Shown: one piece after another, positions 1 to 64,000 of the stretch
How the letters are laid out: every line of letters begins with the position of its first letter
Position numbering within the stretch: the first letter of the stretch is position 1
From: Chloroflexota bacterium
GTDB lineage: Bacteria > Chloroflexota > Dehalococcoidia > UBA2247 > RBG-13-53-26
Direction of reading: 5' to 3'
DNA: 64,000 bases
NCBI GenBank assembly: GCA_003551705.1
Contig: PUNJ01000020.1
Coordinates: 17,128 to 81,127 of the forward strand
The notes under the pieces: generated by a model
The model's input: the letters and a program-made list of their open reading frames with translations, nothing else
Database searches by the model: none
What the model was told of the DNA's origin: nothing
Program-made: the position numbers and the translations under genes

Positions 1-421
1 GCAAGTATCTAGTCGAGTTGCATGGCGGGCGCATATGGGTCAAGAGCCGGAAGGGCCGGGGCAGCACCTTCGGTTTTTCCGTACCCATAGACGGCAAACC
101 TTCCCCCCAAGGTGACCAGGGACGCAACCCGGCAAGCCGCGCCAAAGGTTAGTTCACAACATCTCCAGTGCACCCCCACAGACAGCCGCCCAGGCAAGCT
201 TCTCTTAACGAGTGTAACCCCAGCTTAAGCAGTTCGCAAAATCCGTAATCGTTTCACAATCTGATTTAACCATTATCTGTAACTACAGTTCGATAGTATT
301 GTCCTAAAGCCTAACCACGCCTACCATGGACAAAAAGCCAGGCAAGGAGGTGAAGGGTGCTTTCGGTATGAATCAGGGTGTAACTCCGCAGTCAGGCAAA
401 GCAAATTAGAGGAGGAATAAG

Positions 422-1402
422 ATGCCTTTGCGAAAAAGAAGAGTTCTATCTTTCTTGCTCGTCATCCTGGCCGTCAGCGTTCTGCTCGTGGCCAGTGTTC
501 CCGTACTGGCGGGCAACACGCTTTCCTATCTTTATGTTGCCATAAACCCGTCCGGGCAGATGAGCGTTGTGGATGGCCCCGACGACTTGCGCGGCAACCA
601 GACGCTGGCCATTTTGGCCACCAAGGCCCACATAGATGATCTCCTGGACAGGCTGGAAGATCTGAGTGACCGAATCGATGACTTGGATGTAGACCTGGCC
701 GATGCCGTCGCCTCTTTGGAACACGATATTGCCGCCCTGCAGGGACAGGTAAGCACCCTTGAAGACGCCCTGAACGCTGGACTGGCCAATGTACAGAACC
801 AACTGGCGGGGCTCGAAAACGAGATCGAAGACGCGATTGCAGGTATTCAGGGTGAATTAACAGCGCTCGAGGCCGAGATCGAGGCCGCCATCGAGGATTT
901 GGACGAGCGCATCGGGCTGCTTGAGACGATTGTAACTGCCTTGGAAGACCGAATGACGGACCTGGAAACGGCCAACGCTGCTTTGCAGGCCGATATGACT
1001 GCCATGGAGGCCGATATGGCCGCCCTGCAAGATAGCCTGGCCACCATGCAAACAATGCTCGATGTGGTGTTCCCGGCTCCGTTGGCAGAAATCACAATCC
1101 CTGAAGACGGTGACGTCCTATCCGGAAAGGTCACCTTCGAAGGCATCGCTTACAGCCCCTATATCGATTATTGGTTTATGCAGTGGGTGGGCGTGCGAGT
1201 TGTGTCCATAACTAACGGTAGCGAAAATGTCGGCGAACCCGGGGAACCCGGAGTATTCAGACTCAATTACGACATTGATTACTGGCTGGATCTAGACGGC
1301 TGGCTCGAGCCAGGGGCTTGGACCATCCAGCTTTACGTCTATGACCTGGCGGGAAGGCGAACCCTGACGGAAATCCCGGTAACAATCGCCGCATCCGACT
1401 AG
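422..1402 (+). CDS. secreted coiled-coil repeat protein (signal peptide, acidic A/L/D/E-rich repeats, C-terminal beta-rich domain)
   Basis: ATG with GAGGAGG SD 7 nt upstream. N-terminal RKRR plus hydrophobic segment ending VPVLAG. About 200 aa of repeats such as DLxxRIDDLDVDL and ALEAEIEAAIEDL. Hairpin terminator immediately downstream. Confidence 0.6.
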   Translation: MPLRKRRVLSFLLVILAVSVLLVASVPVLAGNTLSYLYVAINPSGQMSVVDGPDDLRGNQTLAILATKAHIDDLLDRLEDLSDRIDDLDVDLADAVASLEHDIAALQGQVSTLEDALNAGLANVQNQLAGLENEIEDAIAGIQGELTALEAEIEAAIEDLDERIGLLETIVTALEDRMTDLETANAALQADMTAMEADMAALQDSLATMQTMLDVVFPAPLAEITIPEDGDVLSGKVTFEGIAYSPYIDYWFMQWVGVRVVSITNGSENVGEPGEPGVFRLNYDIDYWLDLDGWLEPGAWTIQLYVYDLAGRRTLTEIPVTIAASD

Positions 1403-1432
1403 CTGACATCAGACTCCGTACCAAAACCCAAT

Positions 1433-1465
1433 GGGAGCTGCCCACAACGGGCAGCTCCCTTTCTG
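1433..1465 (+). terminator. rho-independent terminator (GGGAGCTGCCC-ACAAC-GGGCAGCTCCC + TTTCTG)
   Basis: 11-bp perfect stem, 5-nt loop, followed by a T-rich tract; located 30 nt after the stop of the 422..1402 CDS. Confidence 0.55.
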
Positions 1466-1539
1466 CCTGAACGGGGATCCCAATGCTTGATTTCTGGCAT
1501 AAACTATATGCCGGCACCTCTCTGTAGTAGAATAATAGA

Positions 1540-3441
1540 TTGACTATGTATGACGTGATCGTTGTGGGAGCGGGGCATGCCGGCTGCGAAGCCGCCCTGG
1601 CTTCGGCTCGCCTGCAGTGCCGGACGCTCCTGCTGACCATGAACCTGGATAACGTGGCCCTCATGCCGTGCAATCCCTCCATAGGCGGCCCGGCAAAGGG
1701 GCACGTCGTGCGGGAGATCGATGCCCTGGGCGGAGAAATGGCCCGCAACATCGACCGCACTTTCATTCAAGTCCGCATGCTCAATACAGGCAAGGGACCG
1801 GCAGTCCAGGCGTTGCGGGCACAGGCGGACAAGAAGCTCTATAGCCTGTCCATGAAACAGACCCTGGAAGACCAGCCCAATCTGGAAATCAAGCAAGCCC
1901 TGGTCGAAGAAATAGGGATCGTGGCCGCGCAAAACGGCCACTCGCCGCAGGGACTATGGATAAGAACGGACTCGGGCACGGCATATGAAGGAAAGACAAT
2001 CATTCTCACCACGGGGACATCCCTGGCCGGACGTATCATAATCGGGGATTCCAGTTACCCCGCCGGCAGGTCGGGGGAGCCCGCAGCCACCCGCCTGTCA
2101 CAGAGTCTGCGTCGTCTCGGCTTTCACCTGGGACGCCTGAAGACGGGCACGCCACCCCGGCTGGATGCGGCATCCATCGACTACAATCACACCATACTGC
2201 AGCCCGGGAGCGATTCCCCGCAATATTTCAGCTTCGAAGTAAACGGGACCGGGGAGCTTGAGTTTCCTCCGCCCAACCCCGTCTATCCCGACTTCATGCC
2301 GGGTGGCTGGCGGCCCCAGCTTCCTTGCTACCAGGTCTACACCAACGACCAAACCCATGATTTGATACGGAGTAACCTGCACCGCGCCCCGCTCTTCACG
2401 GGTTCCATAACCGGGATAGGGCCTCGATACTGCCCCTCCATAGAGGACAAGATCGTCAGGTTCGCCCAGAACCCGGCCCATCCGCTGTTCCTGGAACCGG
2501 AAGGTTGGGAGACAAACGAGGTATATGTGCAGGGCGCCAATACCAGCCTGCCGGAGGAGGTGCAACTGGCCATGGTCCGGTCCATCCCGGCTCTGGCAAA
2601 GGCTAGGATGCTGCGCCCAGGCTACGCCATAGAGTACGATTACGTGCCGCCCTCGCAAATCCACGCCTCCCTTGAGGCCAAGCTGGTCCCCGGACTGTTC
2701 CTGGCAGGCCAGATCAACGGCACCACGGGATATGAGGAGGCCGCCGGTCAAGGCCTGATAGCAGGCATAAACGCCGCCTGCCAGGTGAAGGGTCTGCCGC
2801 CTGTGGTGCTGCGGCGTGATCAGGCCTACATAGGAGTGATGATCGATGACCTGGTCACCCGGGAACTAACGGAGCCGTACCGACTGCTCACCTCCCGGGC
2901 CGAGTTTCGCCTGCTCTTGCGGCAGGACAACGCCGACCTGCGGCTGACCCCTACCGGCTATCAACTGGGTCTGATTCCCAGGGACAGGTACGGTTCGGTG
3001 GAAACCAGGAGAGAGCAAATCGACGCCGAAATAGAGCGTCTCGGCAAGACCTATTTCCGGCCCGCCGACGAGAGGAGCGCACTTTCCGCTCTTGAGTTCC
3101 TGCGCAGGACCGAGGTGAGATACGATACCCTGCTGGCCCTGGGCCATGGTTGTCAAGATCTTTCCCCCGAGACCCTGAACCAGGTTGAAATCGAAGCCAA
3201 GTACTGGGGATACATAAGAAAACAGCGCCGTGAAGTGGAAAGAATGCGCCGCCTGGAAGAGTCCCGCATCTCATCCAGAATAGACTATGATGCCATAACG
3301 GGTCTGCGCTATGAGGCCTCTCACAAACTGAAAAAGCTGCAACCGGCGACCCTCGGCCAGGCATCGCGCATCGATGGCGTAACTCCAGCAGATATGGCCA
3401 TCCTGATGGTACACATGGGGAGACTGAGACGAAGATCCTGA
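1540..3441 (+). CDS. mnmG: tRNA uridine-5-carboxymethylaminomethyl modification enzyme MnmG (GidA)
   Basis: 633 aa. N-terminal FAD-binding [16 protein letters not shown]. Length and overall motif pattern typical of MnmG. Confidence 0.9.
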
Positions 3442-3476
3442 AGCAGCATGCAGACCTAGCCCTGCTAAACGCCAGG

Positions 3477-4997
3477 GTGATAACCTTGGACCCAGATAGA
3501 CCGGTCGCCGGAGCGGTGGCCGTAAAAAGCGGCCTCATCCAGCTGGCCGGCGATGCGCACCAGGTAAGGGAGCTCTGCTCCCGTTCAACACGGACCATAG
3601 ACTGCCAGGGCGCTACAGTGGTACCCGGCTTCAATGACGCCCACTGCCATCCACTGGCCCTGGCTTCGAACTTGTTGAGTGTCGACTGCAGTCCGGCATC
3701 CGTACAAGACATAGCCGGTATCCAGGAAAAGATCAGCCTGCATGCCAGGGATTTGCCCCAGGGGCGATGGATCAAGGCCACCGGCTACAACGAGTTCTAC
3801 CTGGCGGAGAAGCGTCACCCAAACCGGTGGGACCTGGACAAGGCGGCACCTCACCACAAGGTCAGACTCACCCACAGGTCCGGCCACGCCTGCGTGCTGA
3901 ACAGCCTGGCCATGGAAGCCCTGGGTATAGGCATGGAAACCCCCGAACCCCCGGGCGGCATAATAGAGCGAGACCTTGACAGCGGCAAACCCAACGGCCT
4001 GCTGTTCGAGATGAATAGTATCGTGGACCAACACATACCACCCTGGTCCAAAGAGGAAATCGAGACCGGCCTGCGACTGGCCGGCGAGCATTTCCTGTCC
4101 CGCGGCGTAACCAGCCTCACCGATGCTACCTGGACGGATACAGTGGCGCGCTGGCACCTGCTGCGAGAGGCCCGGGCACGAGATTTTTTCAGGCCCAAGG
4201 TGACGCTCATGACCGGGGTTGACGACCTTCCCTTCTTTTCGCACAAACGACTGCTCACCGGCGACGCACTTGGCAAGGCTAACAGCGGTATCCGGCTGGG
4301 CGGGGTCAAGATCGTCCTTGGCACGGCTACAGGGACCCTGAGTCCGCCCCAGCAAGAACTGAACAGCCTTCTCTATCGCATCCACGAAGCCGGTTATCAG
4401 GTGTGCGTTCATGCCGTGGAGCAGGACGAGGTTGAGGCTGCAGTCAACGCCCTTGAGTACGTCTTACTCCAAAGCCCCAGGCACGATCACCGGCATAGAA
4501 TCGAGCACTGTTCAGTTTGCCCGCCTGCGCTGATGCAACGCATTGCGACCCTCGAACTGTTGGTGGTTTCTCAGCCGTCCTTCGTCTACTATAGCGGTGA
4601 GCGCTACCTGAACACCGTTCCGGCTGCTGACATCGCTTTCCTCTATCCCTTCCGTTCGCTGCTCAACAAGGGGGTAAAACTTGCAGCAGGTTCAGACACA
4701 CCGGTGGTCCCGCTGGACCCTATGGCAGCCATGTACGCCGCTATTACAAGGTCTACGGAGTCAGGCCATGTACTATCCGGCGACCAGGGAATATCGGCAT
4801 TGGCCACCCTCGAAATGCACACCACGGCACCGGCCCATGCCGCTTTTGAGGAAAGGCACAAGGGACGCATAGCTGCAGGAATGACGGCCGACCTGGCACT
4901 CCTCAGTGCTGACCCAACGCAACCGGACCATGGGCAATTGAAGGATATTAGAGTTTTGATGACAATTCTCGACGGAAAGGTGGTATGGAAAGCATGA
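3477..4997 (+). CDS. metal-dependent amidohydrolase (amidohydrolase-3 family)
   Basis: 506 aa, GTG start. GFNDAHCHP metal-binding HxH motif near the N-terminus. C-terminal region typical of amidohydrolase 3. Confidence 0.7.
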   Translation: MITLDPDRPVAGAVAVKSGLIQLAGDAHQVRELCSRSTRTIDCQGATVVPGFNDAHCHPLALASNLLSVDCSPASVQDIAGIQEKISLHARDLPQGRWIKATGYNEFYLAEKRHPNRWDLDKAAPHHKVRLTHRSGHACVLNSLAMEALGIGMETPEPPGGIIERDLDSGKPNGLLFEMNSIVDQHIPPWSKEEIETGLRLAGEHFLSRGVTSLTDATWTDTVARWHLLREARARDFFRPKVTLMTGVDDLPFFSHKRLLTGDALGKANSGIRLGGVKIVLGTATGTLSPPQQELNSLLYRIHEAGYQVCVHAVEQDEVEAAVNALEYVLLQSPRHDHRHRIEHCSVCPPALMQRIATLELLVVSQPSFVYYSGERYLNTVPAADIAFLYPFRSLLNKGVKLAAGSDTPVVPLDPMAAMYAAITRSTESGHVLSGDQGISALATLEMHTTAPAHAAFEERHKGRIAAGMTADLALLSADPTQPDHGQLKDIRVLMTILDGKVVWKA

Positions 4998-6328
4998 ATC
5001 AATCACAGGTCATGGACTTTCCGTCAACTGTCGATTACGTACTCAGCTTTGCTGACTACGAACGCCTCTCGCGCTCCGCGGTGGTATTCGACCTGGCCAG
5101 GGTCCAGCACCTGCTGGACAGATTGGGCAACCCGCACCTGGGAACACCGTCCGTACACATAGCAGGCACCAAGGGGAAAGGAAGCACAGCGGCAATGATC
5201 GCCAGCATCCTCACCGAATCAGGGTTCCGTACCGGCCTCTATACCTCTCCTCACTTGCTAACGATAAGGGAACGCATACAGATCGACAGCCTTCCCATCA
5301 GCGAAGATAAATTCGCCTCCCTGGTCAACCAGGTAAGACCGCATATCGAAGCGGCCAACGCCTTGTCCGGTCTGGGAGAGTTGACCACGTTCGAGATACT
5401 GACGGCCCTGGCCTTCCTCCATTTCAAGACAAGCGGTGTGGACTACCAGGTGCTGGAAACGGGCCTCGGCGGCAGGCTTGATGCCACCAATGTCATCGTG
5501 CCCGAAGTCTCCGTGATCACCGGGATCAGCTACGATCATATGGAGGTACTGGGGGATACCATCAGCAAAATCGCCACGGAAAAGGCGGGCATCATCAAGC
5601 ACGGTGTCCCGGTCATAAGCGCGCCGCAAGCCCCTGAAGCCGGCGAAACAATTGCCGCAACGTGTTGTGAAAAGGGAGCCGAACTCGTATTAGTTGGGAG
5701 CGATGTCACATGGAAGACCGGAACTTTCGGTACCACCTGCCAGAGCTTCGAAATACGTACCAGGTACTGTAACCATGAACTGGCTCTGCCGCTGTTCGGC
5801 GAATACCAGGTGATAAATGCAGCTTGCGCTGTAGCAGCGGCAGAAACCCTGGCTAGGAAGAACAGTGAGATCGCCGGCCCGACGATAGCAAGGGGGCTGG
5901 CACAGGTCAAATGGCCGGGACGTCTGCAGGTACTGGCCAGGGAACCCCTGTTCCTGGTAGACGGCGCCCATAACGACGACTCCTCCAGGAAGCTGATGCA
6001 AGCCATCCGGCATTACTTCCGGTTCGACGAATTGTGGCTGTTGGTCGGTCTTTCCAGCGAAAAGAACCTGCCTGCCATCATACGAGAACTCGCAAAGGCC
6101 ACGAACAAGGTGATTGTTACCCGGTCTGACCATCCCAGGGCGACCGGGACCGAACTGCTGTTGGCCGAATTTGCCAAACACGGGATTACAGCCGGAGTAG
6201 CAGCTGATACAGGAACCGCCATCAGACTGGCCTATAGCAAAGCTTCACACGACGACGCCATCTGCGCCACCGGTTCACTCTTCATCGTGTCCGAGGTCTT
6301 GCAGCATTTCGCTGCCGAAAGTCTGTGA
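4985..6328 (+). CDS. folC: folylpolyglutamate synthase / dihydrofolate synthase (Mur-ligase family)
   Basis: 447 aa. P-loop GTKGKGST typical of FolC/Mur ligases. 13-nt overlap with the upstream gene. Confidence 0.8.
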   Translation: MESMNQSQVMDFPSTVDYVLSFADYERLSRSAVVFDLARVQHLLDRLGNPHLGTPSVHIAGTKGKGSTAAMIASILTESGFRTGLYTSPHLLTIRERIQIDSLPISEDKFASLVNQVRPHIEAANALSGLGELTTFEILTALAFLHFKTSGVDYQVLETGLGGRLDATNVIVPEVSVITGISYDHMEVLGDTISKIATEKAGIIKHGVPVISAPQAPEAGETIAATCCEKGAELVLVGSDVTWKTGTFGTTCQSFEIRTRYCNHELALPLFGEYQVINAACAVAAAETLARKNSEIAGPTIARGLAQVKWPGRLQVLAREPLFLVDGAHNDDSSRKLMQAIRHYFRFDELWLLVGLSSEKNLPAIIRELAKATNKVIVTRSDHPRATGTELLLAEFAKHGITAGVAADTGTAIRLAYSKASHDDAICATGSLFIVSEVLQHFAAESL

Positions 6329-6580
6329 GGGGAAGGCATGAGTGAACTCTGCCGCGCCCCGGCCAGATTTCTGCTGCACAAGACGTACAGTCAACTTTCA
6401 ACTGTCGCCCGAACCAGGCTTCGTGTTTGACATTCGTGTCAGGCAGACGCTAGAATCTTATCCAACCTTGCTGATACCAGACTTGCCGGCAAGAAAGCAA
6501 GGGAGCTGATTTGGACTTCGCCAAAACCGTTGTTTTCGTCGCCGGTCCGCCGGCAAAAAAATCTACTTGCTGGAGTTGAC

Positions 6581-6820
6581 ATGGCCAAAGGTGAGATAGT
6601 AATCATTGATGTAAACTGTCGCGGCTGCGGTTTCTGCCAGCTTTTCTGCCCCAAGGACTGCATCACCATAACAGGGGACAGGTTCAGCCCGCTTGGTTAT
6701 CTTCTGCCCACCTTCACGAATCAGGACCAATGCAATGCCTGCGGAATATGTGCTTGGATGTGCCCTCACCTGGCCATTGATGTATACCGTTACGCAGGTA
6801 AAGGAGCAGCCAAATCATGA
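6581..6820 (+). CDS. 2x[4Fe-4S] ferredoxin, delta subunit of a 2-oxoacid:ferredoxin oxidoreductase
   Basis: Two CxxCxxCxxxCP motifs (CRGCGFCQLFCP, CNACGICAWMCP). Start moved to internal ATG (M18 of the ORF) which has a TGGAG SD. Lies immediately upstream of the alpha/beta/gamma genes. Confidence 0.7.
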   Translation: MAKGEIVIIDVNCRGCGFCQLFCPKDCITITGDRFSPLGYLLPTFTNQDQCNACGICAWMCPHLAIDVYRYAGKGAAKS

Positions 6821-6970
6821 AATTGGCTGTTCTCGCTGAGTTCTAGATGAACAGGGAGAAAGGCATGGAAAACAGACAACGTCGCCAGCGCCGTTCACCC
6901 GCAGTTAATGCTTTCACCTCTGCGCCGGCATAAAGCATGCCGGCGCAACGACAAACGAGAGGAGTGACGT

Positions 6971-8065
6971 ATGCAAAATAGAACACTTATCCAGGGAAAC
7001 GTCGCTGTGGGCTGGGGAGCGCTAAATGCCGGCTGCGACGGCTTCTTCGGCTATCCGATCACACCCCAGAATGAGATCCCTGAATGGTTTGCCAGCGAAT
7101 TTCCCAAGCGCGGCCGCGTCTTCGTACAGACTCAGTCCGAGACCGGGGCTATAATGATGCTCTACGGTGGCGCAGCAGCTGGATTCCGCGTCATGACATC
7201 CACTTCCAGCCCCGGCTGGGGCCTGATACAGGAAGGCATGTCTCATCTGGCAACAGCCGAATTACCCTGTGTGATCGTTCTTGTGCAAAGGGGCGGTCCT
7301 GGACAAGGAAGCATCAGGCATGCCCAGATGGACTATCTGGCCGTGACGAGGACAGGCGGCGGGGGCGGCTACAAGAACATAGTCCTGGCACCTGCAACCG
7401 TGCAGGAAATCCACGATATGATGCAACTTTCTTTTCACCTGGCGGACAAATACTCCAACCCGGTCATTCTGCTTTCCGATGGGGTCTTGGGGCTGGTAGC
7501 CGAGACCCTGGAAATCCGGACCCTGCAGTTCGAACCCTTGCCAGAAAAAACCTGGGCAGCCAGGGGCAGAGACCGGCAAGGGGACAAGACGAGACGCTTT
7601 ATTCATACTTATCCCAGTGGTGCACCGCCGCCGCGCAGCTGTCCCAACTATGTTTCATGGCTGGGACACCTGGGAGAGAAGTATCAGGATATCATTGATA
7701 ACGAAGTGAGGTGTGAAGAGTATCTTTGCGACGATGCCGAACTGGTAGTAGTCGCCTACGGATATCCATCACGCGTCTGTAAGGAGGCCATTAACACGGC
7801 AAGGGCGGAGGGAATGAGGGTCGGGCTCACCCGTCCAATTACGCTGTGGCCCTTCCCTTACGAGACTCTGCGCAAGAAGGTCAATCACGGTTGTCGATTC
7901 CTGGTAGTCGAAGACAGCCTGGGCCAGATGATAGAAGATGTGCATCTGGCAGTACAGGGCAGAACCAGCATAGACTTCATAGGACTGCTGGACAGGCACC
8001 TGCCGACTGACGGGGGGATGATTCTCCCGGGCAGAGTCCTGCAGGAGATTCGGAGGCTAGCATGA
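6971..8065 (+). CDS. 2-oxoacid:ferredoxin oxidoreductase alpha subunit (KorA/VorA/PorA-like)
   Basis: 364 aa with the N-terminal domain pattern of OFOR alpha subunits. GAGGAG SD upstream. Operon with delta/beta/gamma genes. Confidence 0.8.
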   Translation: MQNRTLIQGNVAVGWGALNAGCDGFFGYPITPQNEIPEWFASEFPKRGRVFVQTQSETGAIMMLYGGAAAGFRVMTSTSSPGWGLIQEGMSHLATAELPCVIVLVQRGGPGQGSIRHAQMDYLAVTRTGGGGGYKNIVLAPATVQEIHDMMQLSFHLADKYSNPVILLSDGVLGLVAETLEIRTLQFEPLPEKTWAARGRDRQGDKTRRFIHTYPSGAPPPRSCPNYVSWLGHLGEKYQDIIDNEVRCEEYLCDDAELVVVAYGYPSRVCKEAINTARAEGMRVGLTRPITLWPFPYETLRKKVNHGCRFLVVEDSLGQMIEDVHLAVQGRTSIDFIGLLDRHLPTDGGMILPGRVLQEIRRLA

Positions 8066-8847
8066 CCAGAGAGACTCAAAACAAGGTCAAGGTTACAGCA
8101 CTTGACAGGATTCTATTCATGCCGGTGCCTGGGTGTCCCGGCTGCCAGCACGGCACCATAGGGCGCATCATCGCCGAGGTCCTTGAAGAGCTTGAGCTGG
8201 ACGGCACCGCCATAGAAGTCATTGGTATCGGTTGTAACTCGGGTGTAGCCATGCTGAATGTGGATGTCGTTCAGGGCTCACACGGCGGAGCCCCTGATAC
8301 GGCCACCGCCATCAAGCGGCTTTCTCCAGATAGCTTCGTATATACTGTGCAGGGCGACGGGGACTGCATAGCCATTGGAGCAGGCTCGTTTATCGGCGCG
8401 CTGACGCGTGGTGAATTGATAACCATCATCATGTGCAACAACGCAAACTACGGCACCACGGGCGGCCAGCTGGCACCCACCACTCTAAGCGGACAGGTAA
8501 CCACTACAACACCGGAGGGTCGAAATCCTGCCGTTAGCGGCCACCCCGTGCACGTTGCAGAGTTGGCAGCAACCTTTAAGAGCGTAGCTTACAGCGCTCG
8601 TGGAGCCCTCACGAGCCCTGCCGAGTACCGCCGGACCAAGAAGTATGTTAAGAAGGCCTTTCAGAAGCAGCTGGACAAGATCGGACTTGGCTACGTAGAG
8701 ATTTTATCAGCCTGTCCGGCCAACTGGCATCTCACCCCGGTCGATTCCATTAAGTGGATGGAGGAGCATATGATACCCGAATTCCCTCTGGGTGAATTCA
8801 AGGACAGTGACGGCAAGAGAAACCTTCCCCGGGACAAACAGGAGTAA
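8062..8847 (+). CDS. 2-oxoacid:ferredoxin oxidoreductase beta subunit (TPP-binding)
   Basis: 261 aa. CPGCQHG motif characteristic of OFOR beta. TPP-binding GDG region. Start overlaps the alpha-subunit stop. Confidence 0.8.
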   Translation: MTRETQNKVKVTALDRILFMPVPGCPGCQHGTIGRIIAEVLEELELDGTAIEVIGIGCNSGVAMLNVDVVQGSHGGAPDTATAIKRLSPDSFVYTVQGDGDCIAIGAGSFIGALTRGELITIIMCNNANYGTTGGQLAPTTLSGQVTTTTPEGRNPAVSGHPVHVAELAATFKSVAYSARGALTSPAEYRRTKKYVKKAFQKQLDKIGLGYVEILSACPANWHLTPVDSIKWMEEHMIPEFPLGEFKDSDGKRNLPRDKQE

Positions 8848-8849
8848 TC

Positions 8850-9413
8850 ATGGAAACTAGATCGCCTTCAAGAGTAGAGTTGATCATTGTCGGCATAGGC
8901 GGCATGGGCGTCCTGGTAGCCGGACGCTTACTGGCCACCGCGGGACTCCGGGCATACGAACACGCCTCGTGGATGCCCACATATGCGGAGTCCAGGCGGG
9001 GCGGCCTGTCCGAGTGCACAGTCATTCTGTCCAATGACCCGATTGCCTCCCCAATTCTCGACCAGTCGCAGTCCATAATGTTGCTGGACAGCTCCCAAAT
9101 GAAGTCTTTTGAGTACAGGGTACGACCAGGAGGTACGATCGTCGCCGAGAAAGCAAGTCTGTTCGATGATTTGAGCAGGGATGACATAAGACTCATGCCC
9201 ATATCCGGTCTTGAAATAGCCATGGGCATCGGCGGCGTGGTGGCCAATAATCTGATCCTCCTCGGAGCCTACATGGAGCTTGTCATGCCTCTGCCCATCC
9301 AGTTGATAACTGATGAGCTTGAGGAGCAGTACCGAGGCAAGGATGCTGTTTTGAAACGGAACCTGGATGCTTTTCGCAAGGGCATGGAGCTGGGAGCGGC
9401 TCTCAAGGTCTAG
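8850..9413 (+). CDS. 2-oxoacid:ferredoxin oxidoreductase gamma subunit
   Basis: 187 aa. GIGGMGVLVAG glycine-rich motif typical of OFOR gamma. GGAG SD upstream. Confidence 0.75.
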   Translation: METRSPSRVELIIVGIGGMGVLVAGRLLATAGLRAYEHASWMPTYAESRRGGLSECTVILSNDPIASPILDQSQSIMLLDSSQMKSFEYRVRPGGTIVAEKASLFDDLSRDDIRLMPISGLEIAMGIGGVVANNLILLGAYMELVMPLPIQLITDELEEQYRGKDAVLKRNLDAFRKGMELGAALKV

Positions 9414-9423
9414 GAAACGAGTC

Positions 9424-10458
9424 ATGACGTTCAAGGTAGTACAGGTAATGGACCAGCCCGGGTCTGCTCTGCCAGACTACGGTTTGATGATTGCCGCTGA
9501 GGGCATCGACGTTGAATTCAGCAAGACCGATTGCCAGAGCGAGGATGCCATAATCTCCGCGGCCGCTGGTGCCGATGTCATCATAACCGCGGCTACCCGC
9601 CAACCCATCACACGGCGAGTTATCCAGGAGTTGCCCCAGATCAGGTTCATCATGAGCATGGGCATCGGCTATGACCACATTGATATAGAGACCGCCTCGG
9701 AACACGGCGTACTGGTGGCCAACGTGCCCGACTACTGCCTGGAGGAAATGTCCGACCACGTGATGGCCTTGATCCTGGCCTTGACAAGGAAGGTGATCAA
9801 GCTGGACAGCATGGTCAAGGCAGGCGGTTGGAAACAGGAGCCGGAGCCCGAGATGCAGCAAAAGGTCTGGCCCACAATGTCCCGTTTGCGGGGACAAACA
9901 TTGGGCCTGATTGGGCTGGGCAGGGTACCTCGCACCCTGTTGCCGAAAGCAAAGGGTTTCGGCATGCAGATTGTCGCCTATGATCCGTACCTTGCTTCGG
10001 AGATGTTTGCGTCCCTCGGCGTAGAGAAGGTAGAACTGGACGATCTTCTCGCACAGTCCGACGTCGTTTCCCTCCATGCAGCCCTGACCGATCAGACCAG
10101 GCACATGCTGGGTGCGGACCAGTTCAATCAGATGAAGGCCTCTGCTTATTTGGTTAATACAGCCCGGGGCCCGCTTGTGGACCATGAAGCTCTATGTGAT
10201 GCACTGACTGCAAACAAGCTGGCCGGAGCTGCACTTGATGTCACTGAACCAGAGCCTATCAATCCTGGCAGCCCACTGCTCAAAATGGAGAACGTCATCA
10301 TCACGGCGCATGCAGCACATGCCTCCATACCGGCCTTTATTGACCTCTTGCAACGGCCGGGACAGGAAGTGGCCCGGGTCTTGCAGGGCGACTGGCCCGT
10401 CGGGCTGGTGAACCCGGGAGCCAGGGATAAGTACTTACAGAGGTTCCGGCAGGGCTGA
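9424..10458 (+). CDS. D-isomer-specific 2-hydroxyacid dehydrogenase (NAD-binding)
   Basis: GLIGLGRVPRTL Rossmann motif plus catalytic R/E/H pattern of the D-2-HADH family. Start set at internal ATG (M20 of the ORF), which avoids overlap with the gamma-subunit gene. Confidence 0.8.
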   Translation: MTFKVVQVMDQPGSALPDYGLMIAAEGIDVEFSKTDCQSEDAIISAAAGADVIITAATRQPITRRVIQELPQIRFIMSMGIGYDHIDIETASEHGVLVANVPDYCLEEMSDHVMALILALTRKVIKLDSMVKAGGWKQEPEPEMQQKVWPTMSRLRGQTLGLIGLGRVPRTLLPKAKGFGMQIVAYDPYLASEMFASLGVEKVELDDLLAQSDVVSLHAALTDQTRHMLGADQFNQMKASAYLVNTARGPLVDHEALCDALTANKLAGAALDVTEPEPINPGSPLLKMENVIITAHAAHASIPAFIDLLQRPGQEVARVLQGDWPVGLVNPGARDKYLQRFRQG

Positions 10459-10585
10459 GCCGGGCACAAAGTCCAAGTTCCAAGATCGAAGGTGCTCAAC
10501 AGTGTCTCCGCGGTGTTATAGCGCCATTCTTGGTCTGGAATGGGAGCGGCAACATTGGGCCGGGCCCACCCTACAGCTATATAGG

Positions 10586-10613
10586 AAACCGGGCCCAGAA
10601 TCAGGCCCGGTTT
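10586..10613. terminator. bidirectional hairpin terminator between convergent genes (AAACCGGGCC-loop-GGCCCGGTTT)
   Basis: 10-bp stem flanked by A-tract on one side and T-tract on the other. Lies between the + strand dehydrogenase gene and the - strand dehydratase operon. Confidence 0.5.
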
Positions 10614-10673
10614 GGTCGATACCTTAATCCCGTCGACTAAAGAACCAAGCTAGCGTCCTGACAGGCGTCTCGC

Positions 10674-11996
10674 CTAGCTGTTCTTCGCCTTGTAAGCCTC
10701 CAGCGTCTCTATGAACGCGTCTACCTTATCATGCGTAGCCGCCTGGTTATAATTGCGCACGTCGATTATGTCGCCCTCCAGCAACAGTACCGGCTTATCA
10801 CTGTACTTCTTGAATATGTTGATTTGGTGCAACTGCCCAGTATGGATAGTCCGGCACGTCATCGCCTGGTGAAATACCACCCCGTCCAGCTTATACTCGT
10901 CGATCATGTCCAGGAACCATTCCACGTTTGTATCTCCCGATCGTTTCCTGGCCTTTTCGTGCCCGCGCGTCATGGAGTCATAGAACCTCCAGGCCATGCG
11001 TTCTATTGGATTGGTGACATTTGCAGGTATGTCCACGGGCGGCGGGGGATGGTAAACGACCTCTATGGGAAAGACCGCACCCTGGCTTTCAAAGTAGTTG
11101 AATATGACCAAGGCATACCAGGGCGGCAGGCTCAGAGCCCAGAGGAGCCTGTATTTCTCGTCCGGGATGGTACCAATCTTGTTGTCCACCCTGTGTTTGA
11201 TCTCATCGTAAAGCTCTCTGTAGAAATCATAGGCCAGTTGGGTGCCCATCATGAAGTAACCAGGCACCATGGCGTTCAGTGCGTCCTCCGTAGGCATGGG
11301 CGCAGGGACTGCCTTACGAAGTTCATAGATATCGTGCCAGACCTTGATAGTCTTTTCGCTCAAGTCAACTACCTCCGCCAGGCGGTCCATATTCAAGCGC
11401 CGTCCCGTATGCCTTTCAAGGAAGTCCACCAGTTCATATAGTTCCTGTACGATATACCTGATATAGTAGTTCCTGACATCCTTGATATCGACGTGGGTAT
11501 AATAAGCCGGCGGGTTCAAAAGTCCCAGTACGTGCACCGGCGCATCCGTGTACCGGCGCGTCGCCTGGTACCACTTGTACCTCGGATCGCAGATCATCAT
11601 TCCGGTACCCAGCATCACGGTCGGCTGCTCCATGCCGCCATCTGGAGCATTGGGCGGCATCCCCCCCAATTCCCGCCTGGTAGCATCGAAGCCCAACCCG
11701 CAAGTGGCATAGGTGCATAGATGTCGCTGGTAGCCCTCAGACTCCGCCTTGGCCAGGTATTGTTCCGCCGACATCTTGGCAGCGCATAGTCCCGCATAAT
11801 TCTCGGTTCCCACGGTCGTGATGTCCATGGCCCTGAGAATATCGTCATAACAACTTGATATGAAGAGGTACGCTATGGGGTCGCCGGCGGCACGCGCTTC
11901 ATGGGCACGCTGCGCCAGGTCTTTTATCATCATGCGAACCCGCTTCGAAGTTTCCGTGGATTTCTCTGCCGTTGTTTTCTCTCTCGGTCCTTCCAC
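10674..11996 (-). CDS. 2-hydroxyacyl-CoA dehydratase / benzoyl-CoA-reductase-type subunit (HgdB/HadC/FldC family)
   Basis: 440 aa, GTG start preceded by AAAGGAGG. Sequence pattern of the 2-hydroxyglutaryl-CoA dehydratase D-component family. Paralogue of the 55539..56846 gene. Confidence 0.75.
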   Translation of the reverse strand: MEGPREKTTAEKSTETSKRVRMMIKDLAQRAHEARAAGDPIAYLFISSCYDDILRAMDITTVGTENYAGLCAAKMSAEQYLAKAESEGYQRHLCTYATCGLGFDATRRELGGMPPNAPDGGMEQPTVMLGTGMMICDPRYKWYQATRRYTDAPVHVLGLLNPPAYYTHVDIKDVRNYYIRYIVQELYELVDFLERHTGRRLNMDRLAEVVDLSEKTIKVWHDIYELRKAVPAPMPTEDALNAMVPGYFMMGTQLAYDFYRELYDEIKHRVDNKIGTIPDEKYRLLWALSLPPWYALVIFNYFESQGAVFPIEVVYHPPPPVDIPANVTNPIERMAWRFYDSMTRGHEKARKRSGDTNVEWFLDMIDEYKLDGVVFHQAMTCRTIHTGQLHQINIFKKYSDKPVLLLEGDIIDVRNYNQAATHDKVDAFIETLEAYKAKNS

Positions 11997-12006
11997 AATG
12001 CCTCCT

Positions 12007-13152
12007 TTAGCCGACCATTTCCAGGAAAGCCTCTACTCGCGTTCGCAATCTCTCGAGACTGCTGACGGGATACTCTTCCTCGACAAACATTACCGGCAGC
12101 TTCTGGGATTCCAGGTACTCCCGGATGTCGGGGACATCGAAGGCGTGAGTATCACAATACAGCACGGAGTAGTAAATAATCCCATTCACTTCAAATTCGC
12201 GCGCCAAGCTTGCAATGTGACCGAACCTGACCTCCAAATCGTCTTGATGGCTGCGCTGGTCATACCTGAAGGTCCGCGGGCAGTGCACATCGTTAAGATA
12301 GGACCTCGCCAGGCTGGCCAACGGATCTTCACCATTCCCTACCTCAAACCAGAAGGGCTTCGTACCAAAACAGAGGTCATCAATCACCACCCTGGCTCCA
12401 CTTCCCTCCAGCATGGAAATGAACGTTGTATCTTCATTCCCGGTACCGCAAAGCATTATCCGCGGCACCTTGCCATCAGCACTCCGGGGTAGCGCGGCTA
12501 TCTCGCTTTCGAAAGCTTCCAGCAGAGCATTGCCTTCTTCCACCGGCAGGCTCATCACCGACATCAGCAATCTGGTCATATCCGACCCGGAAACAGGCGG
12601 CGGGTCCTGCTTGCGATACCCATATATCTTCTGCACAAGACGCCGCTGCTTGTTATGTGCGTCTATAGCCTGTCGCAGCTTCTCCGCACCGATCTCTTGC
12701 CCGGTGTACAGCTCCAAACTGGCCTTGAAGGTCCGCAGCTCTTCGATGAAGAATTCCATGGATGGTCGAGATGTTGTGTGCGGCACGTTGACGAAGTGGC
12801 AGTATTTGTGCGGAATGTTATGCAACCAGAGTTCATATAGCTTCACAATATTGTCGCAGGCATGAGGAACCACATAACCGTCGAGAAAAGAGTAGGCACC
12901 GGATAATCCTACATCCAGAGCACTCCTTGTAAAAGGACAGGCGATCGTCTCCAGATAGCTGTGGGCTTCTCTAATAGGCTCGCTCATGCTGCCAGCCAGG
13001 CGAAAAGGCACCAGGCCGGCTGCAGTTATTATTTCCACAGGGGTCAGGGAGCAGAAATAGCCAACGCCGCCCCTGCCGGCGGCACTTAGTTCCCGAACCC
13101 TCTTGCCCCTGTCTTGGTAGATGTCCGCGACCATAGAGGCATCGAATTTCAT
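12007..13152 (-). CDS. 2-hydroxyacyl-CoA dehydratase subunit (HgdA/HadB/FldB family)
   Basis: 381 aa, GGGGAG SD. HGD-D family pattern with conserved Cys. Its stop overlaps the SD of the downstream partner gene. Paralogue of the 54386..55534 gene. Confidence 0.75.
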   Translation of the reverse strand: MKFDASMVADIYQDRGKRVRELSAAGRGGVGYFCSLTPVEIITAAGLVPFRLAGSMSEPIREAHSYLETIACPFTRSALDVGLSGAYSFLDGYVVPHACDNIVKLYELWLHNIPHKYCHFVNVPHTTSRPSMEFFIEELRTFKASLELYTGQEIGAEKLRQAIDAHNKQRRLVQKIYGYRKQDPPPVSGSDMTRLLMSVMSLPVEEGNALLEAFESEIAALPRSADGKVPRIMLCGTGNEDTTFISMLEGSGARVVIDDLCFGTKPFWFEVGNGEDPLASLARSYLNDVHCPRTFRYDQRSHQDDLEVRFGHIASLAREFEVNGIIYYSVLYCDTHAFDVPDIREYLESQKLPVMFVEEEYPVSSLERLRTRVEAFLEMVG

Positions 13153-13198
13153 ATGGTTGTCTCCCCTTCAGTATTTGGGCGGCCCAGGCAAGGATTGC

Positions 13199-14413
13199 CT
13201 AGATTACAGCGGCGTCCTTGAACCTGATAACGTCGTCCCAGGTGTAGTCCAGGAGTTCTGTAAGAATCTCCTCTGTATGTTGACCAAATTCGGGCGCCTC
13301 CCGCCTTATGGTAAAGGGTGTCTGGCTCAGGCTAACCGGAAAACCCACGGTCTTGGTCGGCCCGAAGACGGGATGGTCAAACACCGTGACGTAGTCATTG
13401 GCAAGCACCTGGGGATCATTGACCAGGTCCAGGGTCGTGTTCACGGGGGCGAAGATGATGCCGTTCTCCTTGAAAGCCGCGATCCATTCATCACGCTCCC
13501 GCATTCCAAAGCGCTCATCAAGCAAAGCGATCAGTTCCTGGCAATTCTTCATCCGGTTCTCCATGCTGTCGAATCTGGGATCCTTTTCCAGCTCTTCCTG
13601 GCCTATGGCCTTGCAAAACAGGGGCCAGAACTTGTCCGGCGAAAGATGGGCCAGTGCAATCCACTTGTCATCCTTGCACTTGTAATGATTCCAGAGGGGG
13701 TTGCCGGCACTCTTCCTCGCAATCCGCATACCCCAGAGATTGGCCATGGTACAGAAGACAACGGGATGCCCCTGCAAAAAAGTCATACCGCCGAGGATGG
13801 AGGCATCCACCTTCTGCCCTACCCCATGTTTCTCCCTGGCAAGCAGAGCTGCAAGCACGCCCATGGCAGTCATAACAGCCCCGGTCTGGTCGGCTATACC
13901 GCCTTGTATCGATACCGGGTCCATTCCTGGCTCCCCCGCCACGGTCATGAGTCCTGACCTGGCCAGTCCTGTGTAGTCCGCCGACGGGTCTTCCTTATCC
14001 GGCCCGTTGGATCCCCAACCGGATGCATGCGCATACACAAGTCTGGGATTGTGCTTCTTCAATGTCCCATAGTCCATGCCCATGCGCTCCGCCACACCCA
14101 TGCGAAAGTTCTGGATGAAAACATCGGACTTTGCTACCAACCGGTACAAGATCTCCTTGCCCTCGTCGGTTCGCAGATCGACGGTCAGGCTCCTTTTGTT
14201 GCGGTTTCCTGCTTCAAAATAGGGATTCCTGACAACCTCCTTGCCCCCTACCATGGCCCCAGCCACACGCATCATACCTCTTCCCAGATCACCGCCGGTT
14301 CGCTCTTCGATCTTGATCACATCGGCGCCCATGTCTCCGAGAAGCATACTGGCCACAGGTCCCTGCTGGAAGATAGTCCAGTCCAGGACCCGCACACCGT
14401 CAAGTACCATCAT
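13199..14413 (-). CDS. family III CoA-transferase (CaiB/BaiF/FldA-type)
   Basis: 404 aa. N-terminal LDGVRVLDWT...GP...LGDMGADVIKIE signature of family III CoA transferases. GGAGG SD. First gene of the operon with the two dehydratase subunits. Confidence 0.85.
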   Translation of the reverse strand: MMVLDGVRVLDWTIFQQGPVASMLLGDMGADVIKIEERTGGDLGRGMMRVAGAMVGGKEVVRNPYFEAGNRNKRSLTVDLRTDEGKEILYRLVAKSDVFIQNFRMGVAERMGMDYGTLKKHNPRLVYAHASGWGSNGPDKEDPSADYTGLARSGLMTVAGEPGMDPVSIQGGIADQTGAVMTAMGVLAALLAREKHGVGQKVDASILGGMTFLQGHPVVFCTMANLWGMRIARKSAGNPLWNHYKCKDDKWIALAHLSPDKFWPLFCKAIGQEELEKDPRFDSMENRMKNCQELIALLDERFGMRERDEWIAAFKENGIIFAPVNTTLDLVNDPQVLANDYVTVFDHPVFGPTKTVGFPVSLSQTPFTIRREAPEFGQHTEEILTELLDYTWDDVIRFKDAAVI

Positions 14414-14627
14414 GGTACACCTCCTGTATTATTGCCCTGCACTCGAAGGCCCGCTTCGCACACGAAGCTGCCTGAATTATAGTTTCCACCTGAATGGGGC
14501 GTCAATTTACGGTCTGGCACGACATATAATAACGAAGTTCGCAAGATACCGGGACAAGAAACCTTGACATGTCGAATACGTACAAAATACCATTGGGCAT
14601 CATTTTGGCAGCTAAAGGAGGTAAACC

Positions 14628-15920
14628 ATGAAGCGACCGCTAAGCGCAGAGCAACTAGCCGCTCTTTACGATGAATCTAAGGAAAAGCTTCCGAAAAGCG
14701 AAAGAGCCAGGTGGCTCGATGATCGGTTAGCGGCCCAGGTCTCATTTGCCTACGAAAAAGCTCCGGCTGTTAAAGCCAAGTTCGACAAGGCTGGCGTCGC
14801 CCCATCCGATATCAAGACCGTTAAAGACCTTGAAAAACTGCCCGTAACTACCAAGGACGAACTGGTGAAGCTGCAGGCCCAGGACCCTCCCCTTGGCGGC
14901 TTTCTAGCGGTCCCCCTGAACAGCCTGTCAAGGGTATATGTTTCACCTGGACCCATCTATGATGCCTGGGGCGACGAAAGGGTCATGGCTGCGGTAAGAG
15001 GTATGGTCAGGTCCGGATGGCCAAAGCCAGGCGACGTCTGCCTTGTGGCCAACATGTACCACATGGTTCCTGCCGGTCTCTTCATAACCGATGTTCTAGA
15101 CATGATCGGGTGTACCGTCGTACCCGCCGGAATAGGCCAGACAGAGCTGCAAGTGAAACTGCTCAAGGACTTGCAGGTGTCCGCCATCTTCAGCTTCCCC
15201 AGCTTCGTAATGACCATTCTCCAGAAAGCAGAAGAGATGGGATATGACGTCAAGAAAGACTTCAATATCAAGTACGTAACCGGCGGCGGTGAGAGACATA
15301 TACAGGTGCTGCGCAAAGTCTTTGAAGAAAAGTACGGCCTCATCGTCGGTGACGGCTACGGGACCGCCGACTTGGGCACTGTTGCCTACGATTGCGGCCG
15401 GGGCGAGGGCTATCATTACGACGACAACGAATGTGTTGTTGAAATAGTCGATCCGGATACAGGCAAGCAGGTCGAACCCATGGAAGTCGGCGAGGTTGTA
15501 GTTACGCTGCTCAGCAATGTTTACCCACTAGTCCGGTTCGGGACCGGCGACCTGGCTTCCTATGTCGACGAAACATGTGCCTGCGGAAGAAGTTCCCCTC
15601 GCATCACCAAGATCCTGGGCATGGTCGGTGAACACGTTCGTGTCAAAGGCATGTTCGTTCACCTTCGAGAACTTGACGAGGCCATGTCCAAATTCCAGAA
15701 CATATCCAAGTACCAGTTGGTCCTCAAGCTTGAGGGGCACAAGGACCAGGTACAACTCAATGTTGAGGCCGACGACGTTCCGGACAAGAACCAGTTTGCA
15801 GAACAGATCAGTGCCCGTTGCCAGGATGTCTTCAAGCTGCGTATGGACGACGTCCAGTTTCTGCCTAAGGGCACACTCCCGGAAGACTACAAAAAGTTCG
15901 TCGATACCCGTTGGGGTTAA
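14628..15920 (+). CDS. phenylacetate-CoA ligase (PaaK)/F390-synthetase-like protein with degenerate P-loop
   Basis: 430 aa, AAGGAGG SD. Clear PaaK-family collinearity (FDKAGV..KDLEKLPVTTKDEL). The canonical SSGTTGKPK phosphate loop is replaced by SPGPIYDAW and GRSDD by GMVGE. Confidence 0.7.
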   Translation: MKRPLSAEQLAALYDESKEKLPKSERARWLDDRLAAQVSFAYEKAPAVKAKFDKAGVAPSDIKTVKDLEKLPVTTKDELVKLQAQDPPLGGFLAVPLNSLSRVYVSPGPIYDAWGDERVMAAVRGMVRSGWPKPGDVCLVANMYHMVPAGLFITDVLDMIGCTVVPAGIGQTELQVKLLKDLQVSAIFSFPSFVMTILQKAEEMGYDVKKDFNIKYVTGGGERHIQVLRKVFEEKYGLIVGDGYGTADLGTVAYDCGRGEGYHYDDNECVVEIVDPDTGKQVEPMEVGEVVVTLLSNVYPLVRFGTGDLASYVDETCACGRSSPRITKILGMVGEHVRVKGMFVHLRELDEAMSKFQNISKYQLVLKLEGHKDQVQLNVEADDVPDKNQFAEQISARCQDVFKLRMDDVQFLPKGTLPEDYKKFVDTRWG

Positions 15921-16070
15921 CGGTTCTTCCCAATCTGGGACAGACGCTCCTCCAGTTCTTGCTGGAGGAGCTTCATTATTTTGGGTCAGAGCCTAGCCGC
16001 CAGCGGTCAGGACCATGCGTCTCAAAACCCAAAGGAGAAACAGCCCAAATAGTCCGGGTCCCTGCCAGAT

Positions 16071-16100
16071 TTGACACTCAGGTACGAGCCTTTCTATACT
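16071..16100 (+). promoter_or_regulatory. sigma70-like promoter (TTGACA-18-TATACT) within a conserved AGATTTGACACTC element
   Basis: Consensus -35 and near-consensus -10 about 165 nt upstream of the DUF35 gene. The 13-nt element is identical to one at 24731..24743. Confidence 0.4.
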
Positions 16101-16263
16101 ATACTTGCATAATCGTTGCACAGAAAGGCGTAATCTCCGCTGCGCCGAAAAGGGATCTGGCCTGAATAGGGTTCCACTTGGATCGCTGTTAAGGAGGTAT
16201 TTGAATGGTTCAACCAGCGCCAGCCTCACCAAAGCTCAGGACTAGAAAGGGGACCTAAGCATC

Positions 16264-16686
16264 ATGTGGGAGAGGGAAAAAATAACACAGCCGGCACCAG
16301 CCTCACCGTTGTTCTGGAGACTCAATGCTGATGTTTACCAACTCTTGGGCGCCAAGTGCCCTGACTGCAACCACATAACGTATCCTCGTCGCAAGATCTG
16401 TCCTTCTTGTGGTAGTTTCAAAGTTGAAGACTACCAGTTATCAAAGTCAGGTACTGTACATACTTTCTGCATTAACTGGACCCCGCCTCCCGGTCTGGAA
16501 CCACCCATCGTCAACGTGATTGTTGACCTCGACGGTGGCGGACGGTACCAGGGTCTGCTAACAGAGGTCGCCAACCCTGAAGAAGTCCAGATCGGCACCA
16601 GGGTTCAAATGGTCCTGCGCAAGGTAATGAAAGACCGGGGCCTCGACATCTACGGCTACAAGTTCAGACTGGAGAAGGAGGGCTAG
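16264..16686 (+). CDS. DUF35 OB-fold/zinc-ribbon protein (thiolase/HMGCS complex scaffold type)
   Basis: 140 aa. CPDC...CPSCGS rubredoxin-like zinc ribbon followed by an OB-fold region. Immediately upstream of a thiolase gene. Confidence 0.75.
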   Translation: MWEREKITQPAPASPLFWRLNADVYQLLGAKCPDCNHITYPRRKICPSCGSFKVEDYQLSKSGTVHTFCINWTPPPGLEPPIVNVIVDLDGGGRYQGLLTEVANPEEVQIGTRVQMVLRKVMKDRGLDIYGYKFRLEKEG

Positions 16687-16688
16687 CG

Positions 16689-17891
16689 ATGAGTATAAGA
16701 GGCAATGTTGCCGTAATCGGCGTAGGCATGATCCCCTTCGGGGAACTCTTTGAAAAGAGCTTCAATGACATGGCCCAGGAAGCTTTCATGAACTGCGTTA
16801 ATAACGTGGACAAGGGCTTTGATCCAAAGGATATCAAGGCAGCCTGGTTTGGACAGTGGAGCGGCGGCGGCATGATCGGCCAGGGAGTTCTGGCGGGCAC
16901 ATCCCTAGCCACTATACTGGGATTGCGCGATATCCCGATAACGAGAATCGAAAACGGTTGTCCCACCGGTAATGATACGTTTCGCAACGCGGTCATCGGT
17001 GTGGCGTCCGGCGCATATGATGTTTGTCTAGCCTTCGGTGCCGAGAAAATGAGGGACAAGCCGGGTGTCGAGTCGCTTGTAGCTGCCGGGGGCGGCGGCG
17101 GCGGCATACTCGGCCTGCATCCGTCCTGGATGCTCGGCATGGGCGGTCCCGTCTTACAGGCACTGTATGCTACCCGCCAGATGCACGAGTTGGGTTACAC
17201 TATGGAAGACTACGCCCGCGTGGCAGTCAAGAACCATCACAACGGTGTTGCCTGTCCGTATGCGGAATACCGGTTTGAAGTATCCATAGAGCGGGTATTG
17301 AATAGTCCTGTGGTATGCTGGCCTCTCCACTTGCTGGACTGCTGTCCGCAGACAGATGGAGCAGCCTGTGCCATTGTTTGCCGGGCCGATCTGGCCAAGA
17401 AGTACACTGACAAACCAGTGTATGTACTTGGCACCGCTACAGGCGTAGACTATCAGGACATGTGGGACAAACATAGTTTCATAGAGATGCTCCCTACCAT
17501 CAAGGCAGCCAAAGCCGCCTTGACCATGGCCGGCATCGCACCGAACGATATTGACCTGGCCGAGGTACACGACTGTTTCACCAACACCGAATTGATGAAC
17601 ATAGAAGATATCGGCTTCTGTAAGAAGGGTGAAGCGGCAGCGCTTCTCAAGGAGGGCTACTGGAACCGCGATGGCGCAAAGCCGATCAACCCCAGCGGAG
17701 GACTGAAGGCACACGGCCATCCGATCGCTGCCACCGGCCTGGGACAGATTTGTGAGAACTTCTGGCAGTTGCGGGAAGAAGTGGGCCAAGAAAGACAGGT
17801 CAAGCTGAAGAATGGTATCGCCCTCAGCCACAATGTGGGTGGCGGCGGCTTCGGCGTTTCCGCGATCAACATTCTTGGTCGTGAGCCCTAA
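16689..17891 (+). CDS. SCP2/archaeal-type thiolase (acetyl-CoA acetyltransferase family)
   Basis: 400 aa. Candidate nucleophile Cys in RIENGCPTGN. C-terminal GHPIAATG and NVGGGG thiolase signatures. GGAGG SD. Confidence 0.8.
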   Translation: MSIRGNVAVIGVGMIPFGELFEKSFNDMAQEAFMNCVNNVDKGFDPKDIKAAWFGQWSGGGMIGQGVLAGTSLATILGLRDIPITRIENGCPTGNDTFRNAVIGVASGAYDVCLAFGAEKMRDKPGVESLVAAGGGGGGILGLHPSWMLGMGGPVLQALYATRQMHELGYTMEDYARVAVKNHHNGVACPYAEYRFEVSIERVLNSPVVCWPLHLLDCCPQTDGAACAIVCRADLAKKYTDKPVYVLGTATGVDYQDMWDKHSFIEMLPTIKAAKAALTMAGIAPNDIDLAEVHDCFTNTELMNIEDIGFCKKGEAAALLKEGYWNRDGAKPINPSGGLKAHGHPIAATGLGQICENFWQLREEVGQERQVKLKNGIALSHNVGGGGFGVSAINILGREP

Positions 17892-17907
17892 TCAAGGTAA
17901 GGAGGCA

Positions 17908-18933
17908 ATGATGGCAGGAATAGTAGGTTACGGGGTATACGTTCCGCAATACAGGCTGAAACAGGCCGACGCCGCCATGCCCTGGGGTGGTTTTGGAATG
18001 GGTGAGAAAGCAGTGTGCGGCTGGGACGAGGACATAGTCAGCATGGCCGCTGAGGCTATGGAGAATGCCGTCAAGAGCGCGGGGATCAAGGCAAACACCA
18101 TCGATGCGCTCTTCCTAGGCACAGCCTCCACACCATATCTTGAGCAACATCTGTCGCCGATCCTTGCCCAGACACTGGGCATGGCGCCTCAGGTACAGTT
18201 GCTGGACTTCACAGGGTCGCTCAATTCGGTATCCAACGCCATGACCTCCTGTCTGGATGCTCTGGCAGCAAAGCGGATCAAGACTGGATTGGTCGTGGGC
18301 ACGGAAAACCGGGCAGCCGGCCCCGGCTCTGAAGGCGAAGTGAATTTCGGCGCAGCAGCCGCCGCCTTCGTAATCGGGAACTCTGATTCCGCTGCCGAAA
18401 TCGAAGGCTTTTCCACCTATCAAACAATGTTCTATGACAGATGGCGCGCTACCAAGGATTCCTGGGTATCCAATTGGTTCGATTACAGGTTTGCGCGTGA
18501 ATATGGCTACCAGAAACATGTCAGTGAGGCAACCGGAGATCTCATGACCAAGCTGGAGAAGAAACCTGACGATTTCACCAATGCAATTTTCTATCAAGCC
18601 GATGGTAGAATACCCGCCTTGGTGGCAAAGCACATTGGCATCAAAGCCGACAAGGTATTTCCTGACCTCACCCCTGCACTGGGTGATCTCGGCAGTGTTT
18701 CGGCTTACGTTTGCCTATCGGGTCTATTGGAGAACTCACAGGCCGGCCAGAGAATACTGCTGGGTACTTACGGTGCCGGCAGCGCCACGGCCTTCAGCAT
18801 ACTGGTAGGCGACAAGATCGAAGCGAAGAAGGGTCGCGCCAAGAACCTGCAGCAGTACGTTGAAAAGAAGTTATATGTCGACTACCCGGCGTACCTCAGG
18901 ATGATGGGAACCCTTTCAAGAGTCCCCTACTAG
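17908..18933 (+). CDS. HMG-CoA-synthase-like protein (partner of DUF35/thiolase)
   Basis: N-terminus AGIVGYGVYVPQYRL matches the archaeal HMGCS N-terminus. Start set at ATG with AAGGAGG SD (M33 of the listed ORF). Hairpin terminator downstream. Confidence 0.7.
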   Translation: MMAGIVGYGVYVPQYRLKQADAAMPWGGFGMGEKAVCGWDEDIVSMAAEAMENAVKSAGIKANTIDALFLGTASTPYLEQHLSPILAQTLGMAPQVQLLDFTGSLNSVSNAMTSCLDALAAKRIKTGLVVGTENRAAGPGSEGEVNFGAAAAAFVIGNSDSAAEIEGFSTYQTMFYDRWRATKDSWVSNWFDYRFAREYGYQKHVSEATGDLMTKLEKKPDDFTNAIFYQADGRIPALVAKHIGIKADKVFPDLTPALGDLGSVSAYVCLSGLLENSQAGQRILLGTYGAGSATAFSILVGDKIEAKKGRAKNLQQYVEKKLYVDYPAYLRMMGTLSRVPY

Positions 18934-18955
18934 AACCGAGTTAGATAAGGTATGA

Positions 18956-18986
18956 CCCCCGGCGATACATCGCCGGGGGTTTTCTT
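18956..18986 (+). terminator. rho-independent terminator (CCCCCGGCGAT-ACA-ATCGCCGGGGG + TTTTCTT)
   Basis: 11-bp GC-rich stem, 3-nt loop, T-tract; 22 nt after the HMGCS-like stop. Confidence 0.6.
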
Positions 18987-19416
18987 ATTATGCGGCCGGC
19001 GGATTTCGAGCCCGGTGAAACCCGGCCTTAGGCCCGGACACTGCTCCAAAGATCAGGTTGCTGCCCGCTAACTTCGCGCCTGGTCCATATTGACAAGCGT
19101 GCCTGCAACTCTTAGAATGTCTCCATGGTTAACTGGCAAGTGACGGCAACCACTAAAGAGTGCGACGAAGTGGGCGATTTTGCCACCATAATGGTCTACC
19201 CCGACCAAACGGCACAATGCGCCTTCTTCAACAAGCACAGCAGGACAATACGAGGTCAGAAGAGGATCAAGAACTGTAAGTGGCCCAATTGCAGCCTGGT
19301 GGCGGAATTCAAAGAATACGCATTCACCATCTAGGCTAGTAGGCCTCAGCGAAGGCCCAGGACGCTTCCGGTTCCCGTACTACTGGACTAACCATCCGGA
19401 AGTTTGGAGACGTTTC

Positions 19417-20391
19417 TCAGCTACCCCGGACCTGTTTCAGCCATGCATCAATCAGGTTGTGATTGGTGAGAATCTGGCTGGCTGCTGAATAGGGGTCTAT
19501 CTCACCCGTCTCGACCCTTTCGAGATAGCGTGCAAGATCCTTGTCGTTTTCTATTTGGCTCACGATCTGACTCATGATCCTGTATTCAATAGTGCGAAGC
19601 AAGTCGAGCTTTCGTTGCCTTGACCTATTACGGTCCAAATGACCACCATCACCAAGAGCCTTCTCATGGGCCTTTATGTGCCGGTATAACTCCTCAATGC
19701 CCTTGTCATTTACCGCCTCAGTGGCAACAACAGGGACCTTCCACCAGGAATCAGGCCTCTGGCTCAACATGCCTTCCACTTCAGCCAGCATGTAATCAGC
19801 ACCCGGCCGGTCGGCCTTGTTGACCACGAATATGTCGGCGATTTCCATCAAGCCCGCCTTCATCGTCTGGATGCTGTCACCACCCTCAGGCACCAGCACA
19901 ACCACAGTAGTGTCAGCGGCCTCCATGATATCAATCTCGGTCTGGCCGACACCAACCGTTTCGACCAGGACGAAATCCTTACCCGCAGCGTCCAACAGTT
20001 TCACCACACCTGACGCCGTTCTGGGTAGACCTCCATGGCTGCCCCTCGTGGCCATGCTGCGAATGAAAACGCCCTCATCCAGATAATGCTGCTGCATCCT
20101 TATGCGGTCTCCCAGTATCGCACCACCAGAGAAGGGGCTCGTTGGATCCACAGCAATGATACCGACGTCCCTTTCATCCTGGCGCGCACTGCCAGCGAGT
20201 CTGCCAACCAGTGTACTTTTGCCTCCTCCCGGGGGGCCGGTTACTCCTACGGTGAAAGCCTTGCCTATGTGGGGATACACGGATTTCATTATGTCAGGCA
20301 CTTCCCGGCTGTCTCTTTCAACCAGCGTAATCAACCGTGCCAGGGCTTGCCTGTCACCCAGCAGCATTTTTTCTACCATCTCAGTAATCAT
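19417..20391 (-). CDS. meaB: methylmalonyl-CoA-mutase-associated G-protein chaperone MeaB/ArgK
   Basis: P-loop GPPGGGKST. MeaB-like length (324 aa) when started at the internal ATG preceded by GGAGG. Divergent from the mutase genes. Confidence 0.85.
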   Translation of the reverse strand: MITEMVEKMLLGDRQALARLITLVERDSREVPDIMKSVYPHIGKAFTVGVTGPPGGGKSTLVGRLAGSARQDERDVGIIAVDPTSPFSGGAILGDRIRMQQHYLDEGVFIRSMATRGSHGGLPRTASGVVKLLDAAGKDFVLVETVGVGQTEIDIMEAADTTVVVLVPEGGDSIQTMKAGLMEIADIFVVNKADRPGADYMLAEVEGMLSQRPDSWWKVPVVATEAVNDKGIEELYRHIKAHEKALGDGGHLDRNRSRQRKLDLLRTIEYRIMSQIVSQIENDKDLARYLERVETGEIDPYSAASQILTNHNLIDAWLKQVRGS

Positions 20392-20573
20392 AAAGACTCC
20401 TTCCGGATTTGCGCGCGCAGCATCTGGGGAACCATGCAGGGATAGGCGGCGTACAGGCTTTTGCAACACCTCACAACTATTTGTTATTATAGTAAACGTT
20501 CACGCACCCTTTCAAATCTGCGTGGCAAACTGTCAGCCTTGAGTCCGGTGATCCAACATAGCTAGGAGGAAGT

Positions 20574-22175
20574 ATGACCGCGAATAACGAGGACCAGATT
20601 AAGTCAGCATCGGGCATTCCCATCAAAGACCTATACATCCCAAATGATATCAAGGATATCGACTATGATAAGGAAATCGGCCTGCCCGGCCAACCACCAT
20701 TCACTCGTGGCGTGTACCAGACCATGTACCGCGGCCAGTTGTGGACCATACGCCGGCTGAGCGGTTTCAACACACCGGAGGACACTAACAACCTATACCG
20801 CGAAGAGTACGAACTGGGACAGACCGGTTTCTCCATAGCACCCGACATCTCCACAGCCTCTGGAATGGACCCCGATGATCCCAGGGTGGTGTCCGACGTA
20901 GGCCATGCCGGTGCTCCAATATACTCGCTTGAGGACATGGAGACGGTATTCGACGGCCTGCCCATCGAAAGGGTTTCCACCTTCCTGGCCGATCGAGTAG
21001 GCGGTCTGCTGACACCGGCCTATTTCATCATGGCCCAGAAGCGCGGCATACCGATGGACCAGGTACGCGGTACTACGGCTAACGACCTGTGCACCTGGAG
21101 TTCAATGGAGCTCGCCAACCAGCCCACTCCCCATACCTTTCTCCGGATGTCCGTGGACCTCATCGAGTGGTGTGCTGAGAACGCGCCAAGATGGTACCCC
21201 ATCTCCATGAACTCTTACAACCCCCGCGACAATGGGATCACCGCCGTCCAGGAGTTAGGCATGCTCATGGCCACGGTCATTCAGTATATTGAAGAAGCAA
21301 AGCGACGGGGCAGGGTACCACTTGACAAGTTTGTCAGGCGCTTCGCGTTTAACATGGCAGTCCATAACGATTTCTTCGAAGAGATATGCAAGTTGCGCGC
21401 CGCCCGCCGCATGCTGCTTAAGATCATCAGGGACCGCTACGGCATCGATGACCCGAAATGCGGCCAGCTCCGGGTCCATGTGCAGAGTTCCGGGTCCACC
21501 CACACCCACCAGGAACCCCTCAACAACCTCGTCCGCATAGCCTATCAGGTAATGGCCGGAGTCCTTGGTGGAGCCCAGTCGATACATGCCAACGGTTATG
21601 ACGAGGCGGTCTGCCTGCCCACCGATCAGTCCATGCTACTCTCTATCCGGACCGAGCAGATTGTCGCCCTCGAGACCAACGTTACCAACACCATCGATCC
21701 GCTGGGAGGTTCCTACTTCGTGGAATCCCTCACCAACGAAATCGAGGAGCGTGCCTGGGACTTCGTCAAGAAGATCGAGGAAGTCGGCGGCATGGCCCAG
21801 GCCATCAACACCGGTTGGATACACAGGGAGTACAAGGCTGCTATCATCGACTACGAGCGCAAGCTGCGGTCAGGAGAAATTAACGTCGTCGGCGTCAACA
21901 AGTTCCGGATGGAGAAGGAACCGCACAGCATACCTATTTTCAAGCCCGACCCGAAATCTGCAGACATTCTTGTCGAACGAATCAAGCGCCAGCGCGAGCA
22001 ACGGGACAACGCCAAAGTCACCAAGGCGCTGCAGAACCTGGAAGAAGTTGTCAGGAGCGAAGAAAATACTTTCCCTGCCATCATGGAAGCGGTCAAGGCC
22101 CAGGCTACCCCGGGTGAACTGGCAGCCATTCCGCTCAAAGTCTACGGTCCGTGGACCTATCCCATTGGAGTATAG
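20574..22175 (+). CDS. B12-dependent acyl-CoA mutase large (substrate-binding TIM-barrel) subunit, no B12 domain; copy 1
   Basis: 533 aa collinear with the methylmalonyl-CoA mutase catalytic domain (FTRGVYQTMY, WTIRRLSGF, PRVVSDVGHAG). AGGAGG SD. Confidence 0.85.
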   Translation: MTANNEDQIKSASGIPIKDLYIPNDIKDIDYDKEIGLPGQPPFTRGVYQTMYRGQLWTIRRLSGFNTPEDTNNLYREEYELGQTGFSIAPDISTASGMDPDDPRVVSDVGHAGAPIYSLEDMETVFDGLPIERVSTFLADRVGGLLTPAYFIMAQKRGIPMDQVRGTTANDLCTWSSMELANQPTPHTFLRMSVDLIEWCAENAPRWYPISMNSYNPRDNGITAVQELGMLMATVIQYIEEAKRRGRVPLDKFVRRFAFNMAVHNDFFEEICKLRAARRMLLKIIRDRYGIDDPKCGQLRVHVQSSGSTHTHQEPLNNLVRIAYQVMAGVLGGAQSIHANGYDEAVCLPTDQSMLLSIRTEQIVALETNVTNTIDPLGGSYFVESLTNEIEERAWDFVKKIEEVGGMAQAINTGWIHREYKAAIIDYERKLRSGEINVVGVNKFRMEKEPHSIPIFKPDPKSADILVERIKRQREQRDNAKVTKALQNLEEVVRSEENTFPAIMEAVKAQATPGELAAIPLKVYGPWTYPIGV

Positions 22176-22190
22176 AGAAGGAGTAATCGC

Positions 22191-22601
22191 ATGGACTCAA
22201 AGAACGTCAAGATATTAATGGCCAAACCCGGTCTGGAAGGGCACTGGCGCGGTCTGATTGCAGTCAGCAGCGCCTTCAGGGATGCAGGTTTCGAGGTCAT
22301 TTACGGCGGCAGTATGCGGCCAGCAGAGATCGCCACGACAGCCGCCCAAGAAGATGTGGATATTGTCGGACTGAGCATACTCTGTTCAAACTATATGCCA
22401 CTCACTTCCCAGACCATTGAACAACTCAAGGCCCACGGCAAGGGTGACGTCATGGTCCTGCTTGGCGGTATAATCTACCCCGACGACTTCACTGAACTTC
22501 AAAAGATGGGAGTAAGCGGCATCTTCATACCGGGAACACCACTCGAAGACATCGTCAAATTCGTAAATGACAGGATACCTGAACTCAAGAAAGTTGCATA
22601 G
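22191..22601 (+). CDS. B12-binding small subunit of split acyl-CoA mutase; copy 1
   Basis: 136 aa. KILMAKPGLEGHWRG cobalamin-binding loop (ExHxxG variant of DxHxxG). Rossmann-like remainder. GGAG SD. Confidence 0.85.
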   Translation: MDSKNVKILMAKPGLEGHWRGLIAVSSAFRDAGFEVIYGGSMRPAEIATTAAQEDVDIVGLSILCSNYMPLTSQTIEQLKAHGKGDVMVLLGGIIYPDDFTELQKMGVSGIFIPGTPLEDIVKFVNDRIPELKKVA

Positions 22602-22653
22602 CCCTTGGGCAATAAGTAGGTCCAGAGTTTGGTAACTCTCAAGGAGCGTGAAT

Positions 22654-24249
22654 ATGGCAAGCGAAGATAAGGTGTTTTCACTATCTGGGATCCCAATCAA
22701 GGACCTCTACACGCCGGACGATGTGAAGACCATTGACTATGACCGAGACCTTGGCTTGCCGGGACACCCCCCCTATACACGAGGCGTCTACGCCACGATG
22801 TATCGCGGCCAGCTTTGGACGATACGCCGTTTGAGCGGTTTCAATACACCTGAAGAGACTAACAAGCTTTACCGGGAGGAATACGAACTGGGGCAGACCG
22901 GGCTTTCGGTAGCCCCAGACATCTCTACCGTCGTCGGCATGGATGCGGATGATCCAAGAGTTTCCGCAGACATCGGACATGCCGGCGTACCCATGAGTTC
23001 CATTGAGGACGTCGAAGCCACCTTCAACGGCATCCCCATTGAGAATGTGTCCACCTATCTGGCAGACAGGTGTGGGGCAGTTACCACGGCCATGTATTTC
23101 GTCATGGCGGAGCGGCGCGGCCTTGATCTCAAGGGGCTCCGTGGTACAACCGCCAATGACATGTTGAGCTTCAGCGTGCCCAGCCTCGTGAACCAGACGC
23201 CTCCGCAAGCATATCTCCGCTATGCCGTCGATTTCATCGAATGGTGTTGCGAGCACGCTCCTAGATGGAACCCCGTATCCTTTGACTCATACAACTCCAG
23301 GGATTGCGGGCTCGACGCTGTACAAGAGCTTGGCATGTTGCTGGCCACTGCCATTCAGTACATGGAGGAAGCGAAGAGGCGAGGCAGGGTACCCCTGGAC
23401 AAGTTCGTCCGGCGAGTCTCCTTCGATACCGGTTTGCACAACGACTTTTTTGAGGAAATCGCCAAACTCCGGGCCGCCCGACGTATGTGGTACAAGATCG
23501 TCCGTGACCGCTATGGCATAACGGACCCCAAATGCGCTCTGTTTCGCGTTCACTGCCAGAGTTCGGGCTCGACTCATACAACTCAGGAACCGTTGAATAA
23601 CCTCATTCGCATAGCCTATCAGGTAATGGCAGGAGCACTGGGTGGTGCCCAGTCCATCCATGCCAATGGCTATGACGAAGGCATCTGTCTGCCAACCGAG
23701 CAATCGATGCTGCTCTCGATTCGCACAGAGCAAATAGCGGCCCTGGAAGCAAACATTGGAAACACCATCGACCCTCTTGGGGGCTCCTACTACGTAGAAT
23801 CCCTGACCAACGAACTTGAGGAACGCTCCTGGCAATATGTCAAGAAGATAGAAGACATGGGAGGGATGGCCGAGGCCATGAGTTCCGGTTGGCTATACAA
23901 GGAGTACAGGGATGCCATGATCGAGCACGAGAGGAAGGTGGCCACGGGTGAACTTCCCATAGTCGGCGTGAATAGGTTCCGGCTGGAAAAAGAGCCCTAT
24001 GAGGTCCCCATCTTTAGATGGGACCCGGAAGCTCCGTACAAACAGATTGAGAAACTCAAGGCATTCAAGCAGAAACGAGATAAGGACAAGTTGACGGCAT
24101 CCCTGGAGAACCTTGAAGCTGTTACCCGCCGGGGCGAAAACGTGTATCCGGCCGTAATGGACGCGATCAGGTGCAATGCCACTCTTGGCGAGATATCGGA
24201 TGTGCAATTGAAAGTTTACGGCCTCTGGCGCCGGCCGCTGGCAATCTAA
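22654..24249 (+). CDS. B12-dependent acyl-CoA mutase large subunit; copy 2 (paralogue of 20574..22175)
   Basis: Same architecture and motifs as copy 1 (YTRGVYATMY...). Start set at the ATG 7 nt after an AAGGAG SD. Confidence 0.85.
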   Translation: MASEDKVFSLSGIPIKDLYTPDDVKTIDYDRDLGLPGHPPYTRGVYATMYRGQLWTIRRLSGFNTPEETNKLYREEYELGQTGLSVAPDISTVVGMDADDPRVSADIGHAGVPMSSIEDVEATFNGIPIENVSTYLADRCGAVTTAMYFVMAERRGLDLKGLRGTTANDMLSFSVPSLVNQTPPQAYLRYAVDFIEWCCEHAPRWNPVSFDSYNSRDCGLDAVQELGMLLATAIQYMEEAKRRGRVPLDKFVRRVSFDTGLHNDFFEEIAKLRAARRMWYKIVRDRYGITDPKCALFRVHCQSSGSTHTTQEPLNNLIRIAYQVMAGALGGAQSIHANGYDEGICLPTEQSMLLSIRTEQIAALEANIGNTIDPLGGSYYVESLTNELEERSWQYVKKIEDMGGMAEAMSSGWLYKEYRDAMIEHERKVATGELPIVGVNRFRLEKEPYEVPIFRWDPEAPYKQIEKLKAFKQKRDKDKLTASLENLEAVTRRGENVYPAVMDAIRCNATLGEISDVQLKVYGLWRRPLAI

Positions 24250-24264
24250 AAAGGGGTGAAATTC

Positions 24265-24672
24265 ATGGTCAAAGACAGGGTGAAGATATTGATGGCAAAG
24301 CCCGGCCTCGAGGGACACTGGAGGGGCATGACCATAGTCAGTAGCGCCCTGCGGGATGCTGGATATGAGGTAATCTACGGGGGAAACATGCTGCCGCCGG
24401 AGATCGGCCAGACCGCAGCCCAGGAGGACGTGGACATGGTAGGGCTGAGCATCCTCTCGTCAAATTACATGAGACTGGTAAGTGAAACTCTGGAGGAACT
24501 CCGCAAGAACAACAAGGACGACGTAACAGTATTGCTGGGCGGCATCATCTGGGAATCGGACTTCGCGGCTCTCAAACATATGGGGATTGCCGGAATATTC
24601 ACACCGGGTACGCCCTTGCAGGACATCGTCGCCTTTGTCAATACAAAGACCGCAGCGCAGCCCAGCCGGTGA
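24265..24672 (+). CDS. B12-binding small subunit; copy 2
   Basis: KILMAKPGLEGHWRG identical to the copy-1 loop. Start at the ATG preceded by AAAAAGGGG. Confidence 0.85.
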   Translation: MVKDRVKILMAKPGLEGHWRGMTIVSSALRDAGYEVIYGGNMLPPEIGQTAAQEDVDMVGLSILSSNYMRLVSETLEELRKNNKDDVTVLLGGIIWESDFAALKHMGIAGIFTPGTPLQDIVAFVNTKTAAQPSR

Positions 24673-24734
24673 GAATGCGTGCACTGCATTGAGTATACCA
24701 ATCCCTGCACGGAGCCTGGTCGTGACTGCGAGAT

Positions 24735-24764
24735 TTGACACTCGAAAAAGGCCTGCCATATACT
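24735..24764 (+). promoter_or_regulatory. sigma70-like promoter (TTGACA-18-TATACT) within a conserved AGATTTGACACTC element
   Basis: Same 13-nt element and same spacing as the promoter at 16071. Lies about 320 nt upstream of the cdhB-like gene. Confidence 0.4.
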
Positions 24765-25083
24765 GTAGTTGCCTTGGATGGCCTAGGGTCAGTGAGGAAA
24801 ACGCTTAGTGCCGATTACGCCTAAAGAACAAAGCCGCATTGTGGGCGTCGCCCACAGCAATAGATGGCGATCTGAGATCGCAGACCGAACCAACCGGGCA
24901 GATTCCCTAGACCAGCACCATACGGTTTGCCCATTATCCACATCATCTCTTACTCCGTTGTCGCGATTGATGCCTGGCATCAATTCAACGGTGCATTTAG
25001 CAATGCGATTACACCTTTCTTGATGAGGGCCTTTCCATAGGTCCAAGATTGATCCCGACAGCCAAGTGAAGGAGGGAATTACG

Positions 25084-25548
25084 ATGAGTATCAAGGATCC
25101 AGCAGGGTTAGCCCAATATCTTCGAAGCGGCAAGCGAGTGCTGATCATGACCGGAGCGCTCTGTGATGAAATCAATTTCGATGGCAAGAGCCTGTTGGAC
25201 TATGCTGCCGACATTGCCAAGAGGACCAAAGCTCCAGTAGCTGCCACAGGCAATACGGTCAACGGCCTCCGAGAGCGAGGCGTGGAGACACACAAGTCCT
25301 GGGCGGCTGAGATCGTAAATTTCATGAAATATGATTGGCACAACCCGCTCATGGCTGACAAACCCGAGGTGCTGCTTTTGATAGGATATAGCCCGACTAT
25401 GGCAGCGAACTTAGCCTCTTCCGTAAAGGATGCGGAAACCGTCGCCTTGGGCGGCAGCTACATCGAGGAAGCCACGTATTCTCTTCCCAGTGTCAAGTCT
25501 TTCTCTGAGTGGCAGCAAGAGTTAACGGAGTTAGTCAAGGCACTATAG
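25084..25548 (+). CDS. CdhB-like protein (epsilon subunit of archaeal-type CO dehydrogenase/acetyl-CoA synthase)
   Basis: 154 aa. Rossmann-like pattern KRVLIMTG...APVAATGN...EVLLLIGY and a C-terminal ELVKAL, resembling ACDS epsilon subunits. Start at ATG after GAAGGAGGG. Confidence 0.5.
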   Translation: MSIKDPAGLAQYLRSGKRVLIMTGALCDEINFDGKSLLDYAADIAKRTKAPVAATGNTVNGLRERGVETHKSWAAEIVNFMKYDWHNPLMADKPEVLLLIGYSPTMAANLASSVKDAETVALGGSYIEEATYSLPSVKSFSEWQQELTELVKAL

Positions 25549-25554
25549 CAGGAA

Positions 25555-26124
25555 ATGGATAACAAGTCCGAGACGCAGAAGAGCAGGATCAGCGAAGGTG
25601 AATTCCGCCATTACGTTTTCGAGCGGCAGGAATTGCTGGATGAAACGCGACGCTTTCTGGAACAGGCGGGATATGAATGGAAGCCTGTAGACCATGTGGG
25701 ATTTGTCCAGCCCGATTTCCGAACCAAGCGTAAGGCAGAAGGGCGCCGTTTCGAAATAGCAGGCCTGCTCCGGGAGAGCATGGATGAAGCCGTTGAGGCA
25801 CTCATCAAGCTATCTGCGATACGAGCTGTAAATGCAAACATCGATTGCGTGCTGGTTCTGCCGCCCATAAATGAGTATGTGCTCATCGAATTCCTCATGG
25901 ATGAACGAGGGCGCTGGTACTTCGGGATGAAAGATGCCAAGATATCGATGTGGTTTGTCAATCCGGATAACAGGACCACAATGTGTGTCATTGGCGGTCC
26001 AAGCGATAGAGAATTCTTAAAACACTTCTTCATGAGCCAGGCCAATTTCGATGAGTACATGTCCATGCGCGCACTACACCTCATCCAAGAAAGACTTATG
26101 GCTGAGGAAGAAGAGGACGACTAG
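25555..26124 (+). CDS. hypothetical protein (no recognisable motif; acidic C-terminus)
   Basis: 189-aa ORF in operon context between the cdhB-like and SDR genes. Confidence 0.5.
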   Translation: MDNKSETQKSRISEGEFRHYVFERQELLDETRRFLEQAGYEWKPVDHVGFVQPDFRTKRKAEGRRFEIAGLLRESMDEAVEALIKLSAIRAVNANIDCVLVLPPINEYVLIEFLMDERGRWYFGMKDAKISMWFVNPDNRTTMCVIGGPSDREFLKHFFMSQANFDEYMSMRALHLIQERLMAEEEEDD

Positions 26125-26177
26125 TTTGAGGGGGGACCCAATTAATCTTACCCTCACAAATAACAAGGAGGTAAGTG

Positions 26178-27077
26178 ATGGGCAAACTTGATGCTAAGAA
26201 CGCAGTAGTTACCGGTGGCGGCCGGGGCATTGGCCGAGCAGTAGCCTTGGAATTGGCCAAGAATGGCGCCAAAGTAATAGTTTCCGACTTGGGCGGATCG
26301 AGGAGCGGCGAAGGTGCGGATGCTTCTGCAGCGGAGGAAGTCGTTGCCGAGATCAAACAGGCCGGGGGCACGGCAATGGCCAACCATGAGTCTGTTACCG
26401 ATTTCGTGGCGGCTGAAAGAATAGTCAAGACCTGCGTAGATAGTTTCGGCAGCATAGATATACTGGTCAACTGCGCCGGCATTCTGCGCGACCGCATGTC
26501 CTGGAACATGTCCGAAGAGGAATGGGATGCTGTTATCGCCGTACACCTCAAAGGTATGTTCAACATGATCCGGCATGCTGGCCGATTTATGAGGGAACAG
26601 AAGTGGGGGCGCATCGTCAGCACCACCTCTGATGCCTGGAGAGGCAGTCCAGGACAGCCGAACTACAGTGCCGCCAAGGGGGGCATAGTCAGCCTCACTC
26701 GCACACTGGCCGGTGAACTCGGCAAATACAATGTCACAGCAAACGCCATCGCACCGTTTGCAGCCACCAGGATGACCATGGACGAGGAGGTTATCGCCAG
26801 GTTCAAGAAGTACTATGAATCGGGCATGATGACAGAGGACCAGTATGATGAACTGGTCAATATGCCCGGTCCGGAGTACCTGGCTCCCGTGGTTGCGTAC
26901 CTTTGCACCGAAGAAGCCGCCGCCATCAACGGCAAGGTTGTCGGATGCGGTGGCGGACGGGTCTCTCTGTATTCTGACCCGGTCGAAATTCGCGGTCTTT
27001 TCAGGGACCATAGACAATTCGGTGCCTGGACAGTTGAAGAACTGATCAAGCTCGTGCCGAAGACTCTTCTTACATAG
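26178..27077 (+). CDS. MFE-2-type (R)-specific 3-hydroxyacyl-CoA dehydrogenase (SDR family)
   Basis: Near-collinear with the dehydrogenase domain of peroxisomal multifunctional enzyme 2: VTGGGRGIGR, SDLGG, VNCAGILRDR, GRIVSTTS, catalytic NYSAAK. AAGGAGG SD. Confidence 0.8.
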   Translation: MGKLDAKNAVVTGGGRGIGRAVALELAKNGAKVIVSDLGGSRSGEGADASAAEEVVAEIKQAGGTAMANHESVTDFVAAERIVKTCVDSFGSIDILVNCAGILRDRMSWNMSEEEWDAVIAVHLKGMFNMIRHAGRFMREQKWGRIVSTTSDAWRGSPGQPNYSAAKGGIVSLTRTLAGELGKYNVTANAIAPFAATRMTMDEEVIARFKKYYESGMMTEDQYDELVNMPGPEYLAPVVAYLCTEEAAAINGKVVGCGGGRVSLYSDPVEIRGLFRDHRQFGAWTVEELIKLVPKTLLT

Positions 27078-27276
27078 TAAGGAAGGTAAATAACCAAATA
27101 CGCTGTACAGCTCCCTGGTCAGAGGTTGACCATTCTACCGAGGAGGTAGAATAATGGTTTAGTTTTACCAGGTCACTCACGCCGGAGACGTGAGCCTGGC
27201 CCGATCAAGGTGAATCAGGGCATGTGACCTAGTGGCCAGCAGTGAAGAAGAGGAGCATATCTTAAAGGAGGTCAAT

Positions 27277-28641
27277 GTGAGCGTCGGAGAAGATCCAGAA
27301 AAGAATGTTCCGCCCGGAAGAGAATTTCAATTGCCCACAGACCCCGATTATCTCTGGGACGGGTTAAAGGACATAGGACTGGGCATAAGATGGGTAGCCG
27401 AAGTTAAGAAGGCCGACATGCAAATCGAGCTTTCCGGACCCAAGTGGGAGTACAAGAGCTACACCATCATGGAAGTGATTGAAGAGCCTGGCATAGTAAG
27501 GGACGGCATAGTAACACTGGTTGGTCCCGATCTGCACGAGGTGGAACCCGGTACTTCGGTGCCCTCTGCCTGGGACATCAAGGTCTACGGCCCTGGCATC
27601 GGCCAGCGGCATCGCGAGTATCTGGAACGGCAAATGGCCATGGCTCTGCACGGAATTGAGGGATACATGGCCTTTGGTTCTTTCCAGGCACCCTGGATGA
27701 GGATCAGCAAGGCTGTGGCGGGGCGGCTTACGTTCGCCAAGCTGTGCCAGATAATCCATGCTTATATCAAGACCGTGGTCCCTCAAGTGGAAGCCATGGA
27801 GTTCCGCTGGATAATCGGCGCCCCCGAAATCGGCGGCCTCGACCTGATAGAGCCGTTATATCGCAGGGGTATTCAAAGGTTGAAGGCCCAGGAACAGTCG
27901 GTTGCCCTTGAAGACGAAGACGTCGACCTGTTCTACGGGTGTACAATCTGCAAATCACTGGCCCCCAACCACGTATGTGCCATTACCCCCAGCCAGATAC
28001 CCTACTGCGGCATTCTGTCCTACAACGGCGCCCAGGTTACGGTCGAGCTGGACCCCGAGGGCTACATATTCCCGATGCCAAAGGGCGAGTGCAAGAACTT
28101 CCTTCAGGGCAGCTACTCCGGCGTTGATGCAGCAGTGTATGAAAGATCAAACCATCAGGTAAAGAGGGTTAATATCTTCAGCGCTATCAGGTACCCCACC
28201 ACCAACTGCGGATGCTTTGAGGGCGCTGCATTCTATATACCTGAAGTAGACGGTCTCGGCGTTGCCATCCGTCGCTATATCGGTGTGACACCTCTCGGCA
28301 TAAAGTTCTCCCGTTTGGCAGGTACCATATCAGGCGGCTCGCAGAACCATGGCTACAAAGGCGTGTCGATGCGCTCAATGCAAAGCAAGACTTTCCTCAA
28401 GGGAGACGGGGGCTGGAACAGAATCGTCTGGATGCCCGCTGACCTGAAAGAAGAAGTAGCCGAATACATTCCCGAAGAGATCTACGACAAAATAGCCACC
28501 GAGCAGGACACCATCGACCCGGTCGAACTCAAGGAGTTCCTGAAGAAGAAAGGTCACCCCGTAGTTGAGAAATTCTGGAAAAATGGTGAACCTCAATCGT
28601 TGAATGTACCTCTCCCAGGAGGGGAGTGGGCCGACGAATAA
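27277..28641 (+). CDS. cdhC: acetyl-CoA synthase (A-cluster) subunit, archaeal CdhC type; copy 1
   Basis: A-cluster ligand pattern C-x2-C-x8-C-x9-C followed exactly 67 residues later by the Ni-binding C-G-C (TNCGCFEG). About 455 aa, as in archaeal beta subunits lacking the bacterial AcsB N-domain. GTG start 5 nt after AAAGGAGG. Confidence 0.8.
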   Translation: MSVGEDPEKNVPPGREFQLPTDPDYLWDGLKDIGLGIRWVAEVKKADMQIELSGPKWEYKSYTIMEVIEEPGIVRDGIVTLVGPDLHEVEPGTSVPSAWDIKVYGPGIGQRHREYLERQMAMALHGIEGYMAFGSFQAPWMRISKAVAGRLTFAKLCQIIHAYIKTVVPQVEAMEFRWIIGAPEIGGLDLIEPLYRRGIQRLKAQEQSVALEDEDVDLFYGCTICKSLAPNHVCAITPSQIPYCGILSYNGAQVTVELDPEGYIFPMPKGECKNFLQGSYSGVDAAVYERSNHQVKRVNIFSAIRYPTTNCGCFEGAAFYIPEVDGLGVAIRRYIGVTPLGIKFSRLAGTISGGSQNHGYKGVSMRSMQSKTFLKGDGGWNRIVWMPADLKEEVAEYIPEEIYDKIATEQDTIDPVELKEFLKKKGHPVVEKFWKNGEPQSLNVPLPGGEWADE

Positions 28642-28656
28642 ATTGGGAGGTCGAAA

Positions 28657-28872
28657 ATGGGAGATAACCTTTGCGGAGTATGTCAGAAGAAGGAAACAGA
28701 AGCTACATGCAAAGTCTGCGGCGTGGCACTGTGCGCTGAATGTGTCCGTGAAGTCAGCGTAGAAAATCCAGGCCAACGGGTGCTTGGTGTGCTGACCAGT
28801 CCTCTCAAGTCAGGCACGAAGAAACAGAAGGTCTGTGCGACCTGTATGAAGGAAGTCGATTTCGTCGATTAG
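28657..28872 (+). CDS. 4xCxxC zinc-ribbon miniprotein; copy 1
   Basis: 71 aa with CxxC pairs at residues 6/9, 18/21, 26/29, 60/63. GGGAGG SD. Conserved paralogue at 32907..33128 in the same relative position. Confidence 0.65.
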   Translation: MGDNLCGVCQKKETEATCKVCGVALCAECVREVSVENPGQRVLGVLTSPLKSGTKKQKVCATCMKEVDFVD

Positions 28873-28955
28873 GTGCTTCCGCTTGCTGCTGAAAGACTTC
28901 CGTTCGTATGCGTTAACGCTTGGGCTAAGTATCGATAAGTCGGAGGATAAGAGCT

Positions 28956-31445
28956 GTGAAAGATAATAACAGAATTGCTCACGTCGGGTCCCTGGAAGTC
29001 AACATAGGCGACGTAGTTCGCGACCCCAGGGGGCACGAAGACGAAATCGTTGAAATACTGGAGAACGATTTTGTTGAAGGTCGACATAGCAACTTCGGTG
29101 GATGGATTACCCTCCTGCCGGATGCCATTGATCTGGCGGAACTCGATTATTCATACCTTAACAAATACCCGCCTCTCTATTCAGAGAGCGAGAGCACTTG
29201 CCGGGACTGCAGTCTGGGAGATTGCGATCTTAGCCAGCGTGCGGGAAAATGCGGACTCAGCGCCGAATCCTTCCAGGGGAGACTGAGCCTGCGAAAGGCC
29301 TGCCGCGGTTGCATGACTCAAATTACTGCAACCCGTCAGTTGCTTAATTACGCCCTCAAACGCTGGCCGGAGGATACCCCAGTCTCCATGGGCGAGATCC
29401 TTAGCATATCCGATAGTGCCCCAGCTATCACCGTTCTCTCCGGCATCTTGATCAAGACCATAAAGGACCTCAACAGGGCCCAGTCCTATGCGGAGCAGCA
29501 GCTAGCCAGGCTGTTCCAGGCCAGTTTCAACGGGACCGGCACGGCGGTTGAATTCGAGAGCATGGTCTTGCACACCGGCTCGGTACTATTGCTGACCATG
29601 GGCGTAGCAGAGATGCTGAAGATCTCCTGCTACGGATTCATCAGTGCAGCAAACGAGGAGTTGGAAGTCATCGACCAGTTCCCAGCCCCCAGCGTGAAAG
29701 GCGGATGGGCTTCCGTCGACAACAGCAAACCGTCGATTGCATTCGAAGGAGATGACTTTCTTCCCGCCTGGTGCGCACTGGACTACATGAAACAGCAAGA
29801 CCTGCTCGGTCAGATAGAGATCTGCGGCCTGGGCTCAGCCGGCGATGACATCGCCAGGTTCCATGACCAGTGCCGCGTTCTGGGTCCAGCCGTGAGAGCC
29901 ACCAAGGCCATCCGAAACGGTGTATTCAACGTAGTCGTCCTCAGCCCGGGCTGTACTCCGCAAGATCTGCTCGGTGAGGTCGAGCGAGCCGGCAGCAAGG
30001 CCATATGGGTTGGCAGCAACGGCATCGGCAATTTGCGCGACAGAACGGACGAGACCGTCGATAGCATAGTTGCCGCGCTGGCTGCCGGAGAGAAGGCCGT
30101 CTGGGTCCGCGATGTGGAAAAGGCAGGCGAGGTGGCTGTCAAGGCTGCACAGACCATCGCCAAATCCAAGTCCAGCCTGACGTCCGAAGATGACGCTGTC
30201 AAGGCTGCCGCAAGCCACGACAAGAACTGTGACCTCTGTACCCTGGTCTGTCCTCTTAATCTTCCTGTTGCCAAGGCCGTAAAGGGACTGGAAACAGGCG
30301 ATTGGACAGCGATGCTTGAAGTGGAGAAAGCGTGCAACTTCTGCGGCAAGTGTGAAGATGCGTGCCCCAGCAAGTTGGAATTACGTGACATCATTGTCGC
30401 CGCCGAAAGAAGACAGGCTGACAAAGACAAATTCGTTATGCGACCGGGTCGCGGTCCAATTTCGATCACCGAATTGCTGCAGTCAGCGTTTGCCGTGGGT
30501 TGGGGCAGCATTCCAGCCATGGTTACCCTATTCGGGTGCGGTGACGCTCCGCAGGAAGAGATAGCCTGGATGGCTGATGAATTGTTGAAAGGTGGATGCA
30601 TGGTCTTCACTGCAGGGTGTGGCGCCTCCGATATAGCGCACTCCTACAGCGAAATGAAGAAGAAATACGTATTCGAGGAATACGCAGCCACCTGCGCAGC
30701 CAGAAACCTGGTGAACTGCGGCAGTTGCTCGGCCATGTGTCATGCACTGCCCATGTACCTGATGTTGAGGCCCTCCGGAGGGATTCCGCTGTACGGCGGA
30801 ATTCCACCCCTGGGTGATTCCATCAATCTTGGCGGCGCCCAGTCATTAATAATATGGGGCTCCATGTCCGACCGCATGTACGCCATGGCAGCGGCCTGGG
30901 CACGACTCGGTTCCACCGTTATCGTGGGTCCCTCATCATCGCTCAAGTGGCCTCGCTCCCTGGTGGGCAACAGGTATGATCGCAGCCGCTGGTGGGTACA
31001 TCACGGTGAGACGGCAAAGAAGCGCGAAACTGAGCCCGTCCCCGAACACCTCATCATGCCGGTTGAGACAAAAGAGGAAGCGCTGACCATGCTGGCGCGG
31101 TCGGTCCTGACCGTGAAGGACTATCGTGAAAGCCGCGCCACGCACCTGGAAGTCTTGATTGATTACTATGACCGCTTCTATAATGAGTTGCCGGCTGACT
31201 GGCCGTTGCTGGTAAGGTCTGACTTCGAACTGCCACCCCGCTACAGAAGATACATGGTCAGATTGCTGGGCGAGGAATATGGTTGGGAAACCGAAGGAAT
31301 GCGGATCAAGCAGGCCAAGCACCGGGACGGCAAGCTCATGACACTGTCAGAGTTTGCGGCCAATTACGGCATGGAGCAAGGCATCTACAGTACCCGGCTG
31401 AAGAGCCAGTTGCCCCTACGCCTCAGAGACAAGGTAGAGGAATAG
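28956..31445 (+). CDS. cdhA: CO dehydrogenase catalytic subunit-like protein, archaeal CdhA type with ferredoxin-like insertion; copy 1
   Basis: 829 aa. N-terminal CxxCxxxxC...C Fe-S motif. Inserted 2x[4Fe-4S] ferredoxin segment (NCDLCTLVCP / CNFCGKCEDACP) as in archaeal alpha subunits. C-terminal Cys cluster (GCG..., NCGSC). Sits in a cdhC/cooC context. Confidence 0.6.
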   Translation: MKDNNRIAHVGSLEVNIGDVVRDPRGHEDEIVEILENDFVEGRHSNFGGWITLLPDAIDLAELDYSYLNKYPPLYSESESTCRDCSLGDCDLSQRAGKCGLSAESFQGRLSLRKACRGCMTQITATRQLLNYALKRWPEDTPVSMGEILSISDSAPAITVLSGILIKTIKDLNRAQSYAEQQLARLFQASFNGTGTAVEFESMVLHTGSVLLLTMGVAEMLKISCYGFISAANEELEVIDQFPAPSVKGGWASVDNSKPSIAFEGDDFLPAWCALDYMKQQDLLGQIEICGLGSAGDDIARFHDQCRVLGPAVRATKAIRNGVFNVVVLSPGCTPQDLLGEVERAGSKAIWVGSNGIGNLRDRTDETVDSIVAALAAGEKAVWVRDVEKAGEVAVKAAQTIAKSKSSLTSEDDAVKAAASHDKNCDLCTLVCPLNLPVAKAVKGLETGDWTAMLEVEKACNFCGKCEDACPSKLELRDIIVAAERRQADKDKFVMRPGRGPISITELLQSAFAVGWGSIPAMVTLFGCGDAPQEEIAWMADELLKGGCMVFTAGCGASDIAHSYSEMKKKYVFEEYAATCAARNLVNCGSCSAMCHALPMYLMLRPSGGIPLYGGIPPLGDSINLGGAQSLIIWGSMSDRMYAMAAAWARLGSTVIVGPSSSLKWPRSLVGNRYDRSRWWVHHGETAKKRETEPVPEHLIMPVETKEEALTMLARSVLTVKDYRESRATHLEVLIDYYDRFYNELPADWPLLVRSDFELPPRYRRYMVRLLGEEYGWETEGMRIKQAKHRDGKLMTLSEFAANYGMEQGIYSTRLKSQLPLRLRDKVEE

Positions 31446-31517
31446 ATTTCGGCCCGATTGTTACGTCGATAAAGTAATCGTTCTGAAACCCGGTTACAAC
31501 GTGGGAAGGGGGAAAGC

Positions 31518-32885
31518 ATGGCTGTACCTGAAGAAGAAGCAGTCTCTAAATTGCCGGCCGGAAGGATCTTTCAGTTACCCACAGATCTGGACCATCTCTG
31601 GGACGGCCTGGACGACATAGGCCTGGGACTGCGATGGCTCAGCGAGGTCAAGAAAGCCGATATGCACCTTGAGTTGGGGGGGCCCAAATGGGACTACAAG
31701 ATGTTCTCCGTCTTCTACATTGAAGAGGATCCTGAGAAGGTCCCGGATGGCCAGGTCAAGCTCATAGGGCCGGATATCCCAGAAGTCAAGCCGGGAACTT
31801 CCTTGCCGGGGGGATTCACCATCAGGATCTACGGCAAAGAACTTACACAAGCCCATCAGGGTTATGTTTCACGCCAGATTGGCACCGCCCTTCAGGGTCT
31901 TGAAGGTTTCATGCTCTTCGGCTCACCTGACAGTCTCTGGATAAGGATAAACAAAGACGTGGCCGACAGGCTCACCTTTGCAAAGATATCGCAATTTTGT
32001 TATGCGACTGCCAAGACCCTGGTACCTCAAGTTGACGCCGTGTCCTTCTTCTGGGTAATAGGAGATCCGGAGGTAGGCGGTGTAGAGATGGTCAACCCCG
32101 TTTTCGAATGGGCTTCCGAGAAGTTTAAAGTCATCAGTGCCAAGGAACTGTACGACGACGAAGATGTAGACATGTTCTACGGCTGCACCATCTGCAAGTC
32201 ACTGGCGCCTAACCACGCATGCGTGCTGACACCCAGCGCCCTGCCTTACTGCGGTATCATCGGCTATGACTCTGCCAAGGTAACAGCCGAAATGGACCCC
32301 GAGGGCTACGTATTCCCCATCCCCAAAGGCGAATGTCTCGACCCAGAAGCTGGTCACTATACCGGCGTGGACGAGGCTATCTGGGAGAAATGCAATCATT
32401 TGGTGAACCGCGTCCACATCTACAGCAGTATCAAGTACCCGACCACGAATTGCGGGTGCTTCGAAGCCGCTTCCTTCTATATTCCTGACGTGGACGGCAT
32501 CGGTCTCGCCATGAGACGTTATACGAAAATGACCCCGCTTGGCATCAAATTCTCAACCCTGGCTGGCACCATTTCCGGGGGTGCCCAGAACCATGGGTTC
32601 AAGGGGCTTTCCATAGCAGGTATGTCCAGCCCGAACTTTCTCAGAGGAGATGGTGGCTGGAACCGGGTTGTCTGGATGCCGTCCGACCTCAAGGAGGAAA
32701 TAGCGGATGTCATACCTGAGGAGCTTTACGACAAGTTAGTCACGGATGAAGAGACTGTGGATGCCGCTGAGCTCAAGCAATTACTTATTGAACGCGGACA
32801 CCCTATAACGGAGGTGTTCTGGAAGAACGGGGAACCGCAACCGTTGCAGATACCTCTTCCAGGCGAGGACTGGCCCGAGGAATAA
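31518..32885 (+). CDS. cdhC: acetyl-CoA synthase (A-cluster) subunit, CdhC type; copy 2
   Basis: Same C-x2-C-x8-C-x9-C ... CGC (TNCGCFEA) arrangement. Paralogue of 27277..28641. GGGGG SD. Confidence 0.8.
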   Translation: MAVPEEEAVSKLPAGRIFQLPTDLDHLWDGLDDIGLGLRWLSEVKKADMHLELGGPKWDYKMFSVFYIEEDPEKVPDGQVKLIGPDIPEVKPGTSLPGGFTIRIYGKELTQAHQGYVSRQIGTALQGLEGFMLFGSPDSLWIRINKDVADRLTFAKISQFCYATAKTLVPQVDAVSFFWVIGDPEVGGVEMVNPVFEWASEKFKVISAKELYDDEDVDMFYGCTICKSLAPNHACVLTPSALPYCGIIGYDSAKVTAEMDPEGYVFPIPKGECLDPEAGHYTGVDEAIWEKCNHLVNRVHIYSSIKYPTTNCGCFEAASFYIPDVDGIGLAMRRYTKMTPLGIKFSTLAGTISGGAQNHGFKGLSIAGMSSPNFLRGDGGWNRVVWMPSDLKEEIADVIPEELYDKLVTDEETVDAAELKQLLIERGHPITEVFWKNGEPQPLQIPLPGEDWPEE

Positions 32886-32906
32886 TTCCTGATCGGGGGT
32901 TGAATC

Positions 32907-33128
32907 ATGTCGGAGAATCTTTGTGGAGTTTGCCAGAAGATGGCCGCTCAATGGACCTGCCAGGAGTGCAAAGTGGCACTATGCGAGCAGTGTGTAAAGG
33001 AAGTGCGCATAGAGTCCACCAGACCAGGTCAGAGGATGATGGGAAGGGTTACGAGCCCCATGAAGTCAGGGGTGAAGAAGATCAAGGTCTGTGACAAGTG
33101 CTTCAGGGAAAAGGAGTTTCTGGGATAG
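32907..33128 (+). CDS. 4xCxxC zinc-ribbon miniprotein; copy 2
   Basis: 73 aa. Cys positions conserved with the 28657..28872 miniprotein. Confidence 0.65.
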   Translation: MSENLCGVCQKMAAQWTCQECKVALCEQCVKEVRIESTRPGQRMMGRVTSPMKSGVKKIKVCDKCFREKEFLG

Positions 33129-33141
33129 CAGCCGAGGAGGC

Positions 33142-35628
33142 ATGATGGATGATAACAAGTATGCTCAAGTCGGCCCTCATCGGGTTGACATTGGTGAGGT
33201 AGTCCGCGACCCACGCGGTATTGAGGATATCGTCAAAGAAATCCTTGAAAAGGACTTCGTTGAGAGTCGCTACGCTCAGTTTGGAGCCCACCTTAATATT
33301 CTGCCTGACGCTGCTGACATTGCCGACTGGGACCATACACTCCTGTCCAGGTATGAACCACTGTATATGCTTTCGGCGCATATTTGCAGGGATTGCACTT
33401 CAGGTCCCTGTAACCTGAATAGTGCCAGCGGGGTGTGCGGACTGGAAGGAGATGTCCTCAAGGCAAAGCTAAGCCTCCGAAAGGCTTGTCGCGGCTGCCT
33501 GGTGCAGATGATCACCAGCCGTGATATTGTCAACTACTCACTGAAGATCTTTGGTCAGGACCACCCCTGCAGCATGGGCGAGTTGCTCACCATGTCCGAT
33601 CACTGCCCGCCCATAGGCACACTCAGCGGTATTCATGTTAAGTCGCTTAACGACTTGGACCGTGTGCTCGCCTATGCCGAATCACAGTTGAGCAAGCTCT
33701 TCCAGGCAAGCTTCACCGGCACGGGAACGGTCAACGATTTCGAGAGCATGGTCATGCACGCCGGCTCCGTCCTGCTGCTGGCCATGGGCGTGGCAGAAAT
33801 GGCCAAGGTCTCTTGTTTCGGGTTTGTTTCAGCCGCCAACCACCAGATAGACCAGCTCGACAACTTTCCGCCCGCCACCTCCGCCGTGGGATGGGCCGCT
33901 ATTGAAAAGGACAAACCCGTGGTGGCCTTCGTCGGCGACAGCTTCCTTCCGGCATGGACCGCAATCCAGCATATGCGGGAAAATGAACAGGTAGAAGCAA
34001 TTGAGGTATGCGGAGTAGGACCGGCAGCGGACGATATAATCAGATTTTATGACAAAGGCAGGGTTATCGGTCCCATGACCCGAGCGGCCCGTGCCATACG
34101 GAACGGTGTCTTTAACGTGGTAGTAGCCGGACCGGGCTGCATACCGCAAGACCTGTTCACAGAATCCGAGCGGGCCAACAGCAAGTTCATCTGGACCGGC
34201 CCCAATGGCGTAAGCAAACTCAAGGACAGAACTGACGACTCCGTCGACAAGATGGTAGCTGACTTGCTAAAGGGAGAGTCGGGAATCTGGATCAGGGATG
34301 TTGAGAAAGCCGGTCAAGTCGCCGTTAGGCTGGCAGGTTCGCTTGGTCCCAACAAGAGTGTATTCGCTCTGGACGACCAAGATGCGGCAAGGCTTGCCTC
34401 GAAGTGCTCTGAGAAGTGCGACCTGTGTTTTTACGCCTGCCCCAACAGCTTGCAGGTCCCCAAAGCTGTAAGAGGGATTGCCGGAGGAGATTGGGCAACC
34501 ATGGCCGGGTTGGAGAAGGGTTGTTATTTCTGTGGCAAGTGCGAGGAAGCCTGTCCTGAAAACGTCCAGGTCCGCGATCTTGTGGTCGCCGCTGAAAGGA
34601 AGAAGGCAGAACAAGACAACTCCGTGATGAGAGCAGGCAGAGGACCCCTCCCCCTGACTGAGATCCTCCAGTCCGCCTTCTCCATGGTCTGGGGCAATGC
34701 ACCCGGCATCGTGGTCCTGGCAGGTTGCGGCGACGCCGATCGCGATGAAATCGGCTGGTTGGCCCACGAATTGACCCGTCGCAACTGCATTGTCTTTCTG
34801 GCCGGATGCGGCGCTGCCGAAATCGCCCGCAATTACCAGGACAAGAAGGGCAAGCATATATTCGAGCTCTACACATCCTCCATTGAGCCGAGATCCCTAA
34901 TTAACTGCGGTGGATGCGCAGCGATTTCCCTGGCCAACAACATGTACATGTACGCCAGGGCTGCTGGAGGAATACCGCTATATGGTGGTATCCCAGAGGT
35001 AGGCGAGGGCTCTTTGTACACCACCTTCTCACTCTTGTTATGGGGTTCTCTGCCGGAGAGAATGCATGCTGTTGCAGCAGGCTACGCCAGACTGGGCGTC
35101 AGGGTGGTGATGGGCCCCAACTCGGGCTGGAACTGGGGCAGATATCTGCCAGGTAACCGCTACGATAGAAGCAAATGGTTCGTGTACCACGGCGATGACG
35201 GCCGCAAGCGAGAGACCGAGCCCATACCTGAGCATCTTATTATCCCTGTCGAGACCAAGGAAGAGGCCCTGACCATGATCCCGAGGACGTTCTTCAGCAC
35301 ATCGGAGATGCGGGAGGGCCGCGCCGCCCGCTTGGACTTCTTCTTCGAACTCTACAGGTTGTTCTATGGCGAGCTGCCCGAGGACTGGCAGCTCTTTATA
35401 CGCTCCCATCTTGATATACCGACCAGGCACAGGATCCGCTTGATCAAGCTGCTTGACGAGGAGTTCGGCTGGGAAGGGGCTGGCATAAAACTCAATAAGG
35501 CCAGGAACAGGGACGGCAAGTTGCTGACGCTTTCGGAATTCAATACCAGCTACGGTATGGAGCTGGGCCGGTACCACTGCCGTTTGGAGAGACTGCTGCC
35601 CAAACACCTGCGCAAGAAGGACGGGTAA
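33142..35628 (+). CDS. cdhA: CO dehydrogenase catalytic subunit-like protein, CdhA type; copy 2
   Basis: Paralogue of 28956..31445 with the same N-terminal Cys motif, ferredoxin-like insertion (KCDLCFYACP / CYFCGKCEEACP) and C-terminal Cys cluster. Start at ATG just after GAGGAGG. Confidence 0.6.
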   Translation: MMDDNKYAQVGPHRVDIGEVVRDPRGIEDIVKEILEKDFVESRYAQFGAHLNILPDAADIADWDHTLLSRYEPLYMLSAHICRDCTSGPCNLNSASGVCGLEGDVLKAKLSLRKACRGCLVQMITSRDIVNYSLKIFGQDHPCSMGELLTMSDHCPPIGTLSGIHVKSLNDLDRVLAYAESQLSKLFQASFTGTGTVNDFESMVMHAGSVLLLAMGVAEMAKVSCFGFVSAANHQIDQLDNFPPATSAVGWAAIEKDKPVVAFVGDSFLPAWTAIQHMRENEQVEAIEVCGVGPAADDIIRFYDKGRVIGPMTRAARAIRNGVFNVVVAGPGCIPQDLFTESERANSKFIWTGPNGVSKLKDRTDDSVDKMVADLLKGESGIWIRDVEKAGQVAVRLAGSLGPNKSVFALDDQDAARLASKCSEKCDLCFYACPNSLQVPKAVRGIAGGDWATMAGLEKGCYFCGKCEEACPENVQVRDLVVAAERKKAEQDNSVMRAGRGPLPLTEILQSAFSMVWGNAPGIVVLAGCGDADRDEIGWLAHELTRRNCIVFLAGCGAAEIARNYQDKKGKHIFELYTSSIEPRSLINCGGCAAISLANNMYMYARAAGGIPLYGGIPEVGEGSLYTTFSLLLWGSLPERMHAVAAGYARLGVRVVMGPNSGWNWGRYLPGNRYDRSKWFVYHGDDGRKRETEPIPEHLIIPVETKEEALTMIPRTFFSTSEMREGRAARLDFFFELYRLFYGELPEDWQLFIRSHLDIPTRHRIRLIKLLDEEFGWEGAGIKLNKARNRDGKLLTLSEFNTSYGMELGRYHCRLERLLPKHLRKKDG

Positions 35629-35631
35629 GGC

Positions 35632-36126
35632 CTAGTCGTCGTCATCTCGAGGTTCAGCCTTGACGAGATCAAGTGCCTCGAAGGGACACCTGTCGGCACA
35701 GACGCCGCAGAGATCCAGACTCTTGTCCGACCGCTTGCAACTTGGGGCATTGATTACGTGCAGGCTGCCGTTGATGACCTGGAGCACCTCAGGTACCGTT
35801 TCCCGCTTGGAGAGCCGGCCTCCTATAGTGACCGTTGTCAACGCCCTGCCGCATGCCAGCACACAGTCCCCACAGCCTGTACACCTTGTCCGGTCTATGA
35901 CATGATCAGTGCCCGGTATCCTCTCGCCCTCTCCCAGAAACCCCTTCAAGGTCTTCAAGGCATCGGCTTGTTCCGGCTCCTGAAGAGGAGGACAATCATT
36001 CAATGTCCGGTCCCGGCTGATGAGATCGAAGGCAAAGGAATAGCAGGTTGGGCAGCCGCATAGCTTGCAATTGGTCCGCGGCAGGAAGCGGTAGATGTGA
36101 AGCGGTTGGACTTCTTTCCTACTCAT
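35632..36126 (-). CDS. poly-Fe-S protein (N-terminal CxxxCxCxxC plus 2x[4Fe-4S] ferredoxin domain)
   Basis: Motifs CTGCGDCVLACG and CGVCADRCP. Start set at the ATG that overlaps the upstream stop (ATGA coupling) with a G-rich SD. Last gene of the minus-strand operon. Confidence 0.55.
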   Translation of the reverse strand: MSRKEVQPLHIYRFLPRTNCKLCGCPTCYSFAFDLISRDRTLNDCPPLQEPEQADALKTLKGFLGEGERIPGTDHVIDRTRCTGCGDCVLACGRALTTVTIGGRLSKRETVPEVLQVINGSLHVINAPSCKRSDKSLDLCGVCADRCPFEALDLVKAEPRDDDD

Positions 36127-36517
36127 GATCCGCCCCAGGCAGGATTTCGTTAAGGGGAGTCGGTGCTTTCGTCGACACTGCTGCAACGACGCCTATTAAG
36201 CTCAGACCGGCCGCAGTCATGTGCTCCACGTCCGCCAACAGGTAACCCGTGTAAAGGCTGGCCGGCATGACACCTGTGCCTGCCTCAATCGTCTTCTCTC
36301 CTCTTGCTTCAACAACGATATGGGAAACCTCGCTTCGCAACGAAATTGCTCCCCCATCGGCTAAGCCCATCTTCTTCATGTCTGCCGGCGATAATCTGAC
36401 AATGGCAGCCAGTTTCTGGTACGCATCACCCCAGCCATGCTTCTGCCTGGCAATATCTAAGTGGATGTCGCTATAAGTGAGTATCGTCAAGGGCAGTCCG
36501 TCCATTTCCGGGGTCAT
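36119..36517 (-). CDS. FwdD/molybdopterin-dinucleotide-binding-domain-like small subunit
   Basis: 132 aa, size and position typical of FwdD-type C-terminal molybdopterin-binding domains split from FwdB. GGAGGG SD. Stop/start overlaps on both sides. Confidence 0.4.
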   Translation of the reverse strand: MTPEMDGLPLTILTYSDIHLDIARQKHGWGDAYQKLAAIVRLSPADMKKMGLADGGAISLRSEVSHIVVEARGEKTIEAGTGVMPASLYTGYLLADVEHMTAAGLSLIGVVAAVSTKAPTPLNEILPGADHE

Positions 36518-37743
36518 CCCAGTCCCTCCAGAAGTCGCTGCAACACCACGGTCTCGGCTGGATACGGTCCTGCGCTGAAGCGTGTTAGGTCTGCCTTCTC
36601 GCCGTCCATACGCAGTACCGCGCCCTCGCTTTCGAGGCCGGCTACAGCAGTAGTAATCCGAATAGCCGCTCGCTCAGAGGTAAGAGTAGTGAAACTATCT
36701 ACGCAGATTATGTCCGCTTGTGAGAGCCTGGACATCAACGCCTGCGGAAATACCGCATAGGGGTCAGAGCCCACACACAGAAGGACGTCGGGAACAGCCC
36801 CTTTCACCTGCTCAGTGAAAGAGCACTCAGGTCCATGACGAACGGTTCCAGCAAAACTCACACTCCCCACAGAGCCGGTCTCCTCAAACAGCTCCCTCCC
36901 CAGGCCCATCAAATTCGGTTCCGATAACATGGGTATCACCGCAACCTTGGCCCCCTCGACAGAATTGGCCTTTGCCACCATCTCGCAAAAGACGTTGGTG
37001 TCTCCTCCCAGTGAGCGGCCCAAACCGTCACCGCAGAAAACCACAGCAAATCCCGCCTTCATGAGCAGTTCCCGGAACTGCCGGGCCTCCGGTAAGTCAT
37101 CGCCACGCTCGAGCACAGCCTCCAGAAAGGCCAGGTCGCCACCGGGCTTTAGCTTGAACTTCGGCCGGCACAGGGAGGTGAACTCGCTCTCCCGGATATC
37201 CACACTGCTGAGGACGACGTTCTTCGGTTGCCACCCTGAGGGATCGTAATCGCTGTAGCAATAATACGTGAATTTGGAAAGATGCCGCGGATGGGTGTGG
37301 GCCGGATTTGACCCCCAGTACACCAGCAGACCGGCGCTATCCTTTATGTCAAGCAGAGAACAGGAAGGGAGATTCTTCTCAAGGATGGACTTCAAAATCT
37401 CTCCAAGTCCCAGCGAGAGGCTGCTGTCCAATACGGCTCCCAACCGGCGGGCTATTTCGATGGCGGTCTTCTGTGCCTCGATGGTGGAACTCCCAAGACC
37501 GTAGATAAGCGGATTCCTTGCGTATCTAAGCAGGTGTGTTGCTTCCGTTACGGCTTCCTCCAGGGAAACGTCCCGCTCTCCCACACGCGTGCGGCCCCTG
37601 CGTGCGGGGTCTCGGCTCGAGGCAAAGAGGGCAGCTCCCCTGGCACAGATATTCTCTATAAGCTTGAGAGTACTCCCGGCCTCTATCCGGATATCATCGC
37701 AGAAACAACTGCAACCGCTGCACGTCAAGGTTATCTTGGACAT
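36514..37743 (-). CDS. FwdB-like molybdopterin oxidoreductase subunit (formylmethanofuran dehydrogenase subunit B family)
   Basis: 409 aa. N-terminal CSGCSCFCDD, i.e. the CxxCxxxCDD Fe-S motif characteristic of FwdB/FmdB. Molybdopterin-oxidoreductase-like remainder. Confidence 0.55.
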   Translation of the reverse strand: MSKITLTCSGCSCFCDDIRIEAGSTLKLIENICARGAALFASSRDPARRGRTRVGERDVSLEEAVTEATHLLRYARNPLIYGLGSSTIEAQKTAIEIARRLGAVLDSSLSLGLGEILKSILEKNLPSCSLLDIKDSAGLLVYWGSNPAHTHPRHLSKFTYYCYSDYDPSGWQPKNVVLSSVDIRESEFTSLCRPKFKLKPGGDLAFLEAVLERGDDLPEARQFRELLMKAGFAVVFCGDGLGRSLGGDTNVFCEMVAKANSVEGAKVAVIPMLSEPNLMGLGRELFEETGSVGSVSFAGTVRHGPECSFTEQVKGAVPDVLLCVGSDPYAVFPQALMSRLSQADIICVDSFTTLTSERAAIRITTAVAGLESEGAVLRMDGEKADLTRFSAGPYPAETVVLQRLLEGLG

Positions 37744-37749
37744 ATTCGT

Positions 37750-39975
37750 CTAGTAGGAAGAGCGGGCCATGGCAGCCTCTTCCAGGATGGCTGTCGGCAA
37801 CTCCTCTGCACCAATCAGGTAAATCCTGCCCTTGCCAACTCCGGCTATACGGCGCATCAGTTCAGGGTCGGCGGAGCGCTGGTTGATGCAGATGCAGGAT
37901 ATGGTGATGCCTCTACGGGCTATCAGCGCCGCCTGTCTGAGCGCATATCTTTGAGGCGATGGATGCGGCGCTGTCGCGTCACCGTCCGATATCAGGATGA
38001 TATGCTGCTTGGCCCTGCCTTTCGGGTGACGTGCCAGGAGATCGCCTGCTTTGAGCAAGCCGTAGCCGATATTCGTAAAGGCATTTTCATGCAAGTCCAG
38101 GTCAAGCACGAGCCGGCTGACGCGATGCGGGCTGGCTGTAAGATCGACCACGATGTCAGCCAGATTTGAGAAGGAGATCACAGCTACACGGTCCTTATAG
38201 GCAGTCGCCGCCAGAGACAAGGCTATAGCGCTTTCCTTAGCAAACCAGAACTTCTCCAACTGGAGCATGGTCCCGGAGAGGTCAAGCACCAGGACGATGT
38301 CCATCCTGGTCCGAATATCCTTTATGTTAACCAGGATATCCTCCCTGGTTATCTCCTGTCTGCGATTACGCATGGCTTCTCTGAGGGTATCACGGAAGGA
38401 GATGTCGCGGTACTTATCGCCGAAGCGGAAGCGCCGCGTCCCAACCACTTTGCCCTCGCCCAGGTTGAGCTTCTTGCCCGCGCCGTGCCTGCCGTAACTA
38501 TAGAGGTAGGCACCTTCCTCCAACCGGGGAGTGAGTTTCTCAAGAAGAAAATTGATACCCCGCTGGCTCAGCATCCAGCCGCTGCTGGTCCTCTCCAAGA
38601 TGTCCTCTTCCTCCAGAAACTCCAGGGTCTTGGACAGGGCCGTCTTCTCCAGGTACTCGCGAATGCGCTCTTTTTCCTTCCTGAACTCCTCCACTTCCAT
38701 AAGTAGTTCGCTGTCAAGGTTGTCCAGCTTGAAGCGCTCCGGATACAGCTCGGGCAGGCGCTCGGATATTTGCTGGTATAGCATGGCCAGTTTGGTGTCG
38801 GGAAAGCGCTTGATTCGCTTCAGAAGCAGATCAAAGGCACCATACTTGAGCGGCTTGCGGAACTTGTCTTCCCGGACTATCTCTTCAACCAGTGAAATAA
38901 CATCGTCCTTGGTAAGCGAGGCTACCTCCACTTTGCCGCCATCAAGACCGGTGACCATGGCAACTATTCCTTCGATAATGCTCTGTCTCTTCCCAGGCAA
39001 GTCGACCTCTGGGGCCAGTTTCAGTCGATGAGGCAGAGACACGACGGCTGCATCCCCGAGCATGCGGTTTTCGTCCTCCAGGCCCAGATGAGGAAGATGT
39101 GCCAGGAGTTCCGCATAACGGACCATGCCCCTGGTACCCACCCCTCGCTCCACTTCAGCATGCCGCCTCGTCTCATTCACGATTGCCACCGCCTTGCCGG
39201 TCAGTGAAGAGTCCAGTGTCAGGCCCGCCTCGGCAATCCGGGACGAGACAATCTTACACTGCTGCTCAGCGTCATCCACATAGCCAAGCCTCATCACGTC
39301 GAAGCTGTCAGTAAGGTCCAGCGGCAACGACTTCAGCGCAGATTCACTGCCCGTAGCAACGACCAGAATATCCAAGTCGATCCGCTGGTCCAGCACACCA
39401 ATGGTCAGGGAGCCGCCCTGGACGGCATACATTACGGCATTGAGGACCCTTTCGGGAATCCTGTCAATGAAATCAATGATCAGGATGCCCCGGTTGGCTT
39501 TGAGCAATTTCCCCGGCAAGAAGGCCATGGTGGAGTGCAACCCCTCACGCAGGGCTACACCAGGGTCCACATCGCCTATCAGGTCTTCTACCATGAGGCC
39601 GGCGCTTCCCTGCACATTGACGATCCTGTCGGCGGCGCAGCGGACGGCACTCTCAAGGACTTCACCGCGGTCCCTTCTCTCCAGGCACCACGGACAAGTG
39701 GGGGCTTCAGGATCACAGTTCATAGGACAACCCTTCACTACCTGTATGTCCGACAAAATGCAGGAAAGATTATTGGCCAGGCTGGTCTTGCCGCTGCCCG
39801 GTGCACCCAGGATCAGCAAATGATGGCTGCTGTAAATGCTGCTGAGCAGCGCCTGTTTCTGGGGTTCTTCCAGCCACAGACCCTGGAATACGTCTTGAGT
39901 CTTATCCGGCTTGTCTCGCAAAGTTGCCAGAATCTCTTCTCGGAGCACAATTCTAGGTTCCTTCGGCGTGTTCAA
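37750..39975 (-). CDS. ChlD-like AAA+ ATPase fused to a C-terminal von Willebrand A (MIDAS) domain, with Cys4 insertion
   Basis: Walker A GAPGSGKTS. ChlI/BchI-family collinearity (KANRGILIIDFIDR...VVATGSES). Cys4 insert CPMNCDPEAPTCPWC. C-terminal vWA DLSGTM...ISDG. The annotated start is TTG; a GTG at 39948 with an AAGGAA SD is an alternative. Confidence 0.7.
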   Translation of the reverse strand: MNTPKEPRIVLREEILATLRDKPDKTQDVFQGLWLEEPQKQALLSSIYSSHHLLILGAPGSGKTSLANNLSCILSDIQVVKGCPMNCDPEAPTCPWCLERRDRGEVLESAVRCAADRIVNVQGSAGLMVEDLIGDVDPGVALREGLHSTMAFLPGKLLKANRGILIIDFIDRIPERVLNAVMYAVQGGSLTIGVLDQRIDLDILVVATGSESALKSLPLDLTDSFDVMRLGYVDDAEQQCKIVSSRIAEAGLTLDSSLTGKAVAIVNETRRHAEVERGVGTRGMVRYAELLAHLPHLGLEDENRMLGDAAVVSLPHRLKLAPEVDLPGKRQSIIEGIVAMVTGLDGGKVEVASLTKDDVISLVEEIVREDKFRKPLKYGAFDLLLKRIKRFPDTKLAMLYQQISERLPELYPERFKLDNLDSELLMEVEEFRKEKERIREYLEKTALSKTLEFLEEEDILERTSSGWMLSQRGINFLLEKLTPRLEEGAYLYSYGRHGAGKKLNLGEGKVVGTRRFRFGDKYRDISFRDTLREAMRNRRQEITREDILVNIKDIRTRMDIVLVLDLSGTMLQLEKFWFAKESAIALSLAATAYKDRVAVISFSNLADIVVDLTASPHRVSRLVLDLDLHENAFTNIGYGLLKAGDLLARHPKGRAKQHIILISDGDATAPHPSPQRYALRQAALIARRGITISCICINQRSADPELMRRIAGVGKGRIYLIGAEELPTAILEEAAMARSSY

Positions 39976-40717
39976 TCAGCAGTTTGCACAGTTCGTCGAC
40001 AGCCACCACTGCAGGGGAGTCTTCGGGCACCCCGGTAACAGGCTTGCCCTCGATGTCCAGAAGCGCCACGGCAGGATCGAAGGGAATGAAGACAGCGATT
40101 TCAAGGCCGTTCTCACTGGCCATTTGCCCTGCTCCTGCTTTGACCTCCGAAGTCACACGGTTCATGACTGGAATAATGGCGCCGAACTCCACGGATAGCT
40201 CCTCAGCAAGCTCCTGTATCCTCTTGGCAGTCAATATCCCGTTCTTGGTCGGGTCCGCGACCACTATCATCACATCCACATCCCGCGTGGTGCGTCTGCT
40301 CAGATGCTCGAGTCCGCCGTGACAGTCTATGACGGTGAAGTCGTAGCCTTGCGACCTGCTGTCGATTACCTGTCTGATCACATGATTCACGGCACAATAG
40401 CAGCCCTCGCCCTCGGGACGGCCCATGATGATGACATCGAAATCGGGGAACTCGTGGACCGACTCATGGATGGACAGCTTGAGGTATTCCTCTTTGGCAG
40501 CCGCCACCTTGCTGCGGGCGGGAGCGTTGATTATATCTTCGCGGGCCTGGCCCACGTTCTTGTCCACGCTCACACCGAGGGCTTCGGGCAGGTTGGAATC
40601 AGGGTCGGCGTCTATGGCCAGCACCGTCCCCTGTTTTGCCAGCCTCTTGATAAGCATGCTGGACAGGAAGGTCTTGCCTACCCCACCCTTTCCGGAAATG
40701 GCGATCGCAATACCCAT
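39953..40717 (-). CDS. cooC: CooC/AcsF-family Ni-insertion ATPase (MinD/ParA fold)
   Basis: Deviant Walker A GKGGVGKT. Metal-binding CxC (EGCYCAV) characteristic of CooC. 254 aa. GAGGAG SD. Confidence 0.8.
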   Translation of the reverse strand: MGIAIAISGKGGVGKTFLSSMLIKRLAKQGTVLAIDADPDSNLPEALGVSVDKNVGQAREDIINAPARSKVAAAKEEYLKLSIHESVHEFPDFDVIIMGRPEGEGCYCAVNHVIRQVIDSRSQGYDFTVIDCHGGLEHLSRRTTRDVDVMIVVADPTKNGILTAKRIQELAEELSVEFGAIIPVMNRVTSEVKAGAGQMASENGLEIAVFIPFDPAVALLDIEGKPVTGVPEDSPAVVAVDELCKLLIEHAEGT

Positions 40718-40719
40718 AA

Positions 40720-41751
40720 CTACTCCTCAAGTACGTTGGATACAAGCTCTTCAATGAGTTTGAATGGATCGTCGTAGAATTTCGATTCAGGCGATGGTTT
40801 GATACGGCTACCAAGAGACGATGATGCAACTTTTCTAACGTCGGCTACGCTGGCCTCCAGCCTGTTCTCCAGTCTGGCCATGGCCTGGACCTTTTCGTAG
40901 AGGGACAGGGCAGCCCTGACACTGGCGGGCTGGTCCATTTCCTTTCTCCAAGGGTCCTCTCTGGTACTCCGGACCAGGGTCACTACCGAGTCCAAGACTT
41001 TATCGCTTACCTGAACACCATCTATCTTGAGGCCGTGCTTCAAAATGATGGACTTCTCCATGTCGGTGGTCTCCGGATAGCCCATCTTGACCACGTCAAA
41101 GCGGTCCAGCAGTACATCAGAAAGCTCTTCGACGCCGGCCCGCTCTCTGGGGTTCATGGTGGCTATCATCATGAAGCCGGCGGGATAGTCCACGTCGTAC
41201 GGGCCTATGGTGGCGATGCCTTCTTCCAGCACTTGAAGCAGAGCATTCTGAAGCTTTTCAGTTACCCTGTTAAGTTCGTCGAAGAAGACTATGCCCCTGT
41301 TACCCTTCAGCAGCTTTCCGGGAAGGAATACCCGGTAGTCCTGGGGTCCATACTTGAAGGCCTGGGTGGGATCTATGTCGCCGAGCAGGTCTTCAGCCGT
41401 GAGGTCGGGGGAACCCTGCAAGCGCACGAAACGCTGCTCCCCCGAGATGGTAGCCGGTGTCAGTTCCTCACCGGCCGCCGCTTTGGCCTTGCAGCGAGGG
41501 CAGACCGGCGACTGTGGATCGCAATGATAGGGGCAGTCAGCCACAACCGTTATCGGCGGCATAGCAGCAGCTATGTGTTTAGCCATGGTCGTCTTGCCGA
41601 CGCCGGGAGGGCCTTCGATGAGAGTATGGTGGCCGGCGAGCAACGAAGCCAGGATCTTGTCCTTGGCATCCTTCTGGCCGACAATGACATCCAGCATGTC
41701 ACCGCCCTCAGCAGCATACTTCAGGATCGTGTCTTTGAGTCCCTCGATCAT
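40720..41751 (-). CDS. ChlI/BchI-like AAA+ ATPase with Cys4 zinc-ribbon insertion
   Basis: Walker A GPPGVGKTT. ChlI-family collinearity (KGNRGIVFFDELNR, MIATMNP, LLDRFD). Insert CPYHCDPQSPVCPRC. GGAGGG SD. Confidence 0.75.
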   Translation of the reverse strand: MIEGLKDTILKYAAEGGDMLDVIVGQKDAKDKILASLLAGHHTLIEGPPGVGKTTMAKHIAAAMPPITVVADCPYHCDPQSPVCPRCKAKAAAGEELTPATISGEQRFVRLQGSPDLTAEDLLGDIDPTQAFKYGPQDYRVFLPGKLLKGNRGIVFFDELNRVTEKLQNALLQVLEEGIATIGPYDVDYPAGFMMIATMNPRERAGVEELSDVLLDRFDVVKMGYPETTDMEKSIILKHGLKIDGVQVSDKVLDSVVTLVRSTREDPWRKEMDQPASVRAALSLYEKVQAMARLENRLEASVADVRKVASSSLGSRIKPSPESKFYDDPFKLIEELVSNVLEE

Positions 41752-41909
41752 GTTCCCTCCTGCGTGCCAGTATACTATACTCTAAAGCGGAGACCAAATT
41801 GCTCAATGGCGCATGCAAACCCTCAGTGGTAGAATGAGCAAAGGCATTACGGACCGATTGGCGACATCATCCCAGTGAAGATGGACCCCAGGAGAGGACA
41901 TAGACTGTA

Positions 41910-42734
41910 GTGGAAATCAGGGACTTTCTCGATAGACCCGAATTCCCCCTTTCCAGTCGCTACGACCCCCATTGGGTCCTCGACAACCAGATGGGACCGA
42001 ACGCGCTCTGGCTGCTTGAATGGCTTTCGGAGGCATTGGATCTCAAACCAGGGATGCGCGTGCTCGATCTCGTTTGCGGAAGGGCGCTTACCAGCATCTT
42101 CATGGCAAAGGAGTTCGGCACTCAGGTGTGGGCCGTCGATCTCTGGATATCGCCCGACCACAATTGGAGAAGGGCGGAACAGGCCGGAGTGGAAGATGCC
42201 CTATTTCCTTTGCGTGCGGAGGCACACGCCCTGCCATTTCCTGGGGACTTCTTCGACGCCATAGTGTCAATTGATGCCTACCAGTATTTCGGTACCGACG
42301 TACTCTATCTCGGCTACCTTTCAAGGTTCCTTCGTCCGGAAGGCCAGGCGGGCATTGTGGTACCCGGCCTCATGCAGCCAATCACTGAGGTCCCGGAACA
42401 CCTTGCCCGTCCACAGTCCAACGGAAAGGTCTTCTGGGAGAATGAGTGTTGGAGCTTCAAGACGGCTGAGTGGTGGCGGGAACACTGGAGCCGCAACCCC
42501 TCGGTAACCGATATTCAAGTGGACGTTCTCAAGAATGGATGGCGCCACTGGAGGGACTTCGAAAGAGCCCTTGAAATGACAGGCAAGTCGGTCTTTCCTT
42601 GCGATGCCGAGGCGCTGGAGATGGACCGCGGCAGTTACATCGGCTTTGTCCGAGCTACTGCCAGGCGCACCGGGAAAGCCGGCGTTAATCTGTATGACCC
42701 CTACATAGGCGTATCTTTCGGTCTGGACGCCTGA
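41910..42734 (+). CDS. class I SAM-dependent methyltransferase
   Basis: Motif I VLDLVCGRA. GTG start with distant GGAGAGGA; start uncertain. Confidence 0.6.
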   Translation: MEIRDFLDRPEFPLSSRYDPHWVLDNQMGPNALWLLEWLSEALDLKPGMRVLDLVCGRALTSIFMAKEFGTQVWAVDLWISPDHNWRRAEQAGVEDALFPLRAEAHALPFPGDFFDAIVSIDAYQYFGTDVLYLGYLSRFLRPEGQAGIVVPGLMQPITEVPEHLARPQSNGKVFWENECWSFKTAEWWREHWSRNPSVTDIQVDVLKNGWRHWRDFERALEMTGKSVFPCDAEALEMDRGSYIGFVRATARRTGKAGVNLYDPYIGVSFGLDA

Positions 42735-42901
42735 TTCGCCGGAACTAGGTATAGAATGCTGAGTGCTGAGTCCCCACGTGCGGACGCCTGACTCAGTACG
42801 CCACACCTCTCACCGATCGCAGTCCCGCCAGGTAATCGGCCTATAATGATTTTATGCGGCAATGAATTGGTCGCCCTGATCGCAGTGGAAGGAGGGCCTG
42901 T

Positions 42902-44833
42902 ATGGAACCGAGTGCGAATCTGGAGGGACTGCGGACCAGATACCCGAACAAGATCGCGTCCGAACGCACCGTCTTTCGTCACATCCGTCGAGGAGCCAGA
43001 ATCTTCGTCGGCACAGGCTGCGGCGAGCCTCAATACTTGATAGACAGCCTCATTCACTTTGTTCAGGCCCATCCCAAGGCATTCTACGACGCTGAAGTGC
43101 TACATCTGTGGACCCTCGGAGTTGCACCATACACCGATGAGAAGTTCACCAGGAATTTCCGCCATAATTCCTTCTTCGTAGGGAACAGCACCAGGGATGC
43201 CGTGAACAAGGGACTGGCTGACTACACACCCATCTTCCTGTCACAGGTCCCCAACTTGTTCACCCGCGGGCTTGTGACGGTCGACGTGGCCCTGATCCAG
43301 GTCTCGCCCCCCGATGAGCACGGCTACATGAGCCTGGGGGTGAGTGTTGATATAACCAAAGCAGCCATAGAGCATGCCTCAGTGGTGATTGCGCAGGTGA
43401 ATGCCTACATGCCGCGGGTCCATGGAGATGGCTTTGTCCACATCGACGAGGTAGACTTCATTCTTCCCCGTGACGAACCCATACTGGAGCTTCGACGCAC
43501 GCCACCGGACGAGACGGCGCAGCAAATAGGACGGTACGTCGCCAGCCTCATACGTGACGGCGACACTGTACAGGTGGGTTACGGCAGGATACCCGATGCT
43601 ATCATGTCTTGCCTGGACGGAAAGAACCATATTGGTGTACATACGGAACTGCTCAGCGACGGGCTTGTTGAACTGCTGAGACAGGGTGTTGTCGACAATA
43701 CTGGAAAGACCATCAACCGGGGTAAGAGCGTAGCGGCTTTCTGTATGGGCAGCAAAGCTACTTATGCCTACATTCACGATAACCCTTCCATTCAGTTCCG
43801 TACCATAGAATACACCAACAGCACCCTGATTATCGCCCAGCACCGCAATATGGTGGCTATCAATAGCGCCCTGGAAATAGACCTGACTGGACAGTCCACG
43901 GCAGAGTCCCTGGGAAAGCTGTTTTATAGCGGCATAGGTGGTCAGGCTGATTTCATGAGGGGAGCCATAATAGCCCCTAACGGGAAGAGCATCCTGGCAC
44001 TGCAGTCCACCAGCGACGACGGAGAGAGTTCTCGCATCGTCCCCTTTCTGAAGGAAGGCGCAGGCGTAACCTTGGTGCGAGGCGACATTCATTATGTGGT
44101 CACGGAATACGGCATAGCCTATCTACATGGCAAGAATATCCGGGAAAGGGCCATGCAGCTGATCTCCATTGCTCACCCCAAGTTCCAGCCCTGGCTCATA
44201 GAAGAGGCCAGGAGACTGAACCTCATCTATCGCGACCAGGCCTATATCCAAGGCAAAGGAGGAGAGTATCCCGAGGACCTGGTCACCTACCGGACCACGA
44301 GAACCGGGCTCGAGGTGATGCTGAGGCCCGTGAAGATCAGTGATGAGCCCCTGCTCAAGGACTTCTTCTACTCGCTTTCAGATACCTCACTGTACCGTCG
44401 CTTCATGTCGGCCAGAAAAGACATGCCGCACGAGCGCCTGCAACCATTGGTGGTCGTGGACTATACCAGGGAGATGGCCATTCTGGCTGTAAGGCCCAAA
44501 GATAGGGCTGAAGAAGTCATTGGTCTGGCCCACTACTATATAGACGATGCTTCACACACAGCCGAACTCGCGGTTGTGGTTGCCGACGCCTTTCAGGAAA
44601 AGGGGGTGGGCACCGAACTGGTCTCCTACACGATCTACCTGGCCAAGCACCAGGGACTACTGGGCCTCACGGCCGAGGTCCTGGCGGACAACAGGGCCAT
44701 GCTGAAGATACTCGAAAGGGCGGGATTTCAGGCCCAGGACGGGAGCCAGACAGGCACCTACACCGTCAAACTGGTCTTCCAGAGGGAAACGGGGGAGGGG
44801 CCAGGCGAGAGGGGACGAAGCCCCGGCTTTTGA
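42902..44833 (+). CDS. acetyl-CoA hydrolase/transferase-family protein fused to a C-terminal GNAT acetyltransferase domain
   Basis: 643 aa. The N-terminal ~430 aa are collinear with 4-hydroxybutyrate CoA-transferase/acetyl-CoA hydrolase. The C-terminal ~170 aa carry the GNAT fold pattern (QEKGVGTELV). GGAGGG SD. Confidence 0.7.
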   Translation: MEPSANLEGLRTRYPNKIASERTVFRHIRRGARIFVGTGCGEPQYLIDSLIHFVQAHPKAFYDAEVLHLWTLGVAPYTDEKFTRNFRHNSFFVGNSTRDAVNKGLADYTPIFLSQVPNLFTRGLVTVDVALIQVSPPDEHGYMSLGVSVDITKAAIEHASVVIAQVNAYMPRVHGDGFVHIDEVDFILPRDEPILELRRTPPDETAQQIGRYVASLIRDGDTVQVGYGRIPDAIMSCLDGKNHIGVHTELLSDGLVELLRQGVVDNTGKTINRGKSVAAFCMGSKATYAYIHDNPSIQFRTIEYTNSTLIIAQHRNMVAINSALEIDLTGQSTAESLGKLFYSGIGGQADFMRGAIIAPNGKSILALQSTSDDGESSRIVPFLKEGAGVTLVRGDIHYVVTEYGIAYLHGKNIRERAMQLISIAHPKFQPWLIEEARRLNLIYRDQAYIQGKGGEYPEDLVTYRTTRTGLEVMLRPVKISDEPLLKDFFYSLSDTSLYRRFMSARKDMPHERLQPLVVVDYTREMAILAVRPKDRAEEVIGLAHYYIDDASHTAELAVVVADAFQEKGVGTELVSYTIYLAKHQGLLGLTAEVLADNRAMLKILERAGFQAQDGSQTGTYTVKLVFQRETGEGPGERGRSPGF

Positions 44834-44883
44834 CGTGCGGAGTGTGGCACCGATATAATGGCCACAAAGCTCTGGAAGTCCGC

Positions 44884-45669
44884 ATGCTGAAAGTCAAAGA
44901 TGTCAACGCCACCTTCGCCGAAAAGGGCATTCACGTCACCCTGCCCCTGCCGGAGGAATATGAAGTCGATGCCCTGGAAATACTGCAGAAACACAATACC
45001 CCGGGCGGATACGGACTGCTCCTGAACATCAGCTACCGTGACGACTCCGGCCGGCAGGTATCGGATATCGTCTTTTGCGAAGCCAAGGTCGAAGGCAAAC
45101 GGCGGAGCCAGCAGCAGGAGATACGCCAGCCGGCAAAAGCTGACATGTTGCCTTTCAGAAACAGTGAAGGCTTCAAGAGTGATGAGGAAGCCCGTTCCTA
45201 TCTGGCCGAAGCCATGGGGCATCTTCTCAAGGACAAGGGCTATGAGCAAAGTGAGCGCGAAGGGGTGGACCTTTATTACGAGAACGACGGCCGGGGCTTT
45301 TTCCTGGCTATCGCCGTGCGATCCGACGACGAAGCCCTGGAGAAGGCCAAAAGGCTGGCCGAAATCCGCCTGAAGTACGGATTGGACCACGATTACGGGC
45401 TGCTGTTGCCGGCTTTTCAAGAGTCATTGGGGATGTCCTTGCTTAACCAGGACAAATGGATGTGGCGGAATGAAGAATTCCTGTCTTTCAACAAGATCGG
45501 CGTCTATGCCGTGGACAACTGGAATCCCAATCTGATCTATGCCTTCACAACGTATCCCAAGCCCCGGGAACTGAAGCGATATTTCATGACGACAGGCTCG
45601 CAGTGGCAGATGGTCCGGTCCCGGTATGTAGCCGGTCGCAGTCGCCGCCGCAAGGAGACAGAAGACTAA
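44884..45669 (+). CDS. hypothetical protein
   Basis: ORF of 261 aa from an internal ATG; no recognisable motif; coding-like composition. Confidence 0.4.
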   Translation: MLKVKDVNATFAEKGIHVTLPLPEEYEVDALEILQKHNTPGGYGLLLNISYRDDSGRQVSDIVFCEAKVEGKRRSQQQEIRQPAKADMLPFRNSEGFKSDEEARSYLAEAMGHLLKDKGYEQSEREGVDLYYENDGRGFFLAIAVRSDDEALEKAKRLAEIRLKYGLDHDYGLLLPAFQESLGMSLLNQDKWMWRNEEFLSFNKIGVYAVDNWNPNLIYAFTTYPKPRELKRYFMTTGSQWQMVRSRYVAGRSRRRKETED

Positions 45670-45875
45670 TCGTTTCCGGGAAGGCCCAAACCCGGAAATC
45701 TGACACCATCCGAAGAGGTACCTGAGGATCGGCCTCCTTTTCCTGCGGGTCGCGATCCCGTAACCCTCCTTAACCATCGTTTAATCCCTGGGTGTTAATA
45801 TTTTACCGAAAGGTGTTCCCTTCCTGTTACGGCCTTCGGCACTGCTGACAAAATAACCAACTCCGGAAATCTCAA

Positions 45876-46217
45876 GTGTGGGTGTTAGAAATCCTGGTTA
45901 TCATAATCGGGGTCATGGGCATCATTGTGATCGCCTGGGGCGCCTTTATCACCTTCGTGAGGCTGATCGTCACCGAGTACTTGAGCTTAGTTCGCCACCA
46001 TCCCACCAAGAAACGGGAATCGCTGCGTGTGATGTTCGGTATCAGACTTCTGTTGGGACTGGAATTCCTGATCGCTGCCGATGTTATCCGTACCGTAATG
46101 GACCCAACCTTGACGGAAATCGCCATCCTGGCCAGCATTGTAGCCATTCGTACCGTGATCAGCTTCTTCCTGGACAGAGAGATAGCCCACGTACCCCCTG
46201 AATTACGAGAAGACTAG
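45876..46217 (+). CDS. small integral membrane protein (DUF1622-like)
   Basis: 113 aa with three predicted TM helices. GTG start. Confidence 0.5.
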   Translation: MWVLEILVIIIGVMGIIVIAWGAFITFVRLIVTEYLSLVRHHPTKKRESLRVMFGIRLLLGLEFLIAADVIRTVMDPTLTEIAILASIVAIRTVISFFLDREIAHVPPELRED

Positions 46218-46365
46218 GAGGGACTTCCTATCGGTCCACTGTGCCGGACCTAAAGGTTAAGAAAGCGCCGGATGACCGGTCAGGTCCCAGCCCGTGGTCC
46301 ATTTGTATAATCATAGTATGCAGGAAATCGCGCCCGCTCAAGCCGGGCAATCCAAGGAGGGCAAA

Positions 46366-47418
46366 ATGTCCAAGACAATCGAAGAACTACTAGGCAAGGA
46401 GGCTGACCGCCTCCTCAACCATACCGCCATATTTCCCAAGATGCAACTTCACCTGCCCGGCCCGGACTTCATAGACCGAGTGCTCATTTGCTCCGACAGG
46501 AGTGCAGCCGTCCTGCGCAATTTCCAAACCCTTTTTGACAACGGCCGCCTGGCGGGCACTGGCTATCTCTCCATACTGCCCATCGACCAGGGAATCGAAC
46601 ACAGTGCCGGGGCCTCCTTTGCGCCCAACCCGGAGTACTTCGATCCTGAAAACATAGTCAAGCTGGCCATCGAGGGTGGCTGCAATGCAGTAGCCTCCAC
46701 CCTGGGAGTACTGGGATCGATGGCCAGGAAATATGCCCATAAGATCCCGTTCATCATGAAAATAAACCATAATGAACTTCTCAGCTACCCGAATACGTAT
46801 GACCAGATACTCTTCGCCAGCGTGCAGCAGGCCTTCGATATGGGTGCCGTGGGCATCGGTGCGACAGTCTATTTCGGCTCAGGTGAAAGCGACCGGCAAA
46901 TACAAGAGGTTTCCCAGTCCTTCCAGATTGCTCACGAGCTTGGCATGGTGACCATACTCTGGTGCTACCTTCGCAACGAGGCATTCAAAACCAAGGAGGC
47001 CGACTACGAACTGTCGGCTGACCTCACCGGCCAAGCCAATCACCTGGCGGCCACCATTCAGGCTGACATAGTGAAGCAAAAGCAGCCTGTGAACAATGGT
47101 GGATTCAAAGCTCTTAAGTTCGGCAAGACTGTTGATGAGGTCTATAGCAGACTTACCTCGGACCATCCCATTGATCTTACCAGGTACCAGGTCATCAACA
47201 GCTATATCGGACGCGTCGGCCTGATCAACTCCGGCGGCGCTTCGGTGAAGGAGGGAGACCTGGAGGAGGCAGTAAGGACCGCCGTAATCAACAAACGGGC
47301 CGGAGGGATGGGGTTGATCACGGGTCGCAAAGCATTCCAGCGCCCCATGAAGGAGGGCATCGAGATACTCAACGCGGTGCAGGATGTGTACCTCAGCCCG
47401 GAAGTGACCATAGCATGA
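46366..47418 (+). CDS. fbaB: class I fructose-bisphosphate aldolase (DhnA/FbaB type)
   Basis: Near-collinear with E. coli FbaB ([55 protein letters not shown]). ATG after AAGGAGGG. Confidence 0.85.
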
Positions 47419-47474
47419 ATGGGCCGGCCCACGTATCCTGTCAGACCCATTTTGACTCCCGGTATGGCACGAAG

Positions 47475-47514
47475 TTAGGGTCTCAGGCCCTCAGTCAAGG
47501 ACCTGAGACCCTAA
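47475..47514. terminator. 13-bp inverted repeat between convergent genes (possible bidirectional terminator)
   Basis: TTAGGGTCTCAGG...CCTGAGACCCTAA. No clear U-tract, hence low confidence. Confidence 0.35.
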
Positions 47515-47544
47515 CAGTCTAGCCGGAGAACCCCCATCTCCGGG

Positions 47545-48750
47545 CTACGCCGTCTCCAATATGTTCGCCTGCTTAAGGTCCTCTATCTCTTTACTGGACA
47601 GCTTGAGTAATTCCCGGCAGACTTCCTCAGTGTGCTGACCCAGCAATGGCGCCGGCGTGCTGGGCATGATGCTGGCCCCGCTCATTCTAAAGGGGCTGCT
47701 CGAGTAAAGCCTCTTTCCGGACACCGGGTGTTCGACTTCAACGACAGCGTTCAGGTGCACCAACTGCGGGTCTGACAAGGATTGGTATGCTCGCTGCAGC
47801 ATCCCGGCTGCCACACCCGCCACCTGCATGAGTTTCATGACCTCGCCAGGTTCTCGTTCAAGGGTCCACTCGGTTATCAGCCTGTCCAACTCATCAACAT
47901 TCGCTAGACGGGCCGGCAGTGTGGAAAATTTTGCGTCCTCTGTCCAGGCTGGGTTTCCAAGGACTCTGCAGAAACTCTCCCATTCCTCGCCAGTAAACAC
48001 ACATATGGCACACCACTCATCGTTGCCCTTGCAGCGATAGGCATTGTGCGGCGCGGCGTAATTGTGGCGGTTACCGATGGCACCAGGTACCCGGTCGTTT
48101 ATTACGTAGTCCAAATAGTAATCGCCTATGGTAGCTGCAGCGACCTCGACCTGGGATATGTCTATAAACTGTCCCTTGCCTGTCCGGCGCCTGTAATCCA
48201 GGGCGGAGATGGCGGCGAATACTGCCTGCTTGCTGGCTATATGGTCGGGAAAGGGCACGTTGGCGCCAACGGGATATTCTTCATCGGGATGCCCCCACAG
48301 ATACAGCACGCCTGAGGCAGCCGCCAGCATGGGACCGTATGCCTGGTAATCTGAATACGGCCCATGAGAACCAAAACCTTGACTGCTGACATAGATTACG
48401 TCAGGCTTTATCTTCTTCACATCTTCATACCCAAAACCCAAACTCTGTACCGCGCCACCCCGGAAGTTCTCTGCCACAATATCGCTCATCTTGATGAGTT
48501 CCCGGACCAGTTCCTTGCCTCTCTCCGCTTTCAGGTTTACGCCAAAACTCCGCTTGTTCCGGTTCCCCTCGTTGAAGCCGGCGATATTATTGGGATCGGG
48601 CCCAATCGTTCGAACGAAGTCCATATTTTCCTTGGACTCGATCTTTATTACGTCGGCCCCAAGTTCTCCGAGGATCTTGCCAAAGTCGGGGATAACGCCA
48701 CCGGTACAAAAGGTAACTGCCCTTATTCCCTGCAAAGGTACGTTAGGCAT
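47545..48750 (-). CDS. family III CoA-transferase
   Basis: 401 aa. GIRAVTFCTGGVIPDFGKILGELGADVIKIE signature. AAAGGAGG SD. Confidence 0.85.
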   Translation of the reverse strand: MPNVPLQGIRAVTFCTGGVIPDFGKILGELGADVIKIESKENMDFVRTIGPDPNNIAGFNEGNRNKRSFGVNLKAERGKELVRELIKMSDIVAENFRGGAVQSLGFGYEDVKKIKPDVIYVSSQGFGSHGPYSDYQAYGPMLAAASGVLYLWGHPDEEYPVGANVPFPDHIASKQAVFAAISALDYRRRTGKGQFIDISQVEVAAATIGDYYLDYVINDRVPGAIGNRHNYAAPHNAYRCKGNDEWCAICVFTGEEWESFCRVLGNPAWTEDAKFSTLPARLANVDELDRLITEWTLEREPGEVMKLMQVAGVAAGMLQRAYQSLSDPQLVHLNAVVEVEHPVSGKRLYSSSPFRMSGASIMPSTPAPLLGQHTEEVCRELLKLSSKEIEDLKQANILETA

Positions 48751-48765
48751 TTCGATCCTCCTTTA

Positions 48766-49986
48766 CTATATGACATTCGCCCGTTTCAGGGCCGACAATT
48801 CCTGCTTCGAAAAGCCAAGTTCCTTCCTGTAGTACATCTCATTGTGCTCGCCAAGAGTCGGAGCCGTCTGCCTGATCTTGCAGGGAGTTTCGCTCCATCT
48901 ATATGGCGGTCCAGGCATCTTATACTTGCCTACAACGGGATGTTCCACATCCACAAAGAACTTCCTGGCTTTGGTGTGATCACTGTCTATGAAGTCCTTC
49001 ACGTTCCATATGGGCACGATGGGAACCCCCTCTCTGTGCCCTGCTTCAAAGAGTTCCACCATGGTATATTGCGTGGTAATCTCCAGCATAAGCGCATACA
49101 GGTCTGCGGCATTCCCGATCCTGTACATGAACTCGCGCCATTCGGGCATCATCAGGACTTCAGGGTAGTTAAGCACTTTGAGCAGTCCATCCCATTGCCG
49201 TGGTGTCAAGGCGATCACGCGTACGTATCCGTCCTTGCAGGGATAGACCGGATATACCATGGCCCCAAACCGGCCCTCGGGTGGGGGTTCAGGCATGCCA
49301 GGATTTACATTGTAGGAATACATGGCTATCGTCCAAGGATAGAGGCCAAGCCTGGAGCATTCATGTACGGAGACATCGATATACTGGCCCTCTCCGCCAT
49401 TGCTTCCCCTCTGGTACAGGGCTGTGCTGATGGATATGGAGGCGATCAGGCATGCGGAGTCATAAGATGGTGTACCAGGCAGATTGCACGGGGGCCTGTC
49501 AGGAAACCCGCTGGTAATCATGGTTGTGCTCAAGGCAAAATGCACCATGTCCGAGCCTTTCCAGTCCCTGTACGGCCCTGTTTGACCAAAATCGGTTATG
49601 CTGGCCATAACCAGTCCGGGATTGATGGCCTTGAGCGAATCATAGCCTAATCCAAGCCCCTCCAAATAGCCCGGATGGAAGCTCTCCACAAGCACGTCAG
49701 CCGACTTTACCAGCCGGCAAAGGATATCCTTGCCATCCGGCGACTCCAAGTCCAGCGTGATGCCGAACTTGTTGGCATTCCGGTAGAGAAAAAACAGGCT
49801 TCGCTCTTCGCAAATCTCGTCCTCCGCAAAGGGAGGGTACGAGCGGGCTGGGTCTCCCTCAGGGGGTTCGATCTTGATGACTTCAGCCCCCTGGTCGGCA
49901 AGAAGTTTGGTACAATAAGTACCCTTGTTATCAGTCAAGTCTAGAACGCGGTATATACCCAGTGAACCTTCCTGCTTTTTGGGCAC
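48766..49986 (-). CDS. family III CoA-transferase
   Basis: YRVLDLTDNKGTYCTKLLADQGAEVIKIE signature. Start moved to the GTG 7 nt after AAAGGAGG (codon 11 of the listed ORF). Confidence 0.8.
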   Translation of the reverse strand: MPKKQEGSLGIYRVLDLTDNKGTYCTKLLADQGAEVIKIEPPEGDPARSYPPFAEDEICEERSLFFLYRNANKFGITLDLESPDGKDILCRLVKSADVLVESFHPGYLEGLGLGYDSLKAINPGLVMASITDFGQTGPYRDWKGSDMVHFALSTTMITSGFPDRPPCNLPGTPSYDSACLIASISISTALYQRGSNGGEGQYIDVSVHECSRLGLYPWTIAMYSYNVNPGMPEPPPEGRFGAMVYPVYPCKDGYVRVIALTPRQWDGLLKVLNYPEVLMMPEWREFMYRIGNAADLYALMLEITTQYTMVELFEAGHREGVPIVPIWNVKDFIDSDHTKARKFFVDVEHPVVGKYKMPGPPYRWSETPCKIRQTAPTLGEHNEMYYRKELGFSKQELSALKRANVI

Positions 49987-50167
49987 AGTGATACCTCCTT
50001 TCAAAGTCGGACTCACCGCTTAAGCAGATGGATGCATGCAGGGGGAAAGGAGGTATAGGTGCCCCCACCTTTGCACCGCCGCGGTACGGCAGAACCCTTT
50101 GGAGTAAATAATATATCAAATGAGTCTTGTTGAGAAGCCTTCGGCAAACTTGTGTGCCCGTCACTCA

Positions 50168-50917
50168 TCACTCGCAGCCCAGATACCGCAAAAACCACTC
50201 CACCGATAGCCCAACCAGTCTTTCCAGTGCTTCAGGCCCGTCAAGACTGTGGTCTCCGCCTGATATCACCTCCAGGGCCTTCGGTTCACGGGCAGCTTCG
50301 TATATTCTATAGCCATCACGTAAGGGCACCGCTTCATCTTCGGCACCATGGATCACCAGCAAAGGACAGCCCGTTTCGGACGCCGCCTTTAGAATGTCGA
50401 ACTGCCTGGTATCTTCAAGTCCCTCAGCCTTGATCCGCCTGCCCGAAGGTAATGTCAACAGCCTGCTGCTCCTCCCGTTGTCCAACCACCCGAGAATATC
50501 CGGAGACAATATGCATGGGGTTGCCACGACCACCATGGCCTTTATGCGGGAGTCCCGGGAAGCCAATGCTACCATCCCGCCCAAGCTGGACCCGATGGTC
50601 CCCAGCCGGTCAATATCTATGTCCATGGACTGAGCGAAGTCCAAGGCTGCCCGGTAGTCCTGAATGCGGCCGCTCAGACTGGTATTCTCAAAGTCCCCTT
50701 CACTCTTTCCTCGGCCCTCACCGCAACCACTATAGGTAAATCTCAAACAGGCAAATCCCGCCTCGTTCAGTGCCCTGTCCAGAACCAGCCATTTGTTGCC
50801 ATCCTTGTGGCTTTCCAGACCATGGGATAAAACAACGCACGGACTTCCCGGCGAAGGCAAGCTGAAGCTGGCAGCTAAGGCCATGCCCTGGCTCTTGAAG
50901 GTCAATTCCTGTTCCAT
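50168..50917 (-). CDS. alpha/beta-fold hydrolase (dienelactone-hydrolase/BAAT-like)
   Basis: GSSLGG nucleophile elbow. Start set at the ATG with GAGAGG SD (M38 of the listed ORF). Confidence 0.6.
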   Translation of the reverse strand: MEQELTFKSQGMALAASFSLPSPGSPCVVLSHGLESHKDGNKWLVLDRALNEAGFACLRFTYSGCGEGRGKSEGDFENTSLSGRIQDYRAALDFAQSMDIDIDRLGTIGSSLGGMVALASRDSRIKAMVVVATPCILSPDILGWLDNGRSSRLLTLPSGRRIKAEGLEDTRQFDILKAASETGCPLLVIHGAEDEAVPLRDGYRIYEAAREPKALEVISGGDHSLDGPEALERLVGLSVEWFLRYLGCE

Positions 50918-51142
50918 TAAGACACCTCTCGGGGGACAAGATACAACAATCCATAAACAAACGCCAAACCCTTGAGAACAGCCCCACGTATGTTCGCTGC
51001 ATAAAAAGGTAATCGACAGGCTATCCAATTGCAGATTATTTCCGGTCTGCTATTATAAGGAGTCGGATTATATTACGAAATATTGCACATGATTCTGTTT
51101 GGGCATGCTGGTCACTGAAGCTAACCATGCAGGCCCGGAGGT

Positions 51143-52414
51143 ATGATGACAGACACCGAAACACTATATCTGGTCCTGGCGATAATCTTCGTCGGACTGT
51201 CGGCCTTCTTCTCCAGTTCGGAAACAGCCTTTATATCCCTGCAGAGGATTCGCATCAAGCACCTGGAAAGCCAACAGGTGCAAGGGGCCTCTCGGGTGGC
51301 CAAGCTGCTGGAAAGGCCGGAGAGGTTCCTGTCCACTGTTCTCCTGGGCAACAACTTCGTGAACACGGCAGCCGCAGCTCTGGGTACCGCGGTCGCACTG
51401 TCCCTGCTGCCGGGCGAGCAGCAACTGGCTCTGATCCTCGCTACCATAATAGTCACCATGATACTTCTCATCGCCGCCGAGATCGTGCCCAAGATCGCGG
51501 CTTCACAGCATAGCGAGAGAATGGCCCTGGTATATATAACCCCTATCCTGGTTATATCCTGGGTGCTCAGGCCTTTCGTCCTCGTTCTGGAGTGGATAGG
51601 CACCGGGGCCAGCAAGTTGATAGGCGGTGAACCAATGTCCAGGCACCTGGTCACCGAGGAAGAGATCCGGACCATGATCTCGGTGGGTAAGGAGGCCGGT
51701 GTGGTTGAAGAAGCTGAAGCCAAGATGCTGCACAAAGTGTTCGAGTTCGGTGACGATCCGGTCCATGAGGCCATGACACCCAGAACACAGGTGGTCTGGC
51801 TCGAGAGAGGTACAACCCTCGGCGCTTTCCTGGACATCTATTCCCAGAACCCACACAGCCGCTTCCCTGTTTATGAGGAGACCCCTGACAACATCATCGG
51901 CATGCTGTCAATCAAGGACGTGCTTCTCGCTCAAGCCCACGGAGAGTTTGATCGGGATGCCAGCATAGACGGCATGCTAAGGCCCATAACCTTTGTACCT
52001 GAAAGCAAACGGATTGGACAGCTTTTTACGGAAATGCAGGCGGAGGGGAACCAGATGGCTATTGTGGTGGATGAATGGGGTGGTATTGACGGTATAGTTA
52101 CCATGGAACAGCTTCTGGAACAGATAGTAGGACATTTTGGTGATGAACTGGCCCGGCAGGTGAGTGATTTCCAGGCGATCGACGAATACACCTACGAGGT
52201 GGACGGCAGCATGCGCGTTGAGGAGGTAAACGAGCAGATGCACCTGGATATCCCGGAGGGTGATTATGAGACCATCGCCGGCTTTGTTCTCAGCAAGCTG
52301 GGCCATATTCCCCAGCAAGGCGCCCAGATCAGATTTGGTGAATTGAAGTTCACCATAAAAGAAATGCGCAACCTCAGAATCGAGAAGCTGCGCATTACCA
52401 AAGAAATCCGGTAG
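51143..52414 (+). CDS. CNNM/CorC-HlyC family transporter (DUF21 membrane domain + CBS pair + CorC_HlyC)
   Basis: 423 aa. N-terminal TM domain, tandem CBS region and C-terminal transporter-associated domain. GGAGG SD. Confidence 0.8.
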   Translation: MMTDTETLYLVLAIIFVGLSAFFSSSETAFISLQRIRIKHLESQQVQGASRVAKLLERPERFLSTVLLGNNFVNTAAAALGTAVALSLLPGEQQLALILATIIVTMILLIAAEIVPKIAASQHSERMALVYITPILVISWVLRPFVLVLEWIGTGASKLIGGEPMSRHLVTEEEIRTMISVGKEAGVVEEAEAKMLHKVFEFGDDPVHEAMTPRTQVVWLERGTTLGAFLDIYSQNPHSRFPVYEETPDNIIGMLSIKDVLLAQAHGEFDRDASIDGMLRPITFVPESKRIGQLFTEMQAEGNQMAIVVDEWGGIDGIVTMEQLLEQIVGHFGDELARQVSDFQAIDEYTYEVDGSMRVEEVNEQMHLDIPEGDYETIAGFVLSKLGHIPQQGAQIRFGELKFTIKEMRNLRIEKLRITKEIR

Positions 52415-52426
52415 GACAAGCAGAAC

Positions 52427-52453
52427 GGGGAGCAATCTGCTCCCCGTATTTCC
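52427..52453. terminator. hairpin terminator GGGGAGCA-ATC-TGCTCCCC + GTATTTCC between convergent genes
   Basis: 8-bp GC stem, located between the CorC-family stop and the L25 stop. Confidence 0.5.
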
Positions 52454-52463
52454 TAAGGCGTTA

Positions 52464-53069
52464 TTACTCTTCTTCCCCTTCTTCCTCTGCAGCCTCTGCT
52501 TCTCCCTCGGCCACAGTTGCGGTCACCCTAACAACAGTCAGTTCTGGATCATCCATTATCCGAGCGTTGGGGCCCAGACCGAGGTCTCTGACATGGATCG
52601 CCTGCTCAGCCTCAGTCAGAGAGCTGATATCAACCTCAACTTGGGGCGGAATGTTCATGGGAAAAGCCTCAACGGTAAGGGTGTCCAACTCCTGCGTAAT
52701 CAGATTGGCCTTGATTTTGCTCGCCGGTGCCTCTCCTACCAGCACAACCGGGACTTCAACCTGCACGTTCACACCCATTCTCACTTCCAACAAATCAATA
52801 TGAAGGTAGTCTCCGGTGCGGGGATCTCGCTGCACCTCTCCAACAAATACATTCCTGGGTCGCGGGTCTTCGTCGATGTTCAGGCTGATGAGCCGGCTAT
52901 GCCCCGCCGCTGAAAGAGCGCGTCTCAGTTGATCACCCTCACACTGCACGGCCCGGGATTCGACCCCATGCCCGTATACGTGCACCGGTATGATCCCCTG
53001 CCTGCGGAGAAACCTGACTTTCTTTCCAAGGATATCGCGGGATTCAACCCGCAGTTTTATCTGGTCCAT
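52464..53069 (-). CDS. rplY: 50S ribosomal protein L25 / general stress protein Ctc
   Basis: 201 aa. L25 N-domain plus Ctc-type C-terminal extension with acidic tail. AAGGAGAGG SD. Confidence 0.85.
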   Translation of the reverse strand: MDQIKLRVESRDILGKKVRFLRRQGIIPVHVYGHGVESRAVQCEGDQLRRALSAAGHSRLISLNIDEDPRPRNVFVGEVQRDPRTGDYLHIDLLEVRMGVNVQVEVPVVLVGEAPASKIKANLITQELDTLTVEAFPMNIPPQVEVDISSLTEAEQAIHVRDLGLGPNARIMDDPELTVVRVTATVAEGEAEAAEEEGEEE

Positions 53070-53107
53070 TCATCCTCTCCTTATTCTGCCTCTGTTTACT
53101 TGTTCCA

Positions 53108-53857
53108 TCAATCATAATCCCTTACGAAACTGATTAGCAACTCGTTGAACCGCTGATTCAAACGCAGATGGGGTGCATGGCCGCGGCAGGGCATAATTTC
53201 CAGGCGTGCACCCGATACCAGTCCGGCCGCTTTGTAGGCTCCATTTACGGTGTAGTACGGGTCCTGCCGGCTCCATACTATCATGGTGGGTACGACCAGT
53301 TCCGGCAACCGGTCCAGGCAGACCCACTGCCCGTATCCCCCGTTTTCCTGCATGAACTTGGGATATGGTTGTGGCAGTCCCATTATCCTGCGAGCACCGT
53401 GAAAGAGTGTGCCCAAACAGCTTCCCCACCAGGCCAATTTGGTGAAAGCTGCCGCATTTACCAGAACGAGCTTGCTCACCTTCTCAGGGTGCCGCAGGGC
53501 TATCTCCAAGCAGACGCGACCTCCAAGGGAATGGCCCACCAGCACCGGCGAGGTCAGCTCAACCTCTTCGAGGAACCGCAGAGTGAAGTCGACGAAATCC
53601 GAGAGGTAGTAACCATCCTTGCTCTTATCACTCCCACCATAACCAATCAGATCAGGGGCGTACAGGGAGTGAGATCCGGAAAGTGCCTGCATGGTACCCA
53701 ACCAATCTCTGGAATCGCTTGCCCCGCCATGCAGGAGCAGAATCGGTCTGCCCTCTCCAGCAGTGAGGTAGTGCACCTGGTACTCGCCCGCTTGCGTTAC
53801 TCGCCCTTGGACGGTAGATGCCAGCGGCGAGTCCGCCAGACCGCTGTCAATCAACAT
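53108..53857 (-). CDS. alpha/beta-fold hydrolase
   Basis: HGGASDSRDW...GHSLGG nucleophile elbow; 249 aa. Confidence 0.7.
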   Translation of the reverse strand: MLIDSGLADSPLASTVQGRVTQAGEYQVHYLTAGEGRPILLLHGGASDSRDWLGTMQALSGSHSLYAPDLIGYGGSDKSKDGYYLSDFVDFTLRFLEEVELTSPVLVGHSLGGRVCLEIALRHPEKVSKLVLVNAAAFTKLAWWGSCLGTLFHGARRIMGLPQPYPKFMQENGGYGQWVCLDRLPELVVPTMIVWSRQDPYYTVNGAYKAAGLVSGARLEIMPCRGHAPHLRLNQRFNELLISFVRDYD

Positions 53858-54019
53858 ACGTTAAATGATAGTACAGGAGGGAACCTACGACAAACCGGGA
53901 TTTCGTTTACAATGCGATTGGCCAGGTATCGAAGTAATGAAGAGTGACCCGTGGAACATACAGCAAGGCCTTGTTATAATGGTTCCCGACTAGGAACTCC
54001 CCAATCCAAGGAGTACGAT

Positions 54020-54247
54020 ATGATGAAGAAATCACCCATCTCCTTGCCTTGCGCACTGTGCCGCGGTTCTGGAAAGTCCGCTGGCAGCAAATGTATAGCT
54101 TGCACGGGTAAAGGCGGGGTCCTCGTTCATCCCAGGGAAGACGGCACCGGCTTACCATGCGGCAACTGCGGAGGTTCAGGCAAAAGCTGGGGGCATATAT
54201 GCAAGTCCTGCTTGGGCACCGGTTGGCAGGACAGGGTGGTTGTGTAA
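54020..54247 (+). CDS. DnaJ-type cysteine-rich zinc-finger miniprotein (4 x CxxCxGxG)
   Basis: 76 aa from the ATG after AAGGAG. Repeats CALCRGSG, CIACTGKG, CGNCGGSG, CKSCLGTG. Confidence 0.5.
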   Translation: MMKKSPISLPCALCRGSGKSAGSKCIACTGKGGVLVHPREDGTGLPCGNCGGSGKSWGHICKSCLGTGWQDRVVV

Positions 54248-54279
54248 CCTGCCGGCGGCGCTAAGCCCGGCAACCTCAC

Positions 54280-54308
54280 TTGACAGCCGTCAACCAGCCC
54301 GATATTAT
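54280..54308 (+). promoter_or_regulatory. sigma70-like promoter (TTGACA-17-TATTAT)
   Basis: Consensus -35 and a good -10, located about 80 nt upstream of the second dehydratase operon. Confidence 0.3.
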
Positions 54309-54385
54309 CAAAAAAACCGCTAGACCCGCCCCAGTTCGCACCCATTCAGCAGCATAGGGGGGAACCCCTCTTGAAGGAGGAGTTA

Positions 54386-55534
54386 ATGTTGCCTAAACAC
54401 GAGGGTTCAAGAGCACTCAAACAATTCTCAATCGCAACCTCTACCCTGGTCAATCCTGAAATGAATCGATGGAGAGAGCAGGGTGGCCGGTTCATGGGCT
54501 ACTTCTGCTCGGCCATGCCTGTGGAAATGATCACCGCGGCAGGACTTTTCCCTTTCCGTGTACGAGCTACGGGGAGTACGGGAACGGAGTTATCGGACTC
54601 CTATTTCAGCAGCATCAACTGCTCGTTTCCGCGTCACGCCTTCAACATGGCCCTGAACGGAGACTTCGATTTCCTGGATGGCCTGGTCGTCTTCAACAGT
54701 TGCGACCATGTGCGCCGCGCTTATGACCACTGGGTTCACCAACTGAAGACGCCATTCGTGCAGATATTGAGCCTTCCCAAGAAGACCGAGGCCCCACAAA
54801 TTGAGTGGTTCACGGATGAGCTCCGCATTTTCAAAGAGCGCATGCAGGACTTCTACCGCGTGGAAATTACCGACGAAAAGCTGCAGGAAGCCATCACCCA
54901 GCATAACCGGTCACGGCGCCTGCTGCGAGACCTGTATGCTACCCGCAAGGCCGATAACCCGCCAATTACGGGTGCAGAGATGCTGGCCGTTACCGTCGCT
55001 GGTTCGGCTATGCCGCAAGATGTCTATGCACGGCTGCTCGATGAGTTGGTCGATGAGACGAAGGGGATGGAAGGCCATGCAGGTTACAGAGCCAGGCTGA
55101 TGCTGACAGGCGGTCTACTGGACAATCCGGAGTATCTAGAGACCATCGAAGGCCAGGGAGGCCTGATAGTAGCGGACGCCCTCTGCTACGGGTCACGAAC
55201 ACTGTGGAAGGACGTGGACGAGAATGCGGCTGATCCGCTTGTCGCTCTGGCCCAGTACTACATAGCGGATCGACCCTCTTGCCCCCGTATGTACACGGAG
55301 TATCCAAAGAGGACTAACTATATCAGGGAAATGGTCAGGGAATTTCGGGTTGACGGGGTAATTTTCCAACGCCTCTCATTCTGCGAAACATGGGGACTGG
55401 AGCAGTACTCAATGACCAACGATTTCAAAGAATGGAACATACCTCTTCTCTGCCTCGAACGAGAATACGTTCCGGGCGGGACCGGGCAACTGAAGACCAG
55501 AATACAAGCCTTTCTGGAAGCACTGGGGAGATAG
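54386..55534 (+). CDS. 2-hydroxyacyl-CoA dehydratase subunit (HgdA/HadB family); second locus
   Basis: Paralogue of 12007..13152 (GYFCSAMPVEMITAAGLFPFR). Start at the ATG after GAAGGAGGAG. Confidence 0.75.
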   Translation: MLPKHEGSRALKQFSIATSTLVNPEMNRWREQGGRFMGYFCSAMPVEMITAAGLFPFRVRATGSTGTELSDSYFSSINCSFPRHAFNMALNGDFDFLDGLVVFNSCDHVRRAYDHWVHQLKTPFVQILSLPKKTEAPQIEWFTDELRIFKERMQDFYRVEITDEKLQEAITQHNRSRRLLRDLYATRKADNPPITGAEMLAVTVAGSAMPQDVYARLLDELVDETKGMEGHAGYRARLMLTGGLLDNPEYLETIEGQGGLIVADALCYGSRTLWKDVDENAADPLVALAQYYIADRPSCPRMYTEYPKRTNYIREMVREFRVDGVIFQRLSFCETWGLEQYSMTNDFKEWNIPLLCLEREYVPGGTGQLKTRIQAFLEALGR

Positions 55535-55538
55535 AATA

Positions 55539-56846
55539 ATGGATGCAAAGAAAGAACGAAGTGTATCAAGGCTCCGTGAAGAAATCGCCATGTTCGAGCC
55601 CATACTCGAGGTATTGAAGCTCGACCCAGGCGAGATGGGTGAGCTGCAGATGTTCATTATCGAGGACATACTGAACGGTCACCGCAGGGTTATTGAAGCT
55701 GTCGAACAAGACCAGGTATTCCTTGCCAGCCAGTTCACCAATCCGGTAGAGATACTGACGGCTATAGATGTTCCCTGGTATTTTCACGTTGCCAGCCAGT
55801 TCATGGCCGGCGGGACTGGCGGAAGCCCGCATACGGACGAGGACCTCGAAGAGATGGACAAGCTGGGCATCCCATCGGACTGTTGCACCCTCATGCGCCT
55901 GTTGCTTTATCATCAGGCTGCTGGGTTGCTGCCGATCCCAACAGCATACCTGGCATTGACCGAACCGTGTGATAGCGTTGCCGGCATGCATGCAGTCTTC
56001 ATGAACCATCCCGACTGGAGAAATGTATCGTGCTTCGCGCCTGACCCGCCGTATCATAATGACGAGAGAGCTGTCACTTACTATGCAGGCGAAATAAAGA
56101 GGATGGTCGAGTTTGTGGAAAAGCACACAGGAAAGACCATGGACATGGCCCGCCTCAAAGAGGTGATAGACGAGACCAACAAGGGCTACTCCCTTTGGAT
56201 GGAATACAACGACTTGAGAAGGTCGGTGCCCACACCACATGGCCACGTTATGCCAATGTCATGCTTCCATCTGGTGAACACTACCGGTGCCGGGGACCCG
56301 GCCAAGACAGCCTGGTACGAAAAGATGGTTGCCAACGCAGAAGCCCGTGTCCGTGAGAACAGGCCGGAGGTGCCCAACCAGAAGATCAGGCTTTTCTGGT
56401 ACGATATTCAACCAATGTTCTTTGGCGAACTAGTGCCATGGCTCGAGCAAGAGTGGGGAGCAGTCATCGCCATGGACATGATAAGCTACTGTCCCTACGA
56501 ACTTATAGACACTTCCACCGAAGATGCCATGTTCAAGGGGCTCGCCAAACGAGCTTTCCAGCACGGACCCATGGTCCACCAGGCGCGCGGCCTGGCCAAT
56601 AACGTGGTCCATGATATCACCCGGATCGTGAGCGACTACGGTATTGACTGCGTTGTCTTTCCAGGCCACATGGGCCACAAGGACATGGCAGCCAGCGCCA
56701 GCTTCATGCGGGAGGTATGTCGAGACCTGGGAGTCCCGTTCATGCATATAGGCATGGATGTATGTGACAAACGGTACACTACCGTTGATGAAATAAAGGA
56801 TAAGATGTCACACTTCTTTACCGCTATGGGGTTGGGTCAGAAATAG
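55539..56846 (+). CDS. 2-hydroxyacyl-CoA dehydratase subunit (HgdB/HadC family); second locus
   Basis: Paralogue of 10674..11996. Its ATG overlaps the upstream stop. Confidence 0.75.
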   Translation: MDAKKERSVSRLREEIAMFEPILEVLKLDPGEMGELQMFIIEDILNGHRRVIEAVEQDQVFLASQFTNPVEILTAIDVPWYFHVASQFMAGGTGGSPHTDEDLEEMDKLGIPSDCCTLMRLLLYHQAAGLLPIPTAYLALTEPCDSVAGMHAVFMNHPDWRNVSCFAPDPPYHNDERAVTYYAGEIKRMVEFVEKHTGKTMDMARLKEVIDETNKGYSLWMEYNDLRRSVPTPHGHVMPMSCFHLVNTTGAGDPAKTAWYEKMVANAEARVRENRPEVPNQKIRLFWYDIQPMFFGELVPWLEQEWGAVIAMDMISYCPYELIDTSTEDAMFKGLAKRAFQHGPMVHQARGLANNVVHDITRIVSDYGIDCVVFPGHMGHKDMAASASFMREVCRDLGVPFMHIGMDVCDKRYTTVDEIKDKMSHFFTAMGLGQK

Positions 56847-57016
56847 GTTACTTGACCGGCCACTACATCTATAAAGGCGACAAACTTCGACGCGCGGGAA
56901 TTCCACACTCATTGTTCCCGTCGCGGCGAAGCATATCGGTTTGACGTTATCCCTTGGGTTGGAGATAAAATATATCTAAGCCTTTCTAGCAAGAGGGCCG
57001 TCGAAAAACACTTTTC

Positions 57017-58249
57017 ATGACGAGCGAACCTAAACTTCGAGAAGTGAGGACACAGCCGGCTCTCCATCAGGGCCGGCAGGGCTTTGTTCTGACCGACCCT
57101 CTGGGCATATGCCAGGCTGCTATCTTCATACCTGCATCGCTGGCGCCCTTGCTCGCTCTCATGGACGGAACACGTGGACCCGACGCCTTGCGTACTGCTT
57201 TCCAATTGAGAATGGGCATGGCCCTGAGCAATGAGACCATCCATCAGCTTGTATCAAGCCTGGATCAAGTCCTTCTCCTCGACAACCAGCGGTTCGCTAC
57301 TGCCCTCAGGAGCGCCGTCGAAGCTTACCGGGCGGCGCCATACCGGGCCTTCACCTTGCCAGGCAATTGCTGCCCCAGTGACCCTGCCGGCTTGTCCCAA
57401 TACTTCGACGGCCTGCTAAGCACGGCAGACCATGACCAGGTTGTACCCGCAGATAGAATCTTGGGAGTGATCGTACCCCACATAGATTTTCCCAGGGGAG
57501 GCCCAGTGTATGCAGACGTCTGGTCAAAGGCCGGCAACGCTATCAGAGAAGCCGAGCTGGTGATCATTCTGGGCACGGACCACGCCGGACAAAACAGCAG
57601 CCTCACCCTTACAAGACAAAGCTACCAAACGCCATGGGGTACCCTGCCCACCGCAACAAGCCTGGCCGACGAGATCGCCAGAATTGCTGGTGATGAATTA
57701 TTCAAGGACGAACTCCATCACAGCCGGGAACACTCTGTAGAAACCGCGGCCCTGTGGGTCCATTACCTGATGCGGGACAGAGTACGTCCCGTTCTACCGG
57801 TTCTCTGCGGTTCCATGCAAGAGTATATGGGCAGTTCCCGAAGCCCTGCCACCAATGGCTCCGTGGGAACGGTGGCCCGCATGCTGAGCAAGATTGCTTC
57901 CGGAAGAAGGACCGTCTTCGTAGCCGCGGCGGACCTGGCACATGTCGGCCCGGTTTTCGGCGATCCCCATCCTTTGGACACCGTGAGCAAGACAGAACTT
58001 ACCAAGACTGATGAGAGGCTTATGCAGGTGCTGGCCCACGGCGACCCGGAAGCCTTCTTGGCAGAGATCAGCGCAGAGGGTGATAGGCGTCGGATCTGCG
58101 GAGTCCCACCCGTGTACCTGATGTTGCTGGCCCTGAGCAGCTTGGACGGTCTATCGGGTATACCGGCCGGTTATGCGCAATGCCCGGCCAGCGAAGACGG
58201 CGGTTCCATAGTTTCCATCTGTGGCATGGTGTACCGCACCAGTGATTGA
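57017..58249 (+). CDS. MEMO1/AmmeMemoRadiSam-B family protein with about 100-aa N-terminal extension
   Basis: Motifs VIVPHIDF, ILGTDHAG, AADLAHVGP and ICGVPPV parallel the Memo1 signatures IIAPHAGY, ILGPSHH, SSDFCHWG and CGRHPI. Confidence 0.6.
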   Translation: MTSEPKLREVRTQPALHQGRQGFVLTDPLGICQAAIFIPASLAPLLALMDGTRGPDALRTAFQLRMGMALSNETIHQLVSSLDQVLLLDNQRFATALRSAVEAYRAAPYRAFTLPGNCCPSDPAGLSQYFDGLLSTADHDQVVPADRILGVIVPHIDFPRGGPVYADVWSKAGNAIREAELVIILGTDHAGQNSSLTLTRQSYQTPWGTLPTATSLADEIARIAGDELFKDELHHSREHSVETAALWVHYLMRDRVRPVLPVLCGSMQEYMGSSRSPATNGSVGTVARMLSKIASGRRTVFVAAADLAHVGPVFGDPHPLDTVSKTELTKTDERLMQVLAHGDPEAFLAEISAEGDRRRICGVPPVYLMLLALSSLDGLSGIPAGYAQCPASEDGGSIVSICGMVYRTSD

Positions 58250-58270
58250 CGTTGGCAAGATAATCCCAGT

Positions 58271-59710
58271 TTAAGTAACCCGTGCCTCCCTCAGAAAGAA
58301 GTCGACCCACCAGTAGATGTCACGGGCCCTTATGGAACTTCTTAGCCTCTTCATGCGTGACCTGCGCTCGTTGGTATTCATGATGAAGGCCTGATAGATA
58401 GCCTGGGCGGTACTCTCAACATCGTAGGGGTTTACGAGCAAAGAACCACCACGAAGCTGCACGGCCGCCCCGGCGAACTCGCTTAGTATCAGTACACCGT
58501 TACGGTCGACGTTAGCGGCACAATACTCCTTGGCTACCAGATTCATGCCATCCTTGAGAGGCGTCACCAGGGCAATAGCAGCAGCACGGTAGTACGCCAA
58601 CAATTCCATACGAGGCAGATTACGGTACATGTAGTGTACAGGTACCCAGGCCCAGCGGCTGAACCTGCCGTTAATCTCACTCACCAGTCCCTCCACCTCC
58701 TCTCGGAGTTCCTGGTACTCCGGAATATCTTCCCGGCTGGGTACAACTACCTGCACCAGTGTTACCTTCTCCTGGAGATCTGTATATTGTTCGAGGGCAT
58801 AACGGAAAGCCTGTAGCTTCTGGGGAAGACCCTTGGAATAGTCCAAACGGTCGACACCCAAGATTATCTGCCTATCCGGCACTGCCTGGCACAGGTCCCA
58901 TGCCCTTTGGGCCACAAGCTCTTGCGACGCGTCCCTGGCGAATTGGCCGAAATCAATGCTTATGGGAAAGCTCCCCACTTTCAGCTCTCTTTCCGGCCTG
59001 GCAATAGTCGATACTTGCCTGCGAGCATCATGCTGCACGCCCTTTATCAGTGATTCAACGCATTGCAAAAAGTTGTTACGATCACGGGCAGTCTGGAAGC
59101 CCAGCAGGTCATACTCCATCATCGCTTGAAGCACCTGGCGACGCCAGGGCAGCTTCAGGAAAATATCGAGCGGAGGGAAAGGCGTGTGAAGAAAGAAACC
59201 AGTCTTGTTACGTACCTTGAGATTGCGCAGCTCCTTAGCTACAAGAAGCAGGTGGTAGTCCTGGACCCAGATATAGTCAAGACGGCTTACGTTGCGGGCA
59301 ATAACCTGTGCAAACTTGGCATTTACTTCCTTGTAGACGTTCCAGTAGGCGGGGTCAAAATTGCAGAGGTTCTGCAGATCATGAAAGAGCGGCCAGAGTA
59401 TCTCATTGGAGAAGCCATAGTAGTAGTCTCCAACCTCTTCCTCAGTAAGGTTTACCCCCTTAAGCGCGTACCCTGCTTCCACGCCTTTTGCAGCAAGGGC
59501 TTGTTCCAGGCCGCCATCCTCATAGACTCCCGGCCAGCCTATCCACAGTCCGCCCTTCTGACGAAGGACAGGCTCCAGTGCTGTAACAAGGCCCCCGCCG
59601 CTTGCCTCCACCTGCCACATCCCCCACTCGTCACGAATCAGAGTGAAGGGCAAGCGATTGGATACTACTACCAGGCCGTTTGATTGTGCCTGGCCATTTT
59701 CCCAGCCGAT
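58271..59710 (-). CDS. otsA: alpha,alpha-trehalose-phosphate synthase (GT20 family); start codon ambiguous
   Basis: GT20/OtsA collinearity. The conserved N-terminal LVVVSNRLP motif is encoded in frame upstream of the first ATG/GTG/TTG. An AGGAGGG SD sits 5 nt before an in-frame ATC at 59710. Confidence 0.75.
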
Positions 59711-60197
59711 TGTGTCCCTCCTGACCAGTCCAATCCGTGCCAGGTTATGTCATTTTGACCATGCCATCTGCCACCCTCATGACAGGTCGCCCATACGGCA
59801 ACCCAGGAAAGGCCAATCCCAGTGCAAGGACCAATTTCTGGCAACAACAATATATCACAGGCCTTCATGAAGCCGCAATACATCTCAATCCTGTCTCTCG
59901 ACGGCGTTCAACCGCCCGACATTTCAGACTCGTCACTGGCAGTGTCTCGCTCTTATATCGTGACGGCGGGCTACAGGCAGGCGCGGTGCCCGCTCTATTT
60001 CTACACCTTTGAGATGGCGGGGGTCCGACCGGCAACCCAGTCATCCGCTAAACGGACTTGCGACCACCCGGCCAAGGTTGAGGCGGATACCGTTTGATCT
60101 CCAATGAGGTCCATGTAATAAATCCGTTACGTTTGCCCCGTTCCAAGAAGACACAAAAGGAGTACCATGGTGACAGGCCTGCAAAGGGAGAAGAGTC

Positions 60198-60431
60198 GTG
60201 GCCAGGTTCCTGATAGAAGCACCACATGGCGCGGATGAATGCTTGAAGATGTTCCATAAGATGGTCGAGATGGCCAGGGACGCGGACAAGCTCGAGTTTG
60301 GTTGTAAGGCTGATGACCACCGAGCAATAGCTGTAATGGATGCAGACAGTGAGGCACAAGCCTTGGAGATGGTGCCAGAATCTTTTCGCCATAGGGCGCA
60401 TATAGTCAAACTGGAAGACTTCGAGCCCTAA
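60198..60431 (+). CDS. small hypothetical protein (77 aa)
   Basis: GTG start 7 nt after GGGAG; no known motif. Confidence 0.35.
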   Translation: MARFLIEAPHGADECLKMFHKMVEMARDADKLEFGCKADDHRAIAVMDADSEAQALEMVPESFRHRAHIVKLEDFEP

Positions 60432-60549
60432 CCGACCAAGGCGCCTAAACATGCAAAGAGCCTTGGCATAATGAACGCGGCCCCATCGAAGACAGGGCCG
60501 CCTCACTTCTTCCTAAAACACGCTGATTAAGACGAAAGTATCAAGTCCT

Positions 60550-61761
60550 CTAGAAGACCACCCCTTGCTTTCTGAACTCCAAGACGTCTTCCTCAGAATA
60601 GCCCAGTCCAGTCATGACTTCTTGAGTATGCTTGCCCAAGGTAACCCCCAGACTACGAATGGTACCTGGTGTATCCGAGAGCTTGATGCTGATACCAATC
60701 TGCTGGATCTTGCCAAACTTCGGATGATCAACCTCCACCAGCATCTGCCGCTGCAGGACCTGAGGATCGGAGAAGAGTTCGTCCAGTTCCAAGACCTTGC
60801 CTATTGGCACATCAGCCTTTGTCAATTCATCGAACCACTCATCTCTGGTCTTTGTCAGGAATATCTCCTTGAAGGTGGCGAATAGCTCGTCCTTCTTGCT
60901 CTCGTCAAACTGAAAAGGAATCATCTCTTCCTTGCCCAGTGCCTTGCACATATTGGCATAAAAGCGGGGTTCGATGGGACACAGGGTAAGCCACTTGTCG
61001 TCTTTGGCTTTGTAAACGCTATAGAAAGGTAAGGTTCCACTGGTCATGGTCTCACCGCGCTTGGGAACGACACCCTGATAAAGGAACTCACCACCGCCTG
61101 GCACTCCGGTCAGTATTTGGACTACTCCGTCGGTCATCGAAATATCAACATGCTGCCCGCGGCCGGTCCTTTCCCGGGCGCAAATGGCCAGGAGTATGCC
61201 AATGACGGTCTGGTATACGGCTACAGCGATGTCTGCAACTATGTTCAGGGCGATCACGGGCGGCCTGTCACCGTCATCACCAGTGAGGCCCAGCACCCCC
61301 CCCATTCCGGCATAATTGGCATCGTGACCCGGGAAACTCCGATAGGGGCCAGTCTGACCATATCCGGAAACGGAACACACGATTATCCTCGGATTGATCT
61401 TGGATGCCGCCTCATACCCGGCATTCATGCGATCCATCACACCTGGCCGGAAGGCTTCCAGAACAACATCAAATTCGGCCACCAATCTGTTAAATATCTT
61501 CTGGCCCGCCTCCTGCCTCAAGTTGAGCGCCATATTGCGCTTGTTCCGGTTGGTGGCCATGTAGGCATTCATCTTCTCGTTTTCTTCGTCGCTTTCAGGA
61601 AAGTAAGGCAGGCCATCGCCCACCCCACGACTGCCACCACCCGGAGGCAGGTCTATTTTCAGGACCTCAGCTCCCATGTCACCCAGCATCATGGCTGCTA
61701 TGGAAGCTGGACCCAGTCCCGTCATATCCAGGACTTTGATTCCACTAAGTGCTGATGCCAA
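60550..61761 (-). CDS. family III CoA-transferase
   Basis: GIKVLDMTGLGPASIAAMMLGDMGAEVLKIDLP signature. TTG start 5 nt after AGGAGGG. Confidence 0.8.
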   Translation of the reverse strand: MASALSGIKVLDMTGLGPASIAAMMLGDMGAEVLKIDLPPGGGSRGVGDGLPYFPESDEENEKMNAYMATNRNKRNMALNLRQEAGQKIFNRLVAEFDVVLEAFRPGVMDRMNAGYEAASKINPRIIVCSVSGYGQTGPYRSFPGHDANYAGMGGVLGLTGDDGDRPPVIALNIVADIAVAVYQTVIGILLAICARERTGRGQHVDISMTDGVVQILTGVPGGGEFLYQGVVPKRGETMTSGTLPFYSVYKAKDDKWLTLCPIEPRFYANMCKALGKEEMIPFQFDESKKDELFATFKEIFLTKTRDEWFDELTKADVPIGKVLELDELFSDPQVLQRQMLVEVDHPKFGKIQQIGISIKLSDTPGTIRSLGVTLGKHTQEVMTGLGYSEEDVLEFRKQGVVF

Positions 61762-61937
61762 TTTATCCCTCCTATCTATCGGACAAGCCGAAAATTGACG
61801 CCGCAGGCCGGTTTCTAAGAGGTATGAACAGATATGTCAGTTCTCTTACTGAAACCGGAATTCACCCGCCAGAAACCGCCTCGCAGCAGCCAACGGTGCG
61901 TGGATTGGCAGCGTACACAATCAGCCCGCCTGACCCA

Positions 61938-62192
61938 TTACGTTGCAGATTCCTGGCTCAACCCCTTTCCTCGCTTGAATTTCAACCAGAAATACGGAAA
62001 GCCCAGTATGAATACCAGCAAGCCAAAGCTTACCATCTTCACCGATTTCAATGCTTCGGGTGGAGTTATGATAACGTCCATAGGCATTACCCCGAGAGCC
62101 AGCTGCTGCATAACAAGCTTGTCTCCGTCTCGCTTGATCCCGCTGAAGACAGATGCCACTGTTCCATCTGGATTGTAGACCGTCATGCCCAT
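61938..62192 (-). CDS. small hypothetical protein with C-terminal transmembrane helix (84 aa)
   Basis: ATG preceded by AAAAGGGGGG SD. Hydrophobic segment MVSFGLLVFILGFPYFWL. Confidence 0.4.
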   Translation of the reverse strand: MGMTVYNPDGTVASVFSGIKRDGDKLVMQQLALGVMPMDVIITPPEALKSVKMVSFGLLVFILGFPYFWLKFKRGKGLSQESAT

Positions 62193-62370
62193 GATTACCC
62201 CCCTTTTCTCTGGGCCCGGGACCGGCCCGTCTGGCAGTCTGCTTTCCGACTGCAAAACTTCTTGAGCATGCCCCGTAGTTCAAGCTATTCTTAAGATACG
62301 GATTTGTTATGGAGTATAAAGGATGCCCGAGATCAAATCAAGCTGGCTGCCCTCGGAGCTGGAGTGAGCC

Positions 62371-63819
62371 ATGGGCAAACAGATCGAAACCTTCAATAGC
62401 ACAATATGCCACCTGATAACCGCTGCCAGGTCCTCTGCCACTACGGCAGAGAAGCTTGACCTGCTGACGACCCTCGCTCCCCAAGCTTTGGCTGTGAAAG
62501 GGTGTTCCCTGCTACTGCTTGACGGTGAGAACAAGAAGCTGATTTATGCTGCCAGCCATGGTTTGAGCGAGAGGTACCTGCGCAAGGGTCTGATTGAGGC
62601 AGAGAAGAGCATGCCCGAAACCACCCATGGCAAGGTTGTCAAGGTAAAGGACGCCGCTAGCGACGAGCGCCTCCAGTTCCCCGAACTGGCCCAACAGGAG
62701 CATATAGCCTCGATAATGGGAACCCCTGTCACCATAAGAGGCACTGTAGCCGGTAGCCTGCGAGTCTATAGCCGGGTAAGTCGCGATTTTTCTGCAGCTG
62801 AAGAGAACTTCCTGCTCACCGTGGCTGAAGTGGCCGGGCTGATCCTCGAGTCAGGTCAGATGCGCCGCAAAGAGTCCAATGCCCTTTCCCAAGCTTCGAT
62901 AGGATTGGAAAAAGGCCATGTGCTGCCTGTCAGGGATGCCGTCTTTGCCCATCAAAGTGAAGAGGAGTTTGCCAAGCTGCTGGATTTCTACCAGATTGAA
63001 TGGCTCTACGAACCCCGTTCGTTCCCTCTCAAATGGGAAGAAGGCCGGATCACCGAGATGTTTACCCCCGATTTCTACCTGCCCGGCTTGGACCTTTACA
63101 TTGAGGTGACAACGCTGAAACCCGAACTGACGAGGGACAAAAAGAGAAAGGTCAGGCGCATGCACGAGGTCCATCCCGATGTAAAGATAAAGCTGCTGGC
63201 CCGCCATGAATACGATATTCTGCTGTCCAAGTACGGGTACGGGCCCCTGGCCGGCACCAAGACCAGGGGAGCCGGCCAGGTACTGTATAGCACCGAGCGC
63301 ATACAGACCCGTGTCCGCCAGCTCGCCGAGGAGATATCCAGGGGCTACGAAGGTCAGCGGCCATTGCTGATCGGTGTAATGAAAGGTGTGTTCATTTTTA
63401 TGGCCGACCTGATGAGATACCTGACCGTCCCGGCGGAGGTGGACTTCATGGCCATATCCTATTATGAGGTCGAGAAAGGCGGCGCCGTCAGGGTAACCAA
63501 AGATCTGGACATCAATCCCGAGGGGCGCAACGTCCTGCTGATCGAGGACATCGTCGATACGGGAATGACCTTGAGCTTCATCCTGGCATATCTCAGAACG
63601 CGCAAGCCAGCCAGTCTTGCCGTTTGTACCCTCTTCGATAAGAATGTGCGGCGGCTGGCTGATGTTGAACTTGATTATGTGGGCTTCGCGGTCCCTGAGG
63701 AGTTCATCATCGGTTACGGGCTCGATAATCGGGAAGAGTACCGCAACCTGCCCTTTGTGGCCCTACTGGAGCATGAGCAACCTCCGGACCAGCCACCCCC
63801 CAACCAACAGACGGAATAG
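62371..63819 (+). CDS. three-domain fusion: N-terminal GAF domain, Vsr/DUF559-like middle domain, C-terminal hypoxanthine-guanine phosphoribosyltransferase
   Basis: C-terminal ~180 aa collinear with Hpt (LLIGVMKGVFIFMADL, LLIEDIVDTGMTL, GYGLDNREEYRNLPF). Middle segment TPDFYLPGLDLYIEVTT resembles the DUF559/Vsr motif. N-terminal ~165 aa GAF-like. Confidence 0.75.
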   Translation: MGKQIETFNSTICHLITAARSSATTAEKLDLLTTLAPQALAVKGCSLLLLDGENKKLIYAASHGLSERYLRKGLIEAEKSMPETTHGKVVKVKDAASDERLQFPELAQQEHIASIMGTPVTIRGTVAGSLRVYSRVSRDFSAAEENFLLTVAEVAGLILESGQMRRKESNALSQASIGLEKGHVLPVRDAVFAHQSEEEFAKLLDFYQIEWLYEPRSFPLKWEEGRITEMFTPDFYLPGLDLYIEVTTLKPELTRDKKRKVRRMHEVHPDVKIKLLARHEYDILLSKYGYGPLAGTKTRGAGQVLYSTERIQTRVRQLAEEISRGYEGQRPLLIGVMKGVFIFMADLMRYLTVPAEVDFMAISYYEVEKGGAVRVTKDLDINPEGRNVLLIEDIVDTGMTLSFILAYLRTRKPASLAVCTLFDKNVRRLADVELDYVGFAVPEEFIIGYGLDNREEYRNLPFVALLEHEQPPDQPPPNQQTE

Positions 63820-64000
63820 TCCCGACGATGAACAAAATCCCTGGGTGACCTACCCGGCCTTCCCTACCCTTTCGGACAGGTACCTCCGGTTCAATCACCC
63901 AGGGTATTTATATATTAGCACCACAAGGCCGAGGTGCAAGAGATGCTTAGAGCCGATTAGAGACCATCTGGTCCATTTGCGGTCCTTTATTGTTCCATAT

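Follow-up and report, generated by a model that had tools for sequence, protein, structure and literature searches.

Gene content of the mutase locus

In the window, i.e., the whole stretch of 64,000 nucleotides that was analysed, we identified a mutase block at 19417-24672, where meaB on the minus strand is followed by large subunit 1, B12-binding small subunit 1, large subunit 2 and B12-binding small subunit 2 (Table 1). The four mutase ORFs are co-oriented and separated by gaps of 15, 46 and 6 bp. The earlier note had listed MeaB together with the mutases; its gene is encoded divergently from them, and the product scores above the TIGR00750 cutoff. The two large subunits are 65% identical in a gap-free alignment. 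Neither reached an NCBIfam equivalog cutoff in our profile search (428-450 bits versus a cutoff of 876 for MCM and 170 bits versus 1500 for IcmF), and public records label these proteins "methylmalonyl-CoA mutase". The cobalt-ligand histidine is present in both small subunits, within an E-G-H-W-R-G motif that replaces D-x-H-x-x-G.

Table 1. Genes and pocket codons of the mutase locus, in positions of the window.
Feature	Position	Strand	Basis or module
DUF35	16264-16686	+	Pfam
Thiolase	16689-17891	+	Pfam
HMG-CoA-synthase-like	17812-18933	+	Pfam
meaB, B12-mutase G-protein chaperone	19417-20469	-	TIGR00750 333 bits (cutoff 240.75), PF03308 4.5e-83
Mutase large subunit 1 (533 aa)	20574-22175	+	PF01642 2e-156, TIGR00641
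B12-binding small subunit 1 (136 aa)	22191-22601	+	TIGR00640 3e-40, PF02310; motif GLEGHWRG
Mutase large subunit 2 (533 aa)	22648-24249	+	PF01642 3e-163, TIGR00641
B12-binding small subunit 2 (138 aa)	24256-24672	+	TIGR00640 1.5e-38, PF02310; motif GLEGHWRG
Leu62 codon (MutB Tyr89)	copy 1 20757-20759; copy 2 22831-22833	+	alignments
Arg141 codon (MutB Asn168)	copy 1 20994-20996; copy 2 23068-23070	+	alignments
Asn216 codon (MutB His244)	copy 1 21219-21221; copy 2 23293-23295	+	alignments
His310 codon (MutB Leu336)	copy 1 21501-21503; copy 2 23575-23577	+	alignments
CdhB-like	25066-25548		CODH/ACS module
Unknown protein	25555-26124		CODH/ACS module
SDR, (3R)-hydroxyacyl-CoA dehydrogenase (MFE-2) type	26175-27077	+	best solved match 2et6, 1e-86
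CdhC	27232-28641		CODH/ACS module
Zinc-finger protein	28657-28872		CODH/ACS module
CdhA	28956-31445		CODH/ACS module
Second CdhC	31518-32885		CODH/ACS module
Second CdhA	33091-35628		CODH/ACS module
Fe-S protein	35632-36186	-	CODH/ACS module
FwdD-like	36119-36517	-	CODH/ACS module
FwdB-like	36514-37743	-	CODH/ACS module
VWA/chelatase-like	37750-39975	-	CODH/ACS module
CooC-like	39953-40717	-	CODH/ACS module
MoxR-type AAA	40720-41751	-	CODH/ACS module

Active site composition of the large subunits

Residues were mapped with HMMER to PDB chains and with two MAFFT alignments (125 and 213 sequences), and the three were in agreement. The large-subunit motifs quoted in the earlier note are found in the translations (GTTANDLCTWSSME and GTTANDMLSFSVPS), and the alignment to MutB described there as free of gaps is so for the core; elsewhere HMMER and MAFFT alike introduce a few gaps. 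Because the stretch from the GT..ND anchor to the downstream R[IM] anchor is free of indels, copy 1 has Glu179 and copy 2 has Ser179 where MutB has Arg207, which bears out the proposed loss of this arginine. The proposed retention of Tyr89 was wrong: the tyrosine of RGVYQTMY / RGVYATMY is Tyr48, which pairs with Tyr75 of the MutB "HGPYATMY" motif, and MutB Tyr89 ("WTIRQ-Y-AGF") aligns with "WTIRR-L-SGF", placing Leu62 at this position in both copies. An artefact of misalignment in otherwise ordinary MCM or ICM isozymes would agree with the public annotation; however, it is contradicted by the concordant alignments and by scores far under the MCM and IcmF equivalog cutoffs, and since the same alignments give clean YAFQRH, FAFQQH and (I/V)DFQQH signatures for other loci, we consider it extremely improbable.

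In MutB numbering, both copies keep the CoA-contact residues Y75, T85, R87, S114, T195, R283 and H328 and the cofactor-side residues Y243, Q330, N366 and E370; conservation of the adenosyl, cobalamin and CoA contacts is strict in 69 close relatives. The substrate pocket carries further changes relative to MutB that the first reading had overlooked, namely Gln197 to Ala169, Phe117 to Pro90, His244 to Asn216, Phe287 to Asn260 (copy 1) or Asp260 (copy 2), Asn168 to Arg141 and Leu336 to His310. The pocket residues of copy 1 are L62, A89, P90, F137, A139, R141, A169, E179, Y215, N216, N260, Q304, H310, N340 and E344, and copy 2 differs from copy 1 in Y137, S179 and D260. In the AlphaFold2 model of large subunit 1 (pLDDT 84, pTM 0.88), all the changed pocket residues lie at or just past the C-terminal ends of the barrel strands.

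Written as the residues at MutB positions 89/116/117/197/207/244/336, the pocket signature is LAPAENH in copy 1 and LAPASNH in copy 2, versus YAFQRHL in MCM, FAFQQHL in ICM and (I/V)DFQQHL in HCM. These pockets are thus neither MCM- nor ICM-type, as previously suggested, and they are not HCM-type either. The pocket is unlike every characterised type compared, and the enzymes probably act on substrates outside those types.

Positions 244 and 336 change jointly: all 72 of the 72 sequences that keep His244 have the His/Leu combination, and within the clade of the two copies it is Asn/His (n = 103) or Pro/His (n = 16). Among the sequences compared, histidine at 336 is restricted to this clade. Asn168 is invariant across MCM, ICM and HCM and is replaced by Arg/Lys in 65/69 close relatives. 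MutB positions 89, 116, 166, 168, 243 and 287 map onto the first-shell residues of Bacillus massiliosenegalensis Hcm, which lie ~5 Å from the acyl group (I95, V122, V172, H174, Y252 and F296; PMC11599936, Supplementary Fig. 6). Since a conserved Arg/Lys occupies position 168, which maps to one of these first-shell residues, it is unsafe to read the loss of Arg207 as an absence of carboxylate binding. Based on the co-variation across the clade, which could reflect one ancestral event, and on residue labels borrowed from that paper, the histidine that polarises the thioester carbonyl may have shifted from 244 to 336 and the cationic residue from 207 to 168.

Non-canonical pockets are not rare in this family, as His244 is kept in just 62/141 of the nearest family representatives. 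The Foldseek listing for the model includes an H244A mutant of MCM (PDB 1e1c). MCM activity reportedly falls strongly once His244 is lost. The absence of this residue counts against two active mutases, the explanation that we favour.

Conservation across the Dehalococcoidia clade

In an NJ tree, which did not contain ECM, PCM, RCM or IaaGH-type mutases, both copies were placed outside the characterised MCM, ICM and HCM groups, in agreement with the novelty that had been proposed for them, and within a Chloroflexota/Dehalococcoidia clade. The orthologues of copy-1 type are the sister group of those of copy-2 type, with Asp/Glu (n = 26) and Ser/Ala (n = 20), respectively, at position 207. The two types occur in tandem on three independent related contigs (L001, L002/L092 and L085/L093; L002 and L095 are near-identical). 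Relatives of the Asn207 and Ala207 types exist as one large-plus-small pair only (L003, L081), and L094 encodes a copy-1-type mutase alone in another gene context, a further point against the explanation that we favour. Both copies are under equally strong purifying selection (dN 0.11-0.17, dS saturated, giving dN/dS of ~0.07 or less).

Because each pocket type is conserved within its orthologue group and the two stand side by side in other MAGs, distinct specificities for the two mutases, as put forward in the earlier note, are a reasonable inference; the retained tyrosine on which that proposal partly relied is a false premise. The branched, hydroxylated or tertiary-carbon acyl-CoAs named there as possible substrates are guesses. 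The replacement of Tyr89, Arg207 and His244, all functionally important in MCM, could also indicate catalytically dead or repurposed B12-binding proteins. We regard this as highly unlikely given the strictly kept adenosyl, cobalamin and CoA contacts, the dedicated MeaB chaperone and the low dN/dS; moreover, conservation of the replaced positions within each orthologue group is a pattern of altered specificity, not of decay.

The tandem pairing of Asp/Glu207 with Ser/Ala207 on three independent contigs and the very short intergenic gaps would also suit a single hetero-oligomer of two large and two small subunits acting on one substrate. P. shermanii MutA/MutB, whose beta chain is a paralogue that has diverged and where the role of one chain is largely structural or regulatory, offers a precedent. 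However, both large subunits possess all cofactor and CoA residues, each is accompanied by a separate small subunit that carries the cobalt-ligand histidine, selection is equally strong on both, and the Asn207 and Ala207 relatives manage with one pair, which makes this arrangement unlikely.

Comparison with characterised mutases

HcmAB from Aquincola tertiaricarbonis (PDB 4r3u) was the best match in both sequence (5e-107; 35-37% identity) and fold (Foldseek TM-score 0.93). It likewise features split large and small subunits and a MeaB-type chaperone, and where MutB has Tyr89 both HCM (Ile) and the present proteins (Leu) carry a small aliphatic residue. In contrast, the two copies have Ala in place of the hydroxyl-binding Asp117 of HCM, Glu (copy 1) or Ser (copy 2) in place of Gln208, Asn in place of His245 and Ala at the MutB Gln197 position, and there are Phe to Pro, Phe to Asn/Asp, Asn to Arg and Leu to His changes at 117, 287, 168 and 336, respectively. 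The gene context also differs, with no 2-HIBA-CoA ligase in the window. MCM enzymes (P. shermanii MutB, human MMUT and archaeal split MCM) share the fold (TM-scores 0.90-0.92), the CoA-binding residues, Y243, Q330, N366 and E370, His-on B12 binding and a MeaB/MMAA chaperone, but are only 34-37% identical and differ at Tyr89 (Leu), Arg207 (Glu/Ser), His244 (Asn) and Gln197 (Ala). The bit scores of the two copies are below the MCM equivalog cutoff. ICM enzymes (Icm/IcmF, PDB 4xc6) have the family and cofactor chemistry in common with the two copies and also lack the Arg207 carboxylate clamp; however, their Phe/Gln signature at 89/207 and His244 are missing here, and the pocket is markedly more polar. 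IcmF matched less well than HCM or MCM did (E = 8e-40, TM-score ~0.83-0.87).

RcmAB-type enzymes (Kyrpidia tusciae, B. massiliosenegalensis and Desulfococcus biacutus) were compared by reported first-shell residues and gene context. In these, too, the mutase is split and is accompanied by a G-protein chaperone, and those of D. biacutus and D. cetonica are clustered with an SDR 3-hydroxyacyl-CoA dehydrogenase (PMC7888143, PMC7176365). The six B. massiliosenegalensis residues listed above correspond to L62, A89, A139, R141, Y215 and N260/D260 here, so that the tyrosine alone is shared.

Gene neighbourhood and proposed function

The meaB gene, at an equivalent place, and the SDR are both kept in L001, L002, L085 and L095. 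The thiolase/HMGCS-like/DUF35 trio, for which the archaeal thiolase/HMGCS complex (PDB 6esq) is the best match among solved structures, adjoins the mutases in L002, L085 and L095 and also in the more distant L005 (mutase 51% identical). An archaeal-type CODH/ACS module adjoins the mutases as well (25066-41751), with the SDR inside its span; the link is facultative, which counts against the favoured explanation, as L087, L088 (Syntrophales) and L089 (Alkanophagales) have the module but no mutases. The window also contains two 2-hydroxyglutaryl-CoA-dehydratase-like (HGD-D) pairs, and profile and structure-match searches of it identified neither an acetolactate-synthase-like ThDP enzyme nor a 2-HIBA-CoA ligase.

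In sulfate reducers, a cluster with MeaB, mutase and SDR as its core serves the catabolism of ketones from acetone through pentanones, and 2-hydroxyglutaryl-CoA-dehydratase-like proteins are co-induced (PMC7888143). By analogy, the two copies could be HCM/RCM counterparts that interconvert 2-hydroxy-2-methylacyl-CoA and (R)-3-hydroxyacyl-CoA in an anaerobic ketone or tertiary-alcohol pathway as in D. biacutus, each serving one of two chain lengths or enantiomers. The top rank of HCM in sequence and fold, the conserved SDR and thiolase neighbours and the HGD-D pairs are consistent with this, and the acidic residue at 207 of copy 1 could bind a hydroxyl as Asp117 of HCM does. However, the HCM signature (Ile90, Asp117, Gln208 and His) is missing, at most one of the six first-shell residues of B. 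massiliosenegalensis Hcm is shared, the ThDP enzyme and the ligase are not encoded in the window, and HCM is barely closer than MCM (37% versus 34-37% identity). We therefore find this assignment doubtful.

Instead, we consider it rather probable that the locus encodes two separate, active AdoCbl mutases whose specificities are new and related to each other and which supply a route to acetyl-CoA. Each would pair a 533-aa TIM-barrel subunit that binds the substrate with a B12-binding subunit of its own (~137 aa), with the divergently encoded MeaB serving both. The two are paralogues from an uncharacterised Chloroflexota/Dehalococcoidia clade. In their active sites the radical-generating half is intact and the substrate half rebuilt. 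As the copies differ mainly at 207 (acidic versus Ser) and 287, they would catalyse CoA-thioester 1,2-shifts on two related acyl-CoAs, presumably polar ones with hydroxy, amino or carboxy substituents. The products may then pass through the (3R)-hydroxyacyl-CoA dehydrogenase and the thiolase to acetyl-CoA, and from there to the adjacent CODH/ACS.

Organisation and family membership of the mutase genes

The genes for the two mutase copies, each consisting of a large subunit (L1 or L2) and a B12-binding small subunit (S1 or S2), share one orientation and are separated by spacers of 15, 46, and 6 bp. L1 and L2 align without gaps and are 65% identical across 533 residues, and S1 and S2 are 68% identical. 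A TIM-barrel MM_CoA_mutase-type domain was identified in both large subunits by Pfam and NCBIfam, and for the L1 model also by Foldseek. In both small subunits, the His-on B12-binding motif D-x-H-x-x-G reads E-G-H-W-R-G, with the His and Gly retained and the Asp conservatively replaced by Glu. By these signatures, L1/S1 and L2/S2 are members of the AdoCbl-dependent acyl-CoA mutase superfamily and are predicted to act as such.

Features of the mutase locus and of the CODH/ACS module (positions along the window)
Feature	Position	Strand	Description
meaB	19417-20469	-, divergent from L1	TIGR00750 333 bits vs cutoff 241
L1, mutase large subunit 1	20574-22175	+	533 aa; PF01642 2e-156; TIGR00641 501 bits vs cutoff 304
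S1, B12-binding small subunit 1	22191-22601	+	136 aa; PF02310 + TIGR00640
L2, mutase large subunit 2	22648-24249	+	533 aa; PF01642 3e-163; TIGR00641 531 bits vs cutoff 304
S2, B12-binding small subunit 2	24256-24672	+	138 aa; PF02310 + TIGR00640
Archaeal-type CODH/ACS module	25066-41751		also in related loci L081, L085, L087, L088, L089

Promoter-like hexamers occur on both strands of the meaB-L1 spacer, and the 393-bp non-coding gap 3' of S2 (24673-25065) carries a near-consensus promoter-like TTGACA-18-TATACT at 24735-24764. These sites, which are consensus matches only, flank the mutase genes and suggest that L1-S1-L2-S2 form a single transcription unit. An Rfam scan of the whole window, including the 393-bp gap, identified neither a cobalamin riboswitch nor any other family, and no tRNAs were found in the window.

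Composition of the substrate pocket

We mapped residues onto P. shermanii methylmalonyl-CoA mutase (MutB) by aligning the proteins to solved structures with HMMER and, with MAFFT, in two sets of 125 and 213 sequences; the alignments were concordant. The earlier note had described a pocket that lost Arg207 and kept Tyr89. The loss of Arg207 was confirmed; its counterpart is Glu179 in L1 and Ser179 in L2, with no indel from "GT..ND" to the "xxR[IM]" anchor. The Tyr89 premise was mistaken: the Tyr of RGVYQTMY is Tyr48, the equivalent of MutB Tyr75 in HGPYATMY, and the MutB segment WTIRQYAGF, which contains Tyr89, aligns to WTIRRLSGF, placing Leu62 at this position in both copies. Several larger differences had also been overlooked, namely Gln197 to Ala169, Phe117 to Pro90, Ser164 to Phe/Tyr137, Thr166 to Ala139, Asn168 to Arg141, His244 to Asn216, Phe287 to Asn260 (L1) or Asp260 (L2), Trp334 to Ser308, and Leu336 to His310. 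The polar pocket residues are Arg141, Glu179, Asn216, Asn260, and His310 in L1 and Arg141, Ser179, Asn216, Asp260, and His310 in L2.

An AlphaFold2 model was calculated for L1 only, from 63 aligned sequences (pLDDT 84, pTM 0.88). According to Foldseek, this model superimposes on 2-hydroxyisobutyryl-CoA mutase HcmA (PDB 4r3u) with a TM of 0.93, on human, P. shermanii, and M. tuberculosis methylmalonyl-CoA mutases (MCM) with TM values of 0.88-0.92, and on IcmF with 0.83-0.87. The changed residues are all localised at, or just past, the C-terminal ends of the modelled barrel strands (residues 85-88, 135-138, 166-168, 210-213, 257-263, 301-305, and 336-338). In the acyl-CoA mutase family, it is the C-terminal face of the barrel strands that carries the active site.

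Comparison by residues covered MCM, isobutyryl-CoA mutase (ICM), and HcmA. L1 and L2 share with MCM the fold, the CoA contacts, and the residues Y243, Q330, N366, and E370, whereas its Tyr89, Arg207, and His244 are replaced, so that the carboxylate-binding Tyr/Arg pair is absent; scores against the MCM model NF006944 were 428 and 450 bits, compared with a cutoff of 876. ICM carries Phe and Gln at positions 89 and 207, where L1 and L2 have Leu and Glu or Ser, and the ICM model NF045497 (cutoff 1500) returned 170 and 185 bits. HcmA has the fold closest to L1, yet its signature Ile90, Asp117, and Gln208 (HcmA numbering) is replaced by Leu62, Ala89, and Glu179/Ser179. As judged from sequence, L1 and L2 are outside the MCM, ICM, and HcmA-type families because the residues that define each of these are absent. 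The proposal that the pockets are of neither MCM nor ICM type is thus upheld for both copies and extends to HcmA. Ethylmalonyl-CoA mutase (ECM) retains the Tyr/Arg pair that L1 and L2 lack.

In the 2-hydroxyisobutyryl-CoA mutase of B. massiliosenegalensis, which represents the RcmA type, residues I95, V122, V172, H174, Y252, and F296 lie ~5 Å from the acyl group (PMC11599936, Supplementary Fig. 6 source data). Residue spacing maps these onto MutB positions 89, 116, 166, 168, 243, and 287, and by this mapping only one of the six (the Tyr) is shared with L1 and L2. The same spacing-based mapping makes positions 168 and 287 plausible first-shell residues. Since position 168, which is Asn throughout the MCM, ICM, and 2-hydroxyisobutyryl-CoA mutase (HCM) groups, is Arg or Lys in the Chloroflexota/Dehalococcoidia clade that contains L1 and L2, the loss of Arg207 does not prove that the pocket is free of cations. 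A search with a mutase carrying Gln at position 244 (L026), followed by a scan for the B. massiliosenegalensis residue pattern, returned no Kyrpidia or Desulfococcus sequences.

Conservation of the catalytic machinery

The CoA contacts Tyr75, Thr85, Arg87, Ser114, Thr195, Arg283, and His328 and the cofactor-side residues Tyr243, Gln330, Asn366, and Glu370 are all present in L1 and L2 and invariant in 69 close relatives; the cobalt-ligand His is present in S1 and S2. Both copies are under strong purifying selection, with dN of 0.11-0.17 relative to orthologues, saturated dS, and dN/dS of ~0.07 or less. Retention of these residues and this selection contradict a pseudoenzyme. By analogy with MutA/MutB, the four proteins might form one heteromeric enzyme, which we consider unlikely because neither copy has lost a cofactor residue and a separate B12 subunit accompanies each. 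In both copies, the radical-generating and CoA-binding machinery is intact and chaperoned, and the part that reads the acyl group has been rebuilt and is more polar.

The exception among the catalytic residues is His244, which is Asn216 in L1 and L2 and Asn in 69/69 close relatives. Positions 244 and 336 co-vary: all 72 sequences that keep His244 have the His/Leu combination, and members of the clade have Asn/His (103) or Pro/His (16). Based on this co-variation, we propose that the catalytic His may have relocated from position 244 to 336; the pattern could also reflect one ancestral event.

Phylogeny and distribution

Among 5.8 billion proteins, the nearest 120 show 51-100% identity, and none of them has His at position 244. 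Their named sources are Chloroflexota/Dehalococcoidia MAGs together with one "Methanothrix" bin and one Thermodesulfobacteriota MAG. When each species was represented by a single genome, a scan identified three close loci at 64-82% identity, all in Chloroflexota/Dehalococcoidia, and five further loci at 48-51%, all in Dehalococcoidia; a metagenome scan added just one or two close loci. The remaining loci (≤44% identity) sort cleanly into YAFQRH (MCM type), FAFQQH (ICM type), (I/V)DFQQH (HCM type), and I-I-F-Q-V-Q groups, which validates the alignment. Together with the concordant alignments, these clean groups contradict the possibility that the unusual residues are artefacts of misalignment.

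In a midpoint-rooted NJ tree of the large subunits, the clade lacking His244 is separate from the MCM, ICM, HCM, and I-I-F-Q-V-Q groups, and the pair accordingly falls within no MCM, ICM, or HCM group. Within the clade are three sister orthologue groups that have L89, A116, P117, A166, R/K168, A197, N244, and H336 in common and are distinguished at position 207, which is Asp/Glu in the group including L1 (n = 26), Ser/Ala in that including L2 (n = 20), and Asn in the third (n = 23).

When 1.84 billion representatives (50% identity clusters) were scanned in full with HMMER, 1,816 family members were identified at E ≤1e-30. The best representative is just 49% identical, which marks the clade as a narrow lineage. 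Across the 141 nearest full-length representatives, whose alignment is noisier than the focused ones, position 244 is His in 62, Asn in 25, and Asp in 13, the MCM Tyr/Arg/His triad is found in 38, and Glu370 is near-invariant (137/141). No His336 was seen in these 141, and on the sequences compared this feature is specific to the clade. The figures for His244 and the triad indicate that this His is not a universal feature of the superfamily and that non-canonical pockets are common in uncharacterised metagenomic diversity, so those of L1 and L2 are a moderate surprise; most of the pocket diversity of the family appears to be uncharacterised.

A separate group (L013, L017, L018, L022, L026, L031, L037, L038, and L042) reads (I/V)-(I/V)-F-Q-(V/A) at positions 89/116/117/197/207 and has Gln where MutB has His244. 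The hosts are Actinomycetota ("Geothermincola", "Solincola"), Syntrophales, and others, and no link to a characterised enzyme was found.

Gene neighbourhood and the CODH/ACS module

The mutase genes are embedded in a conserved order: DUF35, thiolase, and HMG-CoA-synthase-like genes; meaB on the opposite strand; L1, S1, L2, S2; CdhB-like, a 189-aa protein, and a short-chain dehydrogenase (SDR); CdhC, zinc-finger protein, and CdhA; and a second CdhC, which in the window is followed by a second CdhA. This order recurs, with proteins 60-89% identical, in three independent contigs, L001, L002 (= L092), and L085 (= L093); L095 is near-identical to L002. Among solved structures, the SDR comes closest to (3R)-hydroxyacyl-CoA dehydrogenase domains of MFE-2 (2et6, 1e-86). 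The thiolase (1.6e-77) and HMG-CoA-synthase-like protein (2.4e-46) have their best match in the archaeal thiolase/HMG-CoA synthase complex 6esq, and PhlABC proteins were also matched. The thiolase trio adjoins a mutase in L005 as well (51% identity), a locus with three family-III CoA-transferase genes. L081 has a single Ala207-type mutase in the vicinity of genes orthologous to the second CdhC/CdhA pair. In L094 (7-6182), a Glu207-type large subunit, 72% identical to copy 1, stands alone with no B12 subunit beside it; two amine-oxidase/phytoene-desaturase-like flavoproteins come before it and a family-III CoA-transferase after it.

The CODH/ACS module is composed of CdhA, a CdhB-like protein (3cf4_G 4e-6; TIGR00315 7e-9), CdhC with intact A-cluster Cys motifs, a small zinc-finger protein, FwdB-like (TIGR03129 7e-80, below cutoff) and FwdD-like proteins, an Fe-S protein with the ACDS gamma subunit N-terminal domain only, and CooC-like, MoxR-type AAA, and VWA/chelatase-like maturation genes. 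The FwdB-like, FwdD-like, and Fe-S proteins and a 175-189-aa protein of no assigned family always accompany it, and none of the module loci showed corrinoid gamma/delta subunits. In the window, the module is duplicated (CdhC copies 58% identical, CdhA copies 53%).

This module is common to Chloroflexota, Syntrophales, and one Alkanophagales archaeon. Contigs L087, L088 (Syntrophales), and L089 (Alkanophagales archaeon) carry it without mutases, in L089 next to a thiolase and a DUF35 gene. The mutase-CODH/ACS link is therefore recurrent in Chloroflexota and not obligatory. An obligatory partnership with one-to-one co-duplication is weakened by these mutase-free modules and by the often scattered arrangement of cdh genes in archaeal genomes. 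We also rejected orf25066 and orf25555 as mutase accessories because they travel with the module in mutase-free loci; orf25066 is CdhB-like.

Proposed function

The simplest reading that fits all of these observations is that L1/S1 and L2/S2 would be two active AdoCbl-dependent acyl-CoA mutases with new and related specificities. The suggestion that the pair represents two novel specificities thus keeps its footing in pockets that are of no MCM, ICM, or HCM type and are conserved within their own orthologue groups, and loses the retained Tyr from which it had partly argued. Because the conserved neighbours include the SDR, thiolase, and CODH/ACS, we suggest that one of the products either is a (3R)-hydroxyacyl-CoA or is converted into one, which would be oxidised and then cleaved thiolytically to acetyl-CoA, to be handled by CODH/ACS. 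Ketone catabolism in Desulfococcus biacutus and Desulfosarcina cetonica offers a precedent (PMC7888143). HMG-CoA was rejected as a substrate on chemical grounds, since its C3 has no hydrogen to swap with the migrating thioester group.

Both copies could alternatively be HCM analogues, which we rate as improbable because the HcmA signature is absent and the window encodes neither a ThDP lyase nor a 2-HIBA ligase. Less probable again is a wider reading, in which the pair of putative new mutases is one arm of an undescribed anaerobic carbon pathway of Chloroflexota and the enzymes are a new mechanistic variant. This pathway would be completed by the (3R)-hydroxyacyl-CoA dehydrogenase, a thiolase/HMG-CoA-synthase-like/DUF35 complex, and the CODH/ACS module (alpha, beta, and epsilon with FwdB/FwdD-like proteins). 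Possibly, the C1 module would supply CO or a formyl equivalent, building 2-hydroxy-2-alkylacyl-CoAs from ketones, and the mutases would then linearise the products. Mechanistically, position 336 would have taken over the catalytic His from position 244, and position 168 the cationic clamp from position 207.

The acyl-CoA mutase specificities characterised to our knowledge are just a handful (methylmalonyl, isobutyryl, ethylmalonyl, 2-hydroxyisobutyryl, and pivalyl), and each newly found one has so far opened a new pathway or engineering route. Lactyl-CoA mutase was evolved from the HCM scaffold since no natural one is known (PMC11599936). As concrete candidates for new rearrangements, the locus offers a natural pair of closely related enzymes whose polar pocket is heavily rebuilt, in a catabolic setting that is conserved among uncultured subsurface Chloroflexota. 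The pair also permits a direct test of whether another barrel strand can supply the "essential" His244.

Related mutases and other acyl-CoA genes

In L083/L084, L086, and L090, more distant paralogues lacking His244 are packed as densely as three large subunits in 20 kb, and several of them have no B12 subunit alongside. Acyl-CoA dehydrogenases, Peripla_BP_6 solute-binding and DUF6125 proteins, and 2,4-dienoyl-CoA-reductase-like flavoproteins are encoded between them. Such swarms suggest a lineage-specific mutase radiation for diverse organic acids.

Elsewhere in the window (6971-14413, 47545-50016, 54371-56846, and 60550-61761), we identified two gene pairs for the 2-hydroxyacyl-CoA-dehydratase D-component (HGD-D), four family-III CoA-transferases, a D-2-hydroxyacid dehydrogenase, a three-subunit 2-oxoacid:ferredoxin oxidoreductase, and a PaaK-like CoA ligase. 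This set resembles a pathway that would reduce 2-oxoacids, by way of 2-hydroxyacyl-CoAs, to enoyl-CoAs. Among the window ORFs scanned, none encoded a BcrAD/BadFG-type activator ATPase, and the genes of this route are not conserved beside the mutases in related loci. Just past the CODH/ACS maturation genes, 42902-44833 encodes a 643-aa fusion of acetyl-CoA hydrolase/transferase domains with a C-terminal GNAT acetyltransferase.

Follow-up and report, generated by a model that had tools for sequence, protein, structure and literature searches.

A duplicated CODH/ACS-like gene set with a re-wired alpha-type subunit and no nearby corrinoid protein genes in a Chloroflexota bacterium

The window analysed here, a 64 kb stretch of Chloroflexota DNA, carries at positions 27232-35628 two tandem triplets, each consisting of a gene for a CdhC protein, one for a miniprotein with four CxxC pairs and one for a CdhA-like protein of ~830 aa (Table 1). 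Upstream of the triplets, a hypothetical gene is flanked by one for a weak CdhB homologue and one for an SDR resembling MFE-2-type (3R)-hydroxyacyl-CoA dehydrogenases. All nine open reading frames named in a preliminary description of this DNA are present on the + strand with unchanged coordinates, and ORFs and profile matches confirm the tandem duplication of the triplet that it reported. The closest relatives are found in Chloroflexota/Dehalococcoidia MAGs (66-71% identity), in agreement with the host being a bacterium. The two modules are old paralogues, sharing 53-58% identity with each other against 66-89% with their orthologues in other MAGs. The catalytic triplet is duplicated in the Dehalococcoidia-type lineage of the source genome.

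Table 1. Genes of the system and its surroundings in the 64 kb window
Feature	Position	Strand	Basis
PaaK-like acyl-CoA ligase (possibly associated context)	14628-15920	+	Pfam/NCBIfam
DUF35 / thiolase / HMG-CoA-synthase-like trio (possibly associated context)	16264-18933	+	Pfam/NCBIfam
MeaB-type G-protein chaperone for B12 mutases	19417-20469	-	PF03308 E 4.5e-83
Acyl-CoA mutase 1 (large subunit 20574-22175; B12-binding small subunit 22191-22601)	20574-22601	+	PF01642 E 2e-156, PF02310
Acyl-CoA mutase 2 (large subunit 22648-24249; B12-binding small subunit 24256-24672)	22648-24672	+	PF01642 E 2.6e-163, PF02310
CdhB', divergent ACDS epsilon-subunit homologue	25066-25548	+	TIGR00315, PDB 3cf4_G
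X189, AF2093-like, PD-(D/E)xK nuclease-like fold, no Pfam family	25555-26124	+	
SDR, MFE-2-type (3R)-hydroxyacyl-CoA dehydrogenase-like	26175-27077	+	PF00106 E 2e-46
CdhC-1, ACS beta subunit	27232-28641	+	TIGR00316, 358 bits
Zn-ribbon 1, 71 aa, four CxxC pairs, B-box-like cross-brace	28657-28872	+	weak B-box/RING matches
CdhA'-1, CODH alpha-like, re-wired active site (Asp / relocated Cys / Ser / Arg)	28956-31445	+	TIGR00314
CdhC-2, second ACS beta subunit	31518-32885	+	TIGR00316, 359 bits
Zn-ribbon 2, 73 aa, four CxxC pairs	32907-33128	+	sequence
CdhA'-2, second CODH alpha-like (Asp / relocated Cys / Pro / Arg)	33145-35628	+	TIGR00314
Small Fe-S protein, 184 aa	35632-36186	-	PF04060 E 3.6e-12, Fer4
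FwdD-like, molybdopterin-dinucleotide-binding beta-barrel domain	36119-36517	-	PF01568 E 7e-7; NF042908 FwdD E 5e-6
FwdB-like, catalytic Cys-His missing	36514-37743	-	TIGR03129, 268 bits vs cutoff 328
ChlD-like AAA+/VWA protein	37750-39975	-	PF00092 VWA, PF01078
CooC-type Ni-insertion ATPase	39953-40717	-	PF01656 CbiA
MoxR/ChlI-type AAA+ ATPase with Cys-rich insert	40720-41751	-	PF07726, PF01078, PF07728
SAM-type methyltransferase-domain gene	41910-42734		
X279, second AF2093-like protein, paralogue of X189	44884-45669	+	

Both CdhC proteins narrowly exceed the TIGR00316 cdhC cutoff of 355.95 bits, also match PF03598 and PF19436, and are 58% identical. The alignment of CdhC-1 to PDB 9c0s_E spans residues 57-453; the protein has an N-terminal extension of ~55 aa and lacks the archaeal C-terminal extension, and CdhC-2 too is extended at the N-terminus and without the C-terminal part. 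CdhC-1 contains the A-cluster motifs CTICKSLAPNHVC...YCG and TTNCGCFE, those of CdhC-2 are also intact, and the cysteine motifs are complete in both window copies and in 61 of 61 relatives examined. Both modules contain an ACS beta subunit whose A-cluster binding site is complete. At the position of Phe512 in M. thermoacetica ACS and Phe195 in methanogen CdhC, whose mutation weakens the affinity for methyl-Co(III) (PMC11321310), 52 of the 61 CdhC relatives, both window copies included, carry Leu or Ile. The two Zn-ribbon proteins are 56% identical; the four CxxC pairs are kept in 70 of 72 homologues, and a Zn-ribbon gene lies immediately upstream of 67 of 87 CdhA' genes.

The alpha-like proteins match TIGR00314 (cdhA) with 443 bits (CdhA'-1, E 1e-132) and 478 bits (CdhA'-2, E 1e-143), both far under the cutoff of 781 bits. 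CdhA'-2 probably starts at 33145 (827 aa, database protein P0001) rather than at 33091, so that its gene does not overlap that of Zn-ribbon 2. In the alignments both proteins retain electron-transfer clusters B, E and F and four of the six C-cluster ligands; the other two ligands are missing. Neither protein has the catalytic Lys, the Cys-Cys pair or the canonical C-cluster His; both carry Asp, a relocated Cys and Arg instead (signatures DCGS|CCCC|R in CdhA'-1 and DCGP|CCCC|R in CdhA'-2). The preliminary description had made its case for a CODH/ACS-like system depend on CODH profile matches and C-cluster ligands in these ~830-aa proteins; the profile match is borne out, though below the cutoff, and the ligand set is incomplete by two, so that half of the refuting case it set out applies. 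As these ligands and the catalytic Lys are absent, the terminal oxidation of acetyl-CoA by CODH that it envisaged is not the straightforward reading.

The Asp set or its Asn variant is common to all ~170 CdhA' relatives examined. Asp or Asn replaces the His in 65 of 65 divergent full-length database relatives, a set that leaves aside the three most distant matches, which are canonical, and in all 100 window and locus-derived sequences, 94 of which have the relocated Cys. Conserved motifs surround the re-wired site (GD[DSN]FLPAW, EICGxG[PAS], NCGxC and WGxxP[DE]RMYA). Since this signature is strictly conserved across the relatives, along with Cys2-5 and the four B-cluster Cys, the pattern indicates selection for a different metal site, not decay: pendant-iron ligands and acid-base residues are swapped for family-specific Asp/Asn, relocated Cys and Arg.

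CdhB' (160-aa ORF), described earlier as epsilon-like, proves to be a weak but full-length homologue: it scores 35.8 bits against TIGR00315 (E 7e-9, cutoff 101), matches the epsilon subunit of PDB 3cf4 over its full length (E 4e-6), and adjoins CdhA' in distant loci too. The convergent minus-strand operon at 35632-41751 and the X279 gene are parts of the same system. The small Fe-S protein joins a CdhE/RnfB-type N-terminal Fe-S domain to a 2x[4Fe-4S] ferredoxin domain; TIM-barrel and corrinoid domains are missing, the match to NF003195 (ACDS gamma) covers model positions 2-53 only, and 32 of 32 homologues across loci are 100-300 aa long. In the FwdB-like protein the SVCHG motif of PDB 5t5i/8rja reads SLGLG; about 10 of 29 relatives retain the Cys, and Ser-Tyr is seen in others. 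As the window protein lacks even the Ser of its close relatives, part of the system may be decaying in the source genome, a point against its being functional there. The ChlD-like protein is probably a maturation or activation factor, and in distant lineages the VWA gene lies within the operon between CdhC and Zn-ribbon. CooC has a deviant Walker A motif (GKGGVGKT) and a GCYC (CxC) motif.

Genes for MoxR, CooC, CdhC, VWA, Zn-ribbon, CdhA', CdhB', AF2093-like, FwdB/D-like and small Fe-S proteins form a core common to about 90 metagenomic loci, and no unexplained gene family was found in more than eight loci. Of the 12 loci that extend 8 kb or more to either side, CdhC occurs in 11, Zn-ribbon and CdhB' in 10 each, X189, X279 and VWA in nine each, CooC in seven, FwdB' and Fe-S in six each and MoxR in five. 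In four loci from distant lineages (L043, L053, L057, L071) the whole core set forms a single co-directional operon. The modules are inherited with CdhB', two AF2093-like proteins, the FwdB/D-like pair, the ferredoxin with the CdhE Fe-S domain and the CooC, MoxR and VWA maturation set; with these and the Zn-ribbon conserved alongside, the alpha-beta-only enzyme considered earlier does not hold. Nor is the arrangement unique, as it recurs in these ~90 public loci and two phylogenetic surveys already mention the clade, neither assigning it a function (PMC6344411, PMC13370988).

Pfam searches of the non-overlapped ORFs of at least 130 aa in the window found no CdhD, full-length CdhE or pterin-type methyltransferase. 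The earlier statement that the 64 kb hold no CdhD, CdhE or methyltransferase gene stands for these three among the ORFs scanned, but not for the SAM-type, of which one methyltransferase-domain gene is present. None of the ~90 loci has a full-length CdhE-type gene (corrinoid Fe-S protein large subunit) within 10 kb, and no CdhE-sized protein with the Fe-S domain was found in any locus. The view that a bacterium here carries a Cdh-like gene set of archaeal type but non-canonical make-up, with corrinoid protein genes missing nearby, is supported.

With archaeal ACDS (CdhABCDE; PDB 3cf4, 8riu, 9c0q-9c0t) the system shares a two-domain CdhC-type beta with complete A-cluster ligands, an alpha of ~800 aa with an inserted E/F ferredoxin domain and B-cluster, an epsilon-subunit homologue and a CooC-type ATPase. 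In contrast to ACDS, alpha' lacks the C-cluster His, Cys-Cys pair, catalytic Lys and D-cluster, gamma/delta corrinoid protein genes are missing from the window, beta has an N-terminal but no C-terminal extension, Zn-ribbon, AF2093-like, FwdB/D-like and small Fe-S subunits and the MoxR/VWA pair are present in addition, and the gene order is beta-Zn-alpha'. CdhA'-2 has the exact signature of A-4 of Inoue et al. 2019 (PMC6344411), found in bacteria only: the D-cluster is missing, His, Cys1 and Lys are replaced by Asp, Pro and Arg, and Cys2-5 and the E/F clusters are retained; CdhA'-1 differs by Ser at Cys1, and distant relatives in the loci have an Asn signature like A-6. For A-4 and A-6 that survey gives a motif table and the ACS gene association only; it does not describe the relocated Cys and its conservation, the accessory genes or the absence of CFeSP. 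By their N-terminal extension and missing C-terminal extension the CdhC proteins match a separate ACS clade with an N-terminal structured extension and no prismane (A1) domain (bioRxiv July 2026, PMC13370988), which includes Chloroflexota among other phyla and clusters with an early-branching CdhA clade (section 11); the preprint presents phylogeny only, proposing no function, CODH-partner active-site analysis or accessory genes. Clade B CODH (PMC13592312) and hybrid cluster protein likewise keep a CODH scaffold in which the active-site ligands have changed, and probably serve another function, but belong to other clades (CooS-type or HCP) and have no ACS beta partner.

We put at about even the chance that the window encodes a functional member of a distinct, widespread family of CODH/ACS-like nickel-iron-sulfur systems that would act on acyl-CoA without a corrinoid protein. 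The beta subunit would form or break C-C and C-S bonds at the acyl-CoA carbonyl via Ni-bound CO, the re-wired alpha'/epsilon' pair would supply or remove CO and/or electrons along the Fe-S chain, and the alkyl fragment (methyl or larger) would pass to non-corrinoid partners rather than to a corrinoid/pterin methyl branch. Against this, a cluster able to oxidise CO could be re-formed by the relocated Cys and Asp, making the system more ordinary, and corrinoid protein and methyltransferase genes could lie elsewhere in the genome, of which 64 kb were seen.

We consider unlikely an ordinary Wood-Ljungdahl-type acetyl-CoA synthase/decarbonylase, with CFeSP, methyltransferase and methyl-branch genes elsewhere and a variant alpha in which the relocated Cys and Asp serve as pendant-iron ligands, so that CO and CO2 are still interconverted. 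CdhC does lie, narrowly, above the TIGR00316 equivalog cutoff with complete A-cluster ligands, alpha' still has the B/E/F clusters and four C-cluster Cys, with an additional conserved Cys close to the position of the lost one, and neighbouring thiolase and SDR genes would yield acetyl-CoA. Inoue et al. placed A-4 with gene clusters for ACS and suggested a Wood-Ljungdahl role (PMC6344411). However, archaeal cdh and bacterial acs operons normally include the CFeSP genes, and none of the ~90 loci has a CdhE-sized gene inside 10 kb. Across the family, both the catalytic Lys and the segment presumed to carry the acid-base His are replaced. To our knowledge, canonical CODH/ACS systems make no use of a MoxR/VWA maturation pair, which this family has together with extra subunits of its own. 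The Phe implicated in methyl-corrinoid affinity is swapped in most members (PMC11321310).

It is distinctly unlikely, in our judgement, that beta alone is catalytic, cleaving acetyl-CoA for C1 units or CO, with alpha' as a non-catalytic scaffold or A-cluster-activating electron partner. Such cleavage is the proposal made for Dehalococcoides mccartyi, whose pathway is incomplete, and Zhuang and colleagues reportedly described in 2014 an incomplete Wood-Ljungdahl pathway in Dehalococcoidia with ACS present and CODH absent. The loss of pendant-iron ligands and acid-base residues from alpha', with B, E and F clusters kept, would agree with this, and both cases would then present a Dehalococcoidia ACS without a working CODH. 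D. mccartyi, however, relies on a corrinoid Fe-S protein, its AcsB is bacterial and a CdhA-like gene is absent, whereas the window retains the re-wired alpha-like subunit and CFeSP is missing from these clusters; the strong conservation of the alpha' site and the dedicated MoxR/VWA/CooC set argue for a real metal centre. Very improbable is a third case, in which CoA-thioester chemistry has been abandoned for a different small-molecule redox enzyme, as with hybrid cluster protein relative to CODH, and the FwdB/D-like pterin module forms a second catalytic site. The remodelled alpha' active site and new subunits with no assigned role would fit, as would an FwdB-like protein whose catalytic Cys persists in roughly one third of relatives, with a Ser-Tyr reminiscent of oxo-transfer molybdoenzymes in others. 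Yet beta is always adjacent with every A-cluster ligand kept, and acyl-CoA enzymes dominate the locus neighbourhoods by far (mutases, thiolases, CoA ligases, CoA transferases and HGD-type dehydratases).

Under the preferred reading of a corrinoid-free system on acyl-CoA, the substrate or product in the source lineage would be tied to the non-methylmalonyl B12 mutases, the (3R)-hydroxyacyl-CoA dehydrogenase and the thiolase. The solved relatives of the SDR bear out its earlier assignment as an (R)-3-hydroxyacyl-CoA dehydrogenase (top PDB matches 2et6, a (3R)-hydroxyacyl-CoA dehydrogenase, E 1e-86, 17beta-HSD4 and MFE-2), and its position is unchanged in Dehalococcoidia-type loci. A thiolase recurs near the system in L011, L017, L043, L076, L082 and L083, with DUF35 in L011, L017, L082 and L083 and with an HMG-CoA-synthase-like gene in L017, L043 and L076; the nearby thiolase genes point to plain acetyl-CoA as substrate or product, which counts against the preferred reading. 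A mutase is present in five of six close-clade loci with at least 6 kb upstream, in favour of the preferred reading. Against it, mutase/SDR linkage was found in none of 26 distant loci with upstream sequence (in L013 a mutase lies downstream), and these enzymes were added mainly in the Dehalococcoidia branch. Because the linkage is essentially restricted to that branch, it may reflect a catabolic island rather than mechanistic coupling.

The best solved relative of mutase 1 is HcmA (PDB 4r3u), and mutase 2 is 65% identical to mutase 1. Both have Leu in place of MCM Tyr89; the Arg207 position is Met or Glu in mutase 1 and Ser in mutase 2. The MeaB gene adjoins the mutase in four relatives (L015, L032, L035, L036). 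Each module may be paired with its own mutase. The earlier suggestion of two specificities fits the single-module relatives, which have one mutase of matching type each, clearly in L015 (a type-1 module and a type-1 mutase, 74% vs 59% identity) and weakly in L009 (a type-2 module, its mutase slightly nearer type 2, 68% vs 65%).

Comparison of the window with eight MAG loci, seven contigs with precomputed Pfam labels and 78 metagenome loci shows a conserved multi-gene system with an intact ACS beta subunit (CdhC) and a re-wired CODH-like alpha subunit (CdhA') at its centre, accompanied by dedicated accessory and maturation proteins, with no corrinoid protein gene as a neighbour. At least ~90 public loci carry the system, and the named relatives found all belong to the Chloroflexota, the closest being Chloroflexota/Dehalococcoidia MAGs.

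Features of the window, in order of position
Feature	Position	Strand	Remarks
2-oxoacid:ferredoxin oxidoreductase	6971-9413		three subunits; directly 5' of 2-hydroxyacid dehydrogenase
Had-like set	9367-14413		D-2-hydroxyacid dehydrogenase, two HGD-D dehydratase subunits, family III CoA-transferase
Family III CoA-transferases	13199-14413, 47545-50016, 60550-61761		four paralogues in 64 kb
DUF35/thiolase/HMG-CoA-synthase-like trio	16264-18933		as in archaeal thiolase-HMGCS complex
Mutase 1	20574-22601		B12 acyl-CoA mutase
Mutase 2	22648-24672		B12 acyl-CoA mutase
Nine closely spaced genes	25066-35628	+	window ORFs
CdhB-like (CdhB'), 160 aa	25066-25548	+	TIGR00315, E 7e-9; PDB 3cf4_G
X189, 189 aa	25555-26124	+	no Pfam family
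SDR	26175-27077	+	closest solved: (3R)-hydroxyacyl-CoA dehydrogenase, MFE-2
Triplet 1	27232-31445	+	CdhC, 71-73-aa protein with four CxxC pairs, ~830-aa CdhA-like protein (profile searches, sequence)
Triplet 2	31518-35628	+	as triplet 1
Convergent operon	35632-41751	-	small Fe-S protein, FwdD-like, FwdB-like, ChlD-like VWA, CooC, MoxR
MoxR-type ATPase	40720-41751	-	part of the convergent operon
SAM-type methyltransferase	41910-42734		window only
Acetyl-CoA hydrolase/transferase-GNAT fusion	42902-44833		window only
X279	44884-45669		AF2093-like paralogue of X189
Second HGD-D pair	54371-56846

Gene calls and profile matches bear out the gene order given in the preliminary description, namely a CdhB-like gene and two triplets of CdhC, a Zn-ribbon miniprotein and a CdhA-like protein, as well as the hypothetical gene and the (R)-3-hydroxyacyl-CoA dehydrogenase that lie between the CdhB-like gene and the triplets. 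The assignment to the CdhA, CdhB and CdhC families holds in part. The two CdhC copies narrowly pass the TIGR00316 equivalog cutoff (358 and 359 bits; cutoff 355.95), while the CdhA' copies, at 443 and 478 bits, lie far under the TIGR00314 cutoff of 781 and the CdhB homologue scores 35.8 bits against a TIGR00315 cutoff of 101, with a full-length alignment to 3cf4_G at E 4e-6. Triplets 1 and 2 are 53-58% identical to each other and 66-89% identical to their orthologues in other MAGs, so that the duplication must be old.

Both CdhC copies keep all A-cluster ligands, i.e. the four cysteines for the [4Fe-4S] cluster and the Cys-Gly-Cys for the two Ni, in the aligned motifs CTICKSLAPNH(V/A)C...YCG and TTNCGCFE. 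The alignment to PDB 9c0s_E covers residues 57-453 of 469 in CdhC-1 and 43-433 of 455 in CdhC-2, with the archaeal chain entering at residue 16; both therefore extend 40-55 residues further at the N-terminus and have no counterpart of the archaeal C-terminal tail. Neither has a prismane domain. By alignment, these features (N-terminal extension, no C-terminal extension, no prismane domain) fit the separate ACS clade described in a July 2026 preprint from Chloroflexota, Thermodesulfobacteriota, Myxococcota and Methanobacteria, whose partner is an early-branching CdhA clade and for which no function was proposed (PMC13370988). The sole CO-alcove residue of the two-domain CdhC-type subunit (Phe512 in M. 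thermoacetica ACS, Phe195 in the CdhC of methanogens) has given way to Leu or Ile in 52 of 61 relatives, both window copies among them. Mutation of this residue weakens the affinity for methyl-Co(III) (PMC11321310). The database proteins P0245-P0248, P0265 and P0291 are distant ACS-beta homologues which have the [4Fe-4S] cysteine motif (CTRCRSFSLAHAC...) and no Cys-Gly-Cys nickel motif; they may represent an ACS-like family devoid of the Ni-Ni site.

The active site of CdhA' was compared by aligning both copies with ACDS alpha subunits of solved structure and with the canonical relative P0071. The C-cluster His is replaced by Asp and the Cys-Cys pair by Gly-Ser or Gly-Pro, the catalytic acid-base Lys is Arg in both copies, and the segment SAHAGHAAH of P0071, the presumed site of the acid-base His, is replaced; the full ligand set (His and five Cys) with the acid-base Lys/His is thus incomplete in both. 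Two D-cluster cysteines are also lost, and the four B-cluster cysteines, the E/F ferredoxin insert and C-cluster Cys2-5 are kept. Asp or Asn occupies the His position in all 65 divergent full-length database relatives and in 100 of 100 window and locus-derived sequences, 94 of which carry an additional Cys (EICGxG) placed three residues ahead of the pair that was lost, and the motifs GD[DSN]FLPAW and WGxxP[DE]RMYA around the site are near-invariant. Judged from these sequences, the replacement of the C-cluster ligands is not decay. The ~830-aa proteins had been taken for CODH alpha subunits; the profile match supports this, but the sub-cutoff scores and the missing C-cluster His and Cys-Cys do not. 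In the motif table of Inoue et al. 2019 (PMC6344411), CdhA'-2 matches Ni-CODH group A-4, a bacterial group with no D-cluster, Asp, Pro and four Cys, Arg for Lys, and E/F clusters (DCGP/CCCC/R), whereas CdhA'-1 differs by Ser in place of Pro; the Asn-type relatives have the signature of group A-6. That survey states that bacterial clade-A CODHs clustered with ACS have incomplete active sites and goes no further (PMC6344411).

No gene for a corrinoid Fe-S protein (CdhD/CdhE or AcsC/AcsD) accompanies the complex among the window ORFs scanned. A Pfam scan of the non-overlapped window ORFs of at least 130 aa gave neither CdhD nor a full-length CdhE, and no pterin methyltransferase. In the 93 loci, whose flanks reach up to 10 kb, the proteins with the CdhE-type Fe-S domain are all 100-300 aa long and none is as large as CdhE. 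Among the ORFs scanned, the proposed lack of CdhD, CdhE and methyltransferase genes in the 64 kb stands except for a SAM-type methyltransferase. Together with the acetyl-CoA hydrolase/transferase fusion, whose C-terminal part is the GNAT acetyltransferase domain, it lies between MoxR and X279 in the window only and is absent in relatives.

The survey of gene neighbourhoods around the CdhC-Zn-ribbon-CdhA' set revealed a conserved set across the 93 loci, adding the convergent operon and the X279 gene to the system. In distant lineages the genes form one co-directional operon, MoxR-CooC-CdhC-VWA-Zn-CdhA'-CdhB'-X189-FwdB'-FwdD'-FeS-X279 (e.g. L043, L057 and L071), and the Zn-ribbon gene is immediately 5' of CdhA' in 67 of 87 cases. 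Of the 12 loci flanked on each side by at least 8 kb, CdhC is found in 11, the Zn-ribbon and CdhB' in 10 each, X189, X279 and VWA in nine each, CooC in seven, FwdB' and FeS in six each and MoxR in five. An alpha-beta-only enzyme, as suggested previously, is not consistent with these data, since the minus-strand operon, X279, CdhB', X189 and the Zn-ribbon are conserved with it. Unexplained neighbour families each occur in at most eight loci, the commonest being tungsten AOR, an HGD-type dehydratase subunit, DUF6125, a Liv-type binding protein and an ADP-forming acyl-CoA synthetase.

Among the accessory proteins, the small Fe-S protein consists only of the CdhE N-terminal Fe-S domain and a ferredoxin domain. 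The match of the FwdB-like protein to subunit B of formylmethanofuran dehydrogenase is full-length but below the family cutoff (TIGR03129, 268 bits; cutoff 328), and the N-terminal Fe-S cysteine motif is retained. In the window protein SVCHG has become SLGLG, with Gly-Leu in place of the W/Mo-ligand Cys and the His next to it; in close relatives this position reads Ser-Tyr, and the Cys is retained in ~10 of 29 relatives. We thus rejected a functional FwdBD CO2 reductase; genes for FwdA and FwdC are absent from the cluster. The CooC homologue has the CxC nickel motif. The MoxR-type ATPase contains a Cys-rich insert, CPYHCDPQSPVCPRC, which could bind metal. X189 and X279 were considered as nucleases or a mobile-element remnant and rejected as such, being conserved inside the operon across distant lineages with no conservation of the (D/E)xK position; a literature search on AF2093 and on mutase specificity residues yielded nothing informative.

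The cluster is preceded on its 5' side by genes for MeaB and for two acyl-CoA mutases, both of which consist of a large subunit and a small, B12-binding one. PF01642 matches of both large subunits (E 1e-156 or better) make membership in the wider acyl-CoA mutase superfamily clear, and the closest solved relative of both is 2-hydroxyisobutyryl-CoA mutase (HcmA, PDB 4r3u). Of the two residues that bind the substrate carboxylate (P. shermanii MCM numbering), Tyr89 is replaced by Leu in both large subunits and Arg207 by Met/Glu in mutase 1 and by Ser in mutase 2; HcmA Asp117, the hydroxyl-binding residue, is Ala in both. The specificity positions hence differ from those of MCM, and from HCM at the positions compared (Asp117, Gln208). 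With Tyr89 and Arg207 replaced, the two enzymes are predicted not to be methylmalonyl-CoA mutases sensu stricto. The HcmA match and the adjacent (3R)-hydroxyacyl-CoA dehydrogenase would fit 2-hydroxyisobutyryl-CoA mutases feeding an acetone-carbonylation route, which we do not favour because Asp117 is Ala in both mutases and the cluster contains no TPP enzyme. Mutase linkage is seen in five of six close-clade loci with enough upstream sequence and in none of 26 distant-clade loci that have it; in L013, of the distant clade, a mutase lies downstream. In locus L015 the lone module and the lone mutase are both of type 1 (74% versus 59% identity for the mutase), and in L009 a single type-2 module occurs with a mutase marginally nearer type 2 (68% versus 65%).

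Our overall reading has, in our estimation, about an even chance of being correct. The beta subunit would act on the acyl-CoA carbonyl, retaining C-C/C-S chemistry there, CdhA' and CdhB' would assist with CO and/or electrons, the alkyl fragment would take a route that bypasses the corrinoid protein, and in the Dehalococcoidia-type lineage the mutases and the SDR would supply or remove acyl-CoA. A canonical Wood-Ljungdahl ACS served by a CFeSP encoded elsewhere in the genome appears unlikely. To the proposal that beta alone cleaves acetyl-CoA, with CdhA' as scaffold or electron donor, we give still less credence; that thioester chemistry has been abandoned altogether is the least probable of the three. 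A further and more novel reading, in which a corrinoid-independent A-cluster enzyme (de)carbonylates non-acetyl acyl groups and each module handles a different, probably branched, acyl-CoA that is linearised or supplied by its partner B12 mutase, is speculative and in our view rather doubtful. The interpretation in the preliminary description, a divergent acetyl-CoA decarbonylase or an enzyme with other acyl-CoA/CO chemistry, is partly supported.

CODH/ACS is counted among the most ancient enzymes of carbon fixation, and its mechanism is thought to need a C-cluster with fixed ligands and a corrinoid protein as methyl donor. In the CdhA' system the A-cluster is kept, the C-cluster ligands are systematically replaced and a corrinoid protein gene is never adjacent. 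If acetyl-CoA is still made, this would imply an alternative construction of the carbonyl branch and of methyl-group feeding; if other acyl-CoAs are the substrates, organometallic Ni chemistry in biology would be extended, and non-acetyl (de)carbonylation would for the first time take Ni-catalysed carbonylation in biology beyond methyl. Whichever reading holds, the conserved gene list and motifs give expression and structural studies a concrete target. The clade itself is already known from two sequence surveys (PMC6344411, PMC13370988). In the literature searched we found no account of how the active site is re-wired throughout the family, relocated Cys included, the conserved set of ~12 genes around CdhA', the consistent lack of a corrinoid protein gene at these loci, or the lineage-specific module duplication paired with acyl-CoA mutases.

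Genes of acyl-CoA metabolism and amino-acid fermentation abound in the rest of the window, and the four CoA-transferase paralogues suggest a broad organic-acid/acyl-CoA metabolism. No activator ATPase gene adjoins either HGD-D pair, an Rfam scan of the whole window gave no riboswitch or other RNA family, and the window has no tRNA genes. In several lineages the system has a thiolase as its neighbour, joined by DUF35 in L011, L017, L082 and L083 and by an HMG-CoA-synthase-like gene in L017, L043 and L076; the trio, at 62-83% identity, adjoins a type-2 module in L017.

On a distant branch (38-54% identity; L010, L029, L046, L052-L054, L064 and L065) a single HGD-D-type subunit follows the operon, preceded by a PHP-domain protein in L010, L053 and L054, and DUF6125 proteins recur in seven further loci. 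Stand-alone type-2 modules are followed by an ORF of ~818 aa (L002 4526-6982, L003 5222-7666, L009 8083-10539, L014 13360-15096), which we rejected as a further-diverged CdhA; it is an unrelated, repeat-rich surface protein, beta-propeller-like and with a C-terminal transmembrane helix. HypA/HypB are encoded nearby in L009 and L014, an ADP-forming acyl-CoA synthetase in L003, L009 and L014, and a tungsten AOR in L002, L003 and L009.

Follow-up and report, generated by a model that had tools for sequence, protein, structure and literature searches.

Two CdhC paralogues encoded in tandem in a Chloroflexota bacterium genome are both selectively maintained and most likely functional, and their ligands, fold and conservation predict that each assembles a Ni-Ni-[4Fe-4S] A-cluster. 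They probably do not belong to an acetyl-CoA decarbonylase/synthase (ACDS) of the classical kind, their actual role probably being a related reaction. The genomic material comprised 64 kb of this genome (the window) and slices of about 20 kb from related genomes. The duplicated unit contains three genes, for CdhC, an eight-Cys zinc-ribbon protein and a CdhA-like protein, and a single accessory set is common to both cassettes: CdhB-like, u189, FwdB-like, FwdD-like, ferredoxin, ChlI-like, ChlD-like and CooC-like (Table 1).

Table 1. Genes of the CdhC locus and its surroundings, with positions counted from the first nucleotide of the window.
Feature	Position (nt)	Strand	Remarks
MeaB (minus strand) and two paralogous B12 acyl-CoA mutase pairs	19417..24672		
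Mutase large subunits	20574-22175 and 22648-24249		
Mutase B12 subunits	22191-22601 and 24256-24672		
CdhB-like (epsilon-like), single copy	25066..25548	+	TIGR00315 E 7e-9
u189, conserved protein, function unassigned	25555..26124	+	189 aa
Short-chain dehydrogenase/reductase	26175..27077	+	directly 5' of CdhC1
CdhC copy 1, ACS beta-type A-cluster subunit	27277..28641	+	454 aa; CKSL at alcove position
Zinc-ribbon/B-box-like protein between CdhC1 and CdhA-like 1	28657..28872	+	71 aa
CdhA-like 1, Inoue group A-4	28956..31445	+	829 aa
CdhC copy 2	31518..32885	+	455 aa; CKSL at alcove position
8-Cys zinc-ribbon paralogue of the 71-aa protein	32907..33128	+	73 aa
CdhA-like 2	33139..35628	+	829 aa from ATG 33139
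Fe-S protein	35632..36186	-	N-terminal PF04060 and 2x[4Fe-4S] ferredoxin domain
FwdD-like, molybdopterin-dinucleotide-binding beta-barrel domain	36119..36517	-	
FwdB-like	36514..37743	-	TIGR03129, 268 bits vs 328 cut-off
ChlD-like, N-terminal AAA+ and C-terminal VWA; putative maturation/chelatase factor	37750..39975	-	
CooC-like P-loop ATPase; putative Ni-insertion factor	39953..40717	-	CxC motif Cys106-Tyr-Cys108
ChlI/MoxR-like AAA+ ATPase	40720..41751	-	

The CdhC paralogues and their A-cluster ligands

Both copies match PF19436 (ACS_CODH_B_C; E 5e-66 for copy 1 and 8e-63 for copy 2) and PF03598 (CdhC; E 4e-15 and 2e-17), and score 358.3 and 359.1 bits against the TIGR00316 cdhC cut-off of 355.95. 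This pass of the NCBI equivalog cut-off, although narrow, is a counterpoint to a non-canonical reading. The AF2 model of CdhC (pLDDT 91.8) contains the A2-A3 fold, and Foldseek returned 9c0t_E as its best match (E 2e-44, TM 0.74/0.84), with bacterial ACS chains next. At its N-terminus CdhC exceeds its M. thermophila counterpart by about 40 residues, a segment that is conserved throughout the clade and modelled at pLDDT 84-95, and the model reaches the C-terminus without a long low-confidence tail. The longest ORF of copy 1 begins at 27232, but 27277, the start originally predicted, is the better choice because its GTG is preceded by AAGGAGG and homologues are 454 aa long.

The ligand motifs of copy 1 are GCTICKSLAPNHVCAITPSQIPYCG (Cys237/240/249/259, nt 27940-28008) and TNCGCFEG (Cys326-Gly-Cys328, nt 28207-28215; both in 469-aa ORF numbering), and those of copy 2 are GCTICKSLAPNHACVLTPSALPYCG (Cys223/226/235/245, nt 32184-32252) and TNCGCFEA (Cys312-Gly-Cys314, nt 32451-32459; both in 455-aa ORF numbering). 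A sequence check found the ligand strings quoted in the original prediction exactly as given in both copies. Each copy reads C-x2-C-x8-C-x9-C and then C-G-C, with the offsets of Moorella Cys506/509/518/528 and Cys595-Gly-Cys597; the predicted spacing of 67 is correct as the offset from the fourth Cys to C-G-C (528 to 595 in Moorella), with 66 residues lying between. HMMER alignment to solved ACS chains bears out the predicted correspondence with Moorella ACS, placing the ligand Cys of both copies on the A-cluster ligands: 505/508/517/527 and 594-596 in the C. hydrogenoformans chain and, over the same span with a shift of +1, 506/509/518/528 and 595-597 in Moorella 1oao_C. The match is not due to chance, since the seven motif positions (six Cys and the Gly) are invariant in 120 homologues, one truncated fragment aside.

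The A-cluster predicted from these motifs is upheld in ligands, architecture and fold for both copies, but not in the residue that lines the alcove. The position of Moorella Phe512 and M. thermophila Phe195, the single alcove residue supplied by ACS, conserved and adjacent to the proximal Ni (PMC11321310, PMC11474084), is Leu in both copies and in all their orthologues, within a CKSL motif where the canonical sequence is CQSF or CQTF. Many members of the same ACS clade retain the canonical Gln-x-Phe yet partner a variant alpha subunit, so the change from Phe to Leu is not a defining trait of the system. P0046 and P0187 are one putative pair of this kind, matched by the lengths of their contigs.

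Duplication and selection

Aligned across 450 residues without a single gap, copies 1 and 2 share 58% identity and 79% similarity, and conservation thus runs along the whole of CdhC, beyond the motif blocks. Each copy belongs to an orthologue group of its own, at 78-89% identity in other Dehalococcoidia, and the two groups are sister clades in a neighbour-joining tree. The tandem layout recurs in related loci (L006, L008, L009, L012, L018 and L020).

The dN/dS between the copies, originally suggested as a check, carries no information, since dS (about 2.6) has reached saturation. Within the orthologue groups of CdhC, median dN/dS is 0.071 (copy-1 type) and 0.090 (copy-2 type); the corresponding medians for CdhA-like proteins are 0.118 and 0.152. 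Both CdhC copies are under strong purifying selection, and neither is decayed, as had been predicted. That one of them is a decaying duplicate, its ligand motif surviving by recency or chance, would fit the duplication itself and the slightly faster evolution of copy 2 and its CdhA-like partner, but the duplication is old: dS is saturated, identity is 58%, and some ten genomes at species level contain a separate orthologue group for each copy. In addition, each lineage has a dN/dS of 0.07-0.09, the two ORFs are intact and align without gaps, and the identities of the two copies to outgroups are symmetrical. We give decay practically no credence; the orthologue groups, the recurrence of the tandem layout and the low within-group dN/dS refute it. 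The two CdhC groups are separated by 52 fixed differences, some of which adjoin ligands, and these differences, together with the duplicated mutases described below, make subfunctionalisation of the copies plausible.

The CdhA-like partners

Both CdhA-like proteins lack the D-cluster Cys but retain four C-cluster Cys (Cys2-5), one of which we take to be the Ni-binding Cys of CODH, as well as the B-, E- and F-cluster motifs, with His at the first E-cluster Cys of CdhA-like 1. The remaining two C-cluster positions are substituted, the His by Asp and the first Cys by Ser (CdhA-like 1) or Pro (CdhA-like 2). The Cys that precedes this first Cys is Gly, the acid-base His is Gln and the acid-base Lys is Arg in both proteins. 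CdhA-like 1 accordingly reads FEGD in place of the C-cluster His (nt 29742-29765) and GLGS in place of CC (nt 29823-29849), and the variant site of CdhA-like 2 reads FVGD, GVGP, Gln and Arg. The longest ORF of CdhA-like 2 begins at 33091 and overlaps the zinc-ribbon gene. Against TIGR00314 the two proteins score 443 and 478 bits, far under the cut-off of 781.

The substitutions are shared widely. Among 79 homologues, His261 is Asp in 78, His93 is Gln in 76 and Lys563 is Arg in 77, and Cys-Cys is replaced by Gly plus Pro, Ala or Ser; His occupies the C-cluster His position in none of 68 relatives recovered from species-level genomes. On the CODH side of the alcove, Arg500 is Leu, Leu504 is Phe and Phe601 is Ser, Ala or Gly. 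Taken with the Phe to Leu change in ACS, these replacements predict remodelled surroundings for the proximal Ni, although Phe at 504 against a small residue at 601 could be a compensating swap rather than an enlargement.

The accessory module and its neighbourhood

The cassettes and their accessory genes represent an 11-gene bacterial module that joins CdhC to a group A-4 CdhA-like protein and recurs in Dehalococcoidia, Syntrophales and other Thermodesulfobacteriota, Nitrospinae and Spirochaetota. The 160-aa CdhB-like protein matches TIGR00315 over its full length, but weakly (35.8 bits, cut-off 101.2), and its orthologue in locus L003 is a weak match to PF02552. The 71-aa zinc-ribbon protein has eight Cys in four CxxC pairs and keeps its position in related loci. 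The u189 protein, found in nearly every copy of the module, has a restriction-endonuclease-like fold with A. fulgidus AF2093 as the nearest structure, and the short-chain dehydrogenase/reductase keeps its place upstream of CdhC1 among Dehalococcoidia relatives. The PF04060 domain of the Fe-S protein is of the type found in the large subunit of the corrinoid Fe-S protein (CFeSP) and in RnfB. FwdB-like retains its [4Fe-4S] Cys motif, but its W/Mo-ligand Cys-His is Gly-Leu; across 26 related loci, 13 have Cys at the ligand position, 10 have Ser and 2 have Gly.

Upstream lie two mutase paralogues, whose linkage to the module is limited to one Dehalococcoidia subgroup. Specificity in such enzymes is marked by Tyr89/Arg207 in methylmalonyl-CoA mutase, Phe/Gln in isobutyryl-CoA mutase and Ile90/Asp117/Gln in 2-hydroxyisobutyryl-CoA mutase. 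In both paralogues residue 89 is Leu, and Ala occupies position 197 as well as that of Asp117, with Glu/Asp at the Arg207 position in one type and Ser in the other; they fit none of these three mutases, and their specificity residues are non-canonical.

Genes for the methyl carrier CFeSP (cdhD/cdhE, acsC/acsD) were found neither in the 64-kb window nor in related loci L001, L003, L005 and L006, and CFeSP is absent from the recurrent families among 104 neighbouring ORFs in 15 loci, which are radical SAM, HGD-D, AMP-binding, CoA-transferase III and acyl-CoA dehydrogenase. None of about 40 bacterial loci has a linked CFeSP gene. The original prediction had implied ordinary CdhC subunits of CODH/ACS, and this part is not supported: no CFeSP gene is linked in the window or the related loci, the partners lack the C-cluster His and Cys and the acid-base residues, and the ACS alcove Phe is Leu.

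A proposed variant complex and its alternatives

The case for an ordinary Wood-Ljungdahl CODH/ACS would be that the CdhC/CdhA pairs are isoenzymes like those of the duplicated Methanosarcina cdh operons, that the variant C-cluster is still active on CO/CO2, and that the corrinoid protein and methyltransferase genes lie elsewhere. All A-cluster ligands are kept, the cdhC equivalog cut-off is passed, CdhB-like and CooC-like genes are present, and four of the six C-cluster ligands remain, presumably including the Ni-binding Cys. Published surveys class the clade-A CODHs that adjoin cdhC under the Wood-Ljungdahl pathway, and in some archaea cdhC is distant from the other cdh genes (published survey), so that unlinked does not mean absent; other parts of this genome could hold genes for CFeSP, methyltransferase and a canonical CODH. 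Against this, neither the pendant-Fe ligands (His and first Cys) nor the two acid-base residues are kept, and their replacements are constant across phyla, which argues that the site has become a different one and not that drift has been tolerated. Both alpha subunits fall far under the cdhA cut-off, about 40 loci hold no linked CFeSP but six extra conserved genes, and the neighbours are acyl-CoA enzymes, not C1/folate enzymes. We consider an ordinary CODH/ACS unlikely, though it keeps appreciable weight.

On balance, and with modest confidence, we favour a variant, non-classical complex in which the two CdhC proteins are functional A-cluster enzymes and CdhA-like serves as a scaffold. Such a complex would probably carbonylate or decarbonylate a thioester, with no CO oxidation of the classical type. 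In keeping with its customary chemistry, the A-cluster would make or break C-C(O) and C(O)-S bonds in a CoA thioester at the proximal Ni. Because the pendant-Fe ligands and the acid-base pair of the C-cluster are gone, the CdhA-like alpha subunit would have lost the classical interconversion of CO and CO2; with the epsilon-like, FwdBD-like and ferredoxin proteins it would offer the ACS subunit a multi-[4Fe-4S] scaffold for docking and electron transfer, probably with reductive activation of Ni among its tasks. The CooC-like and ChlI/ChlD-like ATPases would mature the metal sites. Given the acyl-CoA enzymes nearby and the lack of a linked corrinoid protein, a corrinoid-bound methyl group is probably not the carbon partner, and the substrate is probably an acyl-CoA that replaces acetyl-CoA or is used alongside it. 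Two cassettes and two mutase paralogues would serve two related substrates. Roughly half of the related loci retain the W/Mo-ligand Cys in FwdB-like; this hints at a connection to C1 (CO2/formate) chemistry, which a scaffold role does not explain.

Recruitment of the A-cluster subunit away from carbonylating or decarbonylating thioesters, to a task such as reductive C-S/C-X bond cleavage or formation, alkyl transfer or CO/redox sensing, with low-potential electrons supplied by Fe-S-rich partners, strikes us as improbable. Fe-S proteins whose catalytic sites have degenerated (CdhA-like, FwdB-like) are indeed numerous in the module, which also has a ferredoxin, it adjoins radical SAM and HGD-D/BcrAD-type low-potential enzymes in other phyla, and residues near the proximal Ni are altered; but the entire A2-A3 fold is conserved, with identity distributed along the protein, CoA-thioester enzymes dominate the neighbourhood, and no ACS homologue is known to have such a function.

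Comparison with known systems

The best match to CdhC is that of the archaeal ACDS (CdhABCDE; M. thermophila/barkeri, PDB: 9c0s, 3cf4; E 7e-81, and TM 0.84 between the AF2 model and M. thermophila CdhC). The two systems share a two-domain CdhC with identical A-cluster ligands, the overall fold of the alpha subunit with its E/F ferredoxin insert, a weakly matching epsilon-like subunit and a CooC-type ATPase. The window differs in that the D-cluster is missing from the alpha subunit, as are two ligands of the C-cluster and both acid-base residues (His, Lys), in that the alcove residues are changed, and in that cdhD/cdhE are not linked. Its CdhC is extended by a structured segment at the N-terminus and does not end in a disordered tail, and its module adds conserved genes for zinc-ribbon, u189, FwdB/D-like, ferredoxin and ChlI/D-like proteins. 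FwdB-like and FwdD-like align over their full length with FwdBD of formylmethanofuran dehydrogenase (PDB: 5t5i, 8rja) and keep the [4Fe-4S] motif, but have Gly-Leu for the W/Mo-ligand Cys-His and a family score below cut-off, and FwdA/FwdC are not linked.

An ACS clade with a structured N-terminal extension has been described from Chloroflexota and Thermodesulfobacteriota, where its gene cluster includes a CdhA that branches early (PMC13370988, bioRxiv 2026). By its features rather than by placement in a tree, the window CdhC fits this description, having the extension and neither a prismane domain nor a disordered C-terminal tail; that work gives the phylogenetic placement only, without function, active-site analysis or a description of the gene module. 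The CdhA-like proteins match group A-4 (Inoue et al., 2019; PMC6344411), a bacteria-only group that adjoins the ACS beta gene, lacks the D-cluster, has D,P,C,C,C,C at the C-cluster and Q,R at the acid-base positions, and contains E/F. CdhA-like 2 matches this signature exactly, whereas in CdhA-like 1 the first-Cys position is Ser instead of Pro and the first E-cluster Cys is His; both share the ACS beta neighbour. Group A-4 was defined by sequence, with its ability to support the CODH/ACS reaction explicitly left open, and the 11-gene module, missing CFeSP and tandem duplication found here are not described there.

With the CODH/ACS of M. thermoacetica and C. hydrogenoformans (AcsA/AcsB and AcsCDE), the window CdhC shares the A-cluster ligand spacing and the A2-A3 fold. 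It differs in lacking the A1 (prismane) domain and in having Leu for Phe512, its partner is CdhA-type with a degenerate site and not CooS-type, and AcsCDE are not linked. Hybrid cluster protein and C. hydrogenoformans CODH-V are stand-alone proteins of CooS/HCP type, not CdhA-type, and have no ACS partner; their CODH-fold/prismane scaffold holds a different Fe-S(-O) cluster and does not oxidise CO. They provide a precedent for a CODH fold that lacks the Ni C-cluster.

Two ligand-complete CdhC paralogues under purifying selection

Both CdhC copies in the window are intact and ligand-complete. The original prediction held that the two proteins keep the A-cluster ligand spacing, and the exact strings that it quoted are present in both and align with the ligands of solved ACS chains. 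Each protein contains C-x2-C-x8-C-x9-C followed 66 residues on by C-G-C, and in HMMER alignments these cysteines fall on the A-cluster ligands (Cys506/509/518/528 and Cys595-Gly596-Cys597 in Moorella, via the chain numbering). With the exception of one truncated fragment, the seven ligand-motif positions show no variation among the 120 CdhC homologues retrieved. The GTG codon at 27277 is the most likely start of copy 1, as AAGGAGG precedes it and the resulting protein has the 454-aa length of the CdhC homologues. An AlphaFold model of copy 1 (pLDDT 91.8) superposes with M. thermophila CdhC (TM 0.84), and also on the A2-A3 domains of bacterial ACS enzymes. For the canonical-looking homologue P0099, cdhC is solitary at its own locus.

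The copies align without gaps (58% identical, 79% similar) and each has its own group of orthologues, with 78–89% identity to copy 1 (P0001–P0019) or 81–86% identity to copy 2 (P0020–P0029); a neighbour-joining tree places the two as sister clades. A pairwise dN/dS between the copies, which had been proposed as a check, was calculated and is meaningless because dS is saturated (2.6, NG86), as it likewise is when the window is compared with the related locus L006. We took dN/dS from pairs inside each orthologue group with dS of 0.05–1.5, for which the medians are 0.071 (copy 1, 18 pairs) and 0.090 (copy 2, 27 pairs). Neither copy is a decaying duplicate, as had been predicted, and both are under strong purifying selection. 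The two groups differ by fixed residues at 52 of the 257 positions that each group conserves, and the differences adjacent to ligands include Val/Ala233, Ile/Leu236 and Gly/Ala316.

The second shell differs from that of known enzymes. Moorella Phe512 (M. thermophila Phe195) is the sole alcove residue contributed by ACS itself (PMC11321310, PMC11474084); it is Leu in copy 1, copy 2 and all of their orthologues, and the preceding Gln is Lys. Conserved changes are also found at alcove and contact residues on the CODH side (Arg500 to Leu, Leu504 to Phe and Phe601 to Ser/Ala/Gly, in the numbering of the M. thermophila complex), and together these could represent a compensating swap instead of an enlargement of the pocket. 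We rejected the Phe-to-Leu change as a hallmark of the variant system as a whole: Gln-x-Phe is kept in other clade members, which likewise appear to be paired with variant alpha subunits.

The duplicated unit is a three-gene cassette

The unit of duplication is not a single gene but three, encoding CdhC, a zinc-ribbon protein and a CdhA-like protein (58%, 56% and 53% identical between copies, respectively), while each of the remaining genes of the system is present once. The position of the zinc-ribbon ORF is conserved from Dehalococcoidia to Syntrophales and Ca. Alkanophaga; such small ORFs are easily overlooked. The second one overlaps the longest-ORF start of CdhA-like 2 (33091), so that the true start of the latter is probably the ATG at 33139. 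Tandem cassettes also occur in the species-level Dehalococcoidia genomes L006, L008, L009, L012, L018 and L020, and in other MAGs the two cassette sets lie on separate contigs of one MAG (L001/L017 and L025).

Features of the window discussed in the text (coordinates in nucleotides)
Feature	Position	Strand	Remarks
HGD-D protein pair	10674-13152	minus	2-hydroxyacyl-CoA dehydratase / benzoyl-CoA reductase type
Family III CoA-transferase	13199-14413		
DUF35, thiolase and HMG-CoA-synthase-like genes	16264-18933		In series; DUF35 of ChsH2-type OB/zinc-ribbon
MeaB	19417-20469	minus	Directly upstream of module
B12 acyl-CoA mutases	20574-24672		Two paralogous pairs; directly upstream of module
Module, first part	25066-35628	plus	
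u189	25555-26124		189 aa; conserved in almost all module copies
CdhC copy 1	from 27277		Most likely start, GTG; ACS beta architecture (PF03598 + PF19436)
Zinc-ribbon/B-box-like ORF	28657-28872		71 aa; four CxxC pairs (8 Cys); between CdhC 1 and CdhA-like 1
CdhA-like 1	28956-31445		829 aa
E-cluster motif of CdhA-like 1	30216-30254		
CdhC copy 2	31518-32885		PF03598 + PF19436
Zinc-ribbon/B-box-like ORF	32907-33128		73 aa; four CxxC pairs (8 Cys); between CdhC 2 and CdhA-like 2
CdhA-like 2	33139-35628		829 aa; probable start
Module, second part	35632-41751	minus	
FwdB-like	36514-37743	minus	Full-length alignment with formylmethanofuran dehydrogenase B; [4Fe-4S] motif kept
Acetyl-CoA hydrolase/transferase fusion	42902-44833		Butyryl-CoA:acetate CoA-transferase-like, with C-terminal GNAT acetyltransferase domain
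Family III CoA-transferase	47545-48750		
Family III CoA-transferase	48766-50016		
HGD-D protein pair	54371-56846	plus	2-hydroxyacyl-CoA dehydratase / benzoyl-CoA reductase type
Family III CoA-transferase	60550-61761		

The CdhA-like partners have a different, conserved active site

The CdhA-like proteins align end to end with solved archaeal CdhA (E of 1e-101 to 1e-114; the reference sequences are those in the PDB alignments, with one error in the 9c0q sequence that touches a non-ligand column only), and score 443 and 478 bits against the NCBI cdhA cut-off of 781. Relative to archaeal CdhA, the C-cluster His is Asp in both, the Cys-Cys pair is Gly-Ser or Gly-Pro, and the acid-base pair is changed from His to Gln and from Lys to Arg. 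Neither protein has the His-rich proton path or the additional pair of N-terminal Cys that a D-cluster requires; both retain the remaining four C-cluster Cys, a four-Cys B-type motif and the E/F ferredoxin insert. The E-cluster motif of CdhA-like 1 (HDKNCDLCTLVCP) has His in place of its first Cys, as in 25 of 79 CdhA-like homologues; CdhA-like 2 has Cys. The substitutes themselves are conserved among the 79 homologues (Asp in 78, Gly in 77, Gln in 76 and Arg in 77), and none of 68 relatives from species-representative genomes has His at the C-cluster position (Asp 43, Asn 23, Ser 1, Phe 1). The alpha subunit of the module has a different and conserved active-site make-up.

Relatives with Asn in place of the C-cluster His form a further class, with Gly-Ala for Cys-Cys, the acid-base His mostly replaced by Gln (in a few by Phe, Tyr or Met) and the Lys by Glu, Thr or Leu. 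This class matches none of the structural groups in table 2 of Inoue et al. (PMC6344411). It comprises loci L038–L053, L058, L061, L064, L066, L067 and L074, some of them from Desulfobacterota MAGs. The archaeal relatives (ANME-1/Methanophagales, Ca. Alkanophaga and some Methanosarcinales MAGs) have an alpha subunit of this type, which in Ca. Alkanophaga is clustered with genes for the zinc-ribbon protein, CdhB-like, CdhC and u189. When one locus each from Alkanophaga and ANME-1 were scanned together against Pfam, an acyl-CoA dehydrogenase and a thiolase were also among the hits of the pooled set.

The cassette belongs to a widespread 11-gene module

A scan with the CdhA-like alignment, using one genome per species, found 70 loci. 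The conserved module encodes a ChlI/MoxR-like AAA+ ATPase, a CooC-like ATPase (with a CxC motif), a ChlD-like AAA+/VWA protein, CdhC, the zinc-ribbon protein, the CdhA-like and CdhB-like proteins, u189, FwdB-like and FwdD-like proteins, and an Fe-S protein with a PF04060 domain and a 2x[4Fe-4S] domain. Gene order places it in Dehalococcoidia, Syntrophales and other Thermodesulfobacteriota, Nitrospinae and Spirochaetota, and in the window it is divided between the two strands. NCBIfam models match the CdhB-like and FwdB-like proteins, in both cases below the family cut-off; Pfam at E up to 10 returned nothing useful for the 160-aa, 189-aa and 409-aa proteins. In the window, Rfam gave no match to a riboswitch or any other RNA family, and promoter and terminator signals did not exceed background.

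In the FwdB-like protein of the window the W/Mo-ligand Cys-His is Gly-Leu. The Cys is present in 13 of 26 related loci, and because these orthologues, in Syntrophales and others, keep it (some with Cys-His), the cofactor site seems to have been lost within the family. The u189 protein has the invariant motifs FRHYVF and LVLPPxNEY and an acidic EEEE(D) tail. Its confident model (pLDDT 85) shows a restriction-endonuclease-like fold, and the nearest structure is that of the uncharacterised A. fulgidus protein AF2093 (PDB 2ph7); a PDB sequence search gave AF2093 only, as a weak match that agrees at the level of fold.

No linked methyl carrier in an acyl-CoA neighbourhood

The module has no linked methyl carrier. 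Genes for CFeSP (PF03599), the corrinoid Fe-S protein of canonical CODH/ACS, or for a methyltransferase are found neither within the 64-kb window nor in the annotated loci L001, L003, L005 and L006, and neither is among the recurring families of 104 neighbour ORFs at 15 non-Dehalococcoidia loci. In the main alternative reading, the module would be a Wood-Ljungdahl enzyme of the classical kind, with a variant site still able to handle CO and a CFeSP encoded elsewhere. We consider this unlikely, while giving it some weight.

The families that do recur at those 15 loci are radical SAM, HGD-D, AMP-binding CoA ligases, family III CoA-transferases and acyl-CoA dehydrogenases, and the window is itself rich in acyl-CoA enzymes, including a CoA ligase. 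HGD-D genes adjoining the module recur in other phyla. The DUF35, thiolase and HMG-CoA-synthase-like genes of this Chloroflexota genome are arranged as in the archaeal thiolase/HMGCS/DUF35 complex.

Directly upstream of the module, the B12 acyl-CoA mutase paralogues are 65% and 64% identical. Their closest solved relative is 2-hydroxyisobutyryl-CoA mutase (HcmA; PDB), yet that identity was rejected since the specificity residues disagree: at the positions that specify substrate in known mutases, Tyr89 is replaced by Leu in both paralogues, and Gln197 and HcmA Asp117 by Ala, while the Arg207 position is Ser in one type and Glu/Asp (Glu in the window) in the other. The DxHxxG motif reads ExHxxG in both B12 subunits. 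Only in this Dehalococcoidia subgroup are mutase genes linked to the module. Where a locus carries the copy-1 cassette alone, the Glu/Asp type is its sole mutase, and three of the two-cassette loci have both types; across related loci the mutase duplication partly parallels that of the CdhC cassette.

Discussion

CODH/ACS is among the best-studied and oldest metalloenzyme systems, and in genome surveys cdhA beside cdhC is routinely taken as evidence of the Wood-Ljungdahl pathway. The module described here is conserved, strongly selected and widespread. Its A-cluster would still perform chemistry of the thioester carbonylation/decarbonylation type, probably on an acyl-CoA that takes the place of acetyl-CoA or is used alongside it, with the two cassettes perhaps specialised for two related substrates. 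The alpha, epsilon-like, FwdBD-like and ferredoxin set may act as an Fe-S scaffold and electron path and not as a CO dehydrogenase; retention of the Cys ligand by the FwdB-like proteins of roughly one in two related loci is suggestive of a C1 (CO2/formate) connection, for which such a scaffold does not account.

A more specific proposal, which we regard as unlikely, is that the module encodes a nickel enzyme of a new kind, a corrinoid-independent acyl-CoA decarbonylase/synthase. The remodelled CdhA-like and FwdB-like proteins would make or handle CO or a carbonyl equivalent, which the A-cluster would join with an alkyl or hydroxyalkyl group larger than methyl; the products or substrates would be branched or functionalised acyl-CoAs, isomerised in this Dehalococcoidia lineage by two dedicated B12 mutases of new specificity. 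If true, this would be a new anaerobic route of C-C bond formation or cleavage, and, given the Asn-type archaeal relatives in Ca. Alkanophaga and ANME-1, it would be a candidate for unassigned steps in anaerobic hydrocarbon or ketone metabolism. Acetone carbonylation modelled on Desulfococcus biacutus was rejected, as that organism uses a TPP enzyme and a canonical CODH/ACS, and is kept as a loose analogy only.

If the module does not carry out classical acetyl-CoA synthesis, Wood-Ljungdahl calls would have to be re-examined in many genomes of Dehalococcoidia and Thermodesulfobacteriota, and there would be a second biological use of the A-cluster. The tandem cassettes, with the matching duplication of an unusual B12 mutase, offer a natural pair of variants for the study of substrate specificity.

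A literature search for the function of Ni-CODH group A-4 or of the N-extended ACS clade found none. A 2026 preprint on archaeal ACDS (PMC13370988), Inoue et al. (PMC6344411) and two recent genomic surveys assign no function to the variant and do not mention the missing CFeSP or the module. Both CdhA-like proteins carry the active-site signature of group A-4, CdhA-like 1 with Ser in place of Pro; the group was defined from sequence alone with its activity left open (Inoue et al., PMC6344411). The preprint describes an ACS clade, found in Chloroflexota, Thermodesulfobacteriota, Myxococcota and Methanobacteria, that has a structured N-terminal extension, lacks the C-terminal disordered tail and is accompanied in the gene cluster by an early-branching CdhA (PMC13370988), and the window proteins match this description in both extension and tail. 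Set against the Wood-Ljungdahl picture, the module departs in three ways: an intact ACS subunit is accompanied by a CODH subunit with another set of invariant residues, and the methyl carrier is unlinked.
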